From a candidate division WWE3 bacterium RAAC2_WWE3_1 (GTDB taxonomy: Bacteria > Patescibacteriota > WWE3 > UBA101185 > UBA10185): 64,000 nt of DNA. A program made the translations under genes and the position numbers. Location: contig CP006914.1 in the NCBI GenBank assembly GCA_000503835.1, positions 529,680 to 593,679 on the forward strand. The letters run 5' to 3'. The notes under the pieces are model-generated. The model saw nothing but the letters and a program-made list of their open reading frames with translations. It was not told the origin of the DNA and ran no database searches. This document shows, one piece after another, positions 1 to 64,000 of the stretch. How positions within the stretch are numbered: position 1 is the stretch's first letter; every line of letters begins with the position of its first letter.

Positions 1-131
1 TTCAGGTCCGCTCCCTGGGTATAAGTAGCCGATTGTATCTCGTCCAATAAAAAGGACATTTCGGTTGCCCGGGTCACTGTCTGTAAAGAGCTCAATATTC
101 GGCCTTGAGTTTCGGAGGTTAAATGATTCAT
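1..131 (-). CDS. N-terminal part of a gene that runs off the window edge; translationally coupled to the b-like gene upstream of it. Possibly ATP synthase delta-like (speculative).
   Basis: Reverse complement of 1-131 reads ATGAATCAT... (MNHLTSETQGRILSSLQTVTRATEMSF...). Its ATG overlaps the TGA stop of the 128-883 gene in an ATGA arrangement. The ORF stays open to position 1. Confidence 0.3.
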   Translation of the reverse strand, partial: MNHLTSETQGRILSSLQTVTRATEMSFLLDEIQSATYTQGADL

Positions 132-883
132 ATTTTTTCATTTTTAGCTGAAAATCCTTGCCTCATTAATTCTTCTTTAAGGGTATCCAGAATAAACTTT
201 TCGTGCGACGACTGGTCTATTACCCTGCCTAGCACTTTATCCGAAACCTTTGCTATTATGTCAAATATCCTGGCGTTAATGTCCTCGGTTTTCTGAATCT
301 TGTAAGCATTGATTTCCTCTTCAATACGCGAATACTCCTCCTCCAGTTTCTTCTCGACCTCTTTTTGTTTTTCAATAGTACCTTTTCGAACGGTGTCTGT
401 TATTTCCATTACCTCCGAGGTTAACTCCCTCTTTAGCATATCCGATGTCTCACCGATAACCTGCAAATTTTCCTGACGTTCTTTTTCCAGGGCATCTTTG
501 TATGTCTTCACTAATTCCTGTCCCAATCCTTCCAGAGTTGCTGTTTGTTTGTCATAAATGGCAGTGAATTTCCTATCCAACTCATCGCGTGCTTCCCTAC
601 TTAAACTGGATGCGCTATCCAAAGTCCTGTGAGCTTTGAGCTGGCTTTCTTCCAGGATTTTCAGGGATTTCAAACGGGCTGAGTCCATTATTTTCATGGC
701 TTCTGCATATGCCTTATCTTTAATCTCGTTTTCTAAAAAGACTTCTCTCTCCTGCTTATTGCGTTGGAGTATGTACAAAAATATCAGAACCAAAATAAAA
801 ACGGTGAGAGAGGAAAAAGCGATAACAAAGTAAAAAACTCTTTCCGTAAAGAACTCGTTGGGCAGTAAGATTGCAAAATCCAT
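128..883 (-). CDS. F-type ATP synthase subunit b-like protein: N-terminal TM helix plus a long charged coiled coil
   Basis: 251 aa. One N-terminal hydrophobic helix (FYFVIAFSSLTVFILVLIFLYIL) is followed by a K/E/A-rich heptad region. The C-terminal segment ARIFDIIAKVSDKVLGRVIDQSSHEKFILDTLKEEL resembles the delta-binding end of bacterial b subunits. It lies immediately downstream of a c-subunit-like gene, matching the canonical c-b-delta order. Confidence 0.4.
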   Translation of the reverse strand: MDFAILLPNEFFTERVFYFVIAFSSLTVFILVLIFLYILQRNKQEREVFLENEIKDKAYAEAMKIMDSARLKSLKILEESQLKAHRTLDSASSLSREARDELDRKFTAIYDKQTATLEGLGQELVKTYKDALEKERQENLQVIGETSDMLKRELTSEVMEITDTVRKGTIEKQKEVEKKLEEEYSRIEEEINAYKIQKTEDINARIFDIIAKVSDKVLGRVIDQSSHEKFILDTLKEELMRQGFSAKNEKI

Positions 884-892
884 AAAGATAAT

Positions 893-1954
<1,062 letters not shown>

Positions 1955-2635
1955 CTATTACACGGGTAAGTTTGAGTGATTTTGGCGACCGGCATTCATG
2001 TTTGGGAGGCGGCCCATAAAAAACGCACATTCTTATAAAGCCGGACAGCTCTGTACACACCAGGACCTCTCTGCCCTACCCGGAAAAATATATATCAGAG
2101 AAGAATCGATTCCGTGCACTAGGACCGCAAAATAAATTTCTGGGGCGTTGTGTCGGTTCACAATAAGTTTACAGTGCTATCGTTATACTCTAAGAAGACC
2201 TGACCCTGCTGTTCGGAACACCAAGGCAAAGCCTGTAAGGGTCGGGAGCTGTAAAAATTTGAGGACTGACGAACCACTTTAGTTAAACACATAAACACGG
2301 GTATGCTCTCCGGACTATGGGGTCTATAAAAACCGGCTGTTAATAATACCTTAAAAATCTGAACCGCGTGCAAAAAATATTTCCTAACTTCCGAAAGAAA
2401 GTAATAACAAATGCTGAGCACGTCATATATTTACATCAGCAAAAAACGTTTAGTCTACAACATAAAAATACACGCCTTAAAAACAAAACATATCATATTG
2501 TCACATGTTAATAATTTAAGTCCGTGAAAAGGCTGTCAATAAAGAATAAAACAAGGTTTATGGTCCTTATGTAAATACTAACGAACATAAAACTGACAAA
2601 CCTTATCACTCGTTGATAGTAAAAGGAAATAAAGT

Positions 2636-2664
2636 ATTGACTGAGTAAAAAAAACCCTCTATTA
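2636..2664 (+). promoter_or_regulatory. Candidate promoter for the giant gene (TTGACT-17-TATTAT)
   Basis: ttgactgagtaaaaaaaaccctctattat lies about 55 nt upstream of the ATG at 2720. No obvious Shine-Dalgarno sequence is present. Confidence 0.25.
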
Positions 2665-2719
2665 TTTATAATAACTTTACTATCTGTTGTGACATAGGCA
2701 AATAGTAAACCTTCCTGCC

Positions 2720-5700
2720 ATGGAAATATCTGCCCAGAATAACAAAAAAAATTACTCAAAATCAGACTCAAACGTTTTTCGTAGTGAAGGATATGTTAAA
2801 GTATCTGAAGCCGCGAATTTATTAAGCGTTTCATCCTCTACCCTCCGTAGGTTCGAAGCTGAAGGTAAAATCACATCAAGAAGACTGGATAATAATTATA
2901 GGGTATACGATATATCAGAAGTCGCAAGATTCAAAAAAATACTTAATGAAGAAAAACAAACACGCAAAAAATCATACGTTACCGTTAACGACACACCGGT
3001 TTTTCAAAACAAAACTCCGGTCAAAGCCCACGGTTTTACCTGGCCCAAAATTAACGCCAGCTTCCCAAAAATAAATGAAACGTATAGTAACGTTTCGCAA
3101 AATTTTGAACAGCACTCGACTCTCAAAGCAGCTGCCAAATTTTTTAAGACTGCAAAAATAGCTGGTGTATCCTTCGCTGCAGTATTAATTCTAATAGGGC
3201 TGTCTGAAAATGTAAGATTTACAGATAATGTCATAGAGATACTTTCTTTCACTATGAGTAGACAGATCGAGACAGGAGAAAAAGGTTACGAAGTAATCGG
3301 ATTAACTTTAGGTTCCAAAGACAAAGTTACCAGCTATATCTACAACATTAATGTACCTGCTAACTTTAGACGAAACGTGAATATAGATGAAACTTTGCGG
3401 GTAACCGGGTTATCTTCGTTGTTAGGCGGCATAGAAACTCAAGATGCGGACGCAAACCTGGGTACGGGCACACTCACAACGGGCAGAATAGATATGACGG
3501 GCGAAGCATCCCTCAACAACCTTCTGGTCATCAATGATGTAACTGAAACTACACTGGAAGAATTCATCGATATCAATGGTGATGTGGTAGGAACCGGCTT
3601 AAACGATGTCAAAGTGGTCGGTCTCGGTGGAATCGAAGTAGGAGACCTTGACACCGATGACGGAAACATACTTATGATCGAAGGTGGAAGTTGGGCTTCT
3701 TTACCAACCAGCAGCATTACATCGCTTGGTACTATAACCACAGGCGTGTGGAACGGTACTCCTATCGCCCCGGGCTACGGCGGTACCGGACTTTCGTCAA
3801 TAACTGCCGGAAGTATTTTAATAGGGGGGTCAGGAAATACTATGTCAACTCTCGCCATCGGTTCCGCTAATCAGACGTTAATTTCAAGCGGTTCCGCCCC
3901 CGTCTGGACAAATTCCGATGCCTTTGTCTCTTCTTATGCGTGGCTGCTCACCGGTAATACAGGGACAGACAGCACTACGGATTTTATAGGGACTACGGAT
4001 AATACCGGACTTACTATCAGGACAAACGATGTCGAACGTGTGACTATAGCGGCTGACGGTAATGTGGGGATAGGAGGAACCGATCCTCAATTTTCTCTAC
4101 ATGTAGGAAATGGCAGCTCAAGCGCAGCCTGGATAGTAGGACAACAGGAAAGCGGTTACATAGAAGGCGATCTCGAGGTGGCGGGAACAATCTATGGTAC
4201 GTTTGTCGGACCCATAACAACTGTCGGGTATCAGCCTAATGCAGTGTTTTACTCTGACAGTGCCGGGACCATGACAACCGATAATACTCTGCTCTCTTTT
4301 AACGAAACCACGGCTGTGTTGTTGGTAAACGGAACTCTGAACACAAGTTTGTTTAAGATTGGTGGCACTTCAGTTACTTCAAGCGCGACTGAACTTAATA
4401 TCCTGGACGGGGCTTTAATATCAACAACAGAACTTAATCTTTTGGATGGACGCATCGGTACTCTTGTGGATTCAAGTAATGTGTCAAACTATGCTATTAC
4501 CTCAGTAGTGGCTGGATCGGGTTTAATCGGAGGAACAGGACCGGGGGCAACTACCCTTCATGTAGGGGTGGGAAACGGAATATCCATCGCCGCGGACAGC
4601 ATCGCCATAGATACAACAACAACAGGAGTAACCGCGGTATCCTCGTCCAATTCCGGACTTGAAGCATCCTCTGATGGACTTAGACTACTTGGGGGATGCG
4701 GATCTAACCAAATTCTTTCATGGGACGCAACCGGTCAGGTGTGGAAATGTGCATCAGTGTCAGGCATTGGCGGTATTACCGGAGCCGGCGCCTCAACACA
4801 GGTAGCTTTTTGGGACAGTGCGAGTTCTCTCACAGGGAATAACAGCCTTTGGTGGAACAATACAAGTACGAGACTTGGTATAGGAACCAGTGCTCCTCTA
4901 TACACACTTGATGTCAACGGAACAGCAAGGATAGGAAGTCTATCCGCAGGAAGCGGTAACTCAATAGTCCTTCAGAATGCAGGTGTACTTGAGACAAGGG
5001 ATGTTGATTCAAGGGTATGGGGAACTTCACTTGTTGACGGGACATCTTTAACCGCAAATTACCTGGCTAGAATATCTGACGCCAATACCCTAATAACCGG
5101 TATGGTCTATGACAACGGTTCATTTGTCGGAATAGGTACAACACAAGCCGGGTATCTTTTAAATATAGGGGGCTCTCTTAATACCTCGGCCCTCTTCATT
5201 GCAGGAAGTGCCGTAACATCAAGTGCCACAGAACTTAACATCCTTGATGGAGTTACCGCCACAACAAGTGAAATAAACATGCTAGCTGGAAGAACAGGAA
5301 CACTTGTTGACTCAAATAACGTGGGAAGTTATGCCGTAACTGCCATAACAGCAGGGTCAGGTCTAACAGGAGGAACAGGACCGGGAGCCACAACAATAAA
5401 TATTGGAGCCGGAAACGGATTAATAGTATCAGCTGACTCCATAGCAATAGACTCAGCAACAACCGGGTTAACTGCTGTAACATCATCTAACTCAGGTATA
5501 GAGGTAACAGCAGATGGAATAAGACTTTTAGGTGGGTGCTCACTTAACCAGGTTTTGGCTTGGGATAATACTTCACAAACATGGAAATGCTCCTCAGTCT
5601 CAGGTCTTGGAGGAGTAACAGGAACAGGAACCGATAACTACCTAGCCAGATGGGATGGAACTAGCGCTCTTCAAAATTCTTCTGTGTTTGCTGCCGATTC

Positions 5701-8700
5701 AGGTAATGTGGGAATCGGAACATCGGGTCCGGGATATAACCTGGATGTGGCGGGAAGCGCCAATGTATCAAACCTTTTTATCGCAGGAAACCTTGTATCC
5801 TCAAGTGCCACAGAACTAAATATACTTGACGGAGCACTAGTATCTACAGCCGAGATAAATCTTTTGGACGGAAGAACAGGTGTACTTTTAGACACAAGTA
5901 ATGTCTCGACCCAGCTTTCAACATGGGACCAACTGGCATCTGATGATCTGACAACCGCAACAGGGTTTTCCGGAGACGTGTCGGGTCCATATAACGATCT
6001 GCAGATACAAACAGGTGTTGTGGGTGCAAATGAACTTGCGGCAACAAGCGTATCGGCAGGAACATATGGCTCCACAAGCGGTGTCTCAACATTCACGGTA
6101 GACGCCGACGGAAGGTTAACTTCTGCCGGAAACACAACACTTAGCGGCGCCGGAATAACGGATAACACAATAGAGGAGGTTGATCTTGAGGTAACAAATG
6201 CGGGGGTAAACGGATACGTATTAACATATGACAATGCTACAGGCGGTTTCACCTGGGTATCCTCTGCCGTTATGGGTACAAACTACTGGCAGCGTATCGG
6301 TTCAAACCTTGTTCCTTTAACAGTAACAGACTATGTAACAACAAACGGAAGAATAGGTGCAGGCACAACTTCCCCCTCCTACACACTTGATGTCAACGGA
6401 ACAGCAAGGATAGGAAGTCTATCGGCAGGAAGCGGTAACTCAATAGTCCTTCAGAATGCAGGTGTACTTGAGACAAGGGATGTTGATTCAAGGGTATGGG
6501 GAACTTCACTTGTTGACGGAACGTCTTTAACTGCAAATTACCTAGCTAGAATATCTGACGCAAATACCCTAATAACCGGTATGGTCTATGACAACGGTTC
6601 ATTTGTCGGAATAGGTACTACCGGTAACTCAGGATACATACTAAATGTGGCGGGGAGTGCCAATGTATCAAACCTTTTCTTGGCAGGTACTCTTGTATCC
6701 TCAAGTGCCACAGAACTAAATATACTTGACGGAGCTACCCTTTCAACAACAGAGCTTAATCTTTTAACCGGAAGAACAGGAACACTGGTTGACTCAAATA
6801 ACGTGGGAAGTTATGCCGTAACTGCCATAACAGCAGGGTCAGGTCTAACAGGAGGAACAGGACCGGGAGCCACAACAATAAATATTGGAGCAGGTAGCGG
6901 TATCTCACTTGCCGCAGATTCAATAACCCTTGATACCGATACCACAGGTACAACCTCAGTCACATCAAATAACTCAGGTCTTGAGGTAACAGGTTCGGGT
7001 CTTAGACTTCTTGGGGGATGCTCGGATACACAGATACTTAAATGGAACTCAACCGCATCTGTCTGGTACTGTTCCTCAGATTCTACTGGTACCTCAGGTA
7101 CTGCAACCATAGCAGGATCGGGTCTTGCTACACAAATTGCCTTCTTCTCAGGTTCAACATCAATCAGTGGATCAAATAACCTATGGTGGGATAACACAGG
7201 TGGAAATCTTGGTATAGGAACATCAGGACCTGCAGCTAAACTCGAACTTGCCGGCTCCGCTGATACTGAACAATTCGTAATAAAAGCGAACGCTACACAA
7301 TCTAATACGAACCCTTTGATTCAGCTTCAATCATCGACCGGAACCGCTCTCTTAGATATCAGCACAGATAGTGTTGAAAACGTATTTATAGGCAGATTGG
7401 CAGGAAGTTCGAACACTGTGGGTGCAGGAAGCAGCGGCATGTACAACACCTTCATTGGCAGCGGCGCCGGTGATAATAATTCTGCCGGATACCAAAATAG
7501 CGTACTCGGCGCTTACGCCCTTTTCGGAAACACTTATGGAATAAACAACACCTCTATGGGCGTGTATTCACTTTTCTCAAATACTACCGGTAACGACAAC
7601 GTTTCGCTGGGTTTCAAAGCCGGGCAGTATAGCACGACCGGATCATACAACGTATTTTTAGGTACAAGCGCAGGATTTGGGGTCAACACCACACAAAGAG
7701 CTTTGTCTAGCTATAACGTAGCTATAGGTAACGAAGCCGGTTATAGCTTGTCGGCTAACTCCAGCAGTAACATATTCTTAGGCTACAGAGCAGGATATAA
7801 CGAGACGGGGTCTAATAAGCTGTATATAGATAATGGGTCAGCTCCCGGGGGGAGTGCCTTCATCTACGGAGATATGTCAAGTGACCTTTTAACCTTCAAC
7901 GCTAATGTGGGAATTGGAAAGACGTCCCCCACAGCATGGCTTGATATATCAGCTGCAACAACCTCTAAACCTTCGATAAGAGTAGCCTCAGGCACAGCTC
8001 CTTCCTCACCTGTTACAGGGGACATATATAATAATGGGACTTCCCTTTACTACTACAACGGAACTGCATGGCAAGATCTCGGAGCTACAGGTACATCAGG
8101 CACTGCAGCCATAGCAGGATCAGGTCTTGCAACTCAGGTTGCCTTCTTCTCAGGTTCCACATCAATTTCCGGGTCAAATAACCTATGGTGGGATTCCGGT
8201 AACTCAAGACTGGGAATCGGAACATCCGGTCCTGCCTACCCACTATCAGTGCTATCAACGGCACCTGATGTGGCCGACGGTCGCGTAGCTGACGTAGACG
8301 GAACGTTGACATCCTCAACAAACGATCAGCAGGGGTTTAAAACCTCCGTTACGGTCACTCCGGGCGCAAGCACCTCAAAAATCTACTCTGGCATGCAACT
8401 CTCGCTCTCGGGCAACAGTAATACACGTTTGACGAACGCCATTTTTAGAGGTGTAGAAGGTTATATCAGCTACAGCGGATCTTCGGGCATACTTGGCACA
8501 GGTATTGGGGGAAGATTCAGGGTAAATAATTCGTCAACGGGCACAATCACTAACGCCTATGATTTATACCTGGCAACCCCGACGAATACCGGAACGATCA
8601 CAAATACTTATGGTCTTTACATAGATTCTATGACTGCGGGCACCCAGCCGAACAAGGCTTTTGGAATATATCAGGCCGGTTCCGGTGACAGAAATTACTT

Positions 8701-11700
8701 CGCCGGTAATGTAGGTCTAGGAACAACTAACCCGGCAAGCATACTTCAGGTTGCAGGAAACATTCTACCCTCTGCAGACGATACCTACGATATTGGTTCC
8801 AGTGCATTAAGGTGGCGGGATGTGTATATAGGGCCTGCATCCTTACACATCGGTACCAATCAGAGCGAGGCAACCATAAAGTATCTGGTAGGCCAAAGCT
8901 CACTTGGCTTTGATCTTGATGCTAACGGTGTTTACGAGTTTGAAATGGGTGCAGACGGAAAATTCGGTATCGGCACAACCAACCCGAACTTCATGTTGGA
9001 CATTGCCGGAAGTGCAAGCGTAAACACCTTATTCCTTGGAGGTTCTGCGATAACGGCGACTGCCGCTGAACTTAACCGCCTATCAGGAGGATCCGGAAAT
9101 GTTGTCGATACAGGTAACGTGGGAAGTTATGCCGTAACTGCCATAACAGCAGGGTCAGGTCTAACAGGAGGAACAGGACCGGGAGCCACAACAATAAATA
9201 TTGGAGCAGGGAGTGGTATCTCACTTGCCGCAGATTCAATAACCCTTGATACCGATACCACAGGTACAACCTCAGTCACATCAAATAACTCAGGTCTTGA
9301 GGTAACAGGTTCGGGTCTTAGACTTCTTGGGGGATGCTCGGATACACAGATACTTAAATGGAACTCAACCGCATCTGTCTGGTACTGTTCCTCAGATTCT
9401 ACTGGTACCTCAGGTACTGCAACCATAGCAGGATCCGGTCTCGCAACTCAGGTTGCCTTCTTCTCAGGTTCAACATCAATTTCCGGGTCAAATAACCTAT
9501 GGTGGAACTCCACAGATTCAAGACTAGGGATTGGAACGTCCGCTCCTTTAACCTCACTCGATGTATCAGGAACAACCTGGCTAAGAGGCCTCTCGGCAAA
9601 TTCGGGACTATTCGTAAATGCATCAGGATCTATAGGAATCGGAACAACCAACCCGCAATATAATCTGCACGTAGTAGGAAACCTCGGGCTTACAGGAGAT
9701 TTTTATCTGCTTGGAGCACCTTCCTCACCTTCCACAACCGAAGGCACTATGTACTATGATACTGACGATGACCGGCTCAAAGTCTATGCTAACGGAAAAT
9801 GGCAATCAGACAGAACAACAGCAACCGTGATAGTTGCCGCATCAGATAGTAAAAATAAGGAAAAAGCCGATATTGTGGCTGACGGAACCAACGACGAAAC
9901 GGATATTGAGAATGCCGTTACCAACTACCTTCCGGCCACAGGAGGTAACGTTGTACTTCTTGACGGTACATACAATATAGGGGCGGACGGCATAGATATC
10001 ACCAAATCAAACGTTACCTTAACAGGTGCCGGTAATGCTACTGTCGTTAAAAGAGTTGCTGACTCGACAGCTGTCGACGGAACAATTACTTTAGGTGATG
10101 GGGGTACAACAGCTGTTACCAATGTCAAAATTACAGAACTCCAGGTCGACGGTCAAAAAAGTGCGTATTCCAGTCCTAATAACGTTGCGATATTTTTCAA
10201 CCAGCGGGTAACCCAGTCTCAAATTGAAGGCACCTACATTCACGATATTTATAGTTACGGCATTTACCTGAAAGGTACTACACAATCGGTCAGTGATAAT
10301 ACCATTCACAATAACACCATTATAAACAGCAGTAACCCAATCTATGTCGATGCCGGATCAACCAGCACCCGCGCTCACAACATTTCAATTACCAATAATA
10401 ATATTTCATCGGGCGTTGCAGGAATTTACATAAATTACGCTAAGTATTTTAAAGTTTCAGATAACAAATTTTCTAACTATCAGTATATTTTATCGGTGGA
10501 TAACTCCGAATATGGCGTTATTAGCGGAAACACCACTGACGGCAGCACTATTACAGGGGTTAATACAGCCATGGTTATATCCTTAGGTGCGAGCAATTAC
10601 AACACAATCGTTTCCAACTATATTTACGGCGGTTCGGGTATGGGTGGTTCGGCGGCAATATATGTCGACAATACAAGTACCGGGAACTATATAGCCGGTA
10701 ATACCTTGGGCAACAACAAGATAACCGATTCAGGTATCGGCACAATCATTCAGCAGGACGACCGATTCCTCGTAAACGGATATTTAAAAGCTACTTCCCT
10801 ATATCTTTCAGGTACGCAGGTAACCTCAAGTGCCACAGAACTAAATATACTTGACGGAGCTACCCTTTCCACAACAGAGCTTAATCTTTTAACCGGAAGA
10901 ACAGGAACACTTGTTGACTCAAATAACGTGGGAAGTTATGCCGTAACTGCCATAACAGCAGGGTCAGGTCTAACAGGAGGAACAGGACCGGGAGCCACAA
11001 CAATAAATATTGGAGCAGGGAGTGGTATCTCACTTGCCGCAGATTCAATAACTCTTGATACCGATACCACAGGTACAACCTCAGTCACATCAAATAACTC
11101 AGGTCTTGAGGTTGTGGCTGATGGCCTTCGCCTAATCGGAGGATGTACAGATACTCAAATTCTTAAATGGAATGCATCAACCTCCATGTGGTACTGCGCT
11201 GCTGATTCTACAGGAACTGCAGGTTCAGCCACAATCGCAGGCTCTGGTGTTGTAAACCAAGTCTCATTCTTCTCAGGCTCCACATCAATATCCGGTTCAA
11301 ATAATCTATGGTGGGACAATTCAAATACAAGACTAGGGATTGGAACATCGGGTCCTTTAACCGCTCTTGATGTATCCGGAACCACATGGCTTAGAGGTCT
11401 TTCAGCTAACTCGGGACTATTTGTAAACACCTCGGGATACGTCGGAATCGGAACAACCAACCCCACTGCCCCGCTAAGTGTTGGAACAGGTAGCGCCTTT
11501 GCGGTCAGTTCAACAGGAGCTGTAACATCAGGGAGCTGGAATGGCGCCGCAATAAGCGTTCCCTACGGAGGTACCGGATTGACATCAATTGCCGCGGGCT
11601 CCGTTCTTGCCGCCAATTCGGTTGACACGTTAAGTGTTATAACCTCAACATCCGGTCTTAAAGTACTACAAAATAGCGCGGGTACAACGTCGTGGGCGAC

Positions 11701-14700
11701 AACAACCGGTACCGGAAATGTGGTCTTTTCAGACTCTCCAGTACTAACAACTCAGGCCATGGTTCCTCTAATAGTCGGCGGATCATCGCCCACATCCGTC
11801 CTTACCCTTAAATCCACATCAGGAACCGGAACGACGGACGCCATCGTATTCCAGGTGGGAACAAACGGCGGTACAGAGGCCATGAGAATATTAAATAGCG
11901 GAAATATAGGGATTGGCACCACCTCCAACGCTTATAAACTATTCGTGGACGGATCGTTAAATGCTACTTCCCTGTATCTTTCGGGTTCTCAGGTAACATC
12001 AAGTGCCACAGAACTAAATATACTTGACGGAGCTACCCTTTCCACAACAGAGCTTAATCTTTTAACCGGAAGAAGCGGAACACTGCTTGATTCCGGTAAC
12101 GTGGGAACATACGCCACAACAGCAGTTACCGCAGGTTCAGGTCTATCGGGGGGTGGTACAACCGGCGCCCTAACCATTAATATCGGAGGCGGAAACGGAA
12201 TAACAATAAATGCTGATGATATAACGATAGATGCGACAACCGCTGGGACGACAACCGTCAAATCCAATAATTCCGGTCTTGAGGTGGTGTCAGACGGTCT
12301 CAGACTTCTTGGGGGGTGTGCGAACGGAGAAGTTTTAAAGTGGAATTCAAGTACTTCGGTTTGGTACTGTGCAGTTGACACAACAGGTTCCGGTACAGCT
12401 ACAATCGCAGGATCCGGAATAGCCGGACAATTAACCTTCTTCACCGGCTCCACGGCGGTATCCGGTTCAAATAACCTGTGGTGGGATAACACAGGCGGAA
12501 ATCTTGGAATAGGGACATCAGGACCTGTAGCTAAACTCGAACTTGCCGGCTCCGCTGATACTGAACAATTCGTAATAAAAGCGAACGCCACACAATCTAA
12601 TACGCAGCCACTCATTCAACTGCAATCCCCAACGGGCACTCCTCTGCTCTCCATCACTTCAGATAATGAAACGAACGCCTTCTTTGGATACAGAGCAGGT
12701 TCCGCTAATACATACGGATCTGCAACATCCGGTGGGGGCAACACATTCATAGGCTATCTTTCGGGATCTTCAAATAATGCAGGTTACCAAAATACATCTG
12801 TAGGTGGAGAGGCCTTGTCTAGAAACACGACAGGAGTCTATAATAGCGGACTTGGTTATCAATCACTTTACTCAAACACAACGGCAAACTATAACACCGC
12901 GGTTGGGTTTCAAGCACTTTACTCAAACACACTCGGGAGTGCTAACATCGGGGTTGGCTTTGGCGCAGGAGTATACAACCAAACGGGTACCGGAAATTTG
13001 TTTTTGGGACATAAGGCCGGGTACGGGGGAGCAGCAAGGACAGGCTCAGACTTCAACGCAGCGGTGGGTTACGAAGCGGGATACAGTCTATCCGCAAACT
13101 CCGATAGCAACATATTTTTAGGTTACAGAGCAGGATACAATGAAACAGGTTCTAATAACTTGTATATAGACAACACCTCATCTCCTGCAGATACAGCCTT
13201 TATTTATGGTGACATGGGCCTCGATCGATTAACCTTTAACGCTAATGTTGGAATAGGAAAAACATCCCCCACAGCGTGGCTTGATGTCGCAGCAGCAACA
13301 ACAGCTAAACCTTCCATAAGGGTAGCAACGGGTGCTGAACCTTCCTCCCCTGTAACCGGAGACATATATAACAATGGAACGTCCCTTTACTACTACAATG
13401 GAACAGCCTGGAAGGATCTTACGGCTACAGGAGCAGGTGGTGGTCTTGCTGGCTCAGGAATCGCCGGACAACTCACATTTTTCACCGGATCCACAGCAGT
13501 ATCCGGTTCAAACAATCTATGGTGGGATTCCGGTAACTCAAGACTGGGAATCGGAACATCCGCTCCTTTAACCTCAATCGATGTATCCGGAACCACGTGG
13601 CTTAGAGGTCTTTCGGCAAATTCGGGACTATTTGTAAACCAGTCAGGATATACCGGCATAGGTACAACAAGCCCAATCTCGAAACTCCAGGTGGAAGGAC
13701 CCACATGGCTTAGAGGCGGCACTGGTGTCGCCGGAGCAAAAGGTGTCTATATAGATGCCAACTCGAATCTCGGTATCGGAACAACAAATCCCGGGTATTT
13801 ACTCACCTTAAATACCACAACCGATCAGCACGCAATAGCTTTCCTCGAAGGAACAACAAACAGGGCGTTCTTCGGACTGGCCGCATCTGCAGGTCAGTTT
13901 GCTGCAGGTTCTCGTGATAACGACCTTATTTGGAGATCTGAAAGTGGCAGTAACCAGCTTTGGACCACAGACGGAGGTACTACCGCAATGGTGACCCTTA
14001 ACTCAGGGGGTAACCTGGGAATAGGAACAACAGCTCCTTTGGCATGGTTCGATGTTAAGGGCGCTACAACATCCGAGGCATCTATAAGAGTGAGAAGCGG
14101 GACCCAGCCTTCGGCGCCTGCAACGGGCGATATTTATAACGACGGCGACCAGCTCTTCTTCTACAACGGAACTGCATGGCAGGATCTTGGGGCGACGACC
14201 GCGGGGGGCGGCGGTATCGCAGGATCCGGAATAGCCGGACAATTAACCTTCTTCACCGGCTCCACGGCGGTATCCGGCTCAAACAACCTGTTCTGGGATA
14301 CTTCAAACTCAAGGCTGGGAATAGGAACATCCGCTCCTGCGTCACAACTCGCACTGCTTAGCACTGACACAACAAACGGTCAATTTAGAATAGGCTACGA
14401 TGCCTCTAACTATACTAAGTTCACAACCGACTCCGTCGGTAATCTGACCCTTAATAACAACGGCACCAACGTGGTCAAGTTCGGCGCTACCAACACCGAA
14501 TTCTATACACCTACAACCTTCTCGGCCGCAGGCGATGTGTCTATGGCCTACGACCTCATATTTACAAATGCGACAAGCTCTGAGCTCAGATCATACGGGC
14601 CTCTCAGCATAACGGCGGGAGAAACATACGGCAGCAGCAACCTCACGCTTAAGACCTATAACTCAGGTGACATTGTGGCTGACCTAACAGGAACAGGCAG

Positions 14701-16144
14701 GCTCAGACTAAACGGGGCGGATACCACACTGCTCTTCGACACAAAGACTGCCACCGATACCGACTACTGGATGGGTGTAATAGACGACGCCGGCGGCGAC
14801 GATGACGACATGTTCGCCATAGGAAAAGGTCTTTCCAACTCGTCAAATATTTACCTCTCGATAGCTTCCTCAGGATGGGTCGGCTTAGGATTGCCAGCTA
14901 CAAGTGCTCCTACAGCAACACTTGACGTAAACGGCGGAGCAAGATTTAGAGGAATCGGTTCCAGCGCTTATGTCGGAGCTGTGAATTATGCAACGGGCGG
15001 TGTATTAACTACAGCAACATCAGACGCCAGGCTCAAGACAAACGTTACAACAATAGACAATGCCCTCGACAAAGTAACAAGACTAAGAGGCGTCACATTT
15101 AACTGGCTCGACCCCAACGCACCTAAACGTATGACAGGTATGATCGCCCAGGAAGTTGCTGATGTTATGCCCGAGCTTGTGTTCCAAAACCCGAACGATG
15201 GTTACTATGGATTGTTCTACGGCGAAACAACAGGCTTATTAATTGAAGCCACAAAAGAGCTAAATACAAAACTACTTGCCTTAGAATCAGGCCTAACAAC
15301 CTACACAACAACCGCTGACGGAACCCTTAGTACAATAACTACAAGCACCGACAGCAACCTGACCAAACTTAACACCCTGGAAACTGACGTGACCGCCCTG
15401 CAAACAGAGGTCCTGTCCATAAAAGAGCTGTTAGCTCAGGCCGCTCCTCAAAGCTCACAAAGTAGCGCTACTGTAGCCACTACACCCGAAGGAATGCTAG
15501 CCGAGATGTACAAAGTCTTTGAAGACCTCAAAGCGTTCGTCGCGGCTCTCGGTCTATCAAACAATGGAAACGCCCTCGCGGTATCAACCGACCTTAACGT
15601 ACTTGGCGACACCACCTTATCTAACCTAACCGTAACCGGTGATATAAGTGCAGGATTAATGAAACTCGACACACTCAACAATGTGTTCGAGGTGGCCGGT
15701 CCTTCCTGCTACAACGAGCTTACCGGTACAACCAATACAACTCTCTGCACCGATCAAACAATGTACCTCCAGAAATCACTGGCAGGAAATGTTGACGTCC
15801 TCAACGGAGCCTTGGTTGTGGAACCCAACGGAAACGTTACCGTCAAAGGCACTTTACTGGCTCAGAAAGTGGAAACCACAGATATATCAACCGAAAACGT
15901 GACTATAAAAGCTGCTTCAAAGTCGGTCGGAAGCGGGACAATAACCTCAGGACAAACTCAAATTGTGATAGATAACACACTGATAAAGACAGGGTCGAAG
16001 GTATTCGTGACCGCCACATCCAGTACTAACGGGCAGGCTTTGATTGTTAAAGAAAAACTTGATGGGGTGTCGTTCACGGTAGCCGTCGATCGACCGGTCC
16101 CGGGAGATGTAGCCTTCGATTGGTGGATTGTAAATGTTGAATGA
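2720..16144 (+). CDS. Giant (4474 aa) membrane-anchored surface protein: N-terminal MerR/excisionase-type HTH, one TM helix, tandem phage-tail-fibre-like repeat modules, YadA-like repeats, a parallel beta-helix block and an internal peptidase-S74 intramolecular chaperone (self-cleaving) domain
   Basis: A 13.4-kb ORF with no stop codon. Approximate amino-acid positions of the named elements:
- aa 25-72, HTH: VKVSEAANLLSVSSSTLRRFEAEGKITSRRLDNNYRVYDISEV.
- aa 146-162, hydrophobic helix: IAGVSFAAVLILIGL.
- Seven or more copies of a ~150-aa module: TSSATELNILDGA..ELNLL.GRTGTLVDS.NV..YA.T...AGSGL.GGTGPGATT...G.G.GI...AD.I..D....G.T.V.S.NSGLE......GLRLLGGC.
- IGIGTT.P...LDV.G motifs typical of tail fibres.
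- nt 7380-7870 and 12640-13200: YadA-head-like N.A.G..A repeats.
- nt 10100-10760: beta-helix repeats (NNTI.NSS...I, ISITNNNISSG).
- nt 15020-15260: SDARLKTNVTTIDNALDKVTRLRGVTFNWLDPNAPKRMTGMIAQEVADVMPELV, matching the S74/CIMCD consensus of tail spikes and endosialidases. Confidence 0.85.
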   Translation: MEISAQNNKKNYSKSDSNVFRSEGYVKVSEAANLLSVSSSTLRRFEAEGKITSRRLDNNYRVYDISEVARFKKILNEEKQTRKKSYVTVNDTPVFQNKTPVKAHGFTWPKINASFPKINETYSNVSQNFEQHSTLKAAAKFFKTAKIAGVSFAAVLILIGLSENVRFTDNVIEILSFTMSRQIETGEKGYEVIGLTLGSKDKVTSYIYNINVPANFRRNVNIDETLRVTGLSSLLGGIETQDADANLGTGTLTTGRIDMTGEASLNNLLVINDVTETTLEEFIDINGDVVGTGLNDVKVVGLGGIEVGDLDTDDGNILMIEGGSWASLPTSSITSLGTITTGVWNGTPIAPGYGGTGLSSITAGSILIGGSGNTMSTLAIGSANQTLISSGSAPVWTNSDAFVSSYAWLLTGNTGTDSTTDFIGTTDNTGLTIRTNDVERVTIAADGNVGIGGTDPQFSLHVGNGSSSAAWIVGQQESGYIEGDLEVAGTIYGTFVGPITTVGYQPNAVFYSDSAGTMTTDNTLLSFNETTAVLLVNGTLNTSLFKIGGTSVTSSATELNILDGALISTTELNLLDGRIGTLVDSSNVSNYAITSVVAGSGLIGGTGPGATTLHVGVGNGISIAADSIAIDTTTTGVTAVSSSNSGLEASSDGLRLLGGCGSNQILSWDATGQVWKCASVSGIGGITGAGASTQVAFWDSASSLTGNNSLWWNNTSTRLGIGTSAPLYTLDVNGTARIGSLSAGSGNSIVLQNAGVLETRDVDSRVWGTSLVDGTSLTANYLARISDANTLITGMVYDNGSFVGIGTTQAGYLLNIGGSLNTSALFIAGSAVTSSATELNILDGVTATTSEINMLAGRTGTLVDSNNVGSYAVTAITAGSGLTGGTGPGATTINIGAGNGLIVSADSIAIDSATTGLTAVTSSNSGIEVTADGIRLLGGCSLNQVLAWDNTSQTWKCSSVSGLGGVTGTGTDNYLARWDGTSALQNSSVFAADSGNVGIGTSGPGYNLDVAGSANVSNLFIAGNLVSSSATELNILDGALVSTAEINLLDGRTGVLLDTSNVSTQLSTWDQLASDDLTTATGFSGDVSGPYNDLQIQTGVVGANELAATSVSAGTYGSTSGVSTFTVDADGRLTSAGNTTLSGAGITDNTIEEVDLEVTNAGVNGYVLTYDNATGGFTWVSSAVMGTNYWQRIGSNLVPLTVTDYVTTNGRIGAGTTSPSYTLDVNGTARIGSLSAGSGNSIVLQNAGVLETRDVDSRVWGTSLVDGTSLTANYLARISDANTLITGMVYDNGSFVGIGTTGNSGYILNVAGSANVSNLFLAGTLVSSSATELNILDGATLSTTELNLLTGRTGTLVDSNNVGSYAVTAITAGSGLTGGTGPGATTINIGAGSGISLAADSITLDTDTTGTTSVTSNNSGLEVTGSGLRLLGGCSDTQILKWNSTASVWYCSSDSTGTSGTATIAGSGLATQIAFFSGSTSISGSNNLWWDNTGGNLGIGTSGPAAKLELAGSADTEQFVIKANATQSNTNPLIQLQSSTGTALLDISTDSVENVFIGRLAGSSNTVGAGSSGMYNTFIGSGAGDNNSAGYQNSVLGAYALFGNTYGINNTSMGVYSLFSNTTGNDNVSLGFKAGQYSTTGSYNVFLGTSAGFGVNTTQRALSSYNVAIGNEAGYSLSANSSSNIFLGYRAGYNETGSNKLYIDNGSAPGGSAFIYGDMSSDLLTFNANVGIGKTSPTAWLDISAATTSKPSIRVASGTAPSSPVTGDIYNNGTSLYYYNGTAWQDLGATGTSGTAAIAGSGLATQVAFFSGSTSISGSNNLWWDSGNSRLGIGTSGPAYPLSVLSTAPDVADGRVADVDGTLTSSTNDQQGFKTSVTVTPGASTSKIYSGMQLSLSGNSNTRLTNAIFRGVEGYISYSGSSGILGTGIGGRFRVNNSSTGTITNAYDLYLATPTNTGTITNTYGLYIDSMTAGTQPNKAFGIYQAGSGDRNYFAGNVGLGTTNPASILQVAGNILPSADDTYDIGSSALRWRDVYIGPASLHIGTNQSEATIKYLVGQSSLGFDLDANGVYEFEMGADGKFGIGTTNPNFMLDIAGSASVNTLFLGGSAITATAAELNRLSGGSGNVVDTGNVGSYAVTAITAGSGLTGGTGPGATTINIGAGSGISLAADSITLDTDTTGTTSVTSNNSGLEVTGSGLRLLGGCSDTQILKWNSTASVWYCSSDSTGTSGTATIAGSGLATQVAFFSGSTSISGSNNLWWNSTDSRLGIGTSAPLTSLDVSGTTWLRGLSANSGLFVNASGSIGIGTTNPQYNLHVVGNLGLTGDFYLLGAPSSPSTTEGTMYYDTDDDRLKVYANGKWQSDRTTATVIVAASDSKNKEKADIVADGTNDETDIENAVTNYLPATGGNVVLLDGTYNIGADGIDITKSNVTLTGAGNATVVKRVADSTAVDGTITLGDGGTTAVTNVKITELQVDGQKSAYSSPNNVAIFFNQRVTQSQIEGTYIHDIYSYGIYLKGTTQSVSDNTIHNNTIINSSNPIYVDAGSTSTRAHNISITNNNISSGVAGIYINYAKYFKVSDNKFSNYQYILSVDNSEYGVISGNTTDGSTITGVNTAMVISLGASNYNTIVSNYIYGGSGMGGSAAIYVDNTSTGNYIAGNTLGNNKITDSGIGTIIQQDDRFLVNGYLKATSLYLSGTQVTSSATELNILDGATLSTTELNLLTGRTGTLVDSNNVGSYAVTAITAGSGLTGGTGPGATTINIGAGSGISLAADSITLDTDTTGTTSVTSNNSGLEVVADGLRLIGGCTDTQILKWNASTSMWYCAADSTGTAGSATIAGSGVVNQVSFFSGSTSISGSNNLWWDNSNTRLGIGTSGPLTALDVSGTTWLRGLSANSGLFVNTSGYVGIGTTNPTAPLSVGTGSAFAVSSTGAVTSGSWNGAAISVPYGGTGLTSIAAGSVLAANSVDTLSVITSTSGLKVLQNSAGTTSWATTTGTGNVVFSDSPVLTTQAMVPLIVGGSSPTSVLTLKSTSGTGTTDAIVFQVGTNGGTEAMRILNSGNIGIGTTSNAYKLFVDGSLNATSLYLSGSQVTSSATELNILDGATLSTTELNLLTGRSGTLLDSGNVGTYATTAVTAGSGLSGGGTTGALTINIGGGNGITINADDITIDATTAGTTTVKSNNSGLEVVSDGLRLLGGCANGEVLKWNSSTSVWYCAVDTTGSGTATIAGSGIAGQLTFFTGSTAVSGSNNLWWDNTGGNLGIGTSGPVAKLELAGSADTEQFVIKANATQSNTQPLIQLQSPTGTPLLSITSDNETNAFFGYRAGSANTYGSATSGGGNTFIGYLSGSSNNAGYQNTSVGGEALSRNTTGVYNSGLGYQSLYSNTTANYNTAVGFQALYSNTLGSANIGVGFGAGVYNQTGTGNLFLGHKAGYGGAARTGSDFNAAVGYEAGYSLSANSDSNIFLGYRAGYNETGSNNLYIDNTSSPADTAFIYGDMGLDRLTFNANVGIGKTSPTAWLDVAAATTAKPSIRVATGAEPSSPVTGDIYNNGTSLYYYNGTAWKDLTATGAGGGLAGSGIAGQLTFFTGSTAVSGSNNLWWDSGNSRLGIGTSAPLTSIDVSGTTWLRGLSANSGLFVNQSGYTGIGTTSPISKLQVEGPTWLRGGTGVAGAKGVYIDANSNLGIGTTNPGYLLTLNTTTDQHAIAFLEGTTNRAFFGLAASAGQFAAGSRDNDLIWRSESGSNQLWTTDGGTTAMVTLNSGGNLGIGTTAPLAWFDVKGATTSEASIRVRSGTQPSAPATGDIYNDGDQLFFYNGTAWQDLGATTAGGGGIAGSGIAGQLTFFTGSTAVSGSNNLFWDTSNSRLGIGTSAPASQLALLSTDTTNGQFRIGYDASNYTKFTTDSVGNLTLNNNGTNVVKFGATNTEFYTPTTFSAAGDVSMAYDLIFTNATSSELRSYGPLSITAGETYGSSNLTLKTYNSGDIVADLTGTGRLRLNGADTTLLFDTKTATDTDYWMGVIDDAGGDDDDMFAIGKGLSNSSNIYLSIASSGWVGLGLPATSAPTATLDVNGGARFRGIGSSAYVGAVNYATGGVLTTATSDARLKTNVTTIDNALDKVTRLRGVTFNWLDPNAPKRMTGMIAQEVADVMPELVFQNPNDGYYGLFYGETTGLLIEATKELNTKLLALESGLTTYTTTADGTLSTITTSTDSNLTKLNTLETDVTALQTEVLSIKELLAQAAPQSSQSSATVATTPEGMLAEMYKVFEDLKAFVAALGLSNNGNALAVSTDLNVLGDTTLSNLTVTGDISAGLMKLDTLNNVFEVAGPSCYNELTGTTNTTLCTDQTMYLQKSLAGNVDVLNGALVVEPNGNVTVKGTLLAQKVETTDISTENVTIKAASKSVGSGTITSGQTQIVIDNTLIKTGSKVFVTATSSTNGQALIVKEKLDGVSFTVAVDRPVPGDVAFDWWIVNVE
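6660..8230. repeat. Copy 1 of a ~1.6-kb segmental duplication inside the giant gene: repeat unit, AKLELAGSADTEQFVIKANATQSNT block, YadA-like repeats and a GDIYNNGTSLYYYNGTAW block
   Basis: The domain order and many sequence stretches recur at 11950-13570. For example, 7200-7340 is about 93% identical to 12490-12630. The protein segment NIFLGYRAGYNETGSN.LYIDN...FIYGDM..D.LTFNANVGIGKTSPTAWLD appears at both sites. Confidence 0.8.
11950..13570. repeat. Copy 2 of the ~1.6-kb segmental duplication inside the giant gene
   Basis: See copy 1 at 6660-8230. The modules are collinear and carry patches of near-identity at the DNA level. Confidence 0.8.
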
Positions 16145-16229
16145 AAATAGCCTGTCGGGTACACGGCGTTTTTCATGCTTTGTCATATAGGCCGACAAAT
16201 TTATTTAGACTACAATTGTTAAAAATAAC

Positions 16230-19200
16230 ATGAAAGAGGGATTAAATATTAAAGAAAAAATGAAGAGGGTTCGCAGGAAAATAGTCGGTTTTGGCAAATT
16301 CTCCACACCCTATAGAAAACATGATGTTACTTCTATTTTTGAGGAACGCGAGAGGTCTAAAGACACAGGTAGTAGTATAAAAGCATTTTCAAGCAAAAAA
16401 CTTCAACTCCTATACATAAAAATTATCGCCTTCTTTACGGCTCGAAAACAGAATTGGAGGAATTTCTATACTCAAGAACTGCCTTTTTCAAGAATTTTGC
16501 GTTTTCTAAAGTCGCGCTACCCCACTTACAAAAAGTATCTTGTACCCGTCTCAGTTGGAATGCTTATAGTATTGCTTCCGGTTATCTGGCTGTCTATAAA
16601 AAATCCCGACAAAGTTCGGGCAGATTGGTTTGACGACAACTGGCACTATAGAAAAAAAATTACCATCACAAATAACGGGACGGCTGACGCTGATAAAAAA
16701 ATCCTGTTCGAAACCGACACCTCTGCTCTAATCTCCGGGTCTAAAATGCAAAACACCTGCGCTGACGCCAGGTTTACCGATGTCAATGGTCAGGTATTGA
16801 GATATTACATTGATGCGGCCACCGGAGCGTGCAACACGGTATCCACTGACTTTTATGTCCTTCTACCCACTATAAACGCCGGATCCACGGTTATTTACTT
16901 CTATTACGCAAATACCTATGTAGAGGCGGTTGCTGAAACAAGTCAGTTTTCGCAGGCAACGTTTAGCCCGGCCGGAAGCTCTACAGGCAACGAGTCTGTC
17001 GGCCCCGGACCGGCTGCATACTGGAAGTTTGATGAGGCTTACGATCAGAAGGAGAATACAAAGATTGAACAGGAACTGGAGATTATGACCGTCGGCGAGT
17101 ATTCAACAAGCAGTTATACCGCTTCAATCCCAATTGATATTACCTATAGTGCCGCCCAAAATCTCACAGACTACCAGATTCCTGTTACCTTTTCATATCA
17201 ATCGGGAATGAATACGGATTTTTCGGATATTAGATTTTACAACTCTGCCGGTACAAAACTTAATTATTGGATAGAGTCAAAAACGGACAGTACTACCGCA
17301 AGTGTATGGGTTAAGGTACCGCTAATCTCCGGCAGTACAACGACTACAATCTATCTAAGATACGGAAATTCCGGCTTTACATCCGAAAGCTCACTGGCCA
17401 ACACATTCACGAGCAACTCCGTTCAATTGTTGACAAGTAGATGCCCCAGTTCCAGCACGGCATGCTATTTTTCCGACTCGCATACAGAGTTCGACACTGT
17501 AGCCAGCAGTGTTCAGAACCTCACAAGCGGTTTTGCCGTCGACGGGAGCGGCAGTGTTACTGCGGTTAACAACTCATCAAATCCTTATGGAAGTTCAGAT
17601 AACTATTTTTCCCGATACCGTTTCCTTTTTGTCGCGGATACATCAGGAACTCATGGTTTTTTGGTCAACAGCGATGACGCGAGCGAGCTAAACCTCAGAG
17701 ATGCCATGGATACCGACACTACCCATACTGTACCGGCCTATTGGTATGGAGGCCACGGTAACGCGGGAACGTGCGCAACCAGCGGCACGACCGGTACCAG
17801 ATCCATAAACTCCGGTGAATCCGTTTGGCTGGATTACAGACAGACTGAGGTCGGAAGTGGACAACTGGCACAACTGTGCATCTCTGAGCCGGCCGGAAGC
17901 TATGCAGTGGTAAATACGACAAATTTTCCGGGACAGCTTTACGCTAGGAGTGTGATCACAACCGGATCGGAGCCATCGGTATCCGTTGGTGCTCCACAAC
18001 AAGGTGGATATACGTTCATGCCCACGAATAACTCCCTTGGAATTGTCGGTTATAACCCCTCTCTTTACAGCTCGGTAAGTTCAGTAAATCTGGAAATCGT
18101 TGCCAGTACGGATAACGGAACCACTTGGACTAAATATCGGACAACGGAATCGGGTAATAATCTTTCCTCCTCCACCTACACGGTCAGAGTAAAAGCAGGG
18201 GTCGGTTCGAACACACCACAAGCCGCGTTATATGACACTACAAGTGGCACATCTTTCCTACCGCTGAATTTTGGCACTACGTCGGACACCGAGGTTTCGA
18301 TCAAGAACGCACGGCTTATTATAAGACAGGAAAGTGGCGTCGGAATAACACAAACTGAGACGAAGACGGAGATGGGGAGTTATGAGGCCGGCACAGCAGC
18401 TACATATACTCAACAAACTGACAAAAAAATATACAACTACGATTCAACTAAGTATAACCCCGCCCCTACCAATTTTTTCGAAACTACAGCTAAGGTTACA
18501 AATGACAGTGTTGGGGTAGAACAGCAAATCCCTATAACAAATACGCCTCCTCTGACTACACGTACTACTTCCTACACCCCAACAGACAGTTCACTTGGTG
18601 TCGGCTATTGGGATGCAGACAAATACCCCGGAGGTACCGTTTATCTCGAGGTTGACCACTATAACTATGATTACTCGGATCCGTATATAGCCATATATAC
18701 TGTGTCAGGAACTTATGTGACCGAGTTTCAGGTCAGCCCCGCATCTCAAGGATATATACGATATAGAAGTCCGGCTTTAACTCTAACCGACGATACTGCG
18801 TACACAGTGCGATGGAAGGCTTCAAACGCAGCCCATCCCCAGACACTCTACGCCGCCCGTTTCATAGTTGTTCAGACCGATACCACAAAGATTACCGGAA
18901 CAGAGACACAGGTTGAAATCGGGGCCAATACAACCTCAACAGCAACCTCCTATACAAACTTGACTGACAAAAAAATATGGCGATACGACTCATCCAAATA
19001 CTCTCCCGCTCCAACTACCTATTTTGAAGCGGTGCTATCAAACGACACCGCTGGTCAGACCTCTTACGTAGCTCTTTATACGGATGGGGCAGCTTGTTCC
19101 TCCCAGGTAACGGGATCCGAGATTAGCGTTACGGGGACTACCTGGTCATGGGTAAGAAGTAACAGTATTTCCCTTTCAAGCGGAACCGACTATACGGTTT

Positions 19201-22200
19201 GTATAAAAACCAGCGCAAACACCGCAAAAATGACTAACGCAAAGATAATAATGGATCAGTCAGATGCAACAAATGGTGTAAGGGATGTTGAGCTGTACCA
19301 ATCACAGGTAAATGCCATAATGACCGATGCTGACACCACCTATACAAGCTCATACAAGTTCACAGGATTCAATCCCGGTATTCACGCCAGCCAAATAACG
19401 TTTGAGGGAGGAACTTTCAACTACTTCTATGAAAGTACAATGAAGACATCGGCGGGGACAGGTTATGCGAGGCTTTATAACAGCACCGCAGGAACCGCAA
19501 TAACAAGTGGCGAGATTACGACATCCTCCACCTCATATACAAGGATTAGAAGCGGCAATATAACAGCAAGCATGCCAAGTGCAACTGGATCTTTCCTCAT
19601 AGCGCAGGATCTGGATACACAGGCCAAAAACTCGGCCACCAACACCACCTCTTTGGCAAATTCGTGGATCATAGTACAGGTGTCTAATCTTTCAAACACA
19701 TCAAATACTGTCTATGCCGATCTATACAACCTTACCGACGGTACATCCGTCACCGGATCTGAGGTTAGTACGGCCGCAGTACAGACCATCACATACCTGA
19801 GAAGTTCCCCGATAACACTTACGACGGGAAAAGAGTACGTTGTGAGAACAAAGACCAGTAGCGCAGACAGCGTACCATATTACACATATAACGCAAAGAT
19901 AATAATGGATCAGTCAGATGCAACAAATGGTGTAAGGGATGTTGAGCTGTACCAATCACAGGTAAATGCCATAATGACCGATGCTGACACCACCTATACA
20001 AGCTCATACAAGTTCACAGGATTCAATCCCGGTATTCACGCCAGCCAAATAACGTTTGAGGGAGGAACTTTCAACTACTTCTATGAAAGTACAATGAAGA
20101 CATCGGCGGGGACAGGCTATGCGAGGCTTTATAACAGCACCGCAGGAACCGCAATAACAAGTGGCGAGATTACGACATCCTCCACCTCATATACAAGGAT
20201 TAGAAGCGGCAATATAACAGCAAGCATGCCAAGTGCAACTGGATCTTTCCTCATAGCGCAGGATCTGGATACACAGGCCAAAAACTCGGCCACCAACACC
20301 ACCTCTTTGGCAAATTCGTGGATCATAGTACAGGTGTCTAATCTTTCAAACACATCAAATACTGTCTATGCCGATCTATACAACCTTACCGACGGTACAT
20401 CCGTCACCGGATCTGAGGTTAGTACGGCCGCAGTACAGACCATCACATACCTGAGAAGTTCCCCGATAACACTTACGACGGGAAAAGAGTACGTTGTGAG
20501 AACAAAGACCAGTAGCGCAGACAGCGTACCATATTACACATATAACGCAAAGATAATAATGGATCAGTCAGATGCAACAAATGGTGTAAGGGATGTTGAG
20601 ATAGTGCACGCGGCCAACGCATATAAATATACCGACAGCGATTCCACATATACCCAGATTTATAACTTCAATCTGACCCCTAACTACAACATGAAAGGGG
20701 GAAACTTCGTTTATTTCTTCGAATCAAACTTGAAAACCACCGGCGGGACAGCATACGCAAGATTGTATAACTCCTCAGCTGGCGCCACCATTACCAACTC
20801 GGAAATTACCACAAACTCCACATCGCTTGTGCGTGTGCGAAGTGCTGAGTTAAGTTCCTACTTACCTACAGCTGCTGACTCTTTAGATGTACAACTACGG
20901 AATAGTGCAACCAACACAACAACCACAACAGGATCTTCTTTAATTATTCAGGTGACCAACCTTGGGGATCCAAACACCTACATTGCTTTATATTCCAATG
21001 CTACCAGTTGTTCTAGTCAAGTACCTGGAAGTGAAATTTCCACAAAACCATCAGATGGGACAAAACGAGTGGTGTCACAGTCAATAAGTCTGTCTGACGG
21101 GGAATACATGGTTTGTACAAAGGCTTCAAGCGGCGTGACAATAACTTTGTATAACGCCAAAATCAATCACCAACAATCAAACGCACAAGGCATAACCAAC
21201 CTCAGAACTTTCAGATCACTAAACACCGACCTTGAGACCCAAGCGACCGCTACATATACCAGTAAAAACGGGCTAAACTTCTATGACCCGGCGCAGTTCA
21301 CAGGAACGGTCACGGGCTCGTTTGATGCAACAGTATTAGCGACCGCCACAACCGCCTATGCCCAGCTATACAATGTCACAACCTCGGGAGCTCTAACTGA
21401 AACCGAAGTGTCCACTACTAGCACTTCTTATGTCAGACTGCAAAAATCTATTACCACTCTTCCGGCCTCCGAGTCAACCCTCGATGTTCAGATAAAAAAC
21501 AGCAGTACTAATACAACAAAGACCACCGCGTCCTGGCTGGTACTTGATATAGAAAATATTCTGCCCGCTATCGTGCACGATTCAACATCAAATAAACTTA
21601 ACGGTCAGCTGGAAGGAACTACATGGGAATCAGAACAAAACTGCATCTCGGGATCGTGCCTGGAATTCGACGGAGTGGATGATTATGTAAAGGTGACCGA
21701 CAACCCCAGGCTGGATTTTGGGGCATCTGACAGTTTCACTATAAGTATGTGGTTCACGCTTCCCTACTCCACAACAAACAGCAGGGGCCTTATTTCAAAA
21801 TACGAATCAACGGGAGCGGATGGTGGTTACCAGATCCGAGTCGACGCAAACGGCAAGGTCGTGGTCGAAATTTCCGATGATAATACAACTTTTCCTAAAG
21901 ATTCGGTGACAAGCTCGGTTAGTTATAGAGATAGTAAGTGGCACCATGTGGCCGCCGTAAAGGACGGTGCTACCAGTTTGAAACTATATATGGACGGTGT
22001 GCTTGAGGGAACGGATAGTTCCATAGCCACTGCCGGTGCTTTATCAAACAACGATCTACTTTATATGGGAGATGCCAATGACGGCACGACCGGCAATTGG
22101 CTAGGACACATCGACGAGGCAAAAATATATCGCTATGCGAGAACGGCACAGGAAATAGAAAACGAACTTTACGGAACAAATCCGGGCGGATCAACGTCGT

Positions 22201-25200
22201 TGGGTGAAAACGCCGCCACAAAAATAAATAACGGTTTACTGGCCCAATGGAAGCTGGAAGAAACAACTGCCGATTCATGCGGAACAGGAGTCACAGACGG
22301 TTGTGATAATACAAATAACGGATATGACGGGTATTGGAACGGAAATCCGACTTCCGGACAGGGAAAAATAGGAAACGGTCTCACGATGGATGGTACCGGC
22401 GATGCGCTTAGGGTAACACCGGAGGGTGCCAAATTACCGAACACATCTTTAAGCACCAGGATACCCATAACTTTCGACAACTCTGCTTCAGCCGAGGATC
22501 TGACCAATTTCCCCGTGCTGGTTAAGCTAAATAGCTCAAGGATAAATTACTCTAAAACGCAGGATGCCGGTCAGGATATAAGATTTACCGACAGTGACGG
22601 AACCACTCTACTGAACTATGAAATAGAAAAATGGGATGAGACGGGCACTTCCTTCGTTTGGGTAAAGGTTCCCAATATACCTGCAGGGGCGACAACCGAC
22701 AAAATTTACATGTACTTTAATGATACAAGTTTATCTGACGGTCAAAACGCCAGCGGTGTTTGGAACTCAAACTATGTGGTCTCTCAGCATATGAAAGAAA
22801 CCACAGGAGTAACGACCTACGATTCCACATCTAACGCAAACAACGGCACAAAACTGGCCGCCACCGAACCTAACCCTACCACCTCCGGACAAATCAATGG
22901 TGCCCAGAGTTTTGACGGCAGTAATGACTACATAACATTGTCAAGCAGTGTATCGGGAAGTATCGATCAAATTACGGTCTCGGCATGGGTTTATGCTAAT
23001 ACCCAAGGTGAAGCAAGCGATTACCGTGCAGTTGTTAGCGAAGCATTCACAGGTGACAATAACGTAGAATTTGAACTTTATCTCACGGGTGCAAACCATA
23101 ACTTATCGGCGGGATTCTACTCCGGAAGTTGGACCACGGTTTCCGACACAGTGGCGTTTCCGCTAAACCAATGGGTACATGTTCTTGCTACATACGACGG
23201 TCATTACATCAAGGTGTATAAAGATTCGGTACTTGTAAAAACTTCTACCGATTTAAACAAACCCCTACCCAACGGAGCCAACGGATGGAGGATAGGAAGG
23301 CGCCATGATTCAGGAAATGCGGCAAATATGTGGGATGGCTTAATTGATGAGGTTCGTATCTCAAATACCGTGCGGTCCGGTGATTGGGTCGAGGCAATAT
23401 ACAAATCAGAGAAAGACACCCTCAACACATATGGAGCCGAACAACCCTATATTCCGAACTTCAACGTGTCCGATCAGGTGTCTGTTACCGGTTGGTACTA
23501 CCCAACAACCCTGGACAACACCACAAAATACCTGACATTCGGCAGTGGCACGACAAAGTCAATGTACATCAAAACTGATTCCGTCAATGCAGGAAAACTA
23601 CTCTTCTCTTCCAACGGAACAAACGAGGGTACATCCTCAACAACACTTTCAACAAATAACTGGTACCAGATCACACTTGTCGGAAATTCCACGGAGACCA
23701 AGCTCTACATAAACGGAGAACTGGATTCCACGGTAACTAACACAACCGGTATTTCAAATTTGGAGTCCTTCTATATAGGTAACAACGACAGTCTTTCCAC
23801 AGGCGGCTGGATAGGAAAAGTGGACGAGGTCAAGTTATACAATACCGCACTTTCCGCTTCGGAAATTGCCGCGGGTTATGATACACCAAAAAGCCCGCTT
23901 GCCTACTACACCTTCGATCAAAAAAATGCGACCGGGGTATTTGATATTTCCACAAATAATAATGCAGGTACGTGGGGCGGTTCCACAACAAACCGTTATA
24001 CCCTCGGAAAATTCGGGAGTGCGGGAATATTTGACGGTACCTCGGATTACGTCACCACATCCGACACCCCGTTCGACATCACAGGTGATTTCACCCTTGA
24101 ATCCTGGATAAACCTCGGCACCGCAGGTTCCGCACCCTACAATATAATAAGCAAGCACGGAGCAGCGGGTTCCGGAGGTTATTCGCTGTTCGTAGATGCA
24201 AACGGAGCCGTAAACTGTCTTACCGATAATGGAACAGCCGAAATAACAAGCAAAACCGCTAATTCCTCCGTAACTTCATCGTCCGGATGGATCCACGTTT
24301 CAGCCGTTAGGAATGGAACTTCATGCAAAATTTATATAAACACCGAAGACAGAACCTCTACCGCAGGAACGCATACTTCCTTATCCGCCAACAGCTCGAC
24401 CCTGCGTTTGGGCTCGAATGTTTCCGGCTCCGGTTTCTTTAAAGGTTATATGGACGAGGTCAAGATATACGACTACGCCCTTGCCCCCAAGACCTTGTTA
24501 ATTGACTATAACGCCGGCCACCCTGTACCCGGCTCCCCTGTGGGAAGCGCCAAAGGCTGGTGGAAAATGGATGAGGGCTATGATAACACCGCCCATAACA
24601 CAGGCTCGTCAGGCAGTACGAACAACGGAACAATTACCGGCGCCGCATGGTCGCAGGACGGAAAATTCGACCGCGCCTTGGACTTTGACGGTACTTCAGA
24701 TTACGTTACCGTCGCGACAGGTGAAATTGTCGACCAAAACACCGTTACAATCGAGGCCTGGATCTACCCCACGAGCGTAAACGGAGCCCATGATTTTACG
24801 ATACTTGCCCAAAACGATAACGGCGCGGGATATACAACCCACAACTTCGGAATTTCAGGCTCGTCAGGCAAACTCTTATACGATAACGAACTTCCTGCAA
24901 GTGGCGTCCTTAACAGCAATACATCCATAACGGCGAATCAATGGCAGTATGTGGCCGTTGTAAGAAATGCCGATAGCGTAACTTTCTATTTGAACGGTGT
25001 GGCCGACGGAAGCGGGACGGGCGAGGCGAGATCGAGTTCCGCTGCCATAGACAATACCCTGATAGGAGCACGGTACTACTCGGCTGCCCCCCAACATCAG
25101 TTTGCAGGGAAGATTGACGAGGTAAAAATCTACAATGTCGCCCTAACCGCTTCACAAGTGGCTCAGGCATACAACCGCGGAAAGGCAATGTCCTTTGGCG

Positions 25201-26504
25201 CCCTATCTACAGACACAGCCGGTTTACCGTTAAACTCAGCCAAATCCGCATACTGCGTTCCGGGAGATGCAACAACCTGCAACGCCCCTGTTGCCGAATA
25301 TAATTTCGATGAAAAACAGGGTTCATATATAAACGATGTGTCGGGAAACGCACATCAAGGTACTCTCGCAAACAGCCCCGCGTGGACGAACGGCAATATC
25401 GGAGGAGCCGTGGAATTTAACGGTACTAACAACTACGCCACGATTGCGACAGGCGAACTTGTCGCCCAGGATGCCATCACGGTCGAAGCCTGGATCTATC
25501 CCGGAAAAGTCACCGACGCATCTAATGCCTTCACCATTTTCGTTCAAAACGATAGTGGCGCCGGAAACGCTACTCACCTTTTCGCCATTGATAACACGAA
25601 CGGCAAGCTCCTGTACGACAACACCGGTCCGGCCGGCGGAGCTATAAACGGCAATACTGCCCTCACTCCAAACACCTGGAATCACGTGGTCTTTACCAGA
25701 AGCGGTACTTCCGTAAACTTCTATCTTAATGGTATGAACGACGGCTCCGGTACCGGTGAAAGCAGAGCAAGTTCGGCAGACGTAGATAACACTTTGATAG
25801 GAGCACGGTACTACTCGGCCGCCCCCCAGCATAAATTTATAGGAAAGATCTCACAGCTTACGGTGTTCGACTACGCCAGAACCGCATCTCAAATTGCCTG
25901 GGACCACGGCAAAGGCAGTCCGTCACTTTGGTGGAAACTTGACGACTGCCAGGGTCTTGTGGCGCAGGATTCGGGTGTAAATAATTTCGACGGCACTATA
26001 ACAATCGGCGCATCTCTTTCCAACACCTCGGAAGGTTCCTGCTCTTCAGGTCAAAGCAGTCAGGCCTGGAACAACGGGACATCGGGTATGATTAATTCGA
26101 GCCTTCACTTTGATGGTACTGACGACTATATTACCCGGGGAACAGGTCCCTCGACGTATTCAATGAGTCTTTGGGTAAAACCTTCTTCCACAACACAGTC
26201 AATAGTAGATCTGGACGGGGGCACACATACTCTAACTGTCTCCTCAGGAACAATATCAGCCGGCGGTTTCTCTTCTCCCACTATTTACGTGGACGGATAC
26301 CCGACAACGACACTATCAGATACAAACTGGCATCAAATAACCGTTGTAACAAGTACCCCCTTTAACACGGGCACCATCACCTTAGGTAAAATAAACACGG
26401 CTTACTACACAGGACAAATAGATGAATTTAAACTCTTCTCCTACCCTCTGACCGCCATACAGGTCAGGGACAACTTTGCAAAGGGTGTGGCAACCTTCGA
26501 CTAA
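16230..26504 (+). CDS. Giant (3424 aa) membrane-anchored surface protein with two DUF2341 domains, about 12 novel ~100-aa repeats, and seven LamG/Laminin_G_3 (concanavalin-A-like) domains
   Basis: A 10.3-kb uninterrupted ORF starting 85 bp after the first giant gene.
- A basic N-terminus is followed by a TM helix (LVPVSVGMLIVLLPVIWLSI).
- nt 16620-16920: DUF2341-like sequence (DWFDDNWHYRKKITITN...DARFTD..GQVLRYYID...FYVLLPTINAGSTVIYFYYAN).
- nt 22470-22740: a second DUF2341-like sequence (PITFDNSA..LTNFPVLVKL....DIRFTDSDG..LNYEIEKWD..GTSFVWVKVPNI.....IYMYFND).
- nt 21600-26460: seven jelly-roll units with FDG.DDYV...SMW..WHHVA.V.DG....LY.DG....G.IDEV.IY..AL motifs.
- nt 18200-21550: repeated A.LYN.T.G..VTGSE.ST...................Y.V..K.S....AKII units. 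Confidence 0.85.
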   Translation: MKEGLNIKEKMKRVRRKIVGFGKFSTPYRKHDVTSIFEERERSKDTGSSIKAFSSKKLQLLYIKIIAFFTARKQNWRNFYTQELPFSRILRFLKSRYPTYKKYLVPVSVGMLIVLLPVIWLSIKNPDKVRADWFDDNWHYRKKITITNNGTADADKKILFETDTSALISGSKMQNTCADARFTDVNGQVLRYYIDAATGACNTVSTDFYVLLPTINAGSTVIYFYYANTYVEAVAETSQFSQATFSPAGSSTGNESVGPGPAAYWKFDEAYDQKENTKIEQELEIMTVGEYSTSSYTASIPIDITYSAAQNLTDYQIPVTFSYQSGMNTDFSDIRFYNSAGTKLNYWIESKTDSTTASVWVKVPLISGSTTTTIYLRYGNSGFTSESSLANTFTSNSVQLLTSRCPSSSTACYFSDSHTEFDTVASSVQNLTSGFAVDGSGSVTAVNNSSNPYGSSDNYFSRYRFLFVADTSGTHGFLVNSDDASELNLRDAMDTDTTHTVPAYWYGGHGNAGTCATSGTTGTRSINSGESVWLDYRQTEVGSGQLAQLCISEPAGSYAVVNTTNFPGQLYARSVITTGSEPSVSVGAPQQGGYTFMPTNNSLGIVGYNPSLYSSVSSVNLEIVASTDNGTTWTKYRTTESGNNLSSSTYTVRVKAGVGSNTPQAALYDTTSGTSFLPLNFGTTSDTEVSIKNARLIIRQESGVGITQTETKTEMGSYEAGTAATYTQQTDKKIYNYDSTKYNPAPTNFFETTAKVTNDSVGVEQQIPITNTPPLTTRTTSYTPTDSSLGVGYWDADKYPGGTVYLEVDHYNYDYSDPYIAIYTVSGTYVTEFQVSPASQGYIRYRSPALTLTDDTAYTVRWKASNAAHPQTLYAARFIVVQTDTTKITGTETQVEIGANTTSTATSYTNLTDKKIWRYDSSKYSPAPTTYFEAVLSNDTAGQTSYVALYTDGAACSSQVTGSEISVTGTTWSWVRSNSISLSSGTDYTVCIKTSANTAKMTNAKIIMDQSDATNGVRDVELYQSQVNAIMTDADTTYTSSYKFTGFNPGIHASQITFEGGTFNYFYESTMKTSAGTGYARLYNSTAGTAITSGEITTSSTSYTRIRSGNITASMPSATGSFLIAQDLDTQAKNSATNTTSLANSWIIVQVSNLSNTSNTVYADLYNLTDGTSVTGSEVSTAAVQTITYLRSSPITLTTGKEYVVRTKTSSADSVPYYTYNAKIIMDQSDATNGVRDVELYQSQVNAIMTDADTTYTSSYKFTGFNPGIHASQITFEGGTFNYFYESTMKTSAGTGYARLYNSTAGTAITSGEITTSSTSYTRIRSGNITASMPSATGSFLIAQDLDTQAKNSATNTTSLANSWIIVQVSNLSNTSNTVYADLYNLTDGTSVTGSEVSTAAVQTITYLRSSPITLTTGKEYVVRTKTSSADSVPYYTYNAKIIMDQSDATNGVRDVEIVHAANAYKYTDSDSTYTQIYNFNLTPNYNMKGGNFVYFFESNLKTTGGTAYARLYNSSAGATITNSEITTNSTSLVRVRSAELSSYLPTAADSLDVQLRNSATNTTTTTGSSLIIQVTNLGDPNTYIALYSNATSCSSQVPGSEISTKPSDGTKRVVSQSISLSDGEYMVCTKASSGVTITLYNAKINHQQSNAQGITNLRTFRSLNTDLETQATATYTSKNGLNFYDPAQFTGTVTGSFDATVLATATTAYAQLYNVTTSGALTETEVSTTSTSYVRLQKSITTLPASESTLDVQIKNSSTNTTKTTASWLVLDIENILPAIVHDSTSNKLNGQLEGTTWESEQNCISGSCLEFDGVDDYVKVTDNPRLDFGASDSFTISMWFTLPYSTTNSRGLISKYESTGADGGYQIRVDANGKVVVEISDDNTTFPKDSVTSSVSYRDSKWHHVAAVKDGATSLKLYMDGVLEGTDSSIATAGALSNNDLLYMGDANDGTTGNWLGHIDEAKIYRYARTAQEIENELYGTNPGGSTSLGENAATKINNGLLAQWKLEETTADSCGTGVTDGCDNTNNGYDGYWNGNPTSGQGKIGNGLTMDGTGDALRVTPEGAKLPNTSLSTRIPITFDNSASAEDLTNFPVLVKLNSSRINYSKTQDAGQDIRFTDSDGTTLLNYEIEKWDETGTSFVWVKVPNIPAGATTDKIYMYFNDTSLSDGQNASGVWNSNYVVSQHMKETTGVTTYDSTSNANNGTKLAATEPNPTTSGQINGAQSFDGSNDYITLSSSVSGSIDQITVSAWVYANTQGEASDYRAVVSEAFTGDNNVEFELYLTGANHNLSAGFYSGSWTTVSDTVAFPLNQWVHVLATYDGHYIKVYKDSVLVKTSTDLNKPLPNGANGWRIGRRHDSGNAANMWDGLIDEVRISNTVRSGDWVEAIYKSEKDTLNTYGAEQPYIPNFNVSDQVSVTGWYYPTTLDNTTKYLTFGSGTTKSMYIKTDSVNAGKLLFSSNGTNEGTSSTTLSTNNWYQITLVGNSTETKLYINGELDSTVTNTTGISNLESFYIGNNDSLSTGGWIGKVDEVKLYNTALSASEIAAGYDTPKSPLAYYTFDQKNATGVFDISTNNNAGTWGGSTTNRYTLGKFGSAGIFDGTSDYVTTSDTPFDITGDFTLESWINLGTAGSAPYNIISKHGAAGSGGYSLFVDANGAVNCLTDNGTAEITSKTANSSVTSSSGWIHVSAVRNGTSCKIYINTEDRTSTAGTHTSLSANSSTLRLGSNVSGSGFFKGYMDEVKIYDYALAPKTLLIDYNAGHPVPGSPVGSAKGWWKMDEGYDNTAHNTGSSGSTNNGTITGAAWSQDGKFDRALDFDGTSDYVTVATGEIVDQNTVTIEAWIYPTSVNGAHDFTILAQNDNGAGYTTHNFGISGSSGKLLYDNELPASGVLNSNTSITANQWQYVAVVRNADSVTFYLNGVADGSGTGEARSSSAAIDNTLIGARYYSAAPQHQFAGKIDEVKIYNVALTASQVAQAYNRGKAMSFGALSTDTAGLPLNSAKSAYCVPGDATTCNAPVAEYNFDEKQGSYINDVSGNAHQGTLANSPAWTNGNIGGAVEFNGTNNYATIATGELVAQDAITVEAWIYPGKVTDASNAFTIFVQNDSGAGNATHLFAIDNTNGKLLYDNTGPAGGAINGNTALTPNTWNHVVFTRSGTSVNFYLNGMNDGSGTGESRASSADVDNTLIGARYYSAAPQHKFIGKISQLTVFDYARTASQIAWDHGKGSPSLWWKLDDCQGLVAQDSGVNNFDGTITIGASLSNTSEGSCSSGQSSQAWNNGTSGMINSSLHFDGTDDYITRGTGPSTYSMSLWVKPSSTTQSIVDLDGGTHTLTVSSGTISAGGFSSPTIYVDGYPTTTLSDTNWHQITVVTSTPFNTGTITLGKINTAYYTGQIDEFKLFSYPLTAIQVRDNFAKGVATFD
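19241..20600. repeat. Near-perfect 654-bp (218-aa) in-frame tandem duplication inside the second giant gene: two full copies plus about 52 bp of a third
   Basis: Unit 1 (19241-19894) and unit 2 (19895-20548) are identical apart from roughly one synonymous change (ggttatgcg versus ggctatgcg). The first ~52 bp of the unit recur at 20549-20600 before the sequence diverges. The identical spurious antisense ORFs at 19475-19699 and 20129-20353 confirm the period of 654. Confidence 0.9.
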
Positions 26505-26510
26505 CGCTCC

Positions 26511-26539
26511 CATTGACATGCCCCGATTTTCTATCTAAA
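26511..26539 (+). promoter_or_regulatory. Candidate promoter (TTGACA-17-TAAACT) for rplJ-rplL
   Basis: The sequence cattgacatgccccgattttctatctaaactac lies directly after the giant-gene stop codon. Confidence 0.4.
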
Positions 26540-26559
26540 CTACCCCTGTATAGTGGCCA

Positions 26560-26766
26560 AAGACAGCAAGGGCTTCCGCGCCGGGGTAACTTAGCGCAAA
26601 AGCTTAATGCAGAGCTTAAAAATCTTGCCGAGGTAAACCTTAATTCGTATATTTTGTGGTTTATAACTCACCGTCTCTTGGTGGGTTTCTTTTTTCGGCG
26701 AAAACGGCATATACAAAAACCGTCCTTACCGATAAGAAACACTTTAGGAGGTGTATACCTAACAAA
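26560..26766 (+). promoter_or_regulatory. rplJL 5' leader with a hairpin plus U-tract attenuator (L10-leader-like)
   Basis: The ~230-nt untranslated leader contains ctCACCgtctcttGGTGggtttctttttt at 26683-26712, a stem followed by a T-run. The RBS ttaGGAGGtg follows, then the ATG at 26767. Leaders of this type are known to be autoregulated by L10(L12)4. Confidence 0.35.
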
Positions 26767-27294
26767 ATGGGAAAAATTAAAAATCTGGAAACAGTAAAAA
26801 GCTTAAAGGAAAAGGTCGCCAGGGCTAAGTCTATCGTTTTTGCCGATTACCGCGGACTTTCTGCAGGTAACGCCAATGACCTTAGAGCTAAATTGAAAGG
26901 CGAAAATTCCGAGATGCTTGTTATCAAAAATACCCTTCTTAAGGTCGCTCTGGAAGAAGAAAAAATCAAGACGGACGACATTAAAAAGGACCTGGAAGGT
27001 CCCACGATGGCTGTATTTTCGTTCGAGGATCCCATTGCGTCCATAAAGACGATTTTTGAATTCGCAAAGAAACTGGAGCTTCCTAAGATTAAGTCAGCCT
27101 TAATCGAGGGAGTCTACGCCGACTCGGCAAGAGTGGAAGTAATAAAAAATATTCCTTCGAAAGAGGTTCTTCTCAGCCAGGTAGTCGGAAATTTGAAGTC
27201 ACCTTTGAGCGGATTTGTTGGCGTTTTAGGCGGCGTACACAGAAAATTTGTATACGCAATGGATGCTATTGCTAAGAAAAAGGCAACTAACTAA
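26767..27294 (+). CDS. rplJ: 50S ribosomal protein L10
   Basis: [44 protein letters not shown]... shows the canonical L10 N-terminus. AGGAGG lies 15 nt upstream. The ORF-track start at 26656 lacks an RBS and adds a non-conserved extension. Confidence 0.9.
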
Positions 27295-27331
27295 TTATTT
27301 ATTAACCCTTGAAAGGGGGTGCGGTATTAAT

Positions 27332-27751
27332 ATGGCAGACGAAAAAGACATAAAGTTAAGCGGAGACGCGCAGAAAGTGATGGACATAGTCGAAAAAATG
27401 ACCGTCCTCGAACTTAACGATCTCGTAAAAGCTCTTGAAGAAAAATTCGGAGTTACAGCGGCAGCTCCTATGATGATGGGAGCGATGATGCCCGCAGCCG
27501 GTAACGGTGGCGAGCCCGCCGAACCTGTAGAAGAGAAAACAGAGTTCGACGTAGTTTTAACAGAAGCCGGAGCGAACAAGATCTCAGTTATCAAATCGGT
27601 TAGAGAGATCAACCCCGCGCTCGGTCTTGTAGAAGCTAAGAGTCTCGTAGAATCTGCTCCTAAAGCAGTTCTCGAAGGAGCAAAGAAAGAAGCAGCCGAG
27701 GCTGCAAAGAAAAAGCTTGAAGAAGCTGGAGCTAAAGTTGAGTTAAAGTAG
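27332..27751 (+). CDS. rplL: 50S ribosomal protein L7/L12
   Basis: [41 protein letters not shown] is followed by an Ala/Pro/Glu hinge and a C-terminal domain ([60 protein letters not shown]). Confidence 0.9.
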
Positions 27752-27755
27752 TATT

Positions 27756-27821
27756 CATTTGAGTACAAAAGTATAATCATTTGAGTACAAAAGTATAATC
27801 ATTTGAGTACAAAAGTAGTAT
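27756..27821. repeat. 3 x 22-bp perfect or near-perfect tandem repeat (tcatttgagtacaaaagtataa) directly 3' of rplL
   Basis: The 22-bp unit occurs three times (third unit ends gtagta instead of gtataa). Each copy ends in the motif aaagta, as does the rplL 3' end. Confidence 0.85.
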
Positions 27822-27845
27822 TCGATTTTATATTCGCGCGAAAAA

Positions 27846-27874
27846 GAAACGCCTCTACGGGGGCGTTTTTTGTT
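27846..27874. terminator. Bidirectional rho-independent terminator between rplL (+) and the GalT-like gene (-)
   Basis: aaagAAACGCCtctacgggGGCGTTTtttgtt. The stem is flanked by an A-run and a T-run, so it can terminate transcripts from both strands. Confidence 0.7.
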
Positions 27875-27896
27875 GTCTAAAATTAGGGGGTGTTCT

Positions 27897-28841
27897 TTAA
27901 ACCAGACTCAAAGTCTCACTTTCGTAACATTTTTTGACGTGAACTGACAACGTTTTTGCGGCATCCGCGGGGGTTGCTTTGTCGCTAACCCAAATTCCCG
28001 CACCCAATTCCAAACCTCCCATCACTTTTATGTGGGCTATGAAACCGACGTGCCAGTGATACGGTTCATATCTTTGATTGTGGATCCAAAAGTTTCTGTC
28101 CGGTCTGCCGAAGAGTACGTCGTACGCGTACAGCGCCGATTTCATAATACGCGCGAAGTCGTTAATTTCGACCTCGTCCATATATTCAAAATTAGGTCTG
28201 TGATTCTTGGGTATCAGTATCATTTCATAGCTCCACCTGCTTGCTTCAGGCACAAGCAGTGCGAAATGTTTTGACTCGTACACAAGATTGGTCTCCATCA
28301 ACCCGTCCTTTACTGCGTCACACCAATAGCAACTGTTCTTTTCGTTCACATACCTTAATGCCTTATTCTTCTCCATCTCGATTATTCCCGGGAAACCGGG
28401 AAGAGCAATAATTTGTGAATGGGGGTGTAATATCGAGGCACCCGCTTTACCCCCGCGATTGTTAAAAACCATGACTTCCTTACCCTGGGACGTATAATAA
28501 TTCGTACGGTTTAAAAACGCCCTGACGATTTTAACGTTCTGTTCGTGGCTAAAATCAGGAATGTCTTTATCGTGATCGGGGCTGTGAACCACAATTTCGT
28601 GAGCGTCTGCCAGAGGAAATTTATTAGGAAAAACCCTGACATTCCACTCGTCAGAGTCCTGATAAACGGCTTCGGGAGTTAAACTTTCGTTTCCTCTGCA
28701 GAAAAAACATACCTGGGGTTTGCTGTCTTTAAAAGGTTCGGATTTGTTGCCCGCCGCACCGGTCTGGTCTACCCTTTTTGCCCTGTTTGTCGCAAGTATG
28801 GTCGGGGTGCCTGTAAGTTCGTCAAAAATAAATTTGGGCAT
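27897..28841 (-). CDS. Galactose-1-phosphate uridylyltransferase-family (GalT-like, HIT superfamily) nucleotidyltransferase
   Basis: It carries the CFFCRGNE zinc motif and FNNRGGKAGASILHPHSQI, which matches the GalT FENRG..MG.S.PHPH.Q active site. It sits directly downstream of glycogen-metabolism genes. Confidence 0.7.
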   Translation of the reverse strand: MPKFIFDELTGTPTILATNRAKRVDQTGAAGNKSEPFKDSKPQVCFFCRGNESLTPEAVYQDSDEWNVRVFPNKFPLADAHEIVVHSPDHDKDIPDFSHEQNVKIVRAFLNRTNYYTSQGKEVMVFNNRGGKAGASILHPHSQIIALPGFPGIIEMEKNKALRYVNEKNSCYWCDAVKDGLMETNLVYESKHFALLVPEASRWSYEMILIPKNHRPNFEYMDEVEINDFARIMKSALYAYDVLFGRPDRNFWIHNQRYEPYHWHVGFIAHIKVMGGLELGAGIWVSDKATPADAAKTLSVHVKKCYESETLSLV

Positions 28842-28848
28842 GGACAGT

Positions 28849-30249
28849 TTAACTTAAAATTCTTTCGTACAACTTCTTATATTCTACCGCACTTTGTTCC
28901 CAGCCGAAATCCTTTTTCATGGAGGCTGGAATCATTTTCTGCATTTTTTCCGTTCTATAAACAGACAAGGCTTCTTTCATAGAAGTTAATAACGCCTGAG
29001 AGGAGTATCTGTTGAAAACAAAACCGGTTTCTCCGTTTTTTACCGTGTCCTTCAATCCGCCTACGTCATGAACAATCGGCAATGTACCGTACCACATAGC
29101 TATCATTTGTATAAGGCCACACGGTTCGTATTTTGATGGTACTACAAGGAAATCACTGCCTGCGTACATTAAGTTTGCAAGTTCGATATCGAACGTAATG
29201 TTGCATGAAAATTTGTCGCTGATTGTTTTATCTTGTGAAAGTTCCGTGAGTTTCTTCTCCCAATTTTTATCTCCGGTTCCCAGCAGAATAAATACCGCAT
29301 CTTGCTTAAGAAGCTCCCGAAGACCTTCAAAAAGAATGTCCAAACCCTTTTGGAACGCGTCAATCCTTCCGATAAATGAAAATACGGGCGTGTCTTTGTA
29401 TTCCGGTGCAATCTTTAGTCTCTCAAGCAGGACTTTTTTAGCTCTCTTTTTTCCTTCCTCTGCAGAATTTATATCGTAACCGCGCGGCTGCGCCGAATAA
29501 TCTATTCCGTTTAGAATTCCGCTCAACCGCCCCTCCCTTGATCTCAGGATATCGTCAAAACCGCTGCCGAACTCCCTGGTTAATATCTCTTTTGCGTACG
29601 ACGGGGACACAGTATTTATATAATCGCTTGAGGTAACGCCCTGCTGCATCATGTTAAGGTCGCCATCGGCAAGATCCCAATCTATTAGCGGGTGTTCACC
29701 CGGAACGATACCTGTGTCCCTTAACAATGCCGGCCCGCCTATACCCTGATAGTTTAGGTTGTGTATCGTAAATAAAGTGCGCGGGCGTTCATTACCTAAT
29801 TCGTCTTTAAGCATTGTCGTGACTAACCCGGTGTGCCAGTCGTTGCAGTGAACTATACCGTACGTATTGAGAGAAGATTTGACATACTCTACGACTGCTT
29901 TGTCAAAAAAGGCGAACATTTGGGTTTCCGTAATGTTATTGGCAAAAAAACTTGAGCCGCCGGCAACAAAATACTCTTCATTCTTCAGAAGATAAAGGTC
30001 GACGTTCGAATTCGGAAGTTTAGTTTTAAAAACCTCTACAACGTTATTTTTATTTGCAAAGGGAACATGAAGATCAAAACTCTTGTACAACTGTAAACCT
30101 TCAGTTTTTGCTGAAGGAAAAAATGGGGCTATAACATCTACGTTTACGGATATTTTTTCTAAAGCTTTTGGAAGGGCGCCGATGACATCTCCCAACCCGC
30201 CTATTTTAATAATCGGCGCTACTTCCGAGGCAGCAAGAAGTACTTTCAT
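28849..30249 (-). CDS. glgA: Glycogen/starch synthase (GT5 family)
   Basis: MKVLLAASEVAPIIKIGGLGDVIGALPKAL contains the K-x-GGL-x-DV motif. The 466-aa length and the C-terminal GT-B domain also fit. Confidence 0.8.
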   Translation of the reverse strand: MKVLLAASEVAPIIKIGGLGDVIGALPKALEKISVNVDVIAPFFPSAKTEGLQLYKSFDLHVPFANKNNVVEVFKTKLPNSNVDLYLLKNEEYFVAGGSSFFANNITETQMFAFFDKAVVEYVKSSLNTYGIVHCNDWHTGLVTTMLKDELGNERPRTLFTIHNLNYQGIGGPALLRDTGIVPGEHPLIDWDLADGDLNMMQQGVTSSDYINTVSPSYAKEILTREFGSGFDDILRSREGRLSGILNGIDYSAQPRGYDINSAEEGKKRAKKVLLERLKIAPEYKDTPVFSFIGRIDAFQKGLDILFEGLRELLKQDAVFILLGTGDKNWEKKLTELSQDKTISDKFSCNITFDIELANLMYAGSDFLVVPSKYEPCGLIQMIAMWYGTLPIVHDVGGLKDTVKNGETGFVFNRYSSQALLTSMKEALSVYRTEKMQKMIPASMKKDFGWEQSAVEYKKLYERILS

Positions 30250-30300
30250 AAAGGTAATGTTAACAGAAATTAAGGGTTGAACAACCCCCGCCGGTAAGTG

Positions 30301-31800
30301 CTAGCCTCTTTGTTCGGGCTGGCCGCCTCGAATCTTATGGTATTTTTCTGTGTATTTATTGAGGATCTTTTCAACCTCCTCGTTTCCTATCTCAAGTCTT
30401 AAAAGGTCTATCGCATTTATCATGTCATATATGTCCAATTTATGCTCAAGTTTGAACAACGCATCTCTCCAAAGTATGGCTTTCTCATATTCCATGTTTT
30501 TTACCGCCCTGGCTTCCTCCTTTTTTATCAGGTGCATGAATCCCTCCCACACACCCCTCTGATGTCCCCCTTTGTCATAAGTTCTTTCTTTGAAAGGGAT
30601 TCTTGTTGCTTCATTTTGTTCTTTCGCCATCTGCCTTACTTTCCCCGTGCGCTGCCATTCAAATGCGGTGGACACTATCAGCTGATAATATTTTTGGGCA
30701 GTGCTTATGTCATTATCTGAAATACCATGAATGTTTTTAACGATATCAAGAAATCTAAAGGCGCCCTGCTCTATCATTTCAAGACTCCACCAGGGCTTGG
30801 CAGATGCCCACCAAAAGTGATCGCTGGACATGGCAACGTCCATTTTATTTTTTAGCTCGTCGTAGTTATCGGAACTTTCCGGTACTTTATAAAACAAATT
30901 CAGAACGAACTTGAAAAAATCCCATTGATATCCATGGATGGGATTGGATATATCAAGCCACGATAAAAATTGAGACCCTCTTTCTATATCCCGAGGACTG
31001 CTGGCCCAGGTAGACTCACGGGGCACGACCGTCTCCGTAGTCAAATCCCTGGAACAGGTGTTTAAAAAGTCACTTATTGACATAGTAGAGTACGGTTTTT
31101 TGGAGTTGAGTATTTCGCCAAGCAGACTTTCCAGTCCGGGTCGGTGATGTCCGAATGTTTCTCCATCCATACCGGTCACTACATAAGTGCGGGGTATTAT
31201 ATCTTTGATGGCAGGGTCCAGGGTTGCCTTGCTTCTTACCACAGCGCTCATGACCAGATTACTTAGCCGCCTGTTTCTGAAAAATACTCCCAAACCGCTG
31301 TCCTTAATACGATAGAGTTTGTCGTCTGACGGAGATGCGATTTCTTTGGCGTAAGCTATTTCGTCAAGTATTAGCCACTTGTAACCCAGCTCCTCCAACA
31401 TACCCGGAAGAATACCGGAGTAAGCCATCTCAGGCGGGAAAAACCCTGCCTTTTTATAAGTATTACCAAAGTAGAAGGACAGCGTCTCTTCATTCTTAAC
31501 TATTTGCCTGTAAACTTCTGTCTCGGGAACCAGAGGTATAAAAGCATGGTACTTACAGGAACCGGTGAGTTCAATCTTTCCTTCCTTCAGCGATTTTTTA
31601 ACCATGCCCAGCAGGTCGTGGTATCCGTTATTGTCCAGCAGTTCTAACAGAGATCCCGAAATATTGATAGATTGACTGCCAAACTTTGATGCATTTATGG
31701 ACTTAAATACGGGTAGGTATGATTGGGAAACCACCGCCTCGAGGATATCTTTTTGCTGATCAGCCGGTTGATAAAAATGAAGAAAGCTTAACCACTTCAC
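30301..31800 (-). CDS. Glycoside hydrolase family 57 protein (alpha-glucan branching enzyme or 4-alpha-glucanotransferase type)
   Basis: The N-terminus MKWLSFLHFYQPADQQ has the LH.YQP motif of GH57, and DGETFGHH is the catalytic-region GH57 signature. Confidence 0.75.
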   Translation of the reverse strand: MKWLSFLHFYQPADQQKDILEAVVSQSYLPVFKSINASKFGSQSINISGSLLELLDNNGYHDLLGMVKKSLKEGKIELTGSCKYHAFIPLVPETEVYRQIVKNEETLSFYFGNTYKKAGFFPPEMAYSGILPGMLEELGYKWLILDEIAYAKEIASPSDDKLYRIKDSGLGVFFRNRRLSNLVMSAVVRSKATLDPAIKDIIPRTYVVTGMDGETFGHHRPGLESLLGEILNSKKPYSTMSISDFLNTCSRDLTTETVVPRESTWASSPRDIERGSQFLSWLDISNPIHGYQWDFFKFVLNLFYKVPESSDNYDELKNKMDVAMSSDHFWWASAKPWWSLEMIEQGAFRFLDIVKNIHGISDNDISTAQKYYQLIVSTAFEWQRTGKVRQMAKEQNEATRIPFKERTYDKGGHQRGVWEGFMHLIKKEEARAVKNMEYEKAILWRDALFKLEHKLDIYDMINAIDLLRLEIGNEEVEKILNKYTEKYHKIRGGQPEQRG

Positions 31801-31801
31801 T

Positions 31802-33139
31802 CTACGATTCTAGCATAGATGAAATGTTCCGCACCAATGTGAGAGTCTTATCTTTTATCTTGCCTTCCGGCATACTGTTTGCAGCATCTGTAACGTAGGC
31901 CAGAGATCTTTCTATCATACCCCTGTGAAAAAGCATGGGGTTCCCGAGTATCGATTTCTTTGAGGACCACCAATATTTATCGCTATGCTCGAATTTCATT
32001 ATCCAGAACAATCGTCTCAAGTATTCTTTGGTTTCTTCGGAAGTATCTGTCATACTTTCGTAAAACCACAGAGGTTGCGCAGTCGTATCGTGATCCCCAT
32101 CGTTGCCCGGGATCCGCACCTGATTCTCACCCAGGAGCTTTTCTAAAACGTCGAGATTTTTCTGTATCTCATTCCCGGACCAATACGGGTAAGCATTACC
32201 TACGGACATGTCTTCATAACTTGCCCCCCACGTGGACTCAATAATCTCATCGATTTTTTTAGTGCGCATTTCGGGGAGCAGATGATAGACACTGACAAAA
32301 CTGCCACCTTTTTCTGAAACTACGTTTATGATATCCTCCAGCATGTCTATCCCTTCCGGATTGTGATGACCGAAAGTCTCACCATCAAGAGCTATGACCT
32401 GTGAAACACCACCTGCAAAAATAGAGTTGACTAAAGTATCTACCGAAGAGCCTCTGTAAAAAGAGAGCATGTCGCTGAGACTTTTGTTGCGGGCCACAAT
32501 CTTTATATCCAAATCCCCAAGCGTGTCATACACCGGTTCATATCCATCGTATGACAAATTAGGAATTGCTGTCTGATCTACGAGTATCCAATTGTAGCCT
32601 AGTCCGTTTACAAGCGAGATAACCTCGGCGTTCACGGCACATTCAGGAGCAAAGAACCCCCCGATGTTCTTCGTCATAACCGCAGCCTCTCCTTCAAATC
32701 CTGTTCTGCTTCCAAAATAATATCCCAAAGCGTATTCGTTCAGAACAATTTGTTTTTCTGCTGACTCCTCCGATAGTTTGGTAAGTAAAGGGTGATATGC
32801 CGCAGTACCCGTCAGCTCTATACGCTCGGAGGCGTAAAGATCCTTTACGTCGGATATCCAGCTTCCGTAACCGTATTTGTCCGCCTGCTCAAGCAGGCTC
32901 AAGGGTATATTTAATGTAAGTGAGACGTTTTTCTTGGCTTTTATAAGTTTTATCAAAGGTAGGTAGCATTGGGAAAATATCTTGCGGGTCACCGCTTCGT
33001 CCTGTGTAGGTGGTTGGTATAAGTGTAAAACCAGGGCTATCTTCACCCGCGTATTATGAGATAAAAGGAGGGTGTTTGTCAAAGATTTCTTTGAGAGCAC
33101 CCCGGAACAACTAACAGACAAATGTTCATACTCGTGCAA
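31802..33139 (-). CDS. Second glycoside hydrolase family 57 protein
   Basis: IALVLHLYQPPTQDE and ALDGETFGHHNPEG are present. The first ~30 aa of the ORF are not GH57-like, so the true start may be an internal non-ATG codon. It lies 1 bp from the downstream GH57 gene. Confidence 0.7.
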   Translation of the reverse strand: MHEYEHLSVSCSGVLSKKSLTNTLLLSHNTRVKIALVLHLYQPPTQDEAVTRKIFSQCYLPLIKLIKAKKNVSLTLNIPLSLLEQADKYGYGSWISDVKDLYASERIELTGTAAYHPLLTKLSEESAEKQIVLNEYALGYYFGSRTGFEGEAAVMTKNIGGFFAPECAVNAEVISLVNGLGYNWILVDQTAIPNLSYDGYEPVYDTLGDLDIKIVARNKSLSDMLSFYRGSSVDTLVNSIFAGGVSQVIALDGETFGHHNPEGIDMLEDIINVVSEKGGSFVSVYHLLPEMRTKKIDEIIESTWGASYEDMSVGNAYPYWSGNEIQKNLDVLEKLLGENQVRIPGNDGDHDTTAQPLWFYESMTDTSEETKEYLRRLFWIMKFEHSDKYWWSSKKSILGNPMLFHRGMIERSLAYVTDAANSMPEGKIKDKTLTLVRNISSMLES

Positions 33140-33253
33140 AAATTAAAGGGTACGATCCGGGAGGGACGGCTTCTTATACTCCTGCCCACAGCATAAGAAA
33201 CTTTAGTGTCCCCCTCGGGTCGCACCCGTTAATGCCGAAATCCTATCAAAAAG

Positions 33254-34813
33254 TTATAGGTTTGTCAAACCTTCCAAGGCCGAGAAGGAGCGGTGTGGGT
33301 TTTCATGAAAATTTTTAGTTGTTTCATAGAGTTTTGAATATTCCCGTGCGCTAAACTCCCAGCTGTAATCGGCCCGCATTGCGTTTGTCTGAAGACTACG
33401 CCATAACTTGGCGTTCTTGTAGAGCTCTGCCGCTCTTATAATCTTACCGAACAATGAAAACTCGTCGAACTCGTTAAACAAAAACCCAGTACCGGTTTGT
33501 TTTATTGTGTCGAAATTCTCGACAGTATCTGCCAAACCACCAACATTTCTGACAATCGGAATTGCTCCGTACCGCATAGCTTCGATTTGAACAATACCGC
33601 ACGGTTCAAAACGGGACGGGTACAAGATACAATCTGCCCCGCCGAATACGAGCCTGGGTAATGTAAAATTAGGATAAGGATGTATGCCAACCTGTGTCGG
33701 GAACTCATTTTTCAGGTTATTAAGACGTTCTGTCAGAGACCAGTCTCCCGCGCCAACCTCCACAAACTGCACGTCATACTCTTTCAAGACATGGTGCATA
33801 ACAGTAGTTAATAAATCAACACCTTTCATAAAATCCAAACGTCCCACGAAGGCGAAAACCATTTTTTCCGAGGAAACGGGCAAATCAAATTCTTTTTGTA
33901 GTGCTTTCTTATTTTCTGACCTAAGTTCAATATTATTAACGTCAAAATTCTTATGCAACAACTTATCGGTTGCCGGATCAAATTCGTCATAATCGATACC
34001 GTTCACAATTCCGAACAATTTACCTTTAAGTTCGGAAAGCAGCTTATCCAGCCCCTCTCCGAATTCAGGTGTTAGTATTTCCTTGGAATATGTTCTGGAT
34101 ACCGTGTTAACTGCGTCGGCAAATATTATTCCCCTCCTCATATAGTTAAGGGTGTTCACTCTATCAGAGAATATCGAACCTATGACAGATTTACCGTCAT
34201 CAAAATTCATTTCTGAAACGTGTCTGTGGTCAAAGATACCCTGATATGCCAGATTATGAATAGTCAGCAGAGACGAGATATTTTTGAGCACGGGATCGTT
34301 CTTGTAAAGGGTTTTTATGTAAAATGGGATAGACGCGGCATGCCAATCGTTGCAATGTATGACATCGGGAACAAATCCTCCGCGTCTCACGAACTCCAGT
34401 GCGCCTCTCGATAGTAATAAAAAACGGGTGGGGTCGTCGGAATAACCGTACACATTAGCTCTCTTCTCGAAATACTCCTGATTTTCTAAAAAGAATATTT
34501 TCACGCCGGAACCATTTTCATAGTATTTCACGTTACACACGAGCTCGGGATTTATCGCATCATCGGTCGGGACAGCTAATCCTTCCATGGCCATTTTCAT
34601 AGGATATTTTTGTTCGTCTATCAGACCGAATTTAGGAATGAACACAGCTACTTCGTAACCGAGACCTGTCAATGCTCCGGATAAATGCCCGATAACAGAT
34701 CCTGCGCCTCCTACCGAAACGTAGGGCTGGGCTTCAGTGGCTACCAACAATATCTTGTGAACTTTCGGAGATTTTTTATCGGCCATATTACTAGATGATA
34801 CACGCACACCCAT
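33254..34813 (-). CDS. Glycogen-synthase-like GT-B glycosyltransferase (GT5/GT4-like)
   Basis: KILLVATEAQPYVSVGGAGSVIGHLSGAL parallels the GlgA N-terminal motif. The 519-aa length fits. An alternative start is the MADKK Met at 34786. Confidence 0.65.
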   Translation of the reverse strand: MGVRVSSSNMADKKSPKVHKILLVATEAQPYVSVGGAGSVIGHLSGALTGLGYEVAVFIPKFGLIDEQKYPMKMAMEGLAVPTDDAINPELVCNVKYYENGSGVKIFFLENQEYFEKRANVYGYSDDPTRFLLLSRGALEFVRRGGFVPDVIHCNDWHAASIPFYIKTLYKNDPVLKNISSLLTIHNLAYQGIFDHRHVSEMNFDDGKSVIGSIFSDRVNTLNYMRRGIIFADAVNTVSRTYSKEILTPEFGEGLDKLLSELKGKLFGIVNGIDYDEFDPATDKLLHKNFDVNNIELRSENKKALQKEFDLPVSSEKMVFAFVGRLDFMKGVDLLTTVMHHVLKEYDVQFVEVGAGDWSLTERLNNLKNEFPTQVGIHPYPNFTLPRLVFGGADCILYPSRFEPCGIVQIEAMRYGAIPIVRNVGGLADTVENFDTIKQTGTGFLFNEFDEFSLFGKIIRAAELYKNAKLWRSLQTNAMRADYSWEFSAREYSKLYETTKNFHENPHRSFSALEGLTNL

Positions 34814-34883
34814 CTTTGGGCAAATATCCCGCCCGGGGTGTGCGCGCCAATGTCTATTAAATTCGTTATCCTACCGTACAGCC

Positions 34884-35792
34884 TTAAAGAATAGACTCGG
34901 CTTCCTCTATTAAGTCGGCGTCACCGTGCTTTCTTATATCGGCTAACAGTCTTCCCTTATCAGCGACGAATAATCCATGGAGCTCCTCACTGGAAGCGTA
35001 AAGGTCTTTGTCATCGTTGGTCATGATGCAGAGCTGAGCATTGTTTTCGTCGGAAGGTGTGAGCATCAAAATCCTCTCAAAGAAATCCTTGTCTTTGGAT
35101 CTGACGTACACATGGAGCAGGGAGAAAGGTTTTATGGCCTTAAACAGGGACAGTCCCGCATTCATTGTAAATGCATAATCAAGTCCGGAATTCCTCGAGG
35201 ATTTATCTATGTTCTGAGCAATATCTTTAAGCCCTCCTAGTCTGCTCCTGTAAAAGAACAGCGGGTTTTTAGGCGCCACCGGTTCCTGCTCGGTTATACT
35301 GGCAAATGTCTCTTTTTCTTCTGCCACGGCAGGCTTAGATGAAGCTTCTACCCTTTTTGCGTTCTCCTCGTCGAATTTTTTTGCTGCCTCTCTGAACTTG
35401 GCCAACCAATCTATCGGTTCTTCCTCCGCCGGAACTTCTTTTTCCTTTGGTGCGGGTTCTTCAACCGCAGGTGTTTCCGGTTCTATCGGCGTCTCTTCAC
35501 CAACTTCTTCTGCTTCTTCAACGGGCTCCTCAACTTTTTCTTTTTTCTTTGTTTCCTTTACTTCTGGTTTAATAGTCTCTTTAGGCAACGGTTGTCCTGC
35601 TTTTTCTTCTGCACCTCCGGGATACAAAAAGTCCAGGATATTTTTCTTAGTAAATCTATGACGACCTGTTGCAGTTTTTACCTCTGCCTGTAATTTGTCC
35701 TCTTCGATATACCTATAAACAGAGCGGAGACTAACACCCAAAATATCTGCCACTTCAGTAGACGTATAAAGTTTATCTTCAAGATTTATCAT
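34884..35792 (-). CDS. Cytoplasmic DNA-binding protein: MerR/excisionase-type HTH, an acidic E/P/K-rich linker and a C-terminal domain of unknown function
   Basis: The start MINLEDKLYTSTEVADILGVSLRSVYRYIEEDKLQAEVKTATGRHRFTKKNILDFL is an HTH_17/MerR-type motif. The ORF-track start at 35846 adds 18 aa upstream of it. A long EEPVEEAEEVGEETPIEPETPAVEEPAPKEKE linker follows, and no TM segment is present. Confidence 0.6.
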   Translation of the reverse strand: MINLEDKLYTSTEVADILGVSLRSVYRYIEEDKLQAEVKTATGRHRFTKKNILDFLYPGGAEEKAGQPLPKETIKPEVKETKKKEKVEEPVEEAEEVGEETPIEPETPAVEEPAPKEKEVPAEEEPIDWLAKFREAAKKFDEENAKRVEASSKPAVAEEKETFASITEQEPVAPKNPLFFYRSRLGGLKDIAQNIDKSSRNSGLDYAFTMNAGLSLFKAIKPFSLLHVYVRSKDKDFFERILMLTPSDENNAQLCIMTNDDKDLYASSEELHGLFVADKGRLLADIRKHGDADLIEEAESIL

Positions 35793-35880
35793 AATTAAAT
35801 GTAAACACTTGTTATATAAGGTGTCAACAGATGAATGTTGTTGCAATAGTGATTCCTATATGCACAAAAGCTTGGGGATT

Positions 35881-36804
35881 TTATTTAAGGGCGCTTAAAA
35901 ACACTCTGATCGGGAATAAAGGAAAGGCTGTGACAATACGAGATAAACGCCACGGTTGAGTACACAAACGAAACAACCACTCCAGGTTAAATTGAGTAAT
36001 CTTGTCATTCGGTTTCTTACTAACACCTGACAAATAGTCGAAAGTTCCGCCGACTCCGACACCCACCCGACACGAAATCCGGTCCAAATTTCTCCTAATC
36101 CAAGCCTCTTGTTTCTTATGTCCGTACCCCACCAAAATAAAATCCAAAACTTCAACACCTGTCCTACGCATACACTCTTTAATGTATTCGACAGTACGTT
36201 CGTCATCTTCTTCTCTATAAGAAAATGAGGACGACGCGCCGATAATATTTACGCGCGGGTAATCTTTTCTTATTTTTTCAGCGGCCTGACCCGCGACATC
36301 CATTGATCCGGATTCCAAGGGCTTTCCTCGCCAGTCTCTTACCATGCCGCCCAGCAAAAAAACGGAGTACCCTTTATCGGACGAGAGCTTAAAAATCTCC
36401 TCACTCAAACGGACCCCGGTAACTTTAGGGGCAAACTTCATAGATTTACCGAAGGATCCTATGGCTGTTTCCAGACCTGCTTCCAAACCTGCCAAAAACC
36501 CGGCCGTACCCTTCTTCCCGATTCCCGACATTTTCTTTAAATAGTAATCGGCCATCACAACTCCCGCTCCGTCAGGTAACGACATATCGGCGTTATTTAT
36601 CATATCCCTGAATTCGGGATCGTTCTGAGCCGACATAATGAACTCGGGATTTGTTGTACAGATATAATGAGAACCGCTCTTAAGCAGAACGGTCTCTATT
36701 TCCTTCATAACACAAGCAATATTACAATCCATATCCACGTTCACACCCAATATGTCTACCCGTCTTCCGCATGTCATATAAGAGTAATTATACATGTGCG
36801 GCAT
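35881..36804 (-). CDS. WecB/TagA/CpsF-family glycosyltransferase (GT26)
   Basis: The protein shows VDILGVNVD, TTNPEFIM, LPDGAGVV and C-terminal NLEWLFRL..QPWRL motifs, typical of N-acetylmannosaminyl- or glucosyltransferases acting on wall polymers. A possible start is the MTCGRR Met at 36777. Confidence 0.7.
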   Translation of the reverse strand: MPHMYNYSYMTCGRRVDILGVNVDMDCNIACVMKEIETVLLKSGSHYICTTNPEFIMSAQNDPEFRDMINNADMSLPDGAGVVMADYYLKKMSGIGKKGTAGFLAGLEAGLETAIGSFGKSMKFAPKVTGVRLSEEIFKLSSDKGYSVFLLGGMVRDWRGKPLESGSMDVAGQAAEKIRKDYPRVNIIGASSSFSYREEDDERTVEYIKECMRRTGVEVLDFILVGYGHKKQEAWIRRNLDRISCRVGVGVGGTFDYLSGVSKKPNDKITQFNLEWLFRLCTQPWRLSRIVTAFPLFPIRVFLSALK

Positions 36805-36843
36805 TCGGGCCGGAAACTATGCGACGGGATATACCCCCATGAG

Positions 36844-38076
36844 ATGAAAAACACTCCTCACAAAAAGAGTAAAACTTTATCTTCGTTTTCTGGTAAAATG
36901 GGCACTATGAGTGCCGAAAAGAAGAAAAAGATTAGCATTTTAGAAAAGATATTAACTATAGCTGTAATAATGGGCGTAACATCCGCCCTCTACCTTTACA
37001 CGTCGGGTTATAGGCTGGACAAGGGAAAAGGTTCGACTATAGACCTTGCTAAAACGGGTATGATTAGCGCTAAATCTCTTCCGGATGGGGCCAGCGTCTA
37101 TCTCGACGGAAAGCTTATGACCGCAACTAACGATACTTTGTCGGGTATAGCTCCCGGAAAGCATAAAATAAAGATCGAGAAAAAAGGATTCGTGCCCTGG
37201 AACAAAGAAATAGAGATTTATGAAGAGCTTGTAACGGATATCACGGCCGTACTCGTATCACAAAGTCCCAGGCTGGAACCGTTAACCAACACCGGAGCAA
37301 AATACCCGAGCATCTCTCCTTCCCAAAATAAAATAGCCTACTTTTCGGAAGACGGCGAGAAACCCGGCGTCTGGGTCACCTCGTTGAACGGAGCAGGAAT
37401 AGGTCTTTTCAGAAACACCTCCGTAATGGCAGTGCAGGACACAAAATTCGTGAAATACTCTCAGGGCAAGAGCATAGAATGGTCGCCCGACGAAACTCAA
37501 CTACTGTTACAGGCATCAAACGACACATATTATCTGGTAGACCTGGCATCTAACACAGCTTCTACCGCCTATGCACCCGATGAAATAAGACAGGGTTGGC
37601 AGGAACTTTTGCTGGAAAAGAGAAAAGTGTTGGTCGAAAAGCTTGAAGTTCCTGAAAACATTAAGCAACTCGCCCTTTCCTCAAGGGCTTTCTGGGCGCC
37701 CGACGATAAAAAATTCCTGTATACGATCCAGAGTGGTGACACCCTCGAGTATAGAACGTACAACTTCGAGCGTCCTATCCCGATAGGCGAAAAAATAGAG
37801 AACACAGCCTTCACAACGAATTTAAACGACACCCAGCCTAAAGTCTCCTGGTACTCCGACAGCTTCCACCTAATCCTTGTCGAAGGAAATATTGAACAGG
37901 ACAAAAGAGGGGTAATTTCTCTTATAAGAATAGATGGCACGAATAAAGTTGAGGTCTACAATAACACTCTTATGTTCAACTCGGTATTTGCAGTCCCGTC
38001 CGGCGATAAGATAATCGTGCTGACCTCTTTTAAATCGGGGGAACAAACAGACCTTTACACAGTAGGAATCAGATAA
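36844..38076 (+). CDS. PEGA-domain membrane protein with a C-terminal beta-rich (propeller-like) domain
   Basis: It has an N-terminal TM (ILTIAVIMGVTSALYLY), then LPDGASVYLDGKLMTATNDTLSGIAPGKHKIKIEKKGFVPW, which matches the PEGA consensus. The ORF-track start at 36667 overlaps the GT26 gene and was moved to the first Met after it. Confidence 0.6.
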   Translation: MKNTPHKKSKTLSSFSGKMGTMSAEKKKKISILEKILTIAVIMGVTSALYLYTSGYRLDKGKGSTIDLAKTGMISAKSLPDGASVYLDGKLMTATNDTLSGIAPGKHKIKIEKKGFVPWNKEIEIYEELVTDITAVLVSQSPRLEPLTNTGAKYPSISPSQNKIAYFSEDGEKPGVWVTSLNGAGIGLFRNTSVMAVQDTKFVKYSQGKSIEWSPDETQLLLQASNDTYYLVDLASNTASTAYAPDEIRQGWQELLLEKRKVLVEKLEVPENIKQLALSSRAFWAPDDKKFLYTIQSGDTLEYRTYNFERPIPIGEKIENTAFTTNLNDTQPKVSWYSDSFHLILVEGNIEQDKRGVISLIRIDGTNKVEVYNNTLMFNSVFAVPSGDKIIVLTSFKSGEQTDLYTVGIR

Positions 38077-38080
38077 AGCT

Positions 38081-38779
38081 CTAACGCGAACCCGGAATAA
38101 CATCCTTCAGCACGGCCGTTACTACAAATCTATTTATAGTCGTACCCGGAGGATCGCACGTCTGTAAAGTGAGAACCGATTCAATAACGGGTCTTAGCAG
38201 AGGCTGAGTGTTCCAACCTTTGACAACTTCTTTGTTCGTAACCTCGTAAACGTAGTCATCGCCTTTATAAAATACATGAACCTCATCCCCGTAGTTCAAC
38301 TTTCTTAGTAGGTTAAAAACCGATGCGTAACCTCCGAGGTCAAAAAAATTCAGTGAAGCGTGCGCAAAAAGATATACATTGCCCGGTTCTCTGGAAGGGT
38401 ACTGGGAGGTAGACGCATGAGCTATCCCATGTTTCAGTGCTTCTCTATAAGCCTTTTCGTCCGTTACCGACACGTCGGCGATTATCGGAGCGTTCACTCC
38501 TATCCTTTCAATAACAAGCGAAAATTCCGTATCGACAGGGGTCATAGCGATAGGGTTCGAGGATAAAAGCCTCGCGAAAACACTGTCCTTCTCCCCTCCT
38601 TCCGCGTTAATCTTATACTCCTGGTTACGCAGTTCCTTTATGTAGAACCATATCTCATCCTTTAACAGCGGCCCGAACGAAAAAAGCAGAAATAAAATGC
38701 CGAGGATTATCAAAACATTCGAGAGTTTAATTGGCCTGGTGTGCTTGTTATTTAACATAACCTTTCTACCATTGTACAA
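38081..38779 (-). CDS. Sortase (membrane-anchored transpeptidase)
   Basis: It has an N-terminal TM helix, the catalytic triad contexts LFAHAS (His), TLQTCDP (Cys, TL.TC motif) and NRFVVTA (Arg), and the LVIERIGVNAPI beta-strand motif. Confidence 0.7.
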   Translation of the reverse strand: MYNGRKVMLNNKHTRPIKLSNVLIILGILFLLFSFGPLLKDEIWFYIKELRNQEYKINAEGGEKDSVFARLLSSNPIAMTPVDTEFSLVIERIGVNAPIIADVSVTDEKAYREALKHGIAHASTSQYPSREPGNVYLFAHASLNFFDLGGYASVFNLLRKLNYGDEVHVFYKGDDYVYEVTNKEVVKGWNTQPLLRPVIESVLTLQTCDPPGTTINRFVVTAVLKDVIPGSR

Positions 38780-38786
38780 TAACCCA

Positions 38787-39059
38787 ATGAAAGTATTAAA
38801 AATAGGGGCTATCTGGTGTTCCGGGTGCCTTGTTATGAAACCGATCTGGAAAAAGATAGAAAATGAAAACCCCTGGTTGAAGACCGAATACTACGAGTTT
38901 GATGACAGCCCGGATATTGCACTAAAGTACGGGCTTGGGGCAGGATTTCTGCCTACCTATATATTTTTGGATTCTCATGACAAAGAGCTCGCCAGAGTTA
39001 GCGGGGAGATAAAAGAAAAAGACCTGTTGAAAATTATCGAACGACACCGGGAAGAATAG
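38787..39059 (+). CDS. Small thioredoxin-like protein (WCSGC active site)
   Basis: MKVLKIGAIWCSGCLVMKPIWKKIE... is about 90 aa with a Trx fold. The ORF-track start at 38697 overlaps the sortase gene. Confidence 0.6.
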   Translation: MKVLKIGAIWCSGCLVMKPIWKKIENENPWLKTEYYEFDDSPDIALKYGLGAGFLPTYIFLDSHDKELARVSGEIKEKDLLKIIERHREE

Positions 39060-39062
39060 CAG

Positions 39063-40268
39063 ATGCGTAAATGGTCACCGCTACTATTTTTCATTGTATT
39101 TACCGCTCTCTTTCTGCCTGCCGAAGCCCACAGTTCGTCACTTGATATATATCTTTTCCAAAGCAACACTTGTTCTCACTGCACCGCTGAAAAGACTTTT
39201 CTAAAGGAAATCGCTCCTAAATACCCCGAACTGGTAATAAATTCCTATGAGGTATCGAATAACCCCCAAAACCTGCAATTTATGGTAAAGGTCGGTGAAA
39301 AACTGGGGGTGGACGCCGGAGGCGTGCCTTTTCTGGTCTTAGGAAAAGAGTCGATAGTCGGATTCAACAGTAACGAAACTACCGGGGTTCAAATCGAAGA
39401 AAAAATTAAGGAAGCCCTGCAAAATCCTCCCGTAGACATGGTAGAACAGGTATTGGCTGAAAATCCCGAACTGATCACAGTAAAAACCTACCTGACGCCT
39501 TCCGGGACAGAAACAGAAAAACCCGCCGGGAATAAAAGCGCGTTCAAACTCAATCTTGACCCGAAATCACTGCCCCTCCCTGTATTTACCTTCGTCATAG
39601 CACTGATGGACGGGTTTAACCCCTGTGCTATGTGGGCTCTGTTGTTCCTTATTAGTCTATTACTAGGCATGAAGGACAGGAAAAAAATGTGGCTTCTCGG
39701 AGGAATTTTTATTGCCACGTCCGGACTTGTCTACTTCCTGTTCCTGGCCGCCTGGCTCAACTTTTTCATGTTTATGGGGTACGCTCTGGTGGTCAGATAC
39801 GTCGTGGGTCTCTTCGCCCTGGGGCTCGGCATTTATTACTTATATGATTTCTACAAGAACAAAGGCGGATGCGCTGTCAGTGAAAACGAGAAAAGACGCG
39901 GGTTCATCGAACGCATTAAACAAGTTGTGCTGAACAAACATCTTTCCGTTGCACTGGTGGGAATGGTAGTACTTGCAGCTTCGGTAAATTTGATAGAACT
40001 GCTTTGCTCGGCAGGACTTCCCGCTGTCTATACCAAGGTTTTGAGCATGAACAATCTTCCGGAGTGGCAGTATTATCTGTACCTGATGTTCTACATATTA
40101 ATCTTCATGCTTGACGATATCATTGTATTTGTGGGCGCCATGATAACGCTGCAGGCGTTCGGGATTAAAAATAAATATGCCAAGTACTCTCATTTATTGG
40201 GGGGCATCGTTGTATTGTTAATCGGTCTTGCTCTTATTTTCAAACCGGAACTGTTATCTTTTAAGTAA
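39063..40268 (+). CDS. Thiol:disulfide interchange protein: an exported thioredoxin-like domain (CSHC) fused to a CcdA/DsbD-type membrane electron-transfer domain
   Basis: A signal peptide is followed by SNTCSHCTAEKTFL (the CxxC motif). The membrane domain contains the MDGFNPCAMWALLF motif of CcdA/DsbD and a second Cys in helix 4 (ELLCSAGLPAVY). Confidence 0.75.
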   Translation: MRKWSPLLFFIVFTALFLPAEAHSSSLDIYLFQSNTCSHCTAEKTFLKEIAPKYPELVINSYEVSNNPQNLQFMVKVGEKLGVDAGGVPFLVLGKESIVGFNSNETTGVQIEEKIKEALQNPPVDMVEQVLAENPELITVKTYLTPSGTETEKPAGNKSAFKLNLDPKSLPLPVFTFVIALMDGFNPCAMWALLFLISLLLGMKDRKKMWLLGGIFIATSGLVYFLFLAAWLNFFMFMGYALVVRYVVGLFALGLGIYYLYDFYKNKGGCAVSENEKRRGFIERIKQVVLNKHLSVALVGMVVLAASVNLIELLCSAGLPAVYTKVLSMNNLPEWQYYLYLMFYILIFMLDDIIVFVGAMITLQAFGIKNKYAKYSHLLGGIVVLLIGLALIFKPELLSFK

Positions 40269-40310
40269 AACGGTTTTTTGAGAAATATTTTTCTGAAAAA
40301 CAAAAAAGTG

Positions 40311-40345
40311 TTGACGTTTCAAAAAACTTTGATACAATGTCTGAG
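40311..40345 (+). promoter_or_regulatory. Strong sigma70-type promoter (TTGACG-17-TACAAT) with no downstream ORF
   Basis: ttgacgtttcaaaaaactttgatacaatg has near-consensus -35 and -10 elements. The only things downstream before a minus-strand tRNA are two hairpins and a T-run. Confidence 0.45.
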
Positions 40346-40351
40346 CATGTT

Positions 40352-40425
40352 GGGGCAACCTGACATGCACTAAAAGAGGCCAGGGATTTATCCCGGGTCT
40401 CTTTTTTTATTTCTGCTTATATTTT
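40352..40425 (+). ncRNA. Candidate ~75-nt small RNA (promoter, 6-bp stem-loop, terminator)
   Basis: A perfect hairpin GCATGTtggggcaacctgACATGC is followed by an imperfect GC-rich hairpin (agaggccagggatttatcccgggtctc) and a T7 run. Its function is unknown, and it may be only a bidirectional terminator. Confidence 0.3.
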
Positions 40426-40437
40426 GGAAGGCTTTCC

Positions 40438-40514
40438 TGGTCGGGGTGGGCGGACTCGAACCGCCGGCCTCACGGTCCCGAACCGTGCACTCTAGCCAAC
40501 TGAGCTACACCCCG
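40438..40514 (-). tRNA. tRNA-Pro (anticodon CGG)
   Basis: Reverse complement: CGGGGTG-TA-GCTC-AGTTGGCTA-GAGT-G-CACGG-TTCGGGA-CCGTG-AGGCC-GGCGG-TTCGAGT-CCGCC-CACCCCG-A-CCA. It forms a cloverleaf with a C1:G72 pair typical of bacterial tRNA-Pro, and CCA is encoded. Confidence 0.8.
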
Positions 40515-40621
40515 AAGAGCGAATACGACGGGGGCGTGCAAAAGGAAGCAACCTTGTATTCAAGGTGAGCAGGCCTTTACACCCCACGAAAAACCTCAAG
40601 GCAAAAAGCTACATCTTAAAA

Positions 40622-40642
40622 TGGTGCCCCCGGCGGGAATTG
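40622..40642. repeat. 21-nt direct repeat of the tRNA-Arg 3' end (3' strands of the T-arm and acceptor stem, plus CCA), 141 bp from the tRNA copy
   Basis: tggtgcccccggcgggaattg at 40622-40642 equals 40763-40783, the 3' end of tRNA-Arg. The flanking sequence differs. Confidence 0.7.
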
Positions 40643-40762
40643 GTCACCGGTACTCGCCTGCTGGCTCGTCCGTCGACCCCGGCTCGGCACCGTCGTGCCT
40701 GCGCCATTCAATCCCCTTACGGGCAGAAACCCGACCGCCACCTTCGGTGACGTTCGTGTTTC

Positions 40763-40837
40763 TGGTGCCCCCGGCGGGAATTGAACCTGCATCTTATTCT
40801 TAGGAGGAACACGTTCTATCCGTTGAACTACGGGAGC
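40763..40837 (-). tRNA. tRNA-Arg (anticodon CCT)
   Basis: Reverse complement: GCTCCCG-TA-GTTC-AACGGATA-GAAC-G-TGTTC-CTCCTAA-GAATA-AGAT-GCAGG-TTCAATT-CCCGC-CGGGGGC-A-CCA. The acceptor, D and anticodon stems pair well. The T-stem has one A:C mismatch and the variable loop is 4 nt, which is why confidence is only moderate. Confidence 0.6.
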
Positions 40838-40867
40838 AAAGCAATAAGATTTTAACACACAAACCCC

Positions 40868-42415
40868 CTACTTCGTGACAACAAACATTTCCGAAGGCAG
40901 TCGGTACTTTTCAATCAATTCTTTGTTAAGAACACCGTTTCTTACCAATATAAGCGCGAAATCGTCTACATAAACCGGCACCCATTCATGGTCGGCAAGT
41001 CTCGTGATAAGGAAGGGCTGCGCCCAGGGTGTGAAATCCCTTCTGTAAAAGAAAATAACGTTGAAATTGTGTCGGGCCATTACCTCTTTCCACTTTTCCT
41101 CGTTTTCCTGCATAGGAACGTAGGTTTCTGTGAAAAAATCCTCCGGGTAAGCTTCCGGTCTGTTGTCGACAAATACTTTTTCACGCGGGTATAAGCCATA
41201 AATCAGGTAACTTCCTATATCGTAGTTGTTAAAAACAGGTCCTTTTAGGCTGTTTCTGTTGAAAAATTCCAACGATTCCATTGAATCTTTTCCCAGGCCG
41301 ACGCCGAAACCGGGTTGAAAAGGCGAAAAATAAGTGCCCGGGATTAGGCTCAGCCCTATTACAACAAACAAGGCTCCGTAAATAAAAACTTTCTTTTTAA
41401 TTTCGCCCAAAACAAGTGTCATCACAGGAATTGCAGTGATAACAAAAAGCGGGATTGCTCTAAGATACTTTCCCCCGAGAACCAAAAATATCAGGGAAAT
41501 TACTATTCCGGGCAATTCGTCTTTCGCTTTCTTTTTGTAGAGCAGGTACGTTATACAACCAAGTAAAAATAATCCCGCAATCTCAAAGAAAAAATACTCG
41601 AACTTCGGATACCTGATTTGCATAAAGAATACTGACTGATTTTCGGATATCCTGTACCCGTAGTTTCTGAAGATGTTAAATGGAGTCAACAGACCTTCCA
41701 ATCCAAACGGATTAACCAAGCTTGCCAGAACAATCGAAAGTAGCAAGACAAGCACCTCCCACCTCTGCGTGCCAACTTTTTTGACTAATATAAAATAAAA
41801 AACGTATATCGCCGTAATGATAATTCCAAACACAAAAAAGATGTGGAAGTTTACCCAGAGTACCTGGAGGAGAAAGAGGAACGGGAGTAATAATTTTAGC
41901 TTAAACTGTCCAACCCCATATGATTCGAAAATATAAACGTACATAGCGAGTAAGAGGTAACTGAAGTTCTCCGGACGTACCTCATTGCGCGATGCAAAGA
42001 GAGGCGCGAGTAAAAGTAATGACAGCGCAAAGACACCAAAGAAGCATCTCTTTCTTACCGATAAATAAATAAAAAGTGCCGTTAAAGAGGCAAGAACTGC
42101 ATTAAGGAATGTGAGTCCCTCGAACCCGGATACTCTGTAAATTAGATAGAAAATGACCCCGACTCCCCAGTGATGAGTTACTACCGGGAAATCTGCATTT
42201 GTATACGAATAAAGGTTTGTCCTGAGAACGCTACCCTGCTCTACAAATAGCTTGCCGTTGACCAAATGTCTCCCCAGGTCGACGATCGGCAAATTTATCT
42301 TGGTAAGAAAAAAGAAACCGAAATACGTAAAAAGGAGGGTTTTGGGCAAAAGTCTAAGGAGCACGGGTAACATTTCCTTGAATACCAGGCCTGCTTTGTT
42401 GACAAAACGTGTCAT
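40868..42415 (-). CDS. Large polytopic membrane protein with a C-terminal soluble domain, possibly a GT-C-fold glycosyltransferase (PMT/ArnT/YfhO-like)
   Basis: It has about 12 predicted TM helices and a ~120-aa hydrophilic C-terminus. The start was placed at the Met whose ATG overlaps the stop of the upstream Cys-rich gene in an ATGA arrangement (42412-42415). The ORF track extends to 42466. No catalytic motif was recognised with certainty. Confidence 0.5.
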   Translation of the reverse strand: MTRFVNKAGLVFKEMLPVLLRLLPKTLLFTYFGFFFLTKINLPIVDLGRHLVNGKLFVEQGSVLRTNLYSYTNADFPVVTHHWGVGVIFYLIYRVSGFEGLTFLNAVLASLTALFIYLSVRKRCFFGVFALSLLLLAPLFASRNEVRPENFSYLLLAMYVYIFESYGVGQFKLKLLLPFLFLLQVLWVNFHIFFVFGIIITAIYVFYFILVKKVGTQRWEVLVLLLSIVLASLVNPFGLEGLLTPFNIFRNYGYRISENQSVFFMQIRYPKFEYFFFEIAGLFLLGCITYLLYKKKAKDELPGIVISLIFLVLGGKYLRAIPLFVITAIPVMTLVLGEIKKKVFIYGALFVVIGLSLIPGTYFSPFQPGFGVGLGKDSMESLEFFNRNSLKGPVFNNYDIGSYLIYGLYPREKVFVDNRPEAYPEDFFTETYVPMQENEEKWKEVMARHNFNVIFFYRRDFTPWAQPFLITRLADHEWVPVYVDDFALILVRNGVLNKELIEKYRLPSEMFVVTK

Positions 42416-42726
42416 TTTTTCGAGAACCGGATAAATTCGCATACCTGTGTGCATTTGAACTCGCACCTATCCGCTATGCTTTCTTCTTTGTAGTGTCTAC
42501 AGGGACTGGCACAAAAGCTGTACAGGCCGTTTATACCCGCGCACTGTATCAGGTTTATATCCTCACACTCCCGGTATTTTTTTAACCAGGTACCACCGGC
42601 GTCTTTGCATGCGTCGGTTTTGTCTCCAACAGCAGCGCCGAGTATGTAGAAAGCTATACCCAAGGCTAACATTGCTAATATCAGCCTGGCTTCTTTGTTG
42701 GTCTTTAGCAAGACCCACAGATTCAT
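42412..42726 (-). CDS. Small membrane-anchored Cys-rich protein (10 Cys in 60 aa)
   Basis: An N-terminal TM helix (ARLILAMLALGIAFYILGAAVG) is followed by CKDAGGTWLKKYRECEDINLIQCAGINGLYSFCASPCRHYKEESIADRCEFKCTQVCEF. It is translationally coupled to the downstream membrane protein. Confidence 0.5.
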   Translation of the reverse strand: MNLWVLLKTNKEARLILAMLALGIAFYILGAAVGDKTDACKDAGGTWLKKYRECEDINLIQCAGINGLYSFCASPCRHYKEESIADRCEFKCTQVCEFIRFSKK

Positions 42727-42904
42727 ATTTAAATTATATACAGGAAGACGGAGGGGGTATAGATAGAGACGAGATTAGACGTTGTTAGATGATAGTAACA
42801 TCCCCGAGCCACCCCACATTGACCAACTATAGGTCATATGATAGAATTGCCCACGGTAAAATTAACCGATCAACACACAGAAAACGCAGTATTTAGGAGG
42901 AAAC

Positions 42905-43273
42905 ATGTACTGGAAAAGAATGGTCTTTTACCTGGTTTTAGCGTTCGTTTTTCTTGCAGCAGCAAGACTCCTCACGGCGCTCAGTGTGGAACCAGAGTTA
43001 CTCCCCGACCTACTTCTCTTAACAAGTGGTATCTTCTCTGGAATGGCTATCACCCGAGTGTACACTCTTCTGAAGCTAAGGGGCGGAACACTAAGTATCC
43101 TTGGCTCAATACTTGCTATTCTGTTCTTTGCGGGCTTACTAGTATTCGCAAGCTTAAACCCGCTGGCGGCAAAAAACCCATTTAATATTTGGGTGGTTTT
43201 AGTCGACTTAGCGCTGTTGGCTTTATTAGGATTTGAGATTCGTGCCTTAGTAAAAGCACTGAGAAAGAAATAG
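42905..43273 (+). CDS. Hypothetical integral membrane protein (4 TM helices)
   Basis: 122 aa, hydrophobic throughout. An upstream AGGAGG-like motif (tttaGGAGGaaacATG) is present and a terminator follows. Confidence 0.5.
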   Translation: MYWKRMVFYLVLAFVFLAAARLLTALSVEPELLPDLLLLTSGIFSGMAITRVYTLLKLRGGTLSILGSILAILFFAGLLVFASLNPLAAKNPFNIWVVLVDLALLALLGFEIRALVKALRKK

Positions 43274-43284
43274 CAGTCGCTAAA

Positions 43285-43331
43285 AAGCAGTCATTTTTTT
43301 CCCAAAAGGAAGATGGCTGCTTATTTTTTTT
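43285..43331 (+). terminator. Rho-independent terminator after the 42905-43273 gene
   Basis: AAGCAGTCAT-(18-nt loop)-ATGGCTGCTT forms a 10-bp stem with one G:U pair, followed by attttttttt. Confidence 0.5.
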
Positions 43332-43343
43332 CTGGTGGAGGGA
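43327..43343. repeat. Partial direct repeat of the tRNA-Ser 3' end and flank (ttttctggtggagggag), 139 bp from the tRNA copy
   Basis: It matches 43466-43482 (tttgttggcggagggag) at 14 of 17 positions and matches the 12 nt of the tRNA 3' end (tggYggagggag) with one transition. Confidence 0.6.
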
Positions 43344-43428
43344 GTTTTACTTCGTAAAGCAATTCTGCTCACTTCGTTCGCAGAAATGTGTGACTCGAAC
43401 CTGCTTCGCGGTACGACCAGACGCCCCT

Positions 43429-43470
43429 CAAACAAAAAATATCCGGCGGTAAACGCCGGCCACTTTTTGT
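43429..43470 (-). terminator. Hairpin plus T-tract terminator immediately 3' of tRNA-Ser
   Basis: The minus strand reads ..CCA-ac-aaaaagtgg-CCGGCG-tttac-CGCCGG-atattttttgtttg. Confidence 0.5.
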
Positions 43471-43560
43471 TGGCGGAGGGAGTGGGAGTCGAACCCACGA
43501 TGCCCTTGCGGGCATAGCAGTTTTCAAGACTGCCGCACTAGGCCACTATGCGATCCCTCC
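43471..43560 (-). tRNA. tRNA-Ser (anticodon TGA), class II with a long variable arm
   Basis: Reverse complement: GGAGGGA-TC-GCA-TAGTGGCCTAGT-GCG-GCAGT-CTTGAAA-ACTGC-TATGCCCGCAAGGGCATC-GTGGG-TTCGACT-CCCAC-TCCCTCC-G-CCA. Confidence 0.8.
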
Positions 43561-43593
43561 GGGCCGTGTAAATTATACTAGTAAAAGCGCCAA

Positions 43594-44685
43594 TCAACCA
43601 ATAAGTATTGTGTATATCTGTTCGACCATGGAAAGCACTACGCTGGCGCCGGACAGGCTGTAAGACTCTATCCCCTCATCATCCGGCAATACCAGGGGCT
43701 TTTTCACCACCTCTATTTCCTTTCCATTATTTTGGAACGAGAAACTGGGAGAAATCTCGAACTCATCCACATAAGACAGTGCGCGGTCAACCGGGATTGT
43801 ATTTCTTAGGAGTACTTTTGGGATGCCCTGCAGTGAATTCGCAACCCGAATAAGCTCACCCTCTGTATCGAGTCTCTCCCTTATAGACTCCTTTCCGCCC
43901 GAGTCCCCCTCTTTTGCAACCAATATCTCCTTTCCATAGCCGGAACACCCCTCGTTGTCACAAAGCAGTACGTACTCATTCCCCCGGTCGCCTGAAACAA
44001 CAAATCTAGAGGGATTTAGTGTTATATTTTTAGAAGTTTTGCATAATGGGCATATTCTTCTTCCTGTCATTCTCAAATCTATAAGGCTTTCCGGTACGTC
44101 GATGAGTATAAAAAAATCCGGGTCGTCGCGATGATTAATCAGATTACGAAAATAAAGCGAGTATGAAATCTGATCTAAATTCCGAGGCATCCCGTCTATA
44201 AATAACGCCTTATTACCAACCTTATCAATTTCCATTTTAACAAGAGCGAGAACCAGCTCTGTGGGAAGGAGGGTGCTTTGGTTCCGATTTTGCAACGAGG
44301 TAAGTGCGTTCGCTACGGAAAGAAATCCCCGGTAATTAGAGGCAAAGTAATTTTCTATCTCCGACCTTTTGTCAGAAAAAGTGAGTTCTTCTTCCGTCTT
44401 TCTTATTACGTCGCCTATTGATATGTGTTGGAATCTGGTCGGACCGACTATTTCTTCAAACATTTTGGCATAAGTACCCTTGCCTGCCTGTTTTTTTGCC
44501 ACCATGTAACCTACAAAGGTTTGTCTGTCCAATAGCTCCTTAAGTTTTTCTACCTTATCGCCCAGTTTTTCGTTGAAATACAATCTTCTATCCAACGGGT
44601 CGCTAAGGTCAAAGTCCCTGCTTACGGGGTAAGATTTGGAATTAAATAGGGGTATTTTCAGGGGTTCGTGCGTAACATTATGCAT
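43594..44685 (-). CDS. Adenylate-kinase-family protein, an unusually long (363 aa) divergent variant
   Basis: It has a P-loop (KKQAGKGTYAKMFEEI, compare GxxGxGKGT), an NMP-binding segment (ALFIDGMPRNLDQ, compare LLDGFPR) and a Cys-containing LID-like segment (RRICPLCKTSKNI...CDNEGCSG). It also has N- and C-terminal extensions of about 60 and 90 aa. It overlaps ndk by 8 nt. Confidence 0.5.
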   Translation of the reverse strand: MHNVTHEPLKIPLFNSKSYPVSRDFDLSDPLDRRLYFNEKLGDKVEKLKELLDRQTFVGYMVAKKQAGKGTYAKMFEEIVGPTRFQHISIGDVIRKTEEELTFSDKRSEIENYFASNYRGFLSVANALTSLQNRNQSTLLPTELVLALVKMEIDKVGNKALFIDGMPRNLDQISYSLYFRNLINHRDDPDFFILIDVPESLIDLRMTGRRICPLCKTSKNITLNPSRFVVSGDRGNEYVLLCDNEGCSGYGKEILVAKEGDSGGKESIRERLDTEGELIRVANSLQGIPKVLLRNTIPVDRALSYVDEFEISPSFSFQNNGKEIEVVKKPLVLPDDEGIESYSLSGASVVLSMVEQIYTILIG

Positions 44686-45274
44686 AGCTTTGGTCGTACT
44701 TGTACAACTCTTCGTGTACTCTTTTGTATGAACAAATTTCGTCAGGTTTAAACCAAAGCGATATCTCTTCCTCAGCTTCTCCTATTGAACCGGAAGCGTG
44801 TATAAGATTATAAATTGTTCTCTTCCTTCTGTTCGCGGCGATGGCAGAATCCAGGGAATAATCCCCTCTGATCGTACCCGGCGCAGCCTTTACAGGCACC
44901 GTGTCTCCTGATAGCGCACGTACTCTTTCGACGACGTTTACTCCTTCGAGCACTATTGCTAAAACGGAACCGGACATCAAGAATTCTGCATTCCAGCCTT
45001 TCACAAGTTCACCGACTTCCAAAGGGTCTGTGGTTCCCATATTAGCCATGAGATCTATGTTGTACTTGATACAGTCATCTATCGTCCTTTGACCTACCTT
45101 CATTTTCCATTCTTTAGAATCAGGATAGTGCCTGCTTGCTAACTCTTTGTCCGGTTTAACAAGCTTCATAGCCACCATTTTCATTCCGGCGCGCTCAAAA
45201 CGATGTATTATTTCGCCGACAATACCTCTCTGAACTGCATCCGGTTTTAATAGAACTAAAGTTCTTTCGATCAT
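44678..45274 (-). CDS. ndk: Nucleoside diphosphate kinase with a ~45-aa internal insertion
   Basis: ERTLVLLKPDAVQRGIVGEIIHRFERAGMKMVAMK is present, the active-site His lies in NLIHASGSIGEAEEE, and the YxxxxRGD-like context TIRGDYS is also present. The 198-aa length (typical length is about 140) comes from an insertion between helix alpha-A and the Kpn loop. Confidence 0.85.
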   Translation of the reverse strand: MIERTLVLLKPDAVQRGIVGEIIHRFERAGMKMVAMKLVKPDKELASRHYPDSKEWKMKVGQRTIDDCIKYNIDLMANMGTTDPLEVGELVKGWNAEFLMSGSVLAIVLEGVNVVERVRALSGDTVPVKAAPGTIRGDYSLDSAIAANRRKRTIYNLIHASGSIGEAEEEISLWFKPDEICSYKRVHEELYKYDQSYA

Positions 45275-45301
45275 GGGTAATTTATAACACCGGGCATTTA
45301 T

Positions 45302-46381
45302 TTAGTCTAGAACAATATCCGAAAGCCCGTAGCTACCGTCCTGATAAACGGACAGGACGCTAAATCTCGATGACTGGAGTGCCTTTTGGGGGTATTCGTT
45401 GAGACTCGAAGTTATGGCACCGACCACATAGTGCATTAGACTTGACCTTTTCGGGTCTACCAAAGAAGAAGATTTATGGTGATCCCCGGCAATTAATGCT
45501 TTCACGTCGGGGGAATCTCTAACCAAAGAGAGGAGCATTTCCCCCTGGCTACGGACTGCCTCCTGCTTTTCAACCAAGGTAGAATCAGTGACCTCACCGT
45601 TCGTACTGCCCATAAAAATTCTGTTAAAAGGGGGCGCCAATTCTTCGGTATATAGGGGCTGGGACACCAGGAAAAAATCTGCGTCAGGCAGCTGAGTCTC
45701 CAACCATGAAATAGCTTTTGGTGTAATTACAGTGTAGTTAGCAGCGTTGCTAAAATATACGAAATTATAACCCGCGATGTCAGTCTCCCCGTACTCAGTA
45801 CCAAACACAGAAGTAAAATTACTGGTGTCAACTGAGTCCGCAAGATCATGATCCCCCGGTAAAACAAAATATTCTACACCCGACCCTTCCAAAATATCCT
45901 TAATTTTTGTCAGTGAGGGAACATCTCCAAAACTCGTTACATCTCCCAGGATGAAAACGTCTTCTATCCCGCGCTCCCGTATCTTTTCCAAAGCAACTTT
46001 TAAATTGGCGGCATCGTCGTGAATGTCTGACATTATGGCAATTTCAACTACGACGTCCTTACCGGCATACACATTTTTATCAACCTCTTCCTCCGGTCTG
46101 CTTGAAGACACTCCGGAGCCCAGATTTGTCTGGGAAATACGTTCGGCGAACTTTCCCGCCACTTCTCCTATTTGTTCTTCATTCACATTAATATTAATCT
46201 TGGCGAGCAGGGAAGAAGATATCTCTCCGAAACGGGCCGAGTCTATGGCGTAAAGCTCTTTTGCCCCGAGCGTAACACCAAGAACCAATGCACTAAGAAC
46301 AACCACGGAAAGAACGAATCTCACAAAGCGGAGACCCGGATGTGTAGAAGAACTCTTGCTTTTTGACTTACGCCCTAACAT
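45302..46381 (-). CDS. Membrane-anchored calcineurin-like metallophosphoesterase
   Basis: An N-terminal TM helix is followed by the IAIMSDIHDD, VFILGDVTSFGD and LPGDHD metal-binding motifs and a C-terminal GDHH. Confidence 0.7.
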   Translation of the reverse strand: MLGRKSKSKSSSTHPGLRFVRFVLSVVVLSALVLGVTLGAKELYAIDSARFGEISSSLLAKININVNEEQIGEVAGKFAERISQTNLGSGVSSSRPEEEVDKNVYAGKDVVVEIAIMSDIHDDAANLKVALEKIRERGIEDVFILGDVTSFGDVPSLTKIKDILEGSGVEYFVLPGDHDLADSVDTSNFTSVFGTEYGETDIAGYNFVYFSNAANYTVITPKAISWLETQLPDADFFLVSQPLYTEELAPPFNRIFMGSTNGEVTDSTLVEKQEAVRSQGEMLLSLVRDSPDVKALIAGDHHKSSSLVDPKRSSLMHYVVGAITSSLNEYPQKALQSSRFSVLSVYQDGSYGLSDIVLD

Positions 46382-46400
46382 TGATAGTAGTATAAAGCTT

Positions 46401-48200
46401 TTACATCTTTTCCACTACTTCGATACCCAAAAGACCTAGTGCTTGCTTCAATACGACCATCGTCGCGTGGGACAAAAAGAGACGGAATTTCCTGGCACTT
46501 TCGGAGGACGCGTCCAAAATCGGCAGTTCACCGTAAAAAGAGTTGAATTTCTGGCCAACCTCGAAAGCATAATTTGCAATCTGGTTAGGAGAATACTCAT
46601 TTGCGGACTTCGCTACAAACTCCGGAAAATGTACCAGAACCGATGCCAACGCCCTTTCTTTGAAGTGCATTGAAAATTCCTTAGGGATAGCTTCATATTT
46701 GAACTTCCCGCCGTCTATCTCGAACCCAGCTTTTTCAAGCACCGATCCGGCTCTTGCATACGTGTATAACAAATACGGACCGGTGTTTCCTTCAAATTTG
46801 GTTACCTGTTCGTAGTTAAATACAACATCCTGCTTAGTATCAACTTTGAGCATTCCGTACTTGAAGGCCGCTAAAGCTACCCGTTCTGCCGTTTCCCGGA
46901 CTATTTTAGGCGATTTTATACTGTTGCGGATTTCCTCCTCTTCGAGAGACACCAGATCTTCCAACACGTCATCTGCGTTGACTACCAGACCCGTGCGCGA
47001 AGACATTTTTCCCCGAGGAAGAGAAACCATGCCGTAAGCGATGTGAACCAATCTATCCGACCAGTCAAAACCCAAAAGCTCAATTATTTTGAACAACTGC
47101 CTGAAATAGTCAGACTGTCTTACATCGACCACGTACAATCTTTTGTCGAACTTATATTTGTCGTAACTTTCTTTTGCCAGTTGAAGTTCCTTGGTGGAGT
47201 AGACCGACGTGCCGTCGCTTCTTAATAAAACTTTATCAGAAAGTCCGTATTTTTCGAGCTTCGCAATAATAGCTCCGGTCCCGTCTTTCACGGCCAATCC
47301 CTTTTCCAAAGCCAGCAATGCAATCTCTTTTCCGACATTAATCTTTTCGCTTTCATACTCCCAAACGTCGAACTCTACCTTCTGGTCTGAATAGGTCTTT
47401 TTCCAGCCCTCATATACCCAGGAATTCATCTTTTCCCAAACCGCCCTTACTTCTTTATCTCCGGCTTCCCATCGTCTGAGCAGTTCCTGAGCTTCATTCT
47501 CAATTTCGGGGTTTTTCTCGTGCTCCACCTCATACATTGTATAAAAGTCGCCCACGTAGTGATCGCTTTTTTTATCCGGAAGAGCTTCGTTACCATGTTT
47601 CATGTACATCAGCATGCTTTTACAGATGTGTATGCCGATGTCTCCCACGTAATTCGTCTTCACAACATCGTAGCCGCAATAAGCCAAAATCCCGGAAAGG
47701 GAAGAACCGATAAAGTTATTTCTGGCGTGTCCTATGTGCTGGGGTTTGTTGGTATTAGGCTGGGAGTATTCGACAATTACCCTTTTTCCCTTACCGAAAT
47801 CGGCTGACCCATAGGACTTGTCTACGAGGTTAATATCCATAGTGTTGTGGAAAAGGAATTTGTCACTTAGCGTAAAGTTTATAAAGCCCGGAGCATGGGG
47901 TTCGATTTTTTCGAAAATAGGGTACAACATACCCTCGAATTCTATCTTCGGGTTCTCGGATGAAATTTCGTGCGCAACCTCAGTTGCTATCTCAAAAGGA
48001 ATTCTATCCAGCTTTTTTGCTAAGCCGAATGAAATGTTAGTGGAGTAGTCGCCGAAGCTTTCATTTTCCGGCGGGTCCGCGACTATGCTCAAACCGTCTA
48101 ACTCATAGAGTTTATAAACGGCCTTAGAAATTAGGTCTTCTGCCGTTCTCTTAACTTGGGATTTTCTAATTTCCATAGACAAAAGCATCATATCATTCAA
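46401..48200 (-). CDS. argS: Arginine--tRNA ligase
   Basis: The class I signature PNTNKPQHIGHARNNFIGSSL (the HIGH motif) and the C-terminal KMSSRTG variant of KMSKS are present. The 599-aa length and the anticodon-binding DALR-type C-terminus also fit. Confidence 0.9.
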   Translation of the reverse strand: MNDMMLLSMEIRKSQVKRTAEDLISKAVYKLYELDGLSIVADPPENESFGDYSTNISFGLAKKLDRIPFEIATEVAHEISSENPKIEFEGMLYPIFEKIEPHAPGFINFTLSDKFLFHNTMDINLVDKSYGSADFGKGKRVIVEYSQPNTNKPQHIGHARNNFIGSSLSGILAYCGYDVVKTNYVGDIGIHICKSMLMYMKHGNEALPDKKSDHYVGDFYTMYEVEHEKNPEIENEAQELLRRWEAGDKEVRAVWEKMNSWVYEGWKKTYSDQKVEFDVWEYESEKINVGKEIALLALEKGLAVKDGTGAIIAKLEKYGLSDKVLLRSDGTSVYSTKELQLAKESYDKYKFDKRLYVVDVRQSDYFRQLFKIIELLGFDWSDRLVHIAYGMVSLPRGKMSSRTGLVVNADDVLEDLVSLEEEEIRNSIKSPKIVRETAERVALAAFKYGMLKVDTKQDVVFNYEQVTKFEGNTGPYLLYTYARAGSVLEKAGFEIDGGKFKYEAIPKEFSMHFKERALASVLVHFPEFVAKSANEYSPNQIANYAFEVGQKFNSFYGELPILDASSESARKFRLFLSHATMVVLKQALGLLGIEVVEKM

Positions 48201-49027
48201 CGTGATCTTATAACAACATTCCCTGCCTTATCGGTGCGTATTACACCGCACCCGGCCTTTTCAAGTTCCTCAACGACCGATGGGGAAGGATGCCCGAAAG
48301 TGTTGTCTTTACCCACGGAGATCACGCAAATCCGGGGTTTGAGCTCAGCCACCAGCTCCCGGCTATACCCATTTACAGCGCCGTGGTGGGCAATTTTCAA
48401 CACGTCCAGCCTCCCCGAAATTAGCCTTTTCAGCTTCCTGAGATCTAACCTCTCCTGCGCCTCTGCTTCGAGGTCGCCCGGGAACAGGGCATCAAAATCC
48501 CTATATTTTAGAAGTAAAACGACTGAGGCGTTGTTAAGGTTTTTGGGCATTTCATTAATATTCCCGAAAGGTACGAACAGTTTTATAAATACACCGTTTA
48601 TGACGAATTGTTCCCCGTCAAAAGTTTTTTTAACTTTATTTTTATGATTATTTTTTACGTTTTCGGGCACGGCTCGTCCGTCAAGAACAACGTCGTTATA
48701 TCTAAGTATGTCAAATTTACACCTTTCGAGGATTCGTTTGAAACCCACAAAATGGTCGGCGTGGGTGTGGGTCAAAATTACCAGCGGCAGTCTGCAAACC
48801 AGACCCGTCCTTTCCAGAATGTATTTATCCGCCGTATAATCAGCCCCGCCGTCAATTAATACCAGCGGCCTTCCGTTCAATTCAATGTAGATACCATCCC
48901 CCTGCCCCACATCCACAACATGTATCGCCAAACCGGGTTCGTTTATTGAATGCCTACCCGCCACCAGTTGAAAAACCAAGATATAGACAACAACAAAAGC
49001 TAATTGAAAAGGAACGGGACCTTTCAT
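48197..49027 (-). CDS. ComEC C-terminal-type metallo-beta-lactamase-fold domain protein (DNA-uptake nuclease domain), encoded separately
   Basis: HVVDVGQGDGIYIEL, LTHTHADHFVGF and LKIAHHGAVNGYS...FGHP match ComEC/Rec2 Lactamase_B domain motifs. Its ATG overlaps the stop of the upstream competence-channel ORF in an ATGA arrangement. Confidence 0.7.
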   Translation of the reverse strand: MKGPVPFQLAFVVVYILVFQLVAGRHSINEPGLAIHVVDVGQGDGIYIELNGRPLVLIDGGADYTADKYILERTGLVCRLPLVILTHTHADHFVGFKRILERCKFDILRYNDVVLDGRAVPENVKNNHKNKVKKTFDGEQFVINGVFIKLFVPFGNINEMPKNLNNASVVLLLKYRDFDALFPGDLEAEAQERLDLRKLKRLISGRLDVLKIAHHGAVNGYSRELVAELKPRICVISVGKDNTFGHPSPSVVEELEKAGCGVIRTDKAGNVVIRSR

Positions 49028-50043
49028 TTATGTTTTTCCTTTGCCCTGATAATAAAAATGGTCAACGCTAAAAATACGGCGTAATAAAACACAAGCATTG
49101 GCAAAGACATCTTCCACGCCACGCTGGCGTTATTAGACCCCGAGAAAAAATTTACGGTGTTGATAAAAAAATCGCAAAAAGGAAAAAGGAGCATCCATAT
49201 AAATTTTGACGGGAGCAGTAACGCCGGAATGCCGAGCACCGTGGTTATAGGAACCGTCCACAAAACGAGGGCGTTTACCACCAAACTTATAAGACTTACC
49301 TGCCCAAACATTCCCGATATTAAAGGCCAAACCATTATCTGGGCGGCAAAACTTGCCGAAAAATCCCCCAATATAGACCATTTGTGTTTAAGTAACTTTA
49401 AAAGAAAACTTTCGACGGGATCAGCGAAAACAATTAACCCGAACGTGGCGAGAAAACTCAGGTACGTACTCGCGCTGAAAAAATTGCCCGGATTGATAAG
49501 CAGCACGCCAAAATAAGAGACAACCAGTAAACGCAATGAATTCAACAGGCGGCCGGAAAACTTTCCGACCAACATAAAAGAAGACATCACCCAGGCCCTT
49601 AATACCGGCGGTTCAAAACCCGTAAAGGCCGCGTAACCGAAAGTGGTAATTATAGTGAGTATTAGGTTCTTAACTTTGTACGGACTGCCGAAAATCTTCA
49701 AAGCATAACCGGCGATCAGACTCATGTTAAACCCCGAGACCACGACCACATGGATTGTTCCCGTCCGCTTTAACGCATCCTTGAAACGCGGAGATTTCGA
49801 AAGGTCGTCGACACCGATCGTCATACCCAGCACAAGCTCACTATGCGGGCTTGGGAGAAACTTTCTCGCCCTTTCCGATAAATGTTGCTTAACAGGCTCG
49901 AAAAACTCAAACGGACCCTTTTCAGGGCGCGGGGTGCAAGAAAAAATACTGCCCTGAGACTTGCAAAAATATAATACGCGTAGAGCCGTAACTAACATAA
50001 GAAGTAAAAATCCGATGTTCCGTTTTAGTAATTTCATCCTCAC
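49024..50043 (-). CDS. ComEC/Rec2 competence membrane-channel domain protein
   Basis: A polytopic membrane protein carrying LVLGMTIGVDDLSKSPRFKDALKRTGTIHVVVVSGFNMSLIAGY, which corresponds to the ComEC Competence domain region. It is followed, translationally coupled, by the MBL-domain ORF. Confidence 0.7.
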   Translation of the reverse strand: MRMKLLKRNIGFLLLMLVTALRVLYFCKSQGSIFSCTPRPEKGPFEFFEPVKQHLSERARKFLPSPHSELVLGMTIGVDDLSKSPRFKDALKRTGTIHVVVVSGFNMSLIAGYALKIFGSPYKVKNLILTIITTFGYAAFTGFEPPVLRAWVMSSFMLVGKFSGRLLNSLRLLVVSYFGVLLINPGNFFSASTYLSFLATFGLIVFADPVESFLLKLLKHKWSILGDFSASFAAQIMVWPLISGMFGQVSLISLVVNALVLWTVPITTVLGIPALLLPSKFIWMLLFPFCDFFINTVNFFSGSNNASVAWKMSLPMLVFYYAVFLALTIFIIRAKEKHK

Positions 50044-50064
50044 CCTTATCCGCCACGGTAAAAA

Positions 50065-50703
50065 TTAGAACGTAATTAAATCTTTTATTTTTTCGTATAC
50101 CGAGTTGGTAATCTGGGATTTTTCCTTGAACTCCTCTACTCCCGAGTAAGGTCTGTTGGCGACTATTCTTCCTGCATAAGCGGCGCCTATGCCGGGAAGG
50201 GCATCGAGCTCATCAAAAGTGGCGGTATTGACATTTACCTTTCCGGCGGACGTGGAAGTTGTACCCGCAACCTCCGGGGAACTCCCCGAGCTTTCAGCAA
50301 CGGGATTAGACTGTAATGACGGAAATATTTCCTGAGAACAGTTACCCCGGCTTACGCTGTATCCTAAAGCCTCGAACGGAATAAATACCTTCTGTTCATC
50401 CTTCAGGATCTGGGATAGGTTGATGTTTTTACTGACCCAGTAATAGTCGTAGTCGGATGTAAAATCGCCGGCAATTTTGATGGCGTCTATCATCCTGCCG
50501 CCTTCTTTAATATCATACACACCCGGGTTGGACACCGCGCCTGTGATTTCCACTGCGATATCGGCGGCATCGACGCAGATATTTTCTACGCCGTTGTCCG
50601 GAGGTTTGTCGGAATAGAAGACCGGATAAATCTGCGATACAACATACCCGGTTATAAAGGCTAATCCTACGGCTAAAATAATCGAAACCCTGTTTGAAGA
50701 CAC
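50065..50703 (-). CDS. comEA: Competence protein ComEA (SLBB domain plus tandem helix-hairpin-helix DNA-binding domain)
   Basis: An N-terminal TM is followed by VNVNTATFDELDALPGIGAAYAGRIVANRPYSGVEEF, which matches the ComEA HhH motif (NINTAS..EL..LPGIG...A..I...R). Confidence 0.75.
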   Translation of the reverse strand: MSSNRVSIILAVGLAFITGYVVSQIYPVFYSDKPPDNGVENICVDAADIAVEITGAVSNPGVYDIKEGGRMIDAIKIAGDFTSDYDYYWVSKNINLSQILKDEQKVFIPFEALGYSVSRGNCSQEIFPSLQSNPVAESSGSSPEVAGTTSTSAGKVNVNTATFDELDALPGIGAAYAGRIVANRPYSGVEEFKEKSQITNSVYEKIKDLITF

Positions 50704-50907
50704 GCCTTATCGTAAGTTCATATGCTTAAAAAATAAATGGAGATGGGTCTATCTTCGGTAGAAATCCGATTATTTAATTACCGCGGAATAAACGCAAGGC
50801 GATGCCTTGAATACAATATGTAATGACTTAACACAACTTATTACCGCATAATTAACGCGTGGGTAGGTTCGCAACGGCAAGCCGGGAAAAAACGGAAATA
50901 AAAAAAC

Positions 50908-51222
50908 TCAGTCTTCCAGAGCTTTTAGCAGGATTTCTTTGAAAACCTTACTTCTGTTTAAATCCTTTAGAAGAGCCACAAACCTCGTCTCATTTATTCT
51001 GTAGTAAACTTCTCTGCCCTTTTTGTCATTCTTCAAAAAACCAAGGGAGGCTAAAACCCTGAGATGATGAGATGCCAGATTTTCTTCTACATTAAGCCTA
51101 TCCGCCACCTCCGAAACATTTCTCTGACCCGTACTTAAATACTGGATAATCTTTAGGCGGTTCTTGTCTGCCAAGGCCTTAGAAACTTTTTCTAACATCA
51201 TAATGCCTGGAATATACAACAT
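50908..51222 (-). CDS. ArsR/SmtB-family transcriptional regulator
   Basis: LADKNRLKIIQYLSTGQRNVSEVADRLNVEENLASHHLRVLASLGFL is a winged-HTH ArsR signature. Confidence 0.65.
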   Translation of the reverse strand: MLYIPGIMMLEKVSKALADKNRLKIIQYLSTGQRNVSEVADRLNVEENLASHHLRVLASLGFLKNDKKGREVYYRINETRFVALLKDLNRSKVFKEILLKALED

Positions 51223-51235
51223 GATTTAAAATAAT

Positions 51236-52756
51236 TCAAGGTTTGTCATTCTTTACCCTATATTGGACGGCTTCCGCCAGGTGGGCCGCTGAGATTTCCG
51301 AAGCATTTTCCAGATCCGCTATGGTCCTGGATACCGCCAGTATTCTGTGAACTGCCCGTGTGGATAATCCGTATCTTGAAACCGTCATTTCTAACAGGGA
51401 CGAAGCATCCCCCTCCAGGTTACATATTCTATTTATACTGTTGTAAGGTATCCCGGAATTGTAACTGATTCCCAAATGCGCGAGCCTGTTCCTTTGAATA
51501 GAAACCGCCTTTCCGATCTGCTCTCTGACAGGACATGTCGCGTGGCATTCTTCTCCGTTTTTTAGACGGGACGCTTCCAAGGAAGAACCGGATACATAAG
51601 TTAAAATATCGAATCTTTCCAATAAGGATGCATTCATCCTCATATTGTAGGTGTTTATATCTTTTCCGTTACATTTGCACTGTCTATCCTCTGCCCCGAG
51701 CAGACCGCACATACAATTGTTTGCCGCTCCTATCAATAGGAAATCAGCGGGATAAGAAACAGGAACCCCCTCATTGTGGAACTCTATCTTCTTAAGATCA
51801 ATGACCGTTTTTAGAGAGTTCAAGACTTTGGGTCTAAAAAGGTGCATTTCGTCCAGGAAAAGTATTCCCTTGTGTCCCAAAGTTGCCTCTCCGGGCATTC
51901 TGGGACTTCCTATTAAACTGCCCTCACTGACGGAAATGTGGGGTCTTCTAAATGGCGTTGTTACAACATTTTCTACGGGCAGTCCGCATAAAACTCCGGC
52001 TTTTAATATTTCCACTACATCTTTTGTGGTACCCGCAGGAAACATACGAGCACTCTTCTCTGCCAATAAGGACTTTCCCGTACCCGAGGGACCGAGCATT
52101 AAAATATTGTGGTGTCCGGAAATACTTATCGTCAAAGCACGTTTCGCACGAGCGTTTCCGAGTACGTTACAGAAACATCCCGCCCCGCCCCTGATCTCCG
52201 GAACATAACTATGTGACAAAGACTGACTTTCAATCAAAGTCATTCCGTTGCCTTTAATAAAAAACTTCGCCGCGTCACCCAAAGAGGACAATTTATATAC
52301 ATTTAGGTCATTTTTCTTTTCGTTAAAATAATAGGACTTGTCCGGTATAAACAACCGACCTATTCTCCCCGACGCCCACCCGTCGTCCATGAATATAGTT
52401 TTAACCGAAGGAACGAGATAACCTGCCGAGTCGACACCGCCGTAGAAAAGATCCGATGTACCGGAAACCGACCCCGAATGAACAAGTAAAATACTCATTG
52501 ATATAGGAAACTCTATGTCTGCAAGGTCAGAAATTAAACCCGCCGGATACACATTCACGTTCATTTTCTTGTTTGGAAATTCCAGTCCGGAGTTGCTAAA
52601 GGCAGTTCTGATCTTTCTTATACTTTTCACACACTCCCCACCCTTCACACCCGTTACCTCGACCCTCGGTATGCCCCGAGACGAAATAGTAACCTCAATG
52701 TCGAGATCAACAACCGTAGAACCCTTAATAACGAACGACCTAACTTTATAGTACAT
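51236..52756 (-). CDS. comM: YifB/ComM-family Mg-chelatase-like AAA+ ATPase (competence helicase ComM)
   Basis: It has an N-terminal Lon-protease-like domain, a Walker A (ILMLGPSGTGKSLLAEK), a Walker B (ILFLDEMHLFRPKVLNSL), and LLERFDIL plus a C-terminal Mg_chelatase_C region. Confidence 0.8.
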   Translation of the reverse strand: MYYKVRSFVIKGSTVVDLDIEVTISSRGIPRVEVTGVKGGECVKSIRKIRTAFSNSGLEFPNKKMNVNVYPAGLISDLADIEFPISMSILLVHSGSVSGTSDLFYGGVDSAGYLVPSVKTIFMDDGWASGRIGRLFIPDKSYYFNEKKNDLNVYKLSSLGDAAKFFIKGNGMTLIESQSLSHSYVPEIRGGAGCFCNVLGNARAKRALTISISGHHNILMLGPSGTGKSLLAEKSARMFPAGTTKDVVEILKAGVLCGLPVENVVTTPFRRPHISVSEGSLIGSPRMPGEATLGHKGILFLDEMHLFRPKVLNSLKTVIDLKKIEFHNEGVPVSYPADFLLIGAANNCMCGLLGAEDRQCKCNGKDINTYNMRMNASLLERFDILTYVSGSSLEASRLKNGEECHATCPVREQIGKAVSIQRNRLAHLGISYNSGIPYNSINRICNLEGDASSLLEMTVSRYGLSTRAVHRILAVSRTIADLENASEISAAHLAEAVQYRVKNDKP

Positions 52757-53636
52757 AATAGACGCCTCCCTTTTCGAAAATCAGATTTTTCAGCATCATT
52801 TCAACGATAATTTTGTTCAGAACGGGCCCGGGAATTCCTGTTTCACTGCTCAGATCATCGAAGTCCGGACTCTTTTCCTTTAGTACGGAAAGAATACGTG
52901 ATTCCCTGTCATCGTCCGCGGCTGTCGTGCCGTTTCGGCGTGTTTCCTCCTTATTAATGCCCATCTCATTCATAAGCTGTCCGGGCGAAAGATAAATCTC
53001 CGCCCCCTCGGCGGCCAGCTTGTTTGTCCCCGCCGATCTCTCTGTGTAAATATCCCCGGGGACGCTGAAAATTTTCCTACCGTACTTAGAGGCAAAATAG
53101 GCAGTAATCATGGAACCGCTGTTTAAGGAGGCTTCGACAACCAAAAGTACTTTGGATAAGGCCGCTATTATTCTGTTCCTCTTTGGATAGGTCCATTTTC
53201 GAGGTTTAAACCCGTCCTCAAATTCCGAAACTACTGCCCCTCCGCCCCTTACTATCCTTTTATACAGTTCTTTATTTGTTGAGGGGTGGACAATATCACA
53301 ACCGCAGGGCATTACAGCAACAGTAATGCAACCCGCGCCTAAAGCAAATTCGTGGGCGTAGCTATCGGTACCTGCGGTGAAGCCGGAAACGACAATAAGT
53401 TCGGTGTCCTTTAAAAAATAAAAAAGTTCGCGCAAAACCCTAATACCGTAAGGGGAGATCCTCCTGCTTCCCACGATACCAAGACCTTTCTCACTAAAAC
53501 CCGTCGGCAGTGTTCCCCGCACGTATAAATTTTCCGGAAGTCCTTTAACAGGCCCGCCGCACGAAGGAAAGACCACTATGTCAGACGGAGCCGCGTTTAT
53601 CATGTATACAAATATGATACCGGCGCCATAAAACAC
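52746..53636 (-). CDS. dprA: DNA-processing protein DprA (Smf)
   Basis: GIVGSRRISPYGIRVL is the Rossmann-like DprA core. FTAGTDSYAHEFAL and the LVVEASLNSGSMITA motif are also present. Confidence 0.8.
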   Translation of the reverse strand: MFYGAGIIFVYMINAAPSDIVVFPSCGGPVKGLPENLYVRGTLPTGFSEKGLGIVGSRRISPYGIRVLRELFYFLKDTELIVVSGFTAGTDSYAHEFALGAGCITVAVMPCGCDIVHPSTNKELYKRIVRGGGAVVSEFEDGFKPRKWTYPKRNRIIAALSKVLLVVEASLNSGSMITAYFASKYGRKIFSVPGDIYTERSAGTNKLAAEGAEIYLSPGQLMNEMGINKEETRRNGTTAADDDRESRILSVLKEKSPDFDDLSSETGIPGPVLNKIIVEMMLKNLIFEKGGVYYVL

Positions 53637-53689
53637 AATATTCGGAGTTCCAGCCAGATTAGAAAAATACTATTTGCTATAATGCGTTT

Positions 53690-54364
53690 ATGGAAAAAAT
53701 GTTAAGCACCGATGAACTCGTATTAAAAGCACGCGAAACGGGAGTTGATTTTGGTAAGGGCGATCCTTACAACAGACTCAGGTACTACACAAAGATCGGG
53801 TGGCTACCTCATATGACAAGACAAAAGGACAGCGATGGCAATATAAGGGGGCACTACCCCGATTGGGTTCTGGGCCAACTGGTCACTATTGAAAAACTCA
53901 AGGCCGAAGGAGCCGGTAACGACGAAATAGCCAAACAAATAGAAACAAAGAATAAATACACGAACCTGCTGAATCTCATAAAATCCAAAGAGGTTAGAAC
54001 CCAGCTGATTTCCTACTCCACTTTAATACTTTTGCTCATAATATCCGCCAATGAATTCGGAGTCATTAATATAGGTAACCAGAAATCAAGTCTTATAGAA
54101 GCATACTCATCACAGGGAACGAACAGCGATAGTATTGAGATACTGGCTTCGGGCTCGACTATAGTTCCCAAAGGCCGTTCTACCGTATTCGTGAACAGTA
54201 AGAACCTGACCGCCGACGCTAAAGTAATTATCACTTTTACTCAAAGTTTTTCACCGGCTACCGCTTATTGGGTAACTAATGTAAAGGCGGGCGAAGGGTT
54301 TGAACTCAGACTCGACACGCCGCTTTATTACGACACATCTTTTAACTGGTTCGTGTCCAAATAG
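53690..54364 (+). CDS. Membrane-tethered MerR-type HTH protein (HTH, one TM helix, a ~100-aa beta-rich ectodomain)
   Basis: aa 5-70 (STDELVLKARETGVDFGKGDPYNRLRYYTKIGWLPHMTRQKDSDGNIRGHYPDWVLGQLVTIEKLKAEG) is a MerR/TipA-like HTH. A TM helix (LISYSTLILLLIISANEFGV) follows, then a C-terminal domain rich in T/V/S beta-strands. Confidence 0.55.
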   Translation: MEKMLSTDELVLKARETGVDFGKGDPYNRLRYYTKIGWLPHMTRQKDSDGNIRGHYPDWVLGQLVTIEKLKAEGAGNDEIAKQIETKNKYTNLLNLIKSKEVRTQLISYSTLILLLIISANEFGVINIGNQKSSLIEAYSSQGTNSDSIEILASGSTIVPKGRSTVFVNSKNLTADAKVIITFTQSFSPATAYWVTNVKAGEGFELRLDTPLYYDTSFNWFVSK

Positions 54365-54446
54365 CGTAACTACAACAATTAACTATTGCTTTCCCTTTAC
54401 GAGAAAACCCCTTGACAGACTTATTTTCTGCGTACAAACTTGAGAT

Positions 54447-56690
54447 ATGAAACAGAACAATAATTTAACCGTCATACTCGAGGGTATATCTAAAGTTATT
54501 CCACTTTACCTACTCCCTTTTCTAGTACCAATTTTTTTCCTGCCGATTACAACTGAGTTCTTCGAACTGAACAAACTCACGTTGATAATCGTAAGCACCA
54601 TACTGCTGTCAATACTCTGGGCAGTAAGACTGATGATGGGTCAAAAAATCGAACTTGCGAAGTCCATCATAGATTTCCCCCTGGTCATATTCACAGGTGT
54701 ATATGCTTTAGCTACGGTCTTTTCCATGAATAAGACCGTAAGTATCTTCGGAAGCCAGGGAAGGTGGCTAGGATTATTCTCGTTGGTAGTCTTCGTAATC
54801 TACTACTACATCGCAACCCCCTTGTACAGAAGTCCCAAAGCTATAAAAACAGCTATATACGCATTCCTGACCGGCACCGGGATTGCGACTTTCGTCTCAC
54901 TCTTAGGCTACTTCAACATTTTTATTTCTTCCGCACCGTACATGAAATTGCAAAATTTCTCTTTTTACGGAGGCACCACACAAACAGCGATGTTCGCATC
55001 CTTATCTATAGTGATGGCTCTCGTTCTTATAGCCTACGAGAGAAATATGTTAATAAAGATAGGTCTTGTAGGGGCAACCATCCTGAGTATCCTTTATGTC
55101 GCATTAACCGGGGCACTAGCCGCGTGGGCTGTACTTGTGGTCGGGATAATCGGAATGGTCTTTTACGTCGATCTTTCTAAAGTATTCAAGGACGGCATTT
55201 ACTATCTTGCCATTCTGGGAACAACTGCTGCAATGGCAGTCGTATTTTTGGTTCCGGCAACACGAAATGTACTCGTAAATCCTAATTTCCCGAAAGAGCT
55301 CGGTCTTCCGGTAAGAGAAAGCTGGGTAGTTGCATCATCGACAATACAAAACTTTCCTCTTCTTGCCACAGGACCTTCGACCTTCCAAACCAACTTCACC
55401 CGTTTCAGACCTATGAGCCTTAACGCAACGGAGTTTTGGAATGTAAGATTTGATATACCTTTCAATGAAATCTTCAACATCATCGCCACGGTCGGTATAT
55501 TAGGTCTGCTCACCGTTATATTTCTGGCTTCGAGAATGATGAAACTTGCGAATCAAACCAAATTCACCGACAGCCGTGAGGGACTTACCGAAGTTTTGAG
55601 TCTTTCTCTTGTAGCCCTGATGTCTTCCTTCCTGTTCACTTATGCTTCCGTAGCATCAACATTCATGTTATTCACACTTCTCGCTTTACTGGTTGCCGCT
55701 CATACGTATATTGACGAACACAGCAGAGTTGCGCAGATCAGTTCTATCGGCGCAAAAGACATTCAAGCAGTTGCTTCTTTAGGAGACAGTTCTGCGATAA
55801 ATAAGGAATACTCTAAGTTTATTTTCGGAGGAGTCATAATCCTCGCTGTAGTATACGGAGGTTACCTCTGGAGCAAGAACTACATGGGAGAGTTCTATAT
55901 GAGAAAAGCTGTTCTGGCCCTTATCAGCAACGACGGAGCAGCTGTGTACGAGAATCAGAGAAAAGCTATTACGGCTAATCCGACAAGAGATTCTTATTAC
56001 AACTCTTTCGCACAAACCGACCTCGCTTTGGCAAATAATATAGCAGGAAAAGAAAACCTTACGGATGCCGAAAAGCAGACGATACAGGGTTTGATCTCCG
56101 AAGCTATAACTACCACCAGGGTCACCACAGAGGCCATAAACCCTCTCAGCGCGGCTAACTGGGAAACCAGAGCATTAATATACAGAAGTATTCTAAATGT
56201 CGCCGACAATGCCTCTGAGTGGGCGGTATCGGCATACAACACAGCCATACAGCTTGACCCCACAAACCCGAGACTGAGACTTGATCTTGGCGGAATGTAC
56301 TACGCTCAAAAGGACTACCTCTCAGCAGCCAATCAGTTCAGACAGGCTTTCTCACTGAAACCCGACTACGCGAATGCCTACTATAACTTTGCGCAGTCTA
56401 TGGTTCAGTTAAATGACCTGCAGAGTGCAAAACAAGCGTTCGAGGTTGCAAAAACTCTCGTTCCTGCCGATTCTGAGGACGCCAAACTTCTGAACAAAGA
56501 GATTGCAGCTATAGACGAAAAGATAAAAGCGGCGGGTACTACCGGGCAGGTTAAACCCACTGTCGAACAAATAACCGCTTCGCAGAATCAGGGTCCCGTA
56601 CAACAAGAACCTCTGGTCAAAGCAGGCGAGGAACAACAGATTGAAGGACAGAATCTTGATTTGGGAACTTTACCAAAACAGGGAGAATAA
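54447..56690 (+). CDS. O-antigen-ligase/polymerase-like polytopic membrane protein with a C-terminal TPR-repeat domain
   Basis: It has about 12 TM helices with a Wzy_C-like central region. The C-terminal ~250 aa contain several 34-aa TPR units (AYNTAIQLDPTNPRLRLDLGGMYYAQKDYLSAANQFRQAFSLKPDYANAYYNFAQSMVQLNDLQSAKQAFEVA). Confidence 0.55.
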   Translation: MKQNNNLTVILEGISKVIPLYLLPFLVPIFFLPITTEFFELNKLTLIIVSTILLSILWAVRLMMGQKIELAKSIIDFPLVIFTGVYALATVFSMNKTVSIFGSQGRWLGLFSLVVFVIYYYIATPLYRSPKAIKTAIYAFLTGTGIATFVSLLGYFNIFISSAPYMKLQNFSFYGGTTQTAMFASLSIVMALVLIAYERNMLIKIGLVGATILSILYVALTGALAAWAVLVVGIIGMVFYVDLSKVFKDGIYYLAILGTTAAMAVVFLVPATRNVLVNPNFPKELGLPVRESWVVASSTIQNFPLLATGPSTFQTNFTRFRPMSLNATEFWNVRFDIPFNEIFNIIATVGILGLLTVIFLASRMMKLANQTKFTDSREGLTEVLSLSLVALMSSFLFTYASVASTFMLFTLLALLVAAHTYIDEHSRVAQISSIGAKDIQAVASLGDSSAINKEYSKFIFGGVIILAVVYGGYLWSKNYMGEFYMRKAVLALISNDGAAVYENQRKAITANPTRDSYYNSFAQTDLALANNIAGKENLTDAEKQTIQGLISEAITTTRVTTEAINPLSAANWETRALIYRSILNVADNASEWAVSAYNTAIQLDPTNPRLRLDLGGMYYAQKDYLSAANQFRQAFSLKPDYANAYYNFAQSMVQLNDLQSAKQAFEVAKTLVPADSEDAKLLNKEIAAIDEKIKAAGTTGQVKPTVEQITASQNQGPVQQEPLVKAGEEQQIEGQNLDLGTLPKQGE

Positions 56691-56721
56691 GACCCCGGAA
56701 TTACAAAGAGATTGAAAAGAA

Positions 56722-56760
56722 GAAACCCCCGCTCGGCGGGGGTTTCTTTATGTGTATTTT
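56722..56760. terminator. Bidirectional rho-independent terminator
   Basis: gAAACCCCCGCtcgGCGGGGGTTTCtttatgtgtatttt. The stem is GC-rich, with an A-run upstream and a T-run downstream. Confidence 0.65.
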
Positions 56761-56780
56761 CTGGTGGACCGTAGCGGAGT
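56756..56780. repeat. 25-nt direct repeat of the tRNA-Ala 3' end plus 5 nt of flank, 150 bp from the tRNA copy
   Basis: ttttctggtggaccgtagcggagt at 56756-56779 is identical to 56906-56929. After position 56779 the sequence diverges (aagag versus cgaac). Confidence 0.7.
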
Positions 56781-56871
56781 AAGAGCTTGCTCACTCACTC
56801 CGTTCGTTGCGCTTCCTCATACATTGCTACACAATGACGAACCACTTCGTAGTTCTTCGTTTTAGATTCAA

Positions 56872-56899
56872 CGAAAAACTATCGGTAGCCTTGGCTACC
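56872..56899 (-). terminator. Hairpin plus T-tract immediately 3' of tRNA-Ala
   Basis: The minus strand reads ..CCA-gaaaaagtagc-GGTAGCC-aa-GGCTACC-gatagtttttcg. Confidence 0.45.
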
Positions 56900-56910
56900 G
56901 CTACTTTTTC

Positions 56911-56986
56911 TGGTGGACCGTAGCGGAGTCGAACCGCTGACCTCTTCCATGCCATGGAAGCGCTCTACCAACTAAGCTAACGGCCC
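56911..56986 (-). tRNA. tRNA-Ala (anticodon GGC)
   Basis: Reverse complement: GGGCCGT-TA-GCTT-AGTTGGTA-GAGC-G-CTTCC-ATGGCAT-GGAAG-AGGTC-AGCGG-TTCGACT-CCGCT-ACGGTCC-A-CCA. The G3:U70 alanine identity pair is present. Confidence 0.85.
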
Positions 56987-57032
56987 AAATTCCAATAATA
57001 AAAGTGCGACAAGACGGAACCTAAGAATTATA

Positions 57033-58178
57033 TCAGATACCTTTAGGAGTCATAGTTTTAACAGTTTCCCGTCCAAAAACCATTCTCTTGTTCGGAAGAT
57101 TCTCTATCGTGAATAATTTTACAGGTTTTTCAGCATTAAACACCGATCTTTTCGGATTTTCCTCAAGAATCTTTTTTATCCTGCCCATCAATTTTTCTAC
57201 TCCCTCCCCCGTTACGCCGGATATGCCTTCGGCACTAATACCGTTCTTTTTAAATTCAGAAAAAATATGGACGGCGTCGTCCTTAGATTCGGTAATGTCC
57301 ATTTTATTTATAACAACCAGTTCGGGCTTGTCCATTAACCCCTTACCGTATACTTCCAGTTCTTTTCTTATTTTCCGGTAATTGGACAGGGCGTTTTCTG
57401 CCGGAGTCAGACCGCCCTCACCTGAGTAGCCTTCCAGGGGATCTATCAAATGTACAAGCACTCTGGTACGCTCTACGTGCCTCAAAAACTCGTCACCCAG
57501 GCCTTTGCCCTCCGAAGCTCCCTCTATTAACCCCGGAATATCGGAAATTATGATGTTTTCACCGTTTTCCAACTCCATGACGCCTAGATTAGGTGAAAGG
57601 GTGGTAAAAGGATAGTTCGCGACCTTGACATTAGCGTGGGTCAATCTATTTAGTAACGTACTTTTACCCGCGTTGGGCAACCCTATTAAACCGACATCAG
57701 CTACGAGTTTTACTTCAAGTTTAATATCTTTTTGTTCACCCAAAGTTCCGGGAGTGTATTGAACAGGAGTCTGATTGGTGGAACTGCGGAACCTGTAATT
57801 TCCCCGGCCGCCAATTCCTCCCCGGGCGATAAGAAATTCCTTTCCGTCATCGTCCATATCAGCAACCAGAACCTCGCGTCCTTCTTTTATCTCATAAACC
57901 AAGGTCCCGAGGGGTACTGAAATTCTGTAATCTTTCCCATCAGCTCCGTACATTTTCAACTTCCCGCCATGACCTCCGTCTTCGCCCGCGTACATCTCTT
58001 TCGTTCTAAAATCCCTGAGAGTAGCCATGTTCCTGTCGGCAACAAAATAAACGCTCCCACCGTCTCCACCGTCACCTCCGTCGGGCCCTCCCTTCGGAGT
58101 ACCTTTTTCCCTGAAAAAAGAGACTTTTCCGTCCCCGCCGTTACCGGCCCTAAGTTTTATTTTCACCAGATCTATCAT
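57033..58178 (-). CDS. obg: GTPase Obg/CgtA
   Basis: The glycine-rich Obg fold (MIDLVKIKLRAGNGGDGKVSFFREKGTPKGGPDGGDGGDGGSVYFV) is followed by the G domain (GLIGLPNAGKSTLLNRLT, DIPGLIEGA, NKMD). Confidence 0.9.
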   Translation of the reverse strand: MIDLVKIKLRAGNGGDGKVSFFREKGTPKGGPDGGDGGDGGSVYFVADRNMATLRDFRTKEMYAGEDGGHGGKLKMYGADGKDYRISVPLGTLVYEIKEGREVLVADMDDDGKEFLIARGGIGGRGNYRFRSSTNQTPVQYTPGTLGEQKDIKLEVKLVADVGLIGLPNAGKSTLLNRLTHANVKVANYPFTTLSPNLGVMELENGENIIISDIPGLIEGASEGKGLGDEFLRHVERTRVLVHLIDPLEGYSGEGGLTPAENALSNYRKIRKELEVYGKGLMDKPELVVINKMDITESKDDAVHIFSEFKKNGISAEGISGVTGEGVEKLMGRIKKILEENPKRSVFNAEKPVKLFTIENLPNKRMVFGRETVKTMTPKGI

Positions 58179-58180
58179 TT

Positions 58181-59410
58181 TTATTGAACGAAGTTGAACG
58201 GGTCCTGAGCGACGCCGTTGTACTTAATCGTAAAGTGAACATGGGGTCCGGTTGATCTTCCCGTGTTTCCCATCAATCCTATAATCTCACCCCGCGAAAC
58301 TTTCTGGCCATAGCTTACATCAATACGACTCATATGACCATAAACTGTCTCGTAACCGTTTCCGTGGTCTATCCTCACGTGCAGCCCCAATCCGAAAGGA
58401 TCCCACCCTGCTCTGACAACTGTTCCTGAGGTACACGCCAGCAACGGAGGCAGGGCAATATTGTGAGGCGTGGCTATGTCCAAACCATCGTGGTACCAGC
58501 TGAAATACTGGGTAATTATCCTGACCGTGGTCGGCCAGACACAAAAGCCTCTGTCGGCAGACGCCGCAGGAGAAATACCCGTCGACGGAGCCCCCGAATA
58601 CACCGAGATTACCGGCACGATCTTGGGAACCTTTCCGCCCGGAATAACCAGCTCAGTACCCAAAGCCAGATTTGAAGTGTCCAATAAATAATTAAAGTCG
58701 GCCACCGCTTGTGCAGGAACATCGTATTTTAACGCAATTGAGGTGAGCGTATCTCCTCTTTCGACTGTGTGGATAAGCCCTGCTACGGGAGGAATTGTTA
58801 TCTCCTGCCCTACCTTGAGTATCGAGTTGTCGGAAAGACTATTAACATATTTTATAGCGTCAACGGATATTTTGAACTTCTGCCCTATGCTATAGAGGGT
58901 ATCTCCCGATTCAATCTTGTATACATACGATTCGGTCCTCTTTCTCTCCTCGGGTACGGTCGTTACGGCCATCTCCCTTTTTGGAATAATATCGCTCGAA
59001 GTGGCAATATAGTCTGCCTTAACCTGAGGACTTGCTATAAAATCATAACTGCTCAAAACCTCACCGATCATAAATACTATCAACGACGCTGTCACCACAG
59101 TTACAAAGGCCAACGGTCTACCGAGTTTCCCCCTGGACCAGATCAATTTTTTGACAACAAAAGATTTTGCCGTTGAGGGTATCTGGAATAGAAAATAGAC
59201 GGCCGCTCCGATCAAAAACAGAAGGTCCACGATCTTGTCCCATAAATACTCTAACAGAGAACGAAAAAACTCCGCCCATATATTTACGAACTGTTCAAAT
59301 TTATTACGTCCTTGTGGCCTAAATCCTTCGAAGCTGAGCTGAAAAAAACGTTTAGACGCCGGGCGTTTGATAGTAAAAACCATAACTACTGGCTCTAACG
59401 ATTTTACCAA
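58181..59410 (-). CDS. Membrane-anchored peptidoglycan hydrolase: two LysM domains and a C-terminal M23 metallopeptidase
   Basis: The LysM domains are YKIESGDTLYSIGQKFKISVDAIKYVNSL and HTVERGDTLTSIALKYDVPAQAVADFNYL. The M23 domain contains HDGLDIA...HVRIDHGNGYETVYGHMSRIDVSYGQKVSRGEIIGLMGNTGRSTGPHVHF (HxxxD and HxH motifs). Confidence 0.8.
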   Translation of the reverse strand: MVKSLEPVVMVFTIKRPASKRFFQLSFEGFRPQGRNKFEQFVNIWAEFFRSLLEYLWDKIVDLLFLIGAAVYFLFQIPSTAKSFVVKKLIWSRGKLGRPLAFVTVVTASLIVFMIGEVLSSYDFIASPQVKADYIATSSDIIPKREMAVTTVPEERKRTESYVYKIESGDTLYSIGQKFKISVDAIKYVNSLSDNSILKVGQEITIPPVAGLIHTVERGDTLTSIALKYDVPAQAVADFNYLLDTSNLALGTELVIPGGKVPKIVPVISVYSGAPSTGISPAASADRGFCVWPTTVRIITQYFSWYHDGLDIATPHNIALPPLLACTSGTVVRAGWDPFGLGLHVRIDHGNGYETVYGHMSRIDVSYGQKVSRGEIIGLMGNTGRSTGPHVHFTIKYNGVAQDPFNFVQ

Positions 59411-59457
59411 TACCGCGATTTAACGGCAAATCCAAAAACCCGGCTATATTTTATGAA

Positions 59458-60819
59458 TTAGGCTCCCGTGTGAAGAGTGTCAAGAAAGTCTTTGTTGGTC
59501 TTTGTTTTCTTGAGTCTGTCTATGACCAGATCCGTGGCGTCTCTTTCATCCAAAAGGTCTACCATTCTTCTTAGTCTGTACACTTTTTCCAATGTGGGAG
59601 CATCGAACAACTGCTCCTCGTGTCTTGTACCACTTGATTTAATGTCTATCGCCGGAAAAATACGCCTCTCGGACAGGCTCCTATCGAGCCTAAGTTCCAT
59701 ATTGCCGGTACCCTTGAACTCTTCGAAAATAACATCGTCCATTCTTGATCCTGTTTCGACCAAGGCCGTAGCTATAATGGTCAAGCTTCCTTTTTCCTCG
59801 AAGTTCCTGGCCGCACCGAAAAAGTGCTTGGCAGGATACAAAGCGGCGGGGTCAAAACCTCCGGTCAAAGTCCTTCCGGAAGGAGGGGCGACCATATTAT
59901 AAGCACGGGCGAGCCTGGTGATGGAGTCCATGAGAATAACAACATCCTTGCCTCTTTCGGCAAGTCTTTTTGCTCTTTCCAAACACAACTCAGAAACACG
60001 CGTCTGCTCCTCCGCTCTTTCATCAAAATTACTGGCATAAACCTCACCTTTTACATTTCGGCTGAAGTGTGTGACCTCTTCAGGGCGTTCCCCGATAAGA
60101 GCGACCATCAGCACTATTTCCGGATGGTTGGTCGTTATACCGTTGGCAATATCCATCAATAGGAAGGTCTTACCGGCCTTGGGAGGAGCAACGAGCATAG
60201 CCCTCTGGCCCTTTCCTATAGGAGCAATCAGGTCGATAAGTCGGGTGGAAATGACATCCTTGGTCGTTTCCAGTTTCATCCAGTCCTTCGGGAAAATAGG
60301 TGTGAGCTCGGTGAACTGAGGTCTTCTTCTTGCGCTCTCGGGTTCTATACCTTCGACCGACTCGATTCTGAGCAAAGAGAGGTACCTCTCCCCTTCTTTG
60401 GGAGGTCTTGCGTATCCTTTTATACTGTCACCTTTTCTCAGGTTAAATCTTTTTATTTGAGAATGACTGATATAAACATCACGCGGCAGGTCCGACTCAA
60501 CCTTTTCTCGTTGTCTTATGACACCGTAGTCGTTTAATATCTCCAGCATCCCTTCTATACCGACCGAATCCCCGTTGGCACCATAATCCTCAGAAGAATT
60601 ATTAGGTTTGTGTTGGTATGAATATAAGGGGGCTGACACAACGGGGGCTTCTTTTGCTCCTTCTTGTCCGACAACAGGAGAGACGCTCTCAACGTTATCC
60701 GTTGCGGGAGCTTTGGAAACAGGCGTTCTCTTTCTGACACCGGAAATGTCCGTGGATTGAACACCATTATTAATCAAATTACTATCTTTACTTGTATCTA
60801 CAGTTTTTCTAATTGGCAT
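59458..60819 (-). CDS. rho: Transcription termination factor Rho with an N-terminal low-complexity extension of about 90 aa
   Basis: The OB/cold-shock region (ISHSQIKRFNLRKGDSIKGYARPPKEGERYLSLLRIESVEG), the P-loop (GQRAMLVAPPKAGKTFLLMDIANGI) and the Q- and R-loop contexts (ILMDSITRLARAYN) are present. The first ~90 aa are Ser/Pro/Val-rich and replace the usual N-terminal helical subdomain. Confidence 0.9.
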   Translation of the reverse strand: MPIRKTVDTSKDSNLINNGVQSTDISGVRKRTPVSKAPATDNVESVSPVVGQEGAKEAPVVSAPLYSYQHKPNNSSEDYGANGDSVGIEGMLEILNDYGVIRQREKVESDLPRDVYISHSQIKRFNLRKGDSIKGYARPPKEGERYLSLLRIESVEGIEPESARRRPQFTELTPIFPKDWMKLETTKDVISTRLIDLIAPIGKGQRAMLVAPPKAGKTFLLMDIANGITTNHPEIVLMVALIGERPEEVTHFSRNVKGEVYASNFDERAEEQTRVSELCLERAKRLAERGKDVVILMDSITRLARAYNMVAPPSGRTLTGGFDPAALYPAKHFFGAARNFEEKGSLTIIATALVETGSRMDDVIFEEFKGTGNMELRLDRSLSERRIFPAIDIKSSGTRHEEQLFDAPTLEKVYRLRRMVDLLDERDATDLVIDRLKKTKTNKDFLDTLHTGA

Positions 60820-60930
60820 ATTTAATTGTTTAAAAATGAAATTTATACATCGGTCTGTTTAAGGCGTTTGCCTAAAGCCGGGAGATAGCCACTGCCCCTT
60901 GCTACCTCCCGACTTTAAGCCTCATCCGAA

Positions 60931-61572
60931 TCAAAAGGAATCGATAAGTTCAGCCTTCACAACGAGTCTTTTATCATATGTCGATCTACCCGGAAGCCAT
61001 ATTCCCCCGCACGTAATTAATGTCAGTTCAGATTTGCCTTCAGTCTCTTTCAACACCTTGAGCCGGTCGGGATCATTGACATCAATTAAAAAAGAATCGA
61101 CGATCTGGTAAGCGTACAGTCTGCCTAAGCTGTCTTCTAAAAGAACTGTATCACCTACTGTGGCGTTTTTCAACTGCCAAAAAGCGGCAGGTCTACCAAG
61201 ATTATCGTCAAAATGTGCGTTGATTATCACGTTACCTTCTTCGCCGGGCTTGGCGCCATTCTTGTACCATCCGGCCTCGTTCCATTTTTTGGGGGTATCT
61301 AAAGTACCGTCAGCCTGCAGTCCCACCTCAACAATATCCGCGTTAATATTCCTCTCTTTTATGGAAATATGGACGGGGGGCATAAAAATAGGCTTCATCA
61401 CCGATTCAAAAACCGATGTCTGCTCCTGCACGGTCTGTTCCACAACGACTTCCTTTTTCATAGTGAAATCACGCAGAAACCCCTTCGTATAGGCAAAGTA
61501 GACGCCGCCGGACAATAAGACCGCCGACAACAAGAAAAATATAAATTTTTTAGCTGCGTTAGGTAAATTCAT
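60931..61572 (-). CDS. Sortase (second copy in the window)
   Basis: An N-terminal TM helix is followed by VIINAHFDD (His), SELTLITCGG (the TLxTC Cys) and a downstream conserved Arg context (DKRLVVKAE). Confidence 0.7.
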   Translation of the reverse strand: MNLPNAAKKFIFFLLSAVLLSGGVYFAYTKGFLRDFTMKKEVVVEQTVQEQTSVFESVMKPIFMPPVHISIKERNINADIVEVGLQADGTLDTPKKWNEAGWYKNGAKPGEEGNVIINAHFDDNLGRPAAFWQLKNATVGDTVLLEDSLGRLYAYQIVDSFLIDVNDPDRLKVLKETEGKSELTLITCGGIWLPGRSTYDKRLVVKAELIDSF

Positions 61573-61732
61573 AATGAAATTATGATGAAAATTTTAGGCA
61601 AGGAACAGAATGGTCGAGTAAAGTAACCCAAACCCAACCATTCTGCCCCCTGCCTAAAGGCAAAGGGCAAACGGGGTACCGTGAAAAGCACAGGCTCTTC
61701 ACGGGAAGATAATTACCTCATTCTATGAGAGG

Positions 61733-62359
61733 TTACTTCTTCCTTCTCAGCAAAGCTCCGACTAGCAAAGATCCGATTCCGGCTATACCGGTCACCGAAA
61801 GAGCTCCGGTCTCGGGCAGCTCTGTAGGCTCACCCTCACCATAACAAACAGTGGCGGTATCGGAACCTTCGAATTCATCGCCCCACTGAACTTTAGCTTT
61901 GTTTACTATACATTTGTCAAAAGTTCCATCTCTGTCAAACTCATCCGCATCAATCCGAGCCTTTATAATAAAGGTTTCGGTCTCACCGGGTTCAAAATCG
62001 TCCCAGGATTCCGTCAGACCTGAGCCGCCTACTCTATCCATTTCTTTAGGTAGAGAATCGCTCATCTTCATGTCGTCAAAATCTATGTCGGCGTCCTCGT
62101 CAGAAAGGTTTTTGATCTTTATTCTAAATTCTACGACATCGTCTTCTTTGACGTCGGTGACTTTAGATTCCCAATCATCGTCGCCTTCTATTCTGACTTT
62201 CTTCTCTATGCTAAACCTTTTATTAATTATGCAGGTTTCGCCTCCGCCGTAATTTGACTCGCAGTCAGCAAGGGCCTTGTCACTTGACAAAAGGAACAAG
62301 CCGGCTACGACAGCTACCAATGCTATTAACTTGTAACCTTTTTCTTTCATATAATTCAA
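61733..62359 (-). CDS. LPXTG-anchored surface protein (sortase substrate), acidic and about 208 aa
   Basis: A signal peptide is followed by an Asp/Glu-rich domain. The C-terminus ELPETGALSVTGIAGIGSLLVGALLRRKK is an LPETG motif, hydrophobic helix and basic tail. It lies immediately upstream of the sortase gene. Confidence 0.7.
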   Translation of the reverse strand: MNYMKEKGYKLIALVAVVAGLFLLSSDKALADCESNYGGGETCIINKRFSIEKKVRIEGDDDWESKVTDVKEDDVVEFRIKIKNLSDEDADIDFDDMKMSDSLPKEMDRVGGSGLTESWDDFEPGETETFIIKARIDADEFDRDGTFDKCIVNKAKVQWGDEFEGSDTATVCYGEGEPTELPETGALSVTGIAGIGSLLVGALLRRKK

Positions 62360-62527
62360 ATAACAAAACCCATACCTACCTTACTACACGAGATAAGTTA
62401 AATATGGCAGTTTTTGTTGGTTTGGCAGGGAACTTAGTACTCATGTGTTGATCACACAGATCAACCATGTCGGTATTTTAGCCCAATCCGACTCTTTTGT
62501 CAACACTATGGGGTTGGACGGTTTGAG

Positions 62528-63544
62528 TCAGTTTTCAAGCCCTTCGGGGTATTTTTTGAACCATCTCGTCAGGTTATTAATCCCCTCCTCAAGGCTCGTG
62601 GAAGGGTTCCAGCCGAGTACGGCCTTCGCCTTGTCGTAATTAGCATAAACCTCCGCATATTCCCCCCGGCGTATCTCCCCGGGGTTGCGGTCAAATTTAT
62701 TTCCCACAGTTTTCTCTACCTGATCTATTATTTCGTAAACTGTAAAACCTTTGCCGGTACCGAGATTGAAAACATCACTTGTCCCGCCCCCTTCAAGATA
62801 CTTCACTGCTCTAAAGTGAGCGTCCACCAAATCTACAACGTCAACATAGTCCCTTACCGGTGTACCGTCGCGGGTGTCAAAATTATCGGCACAGGTTACA
62901 CTAAAAGGTGAAAGGCCCAAGGCGCCCCTTACAGCACTCTGTACAAGATGGACGGGGGGCAAAGAACTGTACCCAACGTCGCAATCTGGGTCGGAACCGA
63001 AAACATTAAAATAACGGAAAATTACGTGCCGCAGTCCGAATAACTCCGAATACCACCTAATAGCTTTCTCAACCATAAGCTTGGATTCACCGTAAGGGTT
63101 GGTGGGATTTTGAGGATGTTTTTCGTCTATCGGCAGGTATCGGGAGTTACCGTAAGTGGCACAGGTCGAGGAAAATATTATGTTTTTTATTCCGGCTATT
63201 CTCATAGCCTCCAAAAGGTTAACGGATCCCATCAGATTGTTAAGAAAGTATTTGTGCGGGTCCTGCATAGATTCACCGACTGACAAAACACCCGCGAAGT
63301 GCATTACAGCAGAAACATTATTCTTGCTAACGGCGTTCAATGTACTTTTCACTTTCTCCCCATCCCTCAGGTCGACTTCGAGCACTTCAAGGTTGCCGTA
63401 TTTTTTAAGGTTCTCTAAAGCCTGTCTCCGTCCGGTTGTAAAATTATCCAAAACACGAACCTTGTAGTTTTCCTTTAGCAATCTCTTAACCGCATGACTC
63501 CCGATGTACCCAGCTCCTCCGGTGACCAGGATTTCACTTTTCAT
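62528..63544 (-). CDS. galE: UDP-glucose 4-epimerase
   Basis: MKSEILVTGGAGYIGSH (the Rossmann GxxGxxG motif) and the YGESK catalytic context (NPYGESKLMVE) are present. The 338-aa length fits. The ORF-track start at 63589 adds 15 non-conserved residues. Confidence 0.85.
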   Translation of the reverse strand: MKSEILVTGGAGYIGSHAVKRLLKENYKVRVLDNFTTGRRQALENLKKYGNLEVLEVDLRDGEKVKSTLNAVSKNNVSAVMHFAGVLSVGESMQDPHKYFLNNLMGSVNLLEAMRIAGIKNIIFSSTCATYGNSRYLPIDEKHPQNPTNPYGESKLMVEKAIRWYSELFGLRHVIFRYFNVFGSDPDCDVGYSSLPPVHLVQSAVRGALGLSPFSVTCADNFDTRDGTPVRDYVDVVDLVDAHFRAVKYLEGGGTSDVFNLGTGKGFTVYEIIDQVEKTVGNKFDRNPGEIRRGEYAEVYANYDKAKAVLGWNPSTSLEEGINNLTRWFKKYPEGLEN

Positions 63545-63950
63545 AATCCTCCCCGTCTCCGGCGGTGTCCTCTTTATACCTGAAAACATATAAAGCGACC
63601 GGAATCAAGATTAAGAGCCCCAGGTACTCCAGAAGCTCGGGTAAAAAGATAAATTTTATACCCGAACTGTCGGTTTTTGCCTCAAACACCCAGCCGTTTG
63701 ACCAGTTATTAACTGTAACATGCCTGGCGTTGCAGGGTTTTAAACCACAAAAAGCGACCCAGCCTTTTTCGTAGGCCTCGTTCAGAACGACCAGCTGCTC
63801 TCCCGTATCCGGCAAAACCTCAGTGTGAAAACTACGCAGATAGTTATAAGGTACAGGAGAAAGCCGGACGGATTCCAGCTGATTTTCTGTATAGTCACTG
63901 CCGAAAACGAGGTTAGAAAAGTTTACCGTATACCCCATTTCCTTACCCAT
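63534..63950 (-). CDS. Hypothetical protein with a C-terminal TM helix; its N-terminus may lie beyond the window edge
   Basis: The 138-aa ORF ends EYLGLLILIPVALYVFRYKEDTAGDGEDYEK. The reading frame appears open upstream to position 64000, so the true start is uncertain. No family was recognised. Confidence 0.35.
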   Translation of the reverse strand: MGKEMGYTVNFSNLVFGSDYTENQLESVRLSPVPYNYLRSFHTEVLPDTGEQLVVLNEAYEKGWVAFCGLKPCNARHVTVNNWSNGWVFEAKTDSSGIKFIFLPELLEYLGLLILIPVALYVFRYKEDTAGDGEDYEK

Positions 63951-64000
63951 AGGAGGGATCAGGTAGTGATAACTCTCTATTGTCCGGTTCTTGGGAAGTT

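Follow-up and report, generated by a model that had tools for sequence, protein, structure and literature searches.

A giant gene of a WWE3 bacterium probably contains a genuine copy-number-variable coding repeat, and the protein that it encodes would be a membrane-anchored surface protein. WWE3, also called Katanobacteria, belongs to the CPR, and the bacterium is an ultra-small inhabitant of groundwater. In the 64,000-nucleotide stretch of DNA that was analysed, here called the window, a 654-bp unit is present twice in tandem within this gene; most other assemblies that cover the locus in the same population hold it once, and a sister species has both forms at the same codons. On the minus strand next to the gene, at 27897-28841, lies a GalT-like protein whose sequence equals AHB40494.1 of the WWE3 bacterium RAAC2_WWE3_1. 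The genome of this organism, 878,109 bp long and obtained from the Rifle aquifer, was curated by hand; according to Kantor et al. (2013, PMC3812714), complete resolution was not achieved for a few of its repeat regions.

The 654-bp repeat and the protein that carries it

Base-by-base comparison reveals an exact period-654 direct repeat that runs from 19235 to 20600 (Table 1). Each unit can be divided into a 58-bp segment, H, and the 596-bp remainder, X. Two such units follow each other and are succeeded by a third copy of H, after which the array continues with the remainder of the next unit, Y. The three copies of H are 100% identical, and identity is lost sharply at both ends of the repeat, at 19234/19235 on the left and 20600/20601 on the right. 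Within the ORF 16230-26504 the repeat keeps the frame (654 = 3 x 218), and residues 1003-1220 of the protein equal residues 1221-1438. The two units agree at 653 of 654 positions. Their sole mismatch, T at 19463 vs C at 20117, falls on a third codon position and is synonymous, GGT and GGC both encoding Gly; of all the assemblies examined, only the window has this C.

A first-pass annotation, made from the letters of the window, had already described the near-identical pair, its in-frame 654-bp unit and the single synonymous difference, all of which hold. It had placed the units at 19241-19894 and 19895-20548, and here the left edge has to be moved six bases further left, to 19235. The partial third copy that it reported is likewise present, with a length of 58 bp at 20543-20600 instead of about 52 bp at 20549-20600.

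Since the adjacent array unit (aa 1439-1641) is merely 47% identical to the duplicated unit in protein and, beyond the 58 bp, only 48% identical in codon-aligned DNA, the 654-bp repeat is far beyond chance. Blastn gave no match in the part of this next unit that lies beyond the 58 bp, and Tandem Repeats Finder, with a longest period of 500, did not report the 654-bp repeat.

Table 1. Positions in the window of the giant gene, its putative anchor and its repeat elements.
Feature	Coordinates	Strand	Details
Giant gene 2, 3424 aa	16230..26504	+	From ORF list, translation and Pfam
Putative N-terminal membrane anchor, aa 103-123	16536..16598	+	YLVPVSVGMLIVLLPVIWLSI; seen by eye in the translation; preceded by basic residues
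406-bp body of the 540-bp-period repeat	18517..18922	+	Once in the window
First 654-bp unit, H followed by X	19235..19888	+	T at 19463
Second 654-bp unit, H followed by X	19889..20542	+	C at 20117
H1, 58-bp recombination substrate	19235..19292	+	Encodes NAKIIMDQSDATNGVRDVE
H2, middle copy of H	19889..19946	+	With its flanks forms the X-H-X junction, diagnostic of at least two copies
H3, third 58-bp copy	20543..20600	+	Opens the next, diverged unit
Y, remainder of the next array unit	20601..21152	+	aa 1458-1641; 46% aa and 48% nt identity to X
Further, more diverged partial unit	21153..21623	+	aa 1642-1798; 34% protein identity to the duplicated unit

In the protein, Pfam places Laminin_G_3 in seven stretches (E = 8.6e-146) and DUF2341 in three (E = 5.2e-36); the scores of the two families, 480.9 bits against a cut-off of 27.6 and 123.4 bits against one of 23.4, both exceed the Pfam thresholds. 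The seven LamG domains, which are concanavalin-A-like lectin domains, lie C-terminally and distal to the array. The array of repeat modules occupies the centre, at about aa 600-1800, and Pfam returned no family for these modules. The protein would be held in the membrane by an N-terminal segment; a C-terminal LPXTG was not found in it, and a sortase gene is located 11.6 kb downstream of the gene.

An AlphaFold2 model of the 218-aa unit, computed with 11 aligned units as input, is all-beta with a mean pLDDT of 77. It divides the unit into a larger all-beta module of about 130-150 aa and a smaller one of about 65-70 aa, so that the two repeats per unit proposed in the first-pass annotation are roughly right in number, if not in their size of about 100 aa each. 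In the model, H is predicted to be a module boundary, consisting of the end of a beta-strand and the inter-module linker, because the strand end leads there into unit residues 6-11, where the pLDDT falls below 50 and confidence is lowest. Foldseek searches of the PDB with the 218-aa unit gave weak matches of jelly-roll type (E of about 2e-3, TM 0.3-0.5), including the Ena pilus subunit 7a02, the TNF-like lectin domain 2wq4 of BC2L-C and nodavirus capsids. Because these matches are weak, we describe the modelled unit as beta-sandwich-like modules and claim no fold family for it.

Homologues carry the names Patescibacteria, Microgenomates or WWE3. A homologue search with aa 860-1800 retrieved relatives that all have at most 53% identity and missed the near-identical alleles held in the same collection, and an exact look-up of both giant proteins in a public collection returned no entry. 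According to Pfam scans, the gene is surrounded by genes for the ribosomal proteins L10 and L12, GalT, glycosyltransferases, GH57 enzymes, the sortase and a PEGA protein, with no recombinase, invertase or reverse transcriptase among these neighbours. Neither inverted repeats nor a credible antisense ORF were found at the 654-bp locus. A mobile element, a diversity-generating retroelement and an invertase were considered and rejected, as no machinery or inverted repeats lie near, and an overlapping antisense gene was rejected for want of a credible antisense ORF.

One-copy and two-copy alleles in the aquifer and in related species

When two neighbouring proteins, the GalT-like protein and L10, were looked up as exact matches, 19 further contigs of the same population were reached in NCBI, ENA, JGI and Logan. 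Where they align with the window, their identity to it is about 96-100%, and for most of them at least 99.8%. In each contig, X-H-X junctions and copies of H were counted by a k-mer census. The junction, together with three copies of H, occurs in this population only in the window and in one JGI contig (L008; 3300025309, Ga0209212_1000502), whose two copies both carry the T and are 100% identical. Ten assemblies (L009, L011-L014, L018, L019, L021-L023) lack the junction and have two perfect 58-bp copies of H spaced 654 bp apart, that is, the allele H-X-H. A single copy is found in 10 of the 12 contigs that span the locus with unbroken sequence. Two further contigs (L010, L020), with an N gap at H1 and one copy of H, are ambiguous. 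Unitigs built by Logan with k = 31 (L024-L026) start at 20571, which is 20601 minus 30 and thus the branch expected at H|Y; they were rejected as evidence on copy number, their start reflecting just this branch. As read from the assemblies, the locus has a repeat-number polymorphism of one versus two copies, and the copy number of the two-copy contigs is best taken as two or more.

The single-copy state is genuine, and not a collapse, in those contigs that break nearby. The starts of L011 (k127), L022 (k141) and L023 at 18796, 18782 and 18846, and of the GW2011 genomes L012-L014 at 18824, correspond to 18922-k+1 for k = 127, 141, 77 and about 100. All six contigs break at the end of the 406-bp body of another repeat and then continue unbroken across L-H-X-H-Y. 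Because every k involved (77-141) is larger than 58, an X-H-X junction present at appreciable depth would have introduced a branch and broken the contigs here too. For a k above 58, a contig with X-H-X in turn requires reads that span X-H-X. Taken together, the pattern of breaks and the size of k lead us to regard both alleles as real in the aquifer.

The repeat at which these contigs break is part of another array of this gene that also varies, with a period of 540 bp. Its body occurs once in the window, at least twice in L008, where the locus is cut at its end, and three times in L018; bodies are separated by a 134-bp spacer in L008 and L018, and the window has no spacer. In a sister species the 540-bp units can be told apart, giving the order alpha-beta in L005, alpha-beta-beta in L003, and an alpha/beta chimera followed by beta in L001. 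Such arrangements are what one expects when repeats recombine unequally.

This sister species was reached by scanning metagenome and genome collections for the orthologous gene. Compared with the window, its giant protein has about 75% aa identity and its GalT-like protein 94%. One of its contigs (L005, WWE3 RIFOXYC2_FULL_42_13) has one unit between perfect 59-bp repeats 654 bp apart, and L002 is identical to it; the 540-kb JGI contig L001 and L003 have two 100%-identical units and a third H. The flanks of L001, L003 and L005 are 98-99.9% identical. The sister species hence comprises one-copy and two-copy strains, and the variation affects the same codons as in the window.

H occupies the same codons in the two species and differs at 13 of 57 nt between them, yet within each genome all of its copies are identical; X and Y are 48-50% identical within a genome. 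Identity within genomes combined with divergence between them means that H evolves in concert, a pattern that independent evolution of the flanking H copies cannot give. In a third lineage with about 50% aa identity (P0001 on L017), a 633-bp unit occurs as an identical pair; a third copy of 43 bp comes next, after which the sequence diverges, and the left boundary is the same as in the window. In another member of the family, P0002, a stretch of 47 aa is identical between neighbouring units that have otherwise diverged, which looks like a conversion tract. Because three lineages share the architecture and H evolves in concert, the locus appears to be a recurrent, conserved site of instability, and the evidence points to repeated expansion and contraction with homogenisation and not to a unique event.

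Mechanism and competing explanations

The observed alleles suggest a simple scheme. The basic allele would be L-H-X-H-Y, in which X lies between identical 58-bp H segments that begin successive units of an otherwise diverged array, and X with one H would form a 218-aa, two-module, all-beta unit. Misaligned pairing of the two H segments between sister chromosomes, or slippage of the template during replication, could convert this allele into L-H-X-H-X-H-Y, the allele of the window; the pathway may thus involve RecA or slippage. The join point is H, with no bases added or lost, and the period is 654 in the one-copy and in the two-copy alleles. In the first-pass annotation the duplication was ascribed to a recent unequal crossover between two short homologous stretches, and a polymorphism in the population was offered as one way to account for the near-perfect identity. 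The precursor H-X-H that such recombination predicts is indeed present, in the ten assemblies as well as in L005 and L002, and the population does hold one-copy alleles (10 assemblies) next to two-copy alleles (window, L008). What does not survive is the notion of a single recent event, the same architecture being found in three lineages.

Two copies would provide 712 bp of perfect homology, through which further gain and loss should be easy. Cycles of gain and loss, together with gene conversion limited to the homologous tract, could keep H and X identical within a genome and the boundaries fixed, and species would meanwhile diverge in spite of this identity. Gene conversion has to be invoked because simple reciprocal crossovers do not homogenise the outermost H copies. 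We infer cycling at high frequency and do not observe it, because two copies are the maximum seen anywhere. Given the T/C difference, either the copies of the window have existed for some time or a strain variant has been incorporated. As pairing would be in register, all products should remain in frame, with one whole folded unit gained or lost. A likely consequence would be a longer or shorter distance along the chain from the N-terminal anchor to the C-terminal LamG domains, which, in a protein presumably exposed at the cell surface, may have an effect on fitness. For the lineage of the window, a deletion from two copies to one is as likely as a duplication from one to two.

It is quite unlikely, in our judgement, that the second copy in the window is an artefact, in which case the true genome would be H-X-H, with the H-X loop traversed twice by the assembler or the curator and the T and C variants of different strains placed in tandem. 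Such an error would agree with the one copy seen in 10 of the 12 unbroken spanning contigs, with the restriction of the C at 20117 to the window, as befits a strain SNP threaded through an assembly loop, and with the missing match for the exact giant-gene product of the window in the public collection. Local errors do occur right here in older assemblies, as gaps of 32-51 bp after H3 and within X in L009, L013 and L014 and as N gaps at H1 in L010 and L020. Kantor et al. mention unresolved short-repeat regions in the RAAC2_WWE3_1 genome (PMC3812714), and tandem repeats are a known source of assembly error (PMC6868369). However, H is only 58 bp long, and no de Bruijn assembly whose k is above 58 can create the junction unless real reads span X-H-X. 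The same junction, moreover, exists within this population in L008, an independent contig from JGI, there with two identical T copies, and two copies are also found in two contigs of the sister species and in the third lineage. Assemblers, finally, usually collapse identical tandem repeats and do not expand them.

A possible, if somewhat doubtful, history is that the two-copy state is old and stable, predates the split of the species and has been kept identical by gene conversion, the single-copy alleles being recent deletions. Two-copy alleles with the same boundaries in three lineages would fit this history, as would the T/C difference in the window, which speaks for some time since the copies were identical; deletion between perfect repeats of 712 bp is also mechanistically easier than duplication through 58 bp. 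On the other hand, single-copy alleles dominate the population (10 contigs vs 2) and occur in the sister species too, and no mismatch separates the copies of the sister species or those of L008, each pair being 100% identical. The event is not polarised by the data, and this history departs from our preferred explanation only in direction and tempo. Programmed variation at H, by a site-specific recombinase, a diversity-generating retroelement or a cassette switch, is extremely improbable. The conservation of the breakpoints in three lineages and the perfect maintenance of H could be read in its favour, but neither a recombinase or invertase nor a reverse transcriptase turned up in Pfam scans of the neighbourhood, inverted repeats and a credible antisense ORF are absent from the locus, and the products exactly match those of in-register homologous recombination. 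A genuine coding repeat, gained and lost through recombination between H segments, is the explanation that we follow below.

Significance and relation to known systems

The locus leaves current concepts unchanged. Intragenic tandem-repeat polymorphism of a surface protein is a known type of variation, and it is well established that the repeat number of surface proteins can vary in frame via intragenic recombination. The new points are modest and concern the CPR setting and the maintenance of a 58-bp recombination substrate across species. Within these bounds, strain-level variation in length is now documented for a giant, predicted lectin-domain surface protein of a CPR bacterium, a group whose cell-surface biology and host attachment are poorly understood. 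The locus also offers a clean natural case of concerted evolution in very short (58-bp) recombination substrates across species. From a practical point of view, copy number at 19235-20600 and at 18517-18922 is not trustworthy in short-read assemblies of the WWE3 population, and it is right at these repeats that many of the population's public contigs end or show local errors. The polymorphism further provides a marker of PCR size with which WWE3 strains could be tracked through the Rifle aquifer time series.

A more far-reaching idea, which we regard as rather unlikely, is that the H segments are recombination 'handles' maintained by selection, so that the length of the giant protein would be a reversible contingency trait. 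If this were true, an ultra-small, probably host-attached CPR bacterium would switch between short and long forms in the aquifer, at two independent arrays and in response to hosts or phages, and the perfect identity of H, conserved across species, would be a signature of selection.

In the classical model of bacterial gene duplication, tandem duplication and amplification arise by unequal recombination between short direct repeats. The WWE3 locus resembles this model in having a precursor with two direct repeats, a period that equals their spacing and a join to which no bases are added. As in the model, the duplication would be unstable and revert by recombination between the long copies. It differs from it in that the short repeats are coding, in register and within one gene, and that they have been kept identical over a divergence at the level of species.

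Size sets the locus apart from two further systems. Giant repeat-rich genes have been described from uncultivated bacteria (West-Roberts et al. 2023, bioRxiv 10.1101/2023.11.21.568195). They too are reported to encode very long, multidomain extracellular proteins whose internal repeats hamper assembly, whereas the WWE3 gene, at 3.4 kaa, is far smaller. Intragenic tandem repeats that vary between strains are reported for Legionella pneumophila (PMC2639597; reviewed in PMC3899988). There, the differences in repeat number are likewise in frame and mostly affect surface or secreted proteins. The WWE3 units, however, are far larger, with 654 and 540 bp compared to tens of bp, and their variation was seen across metagenome assemblies and not among isolates.

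Periscope proteins are bacterial surface proteins of variable length, such as SasG/Aap, Rib and Sgo_0707 (Whelan et al. 2021, PMC8201768), and the class is defined by long domain repeats that are identical in DNA and vary in number between strains (PMC8201768). The WWE3 gene differs from them in that it has one or two copies, or one to three in the second array, within a diverged array and not in a long homogeneous stalk. Its anchor is apparently an N-terminal membrane segment, in contrast to the C-terminal LPXTG of Periscope proteins, its repeat is an unclassified all-beta unit without a Pfam family, and its host is an uncultured CPR bacterium. As in Periscope proteins, long tandem repeats, near-identical in DNA, appear to encode whole folded domains, they would lie between a putative cell anchor and putative binding domains, and their number varies between close strains, which is put down to intragenic homologous recombination. 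At the level of sequence, the WWE3 locus thus appears to combine the identical repeats and the variation between strains by which Periscope proteins are recognised.

A second variable array and probable defects in draft genomes

The 654-bp repeat is not the only variable repeat of giant gene 2, since the same gene carries a second one with a 540-bp period (see table), present in single copy in the window. Among the contigs from other assemblies of this population, L018 holds three bodies of the repeat and L008 at least two, its locus being cut at the end; a 134-bp spacer separates the bodies in both contigs and is absent from the window. Because the array differs in this way, the giant protein measures 3424, 3604 (the L008 product) or 3566 aa depending on the assembly. 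Many public contigs terminate at exactly 18922-k+1 in window coordinates, k being the assembler k-mer size.

At the 654-bp repeat, three 2015 drafts of the same population (L009, GCA_000998145.1; L013, GCA_000995235.1; L014, GCA_000999385.1) lack a 32-51-bp piece directly past the third copy of the 58-bp repeat and a second piece within the 596-bp remainder of the unit. The pieces differ from draft to draft, and their loss breaks the reading frame of the giant gene. These gaps are probably local defects of assembly or error correction at the repeat.

Features of the window and their coordinates
Feature	Window position	Remarks
Giant gene 1	2720-16144	4474 aa
Second variable repeat, 540-bp period	18383-18922; body 18517-18922	Same gene as 654-bp repeat; also in L008, L018, L019
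Pieces missing in L009, L013, L014	19334-19387 and 20601-20639
L10 leader (RF00557)	26539-26702	Rfam match, 49.2 bits
L7/L12 gene	27332-27751	139 aa
22-bp tandem repeat	27745-27817	3.3 copies; 3' end of L7/L12 gene

Neighbouring genes

Giant gene 1 contains numerous internal repeats that are 63-93% identical in DNA (for instance, 6752-7051 versus 9068-9367) and encodes, at residues 4101-4154, a Peptidase_S74 domain (endosialidase chaperone); an exact look-up in the public protein collection found no record of its product. Its MerR-type helix-turn-helix match (aa 27-74) is unexpected at the N-terminus of a giant protein of extracellular type.

Downstream, the start of L10 that was called mechanically, a GTG at 26656, lies within the L10 leader. 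L10 probably begins instead with the ATG at 26767, which gives 175 aa, matching the RAAC2_WWE3_1 annotation. Several draft assemblies encode an L7/L12 of 97-129 aa, as pieces of 42-109 bp are absent within 27617-27725.

Arrays in distant relatives

A homologue search with aa 860-1800 of giant gene 2 returned no match above 53% identity and missed near-identical proteins present in the searched collection, such as the 3604-aa product; that collection may index very long, repeat-rich proteins poorly. In L017, a contig of a third lineage (JGI 3300076002, Ga0645779_20762), a 537-bp unit occurs three times in tandem (11419-13009) upstream of the duplicated 633-bp unit, its copies being 99.3% identical, and therefore both arrays are maintained near-identical in that lineage too. 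Two neighbouring units of P0002 (residues 117-545), another protein of the family, share an identical 47-aa stretch, TAYADLYNLTDGTQVTSSEVSTTNTTLTRVRSSSITLTTAKDYVVRI, and are diverged outside it, a sequence pattern that suggests a partial gene-conversion tract.

Follow-up and report, generated by a model that had tools for sequence, protein, structure and literature searches.

A superfamily of small protein-free inserts within partial duplicates of tRNA 3' ends in candidate division WWE3 bacteria

Insertion at the 3' ends of tRNA genes is known from genomic islands and prophages with tyrosine integrases and from CIMEs, which repeat the tRNA 3' end from the T loop onwards, restore an intact tRNA, exist as empty and filled alleles and form arrays; tRNA integration sites that start in the T loop, like the repeats described below, have reportedly been noted before. 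In integrons, the attC site of a cassette is defined by a single-strand fold with conserved mismatches and a bulge, with a free stem sequence; cassettes may be tiny or empty, arrays form at one docking site, and the recombinase is not encoded in the cassette. The IS200/IS605 elements, the PATEs and the REP/BIME-RAYT systems have strand-specific hairpins, an internal guide that pairs with the cleavage flank and a short conserved target, and REP sequences are homogenised within genomes. MITEs are small, non-coding, multi-copy elements that are presumably mobilised in trans. Structured non-coding RNAs and tRNA-like tags (plant viral TLS, tmRNA and Mauriceville transcripts) have a covarying multi-helix fold, junction purines and a 3' end made of T arm, acceptor strand and CCA. 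The inserts that we describe here, found behind tRNA genes of an ultra-small candidate division WWE3 bacterium, resemble each of these groups in part.

The 64-kb stretch of DNA that was analysed (the window) carries housekeeping, glycan and competence genes, two giant-protein genes and four tRNA genes (Table 1); only the tRNAs and an L10 leader passed the Rfam gathering threshold in the window. A repeat search showed that tRNA-Arg is followed by an exact 21-nt copy of its 3' end at a spacing of 141 and tRNA-Ala by an exact 24-nt copy of nt 58-76 plus 5 nt past the CCA at a spacing of 149. Because just nine short-range direct-repeat families occur in the whole 64 kb, these two repeats are not due to chance. 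The repeat of tRNA-Ser comprises the acceptor 3' strand and CCA only and matches at 11 of 12 nt, with G73 changed to A, and the orthologous repeats in three relatives (L001, L004 and L005) match at 12 of 12. All three repeat copies lie downstream of their own tRNA. An earlier note on this DNA had reported repeats at all three genes, each covering the T-arm strand, the acceptor strand and the CCA; the repeats are real, and this description holds for Arg and Ala, the latter with coordinates that were off by one, but the tRNA part of the Ser repeat is just 12 nt long and does not reach the T arm.

In the sense of the tRNA, a unit of the family consists of the tRNA, usually a hairpin H0, a segment X, the motif G-A-A-(A/U)-G, hairpin A, the dinucleotide GG, hairpin B and a tail that runs from nt 56 to the 3' end of the tRNA. 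H0 is an optional hairpin of the A-run/stem/T-run type, and short forms have a 20-30-nt AT-rich spacer in its place. X is 7-10 nt long, and X together with GAA is the reverse complement of nt 54-65 of the host tRNA, for instance AGGACTTGAA for Leu and GGAAGGAATCGAA matching the tail GATTCCTTCC. The Arg unit of the window is a canonical member with both hairpins (84 bits) and the sole match of the family's covariance model in the window; its X plus GAA is nearly the reverse complement of tRNA nt 54-63, with one G.T wobble, and in many other copies the match is exact. Hairpin B combines an invariant lower stem, which has a G.T wobble and an A.G mismatch, with a bulged A, an AGCA loop and variable stems that covary.

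Table 1. Positions, in the window, of the four tRNA genes and of the parts of the three inserts
Feature	Position	Strand	Description
tRNA-Pro(CGG)	40438-40514	minus	ARAGORN and Rfam; insert site empty in this genome
tRNA-Arg(CCT)	40763-40837	minus	ARAGORN and Rfam; last 21 nt (40763-40783, nt 56-76) are direct-repeat copy 1
Arg H0	40726-40762	minus	imperfect hairpin GAAAC...GTTTC, directly after CCA
Arg X (GGGGATT)	40710-40716	minus	5' strand of closing helix P1, complementary to tail nt 57-63
Arg junction GAATG	40705-40709	minus	G, A and A conserved in 51, 49 and 50 of 51 copies
Arg hairpin A (GGCGCAGGCACGACGGTGCCGAGCC)	40681-40705	minus	outer pairs covary; 100% identical in L002
Arg hairpin B (GGGGTCGA N9 CAGCAG N10 GTGACC)	40642-40680	minus	39-nt family hairpin
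Arg tail	40622-40642	minus	direct-repeat copy 2 (nt 56-76); first 7-8 nt are the P1 3' strand
tRNA-Ser(TGA)	43471-43560	minus	ARAGORN and Rfam; last 12 nt (43471-43482) repeated
Ser H0	43434-43468	minus	terminator-like hairpin and T run; stem CCGGCG/CGCCGG at 43443-43459
Ser degenerate pseudo-tRNA-Ser segment	43388-43429	minus	GAGGGG (resembles acceptor 5' strand), variable-arm remnants, T-arm-like GCAGGTTCGAGTCACAC
Ser module M	43344-43383	minus	hairpin-A-like motif CTGCGAACGAAGTGAGCAG (43365-43383) and small hairpin GCTTTACGAAGTAAAAC (43344-43360)
Ser tail CTCCCTCCACCA	43333-43344	minus	nt 65-76, G73 changed to A
tRNA-Ala(GGC)	56911-56986	minus	ARAGORN and Rfam; direct-repeat copy 1 is 56906-56929 (nt 58-76 and GAAAA)
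Ala H0	56874-56904	minus	terminator-like hairpin (stem 56883-56900) and T run
Ala hairpin-A-like motif GCGCAACGAACGGAGTGAGTGAGC	56789-56812	minus	GGAGTGAG part pairs with tail in minimum-free-energy fold
Ala tail	56757-56780	minus	direct-repeat copy 2
Native bidirectional terminator	56719-56749		beyond the Ala tail

The other two inserts are built differently. In the Ser unit, H0 is followed by a segment that resembles a degenerate tRNA-Ser and then by a 43-nt module that precedes the acceptor strand; the small hairpin of this module changes from TTTAC/GTAAA to TTTGC/GCAAA in L004 and L005, and in L005 a 43-nt module of the Ser type is found inside the tail of a canonical unit. In the Ala unit, about 60 nt of unrelated sequence separate H0 from a hairpin-A-like motif, and there is no hairpin B. 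Hairpin-A variants of the Ser and Ala type are identical at 16 of 16 nt between copies in L005 and in a metagenome locus, L036. The Ser and Ala inserts are reduced relatives of the Arg family that retain the hairpin-A-like motif only. The three inserts are not copies of one element, and of the motif described as common to them, the Ser and Ala versions (CTGCGAACGAAGTGAGCAG and GCGCAACGAACGGAGTGAGTGAGC) are true hairpin-A variants, while the Arg version (GTCGACGGACGAGCCAGCAG) is the 5' half of hairpin B. What had been seen as a terminator-like hairpin plus a motif is, in the Arg family, a covarying three-way junction closed by the repeat itself. The inserts encode no protein, in agreement with the view that they are too small for an integrase; a spurious ORF (40616-40858) spans the Arg unit.

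The 39-nt hairpin GGGGTCGA-N9-CAGCAG-N10-GTGACC is common to the Arg insert and to inserts of the related loci L001, L002, L004 and L005, and as a search pattern it has one match in the window, where none is expected. In metagenome contigs the pattern recovered at least 118 stretches, with about 75 genuine cases among the matches listed, and nearly all of these run straight into the 3' half of the T loop, the 3' strands of T stem and acceptor, and CCA. A covariance model built from 51 copies gave 106 hits in 84 loci of the metagenome contigs; when the Arg unit of the window is counted as well, 71 of 107 lie directly downstream of a tRNA on the same strand, and the host tRNAs represent 16 amino-acid types. 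Tandem arrays were found at five loci (L015, L036, L058, L082 and L122). The inserts belong to a superfamily of cassettes, 100-145 nt long and free of protein genes, each of which lies within a partial copy of a tRNA 3' end; the superfamily occurs in WWE3 and, as the features of the contigs suggest, probably also in other CPR bacteria. In a minority of copies P1 is closed by non-tRNA sequence, or the unit lies upstream of the tRNA inside a 5' fragment, and degenerate tails and decayed units also exist. No copy of the module was found in 2.9 million viral contigs or in phage and plasmid collections, so that these collections give no hint of a phage- or plasmid-borne attP form. No family of Rfam 15 covers the module at gathering or permissive thresholds, as searched with the Arg unit and 12 other loci, and a literature search outside subscription-only papers returned no description of such tRNA-linked inserts.

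Since X and GAA are antisense to the tail, X pairs with the tail in helix P1 and closes a three-way junction with hairpins A and B. The alignment of 51 sequences supports this fold strongly: 89% of the cells are paired as against 70% after shuffling, 288 cells show double changes as against 94, and the covariation score is 0.50 as against 0.16 for shuffled sequences and 0.06-0.11 for slid registers. Compensatory changes were found in 18 of 28 pairs. Furthermore, about 15 unpaired bases of the junction fold are invariant and are kept from AT-rich to GC-rich lineages. The invariant or near-invariant set comprises the junction GAA, the internal loop G-N-A/G-A of hairpin A (G in 50 of 51 copies, the other positions in all 51), the GG, and the G.T wobble, A.G mismatch, bulged A and AGCA loop of hairpin B. 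X and both tRNA-derived segments are specific to the tRNA, and hairpins A and B are common across tRNA types.

The tail has properties of its own. In more than 40 other copies the repeat is 19-21 nt long, and T-loop residue C56 is its first base in every case; the repeat measures 21 nt where the CCA is encoded and 19 nt, to C74, in CCA-less genes. Its right end coincides exactly with the end of the tRNA in most copies and lies 4 to 11 nt beyond it in some, for an overall range of 19 to 32 nt. A target-site duplication of fixed length was rejected on these grounds, the length varying and tracking the tRNA end. The tails behind CCA-less genes also lack CCA in five of six cases (L026, L128, L116, L013 and L060; the exception is L114), and therefore the tails copy the gene and not the mature tRNA. 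No partner for the acceptor part of the tail was found in cis: the longest complementary run between tail nt 66-73 and the upstream 45 nt averages 4.74 as against 4.61 for shuffled tails, and a tRNA-like minihelix or tmRNA-type tag was rejected for this reason. A 'T-loop intron' of a split tRNA was rejected as well, as no tRNA was seen that depends on the distal tail for its functional 3' end; one candidate, L094, is a degenerate duplicate beside an intact gene.

The orthologous tRNA loci of relatives allowed filled and empty alleles to be compared. Five syntenic loci (L001-L005) in MAGs of candidate division WWE3 were retrieved by their arginyl-tRNA synthetase gene (69-91% protein identity), and presence/absence polymorphism was observed at all four tRNA loci. 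The Arg locus is filled in this genome and in L002 and empty in L001; the Ser locus is filled in this genome, L001, L004 and L005 and empty in L003; and the Ala locus is filled by one type in L002 and L004, by another type in this genome, and empty in L001 and L003. At the Pro locus, empty in this genome and in L002, the orthologue in L001 holds a canonical unit with both hairpins, as do those in L020 and L038. Filled and empty alleles differ exactly by the insert and one repeat copy. H0 is missing from the empty alleles, so that the hairpin after the CCA counts as insert; for the H0 of the Arg unit, the empty allele that shows this is the one in L001. In the WWE3 loci examined, a unit is present at about half of the tRNA genes. 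As a separate observation, otherwise identical MAGs differ by a break that falls exactly on tRNA-Ala and by several small deletions near tRNA-Arg, and these may be chimeric or erroneous assemblies.

The Arg units of this genome and of L002 are orthologous, and they are unevenly conserved: the junction GAATG with hairpin A is identical at 29 of 29 nt, the tail at 21 of 21 nt, and the conserved part of hairpin B throughout, whereas H0 or the spacer, the stems of hairpin B and the flanks are only about 55-60% identical. Since hairpin A and the tail were perfectly kept while the neighbouring sequence diverged, the units are not decaying scars. The tail in particular is under constraint, because it is unchanged beside diverged flanks, which would be expected if excision re-uses it.

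Parts of the units have also been exchanged among copies, with H0, hairpin A and hairpin B moving independently. For example, the Arg and Ala units of L002 have a common hairpin B and different hairpins A and H0, a Phe unit (L067) carries exactly the hairpin B that the Arg unit of the window has, and a Ser unit (L057) and a Gln unit (L073) have H0 alone in common. In two chimeras (L040 and L117), X fits the upstream tRNA and the tail comes from another tRNA. This exchange resembles gene conversion between units already in place more than the transfer of complete units, and it is not predicted by a simple att-flanked element. Simple transposition does not account for this independent exchange, nor for an X and a tail that are specific to the tRNA.

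An enzyme was sought in the window and beside the copies. Pfam searches of 30 ORFs of at least 150 aa in the window, a set that leaves aside the two giant and a few overlapping ORFs, revealed no integrase, transposase, recombinase, HUH protein or reverse transcriptase, and within 5 kb of 79 loci no protein family recurs, the neighbours being housekeeping genes only. The tyrosine integrase that the earlier note had suggested looking for was thus not found in either set. Where the interval between tRNA and unit is long, it holds ordinary cargo islands with their own tails (L036, and L073 with HNH and DUF4145 genes) or, in L093, an IS of the IS256/Mutator type with its own inverted repeats and target duplication; autonomous relatives in these intervals were therefore rejected. 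The cargo islands of L036 and L073, which lie in the same contigs as the units, have left behind tRNA tails beginning in the T arm.

The reading as a non-autonomous element that targets tRNA genes and is mobilised in trans remains the best one, because many copies lie beside tRNAs, empty sites exist, the repeats start in the T loop and no protein is encoded. This is the reading that the earlier note had put forward; the further copies beside tRNAs and the empty orthologous sites that it had named as checks were both found, the former in large numbers in metagenome contigs, while its alternative of uniform scars conflicts with the complete identity of hairpin A and the 21-nt tail between this genome and L002 next to a spacer that is about 60% identical. 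The tandem arrays, the insulating terminator and the perfectly kept tail also fit such an element. In its specific form we put the reading forward tentatively: each insert may be a non-autonomous cassette for which the T loop is the point of entry, which brings along a new 3' end for the tRNA and whose recombination in trans uses a folded single strand. Insertion would be site-specific, with the joint in the conserved T loop at G53-T54-T55-C56 | N57. The inserted DNA would consist of tRNA nt 56/57-76, usually H0, X-GAA, hairpin A, GG and hairpin B; the original 3' end of the tRNA would be displaced to become the tail, and the tRNA itself would stay intact and terminated. X-GAA would pair with the tail, and the three-way junction with hairpins A and B would close exactly at the joint. 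Folded in one DNA strand, the junction could then be the recombination site for an enzyme encoded elsewhere in the genome, hypothetically a tyrosine recombinase acting as the integron integrase does on attC, or an enzyme of the HUH type; by this analogy, the junction may best be read as a structure-defined recombination site that is used single-stranded. Excision would hand the tail back as the 3' end of the tRNA, which would explain the perfect tail, repeated entry would produce tandem arrays, and exchange between copies would produce the mosaic of modules.

Several observations stand against the cassette reading. The enzyme acting in trans is purely hypothetical, as no recombinase, HUH protein or reverse transcriptase was seen among the window ORFs scanned and none recurs near the 79 loci. 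The reading needs an adapted lineage for each tRNA, or some rewriting of X and tail; it does not by itself call for H0, A and B to be swapped independently or for the right end of the repeat to vary from 0 to +11 nt. The minority copies with a non-tRNA P1, or with the unit upstream of the tRNA in a 5' fragment, fit it poorly, as do the RNA-like conserved motifs and the co-transcription of short units. Finally, gains are argued from parsimony, with Pro filled in L001 and empty in both this genome and L002, and precise loss between the repeats gives the same alleles.

Compared with the described systems, the inserts combine likenesses and differences. They share with tRNA-integrating islands, prophages and CIMEs the traits listed at the outset, and true islands occupy the same tRNAs in the same contigs. 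As in an att element, there are repeats of the att-core type and empty sites, but no cognate integrase was found. In contrast to islands and CIMEs, the inserts are 100-145 bp long, far below any described, have no integrase in cis, keep one conserved core over 16 tRNA types, and place a covarying junction next to the att-like site with the repeat as one of its strands, so that a structured module of about 70 nt lies between X, the analogue of the 'C arm', and the T-loop half. The resemblance to integron cassettes extends to the candidate site, the size, the arrays and the separate recombinase; however, no R or L box (GTTRRRY; RYYYAAC ... GTTRRRY) occurs in the consensus of the 51 copies, there is no IntI nearby, the docking site is the T loop of a tRNA and not attI, two hairpins are conserved in sequence, and recombination of a single strand is suggested by analogy. 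With the IS200/IS605 and REP group the inserts share a guide-like X adjacent to a hairpin, a short target (GTTC of the T loop) and a homogenised hairpin B, but there is no Y1/HUH gene in the window, the left hairpin H0 is unrelated to the right hairpins A and B, the target duplicate measures 19-32 nt, and X as a guide has 7-12 nt rather than 4. The inserts are as small, non-coding and multi-copy as MITEs; the MITE pattern is turned round, however, with a conserved interior between inverted arms (X and tail) that follow the host tRNA, and the duplication varies in length. From structured RNAs and tRNA-like tags, whose multi-helix fold, junction purines and 3' end they resemble, they differ by the lack of an Rfam match and of an acceptor-stem partner and by a terminator that often precedes the junction. 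Resemblances to hammerhead, k-turn, box C/D, SRP and group II domain 5/6 motifs were compared by eye and rejected, the conserved positions not fitting.

The strongest alternative, which we consider somewhat unlikely, is that the units are not mobile and encode a functional structured RNA of the tRNA locus, in which the junction and a single-stranded tRNA-like 3' tag are made as a trailer of the tRNA, or as a leader in the upstream variant. Such an RNA could bind or act as a decoy for an enzyme that recognises the T arm or the CCA, or could guide an activity to nt 54-65 through X-GAA; presence and absence would then reflect precise deletion between the repeats, and modules would be alike within a genome through gene conversion or because they evolve together with a host factor. 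Among the classic hallmarks of functional RNAs are tandem sheared G.A pairs, conserved purines at the junction and an AGCA loop, and the roughly 15 invariant unpaired nucleotides, the tandem G.A pairs, the bulged A and the strong covariation from AT-rich to GC-rich lineages are in line with this alternative. So are the retention of hairpin A, the core of hairpin B and the whole tail in the Arg units of this genome and L002 despite about 40% divergence of the flanks, the frequency of units at about half of the tRNAs of the WWE3 loci, which would be a heavy load of pure parasites for small genomes, the usual RNA-like proportion of G.U pairs in P1 (about 6%), and the lack of a mobility gene in the window ORFs scanned or recurrently beside the 79 loci. 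The short units (15 of 51) have no terminator and therefore must be co-transcribed with the tRNA. In contrast, about half of the long units (17 of 36) have a terminator-like hairpin and T run between the tRNA and the junction, with no room there for a promoter, and such a hairpin follows the tail in only 6 of 51 units; since terminators precede the junction rather than follow the tail, the junction is mostly shielded from transcription of the tRNA. In addition, the variable stems of hairpin B contain 424 Watson-Crick pairs as against 3 G-T pairs, and by our reading wobble-poor stems with fixed mismatches and a bulge would fit a folded DNA strand read by a protein better than a typical RNA. The units also seem dispensable, because close relatives go without one at each locus, and the unpaired acceptor part of the tail, the lack of hairpin B in the Ser and Ala units of the window and the lack of a matching Rfam family weigh against this alternative as well.

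A weaker rival than a functional tRNA-linked RNA, and a quite improbable one, is a mobile element that moves through RNA, with X-GAA as an internal guide that pairs with nt 54-65, joining to a 3' fragment of the tRNA by a ribozyme or by template switching of a reverse transcriptase from the tRNA-like CCA end, and copying into DNA. Over 10-12 nt, X plus GAA is exactly antisense to the host T loop and the 3' strand of the T stem, the tail stops at the 3' end of the tRNA, and tandem arrays would be expected from repeated template jumps. The elbow of a tRNA brings the T loop and the D loop together in three dimensions, and the sites where the two variants insert, T loop 55/56 and about G18/G19 of the D loop, would be neighbours there. 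Neurospora Mauriceville retroplasmid variants have captured tRNA sequences and can be counted as a precedent. However, copying of a mature tRNA was rejected, since CCA-less genes have CCA-less tails with L114 as the sole exception; no reverse transcriptase was seen among the window ORFs scanned or beside the 79 loci, there is no likeness to any Rfam ribozyme family, the terminators precede the junction, and the guide would have to be pre-adapted to each tRNA.

That the inserts are inert leftovers, either scars of integrase islands that have lost their interior or local duplications with terminators converging by chance, is extremely improbable, although ordinary islands bearing tRNA tails occupy the same tRNAs (L036 and L073) and degenerate tails and decayed units exist: about 100 copies have the 39-nt hairpin with its 20 fixed bases, for which the chance expectation in the window is zero, the same architecture stands behind 16 tRNA types, and inert scars are excluded by covariation (compensatory changes in 18 of 28 pairs) and by conservation (hairpin A and tail perfectly kept against diverged flanks).

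The insert family is probably a new kind of tiny tRNA-targeting cassette, and there is an appreciable chance that its mechanism is new. A more far-reaching proposal, which we regard as unlikely, would be a cassette system of CPR bacteria that has no protein genes and docks at the universal T loop by means of a junction of about 95 nt, a programmable 10-12-nt guide (X-GAA) against nt 54-65 and recognition of a single strand of DNA or RNA, with insertion and excision always regenerating a working tRNA and with a host-encoded or RNA catalyst; it would amount to a guide-bearing class of element or an integron-like platform at tRNAs.

To our knowledge, the mobile DNA of CPR bacteria (Patescibacteria) is poorly catalogued, and if these cassettes are mobile, we know of few site-specific elements as small. 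In either case the units are a source of annotation errors, such as partial tRNA hits and spurious ORFs, and their repeats are likely break points for recombination and for mis-assembly of MAGs at tRNA loci. If the cassettes are mobile, they show how an element may exploit an essential and universal target without harm, and their guide-like segment would suggest a principle of re-programmable target recognition. If they are functional RNAs, they would constitute a widespread, uncatalogued class that, in the examined WWE3 loci, accompanies about half of the tRNA genes.

Downstream of four tRNA genes in the metagenomic loci retrieved for comparison (L-numbers; see the table), we found the frame of the mini units, the short non-coding inserts behind tRNA genes. 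It consists of X (the segment complementary to the tail), GAAAG, a structured interior and the tRNA tail, and these interiors are unlike hairpins A and B of the covarying three-way junction (the A-B module). Therefore, the mini-insert superfamily extends beyond the set caught by the covariance model. Furthermore, at L082 and L109 the apical part of hairpin B was enlarged by insertions of 60-100 nt, with the conserved lower stem (GGGGTCGC ... GTGACC) retained. In several metagenomic lineages (L013, L116, L128, and L060), the tRNA genes end in N73-C-A(A), rather than in an encoded CCA or nothing, and these ends are reproduced in the unit tails.

The A-B module also occurs as an "upstream" variant, 30-50 nt 5' of a tRNA gene and within a partial copy of the 5' part of that tRNA. 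In L095, the order is tRNA nt 1-17, a hairpin (TTGAAAAGC..GCTTTTCAA), hairpins A and B, and tRNA nt 21-32, so that the tRNA copy is broken in the D loop, near G18/G19. Folding of the tRNA brings this part of the D loop into contact with the T-loop site, at the elbow. The boundary between a tRNA and its unit was also the site of another insertion: in L093, an IS256/Mutator-family insertion sequence (transposase of 286 aa, PF00872; inverted repeats ACCGTAACAAAACGGTCACC; target duplication of ~10 bp) lies exactly between tRNA-Arg and H0, the first hairpin of its mini unit.

Five MAGs (L133-L137) were 100% identical to the window across 5.2 kb, apart from one missing piece each of 22-60 nt, which differed per MAG and fell within or just upstream of tRNA-Arg (window ~40764-40911). 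For instance, L134 lacks nt ~50-75 of this tRNA, and the remaining 5' part runs straight into H0, followed by the junction and tail. These deletions could mean that the locus is truly hypervariable or that it was misassembled locally. Similarly, L132/L139 (GCA_003485585.1) was 99.95% identical to the window as far as the CCA of tRNA-Ala (56911-56986), with two differences, in the T loop and the T stem; the region beyond is syntenic but diverged and has no mini unit. This change could mean that the strain is a mosaic whose break point lies within the tRNA, or that the assembly is chimeric at this conserved tRNA.

The window also contains a natural-transformation gene set, in which ComEC is split into two ORFs. 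These genes are relevant to the mini units, because the DNA taken up in natural transformation is single-stranded. In addition, two giant ORFs with internal repeats recall the very large proteins that have been reported from CPR genomes, and a 22-nt repeat, TA(T/A)TCATTTGAGTACAAAAGTA, is present in three tandem copies downstream of the L10/L12 region.

Coordinates of features in the window and in the retrieved loci
Feature	Locus	Positions	Strand
Non-A/B interior, downstream of tRNA-His	L060		
Non-A/B interior, downstream of tRNA-Ser	L123		
Non-A/B interior, downstream of tRNA-Lys	L129		
Non-A/B interior, downstream of tRNA-Glu	L034		
Enlarged hairpin B	L082	883-1004	
Enlarged hairpin B	L109	11026-11182	
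Upstream A-B variant	L095	4218-4310	
Upstream A-B variant	L111	108-202	-
Upstream A-B variant	L027	5334-5420	-
Upstream A-B variant	L084	49-138	
IS256/Mutator insertion sequence	L093 (reverse complement)	~955-2130	
Giant ORF, 4474 aa	window	2720-16144	+
Giant ORF, 3424 aa	window	16230-26504	+
22-nt tandem repeat	window	27752-27817	
Spurious GTG ORF, 80 aa	window	40616-40858	-
Natural-transformation gene set	window	48197-53636	
ComEC, metallo-beta-lactamase domain ORF	window	48197-49027	
ComEC, Competence domain ORF	window	49024-50043	
ComEA	window	50065-50703	
ComM/YifB	window	51236-52756	
DprA	window	52746-53636	

Finally, the 80-aa ORF across the Arg unit and its tRNA was rejected as spurious, because the tRNA and the covarying structure cover the region. 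ORF calls of this kind could mislead annotation.
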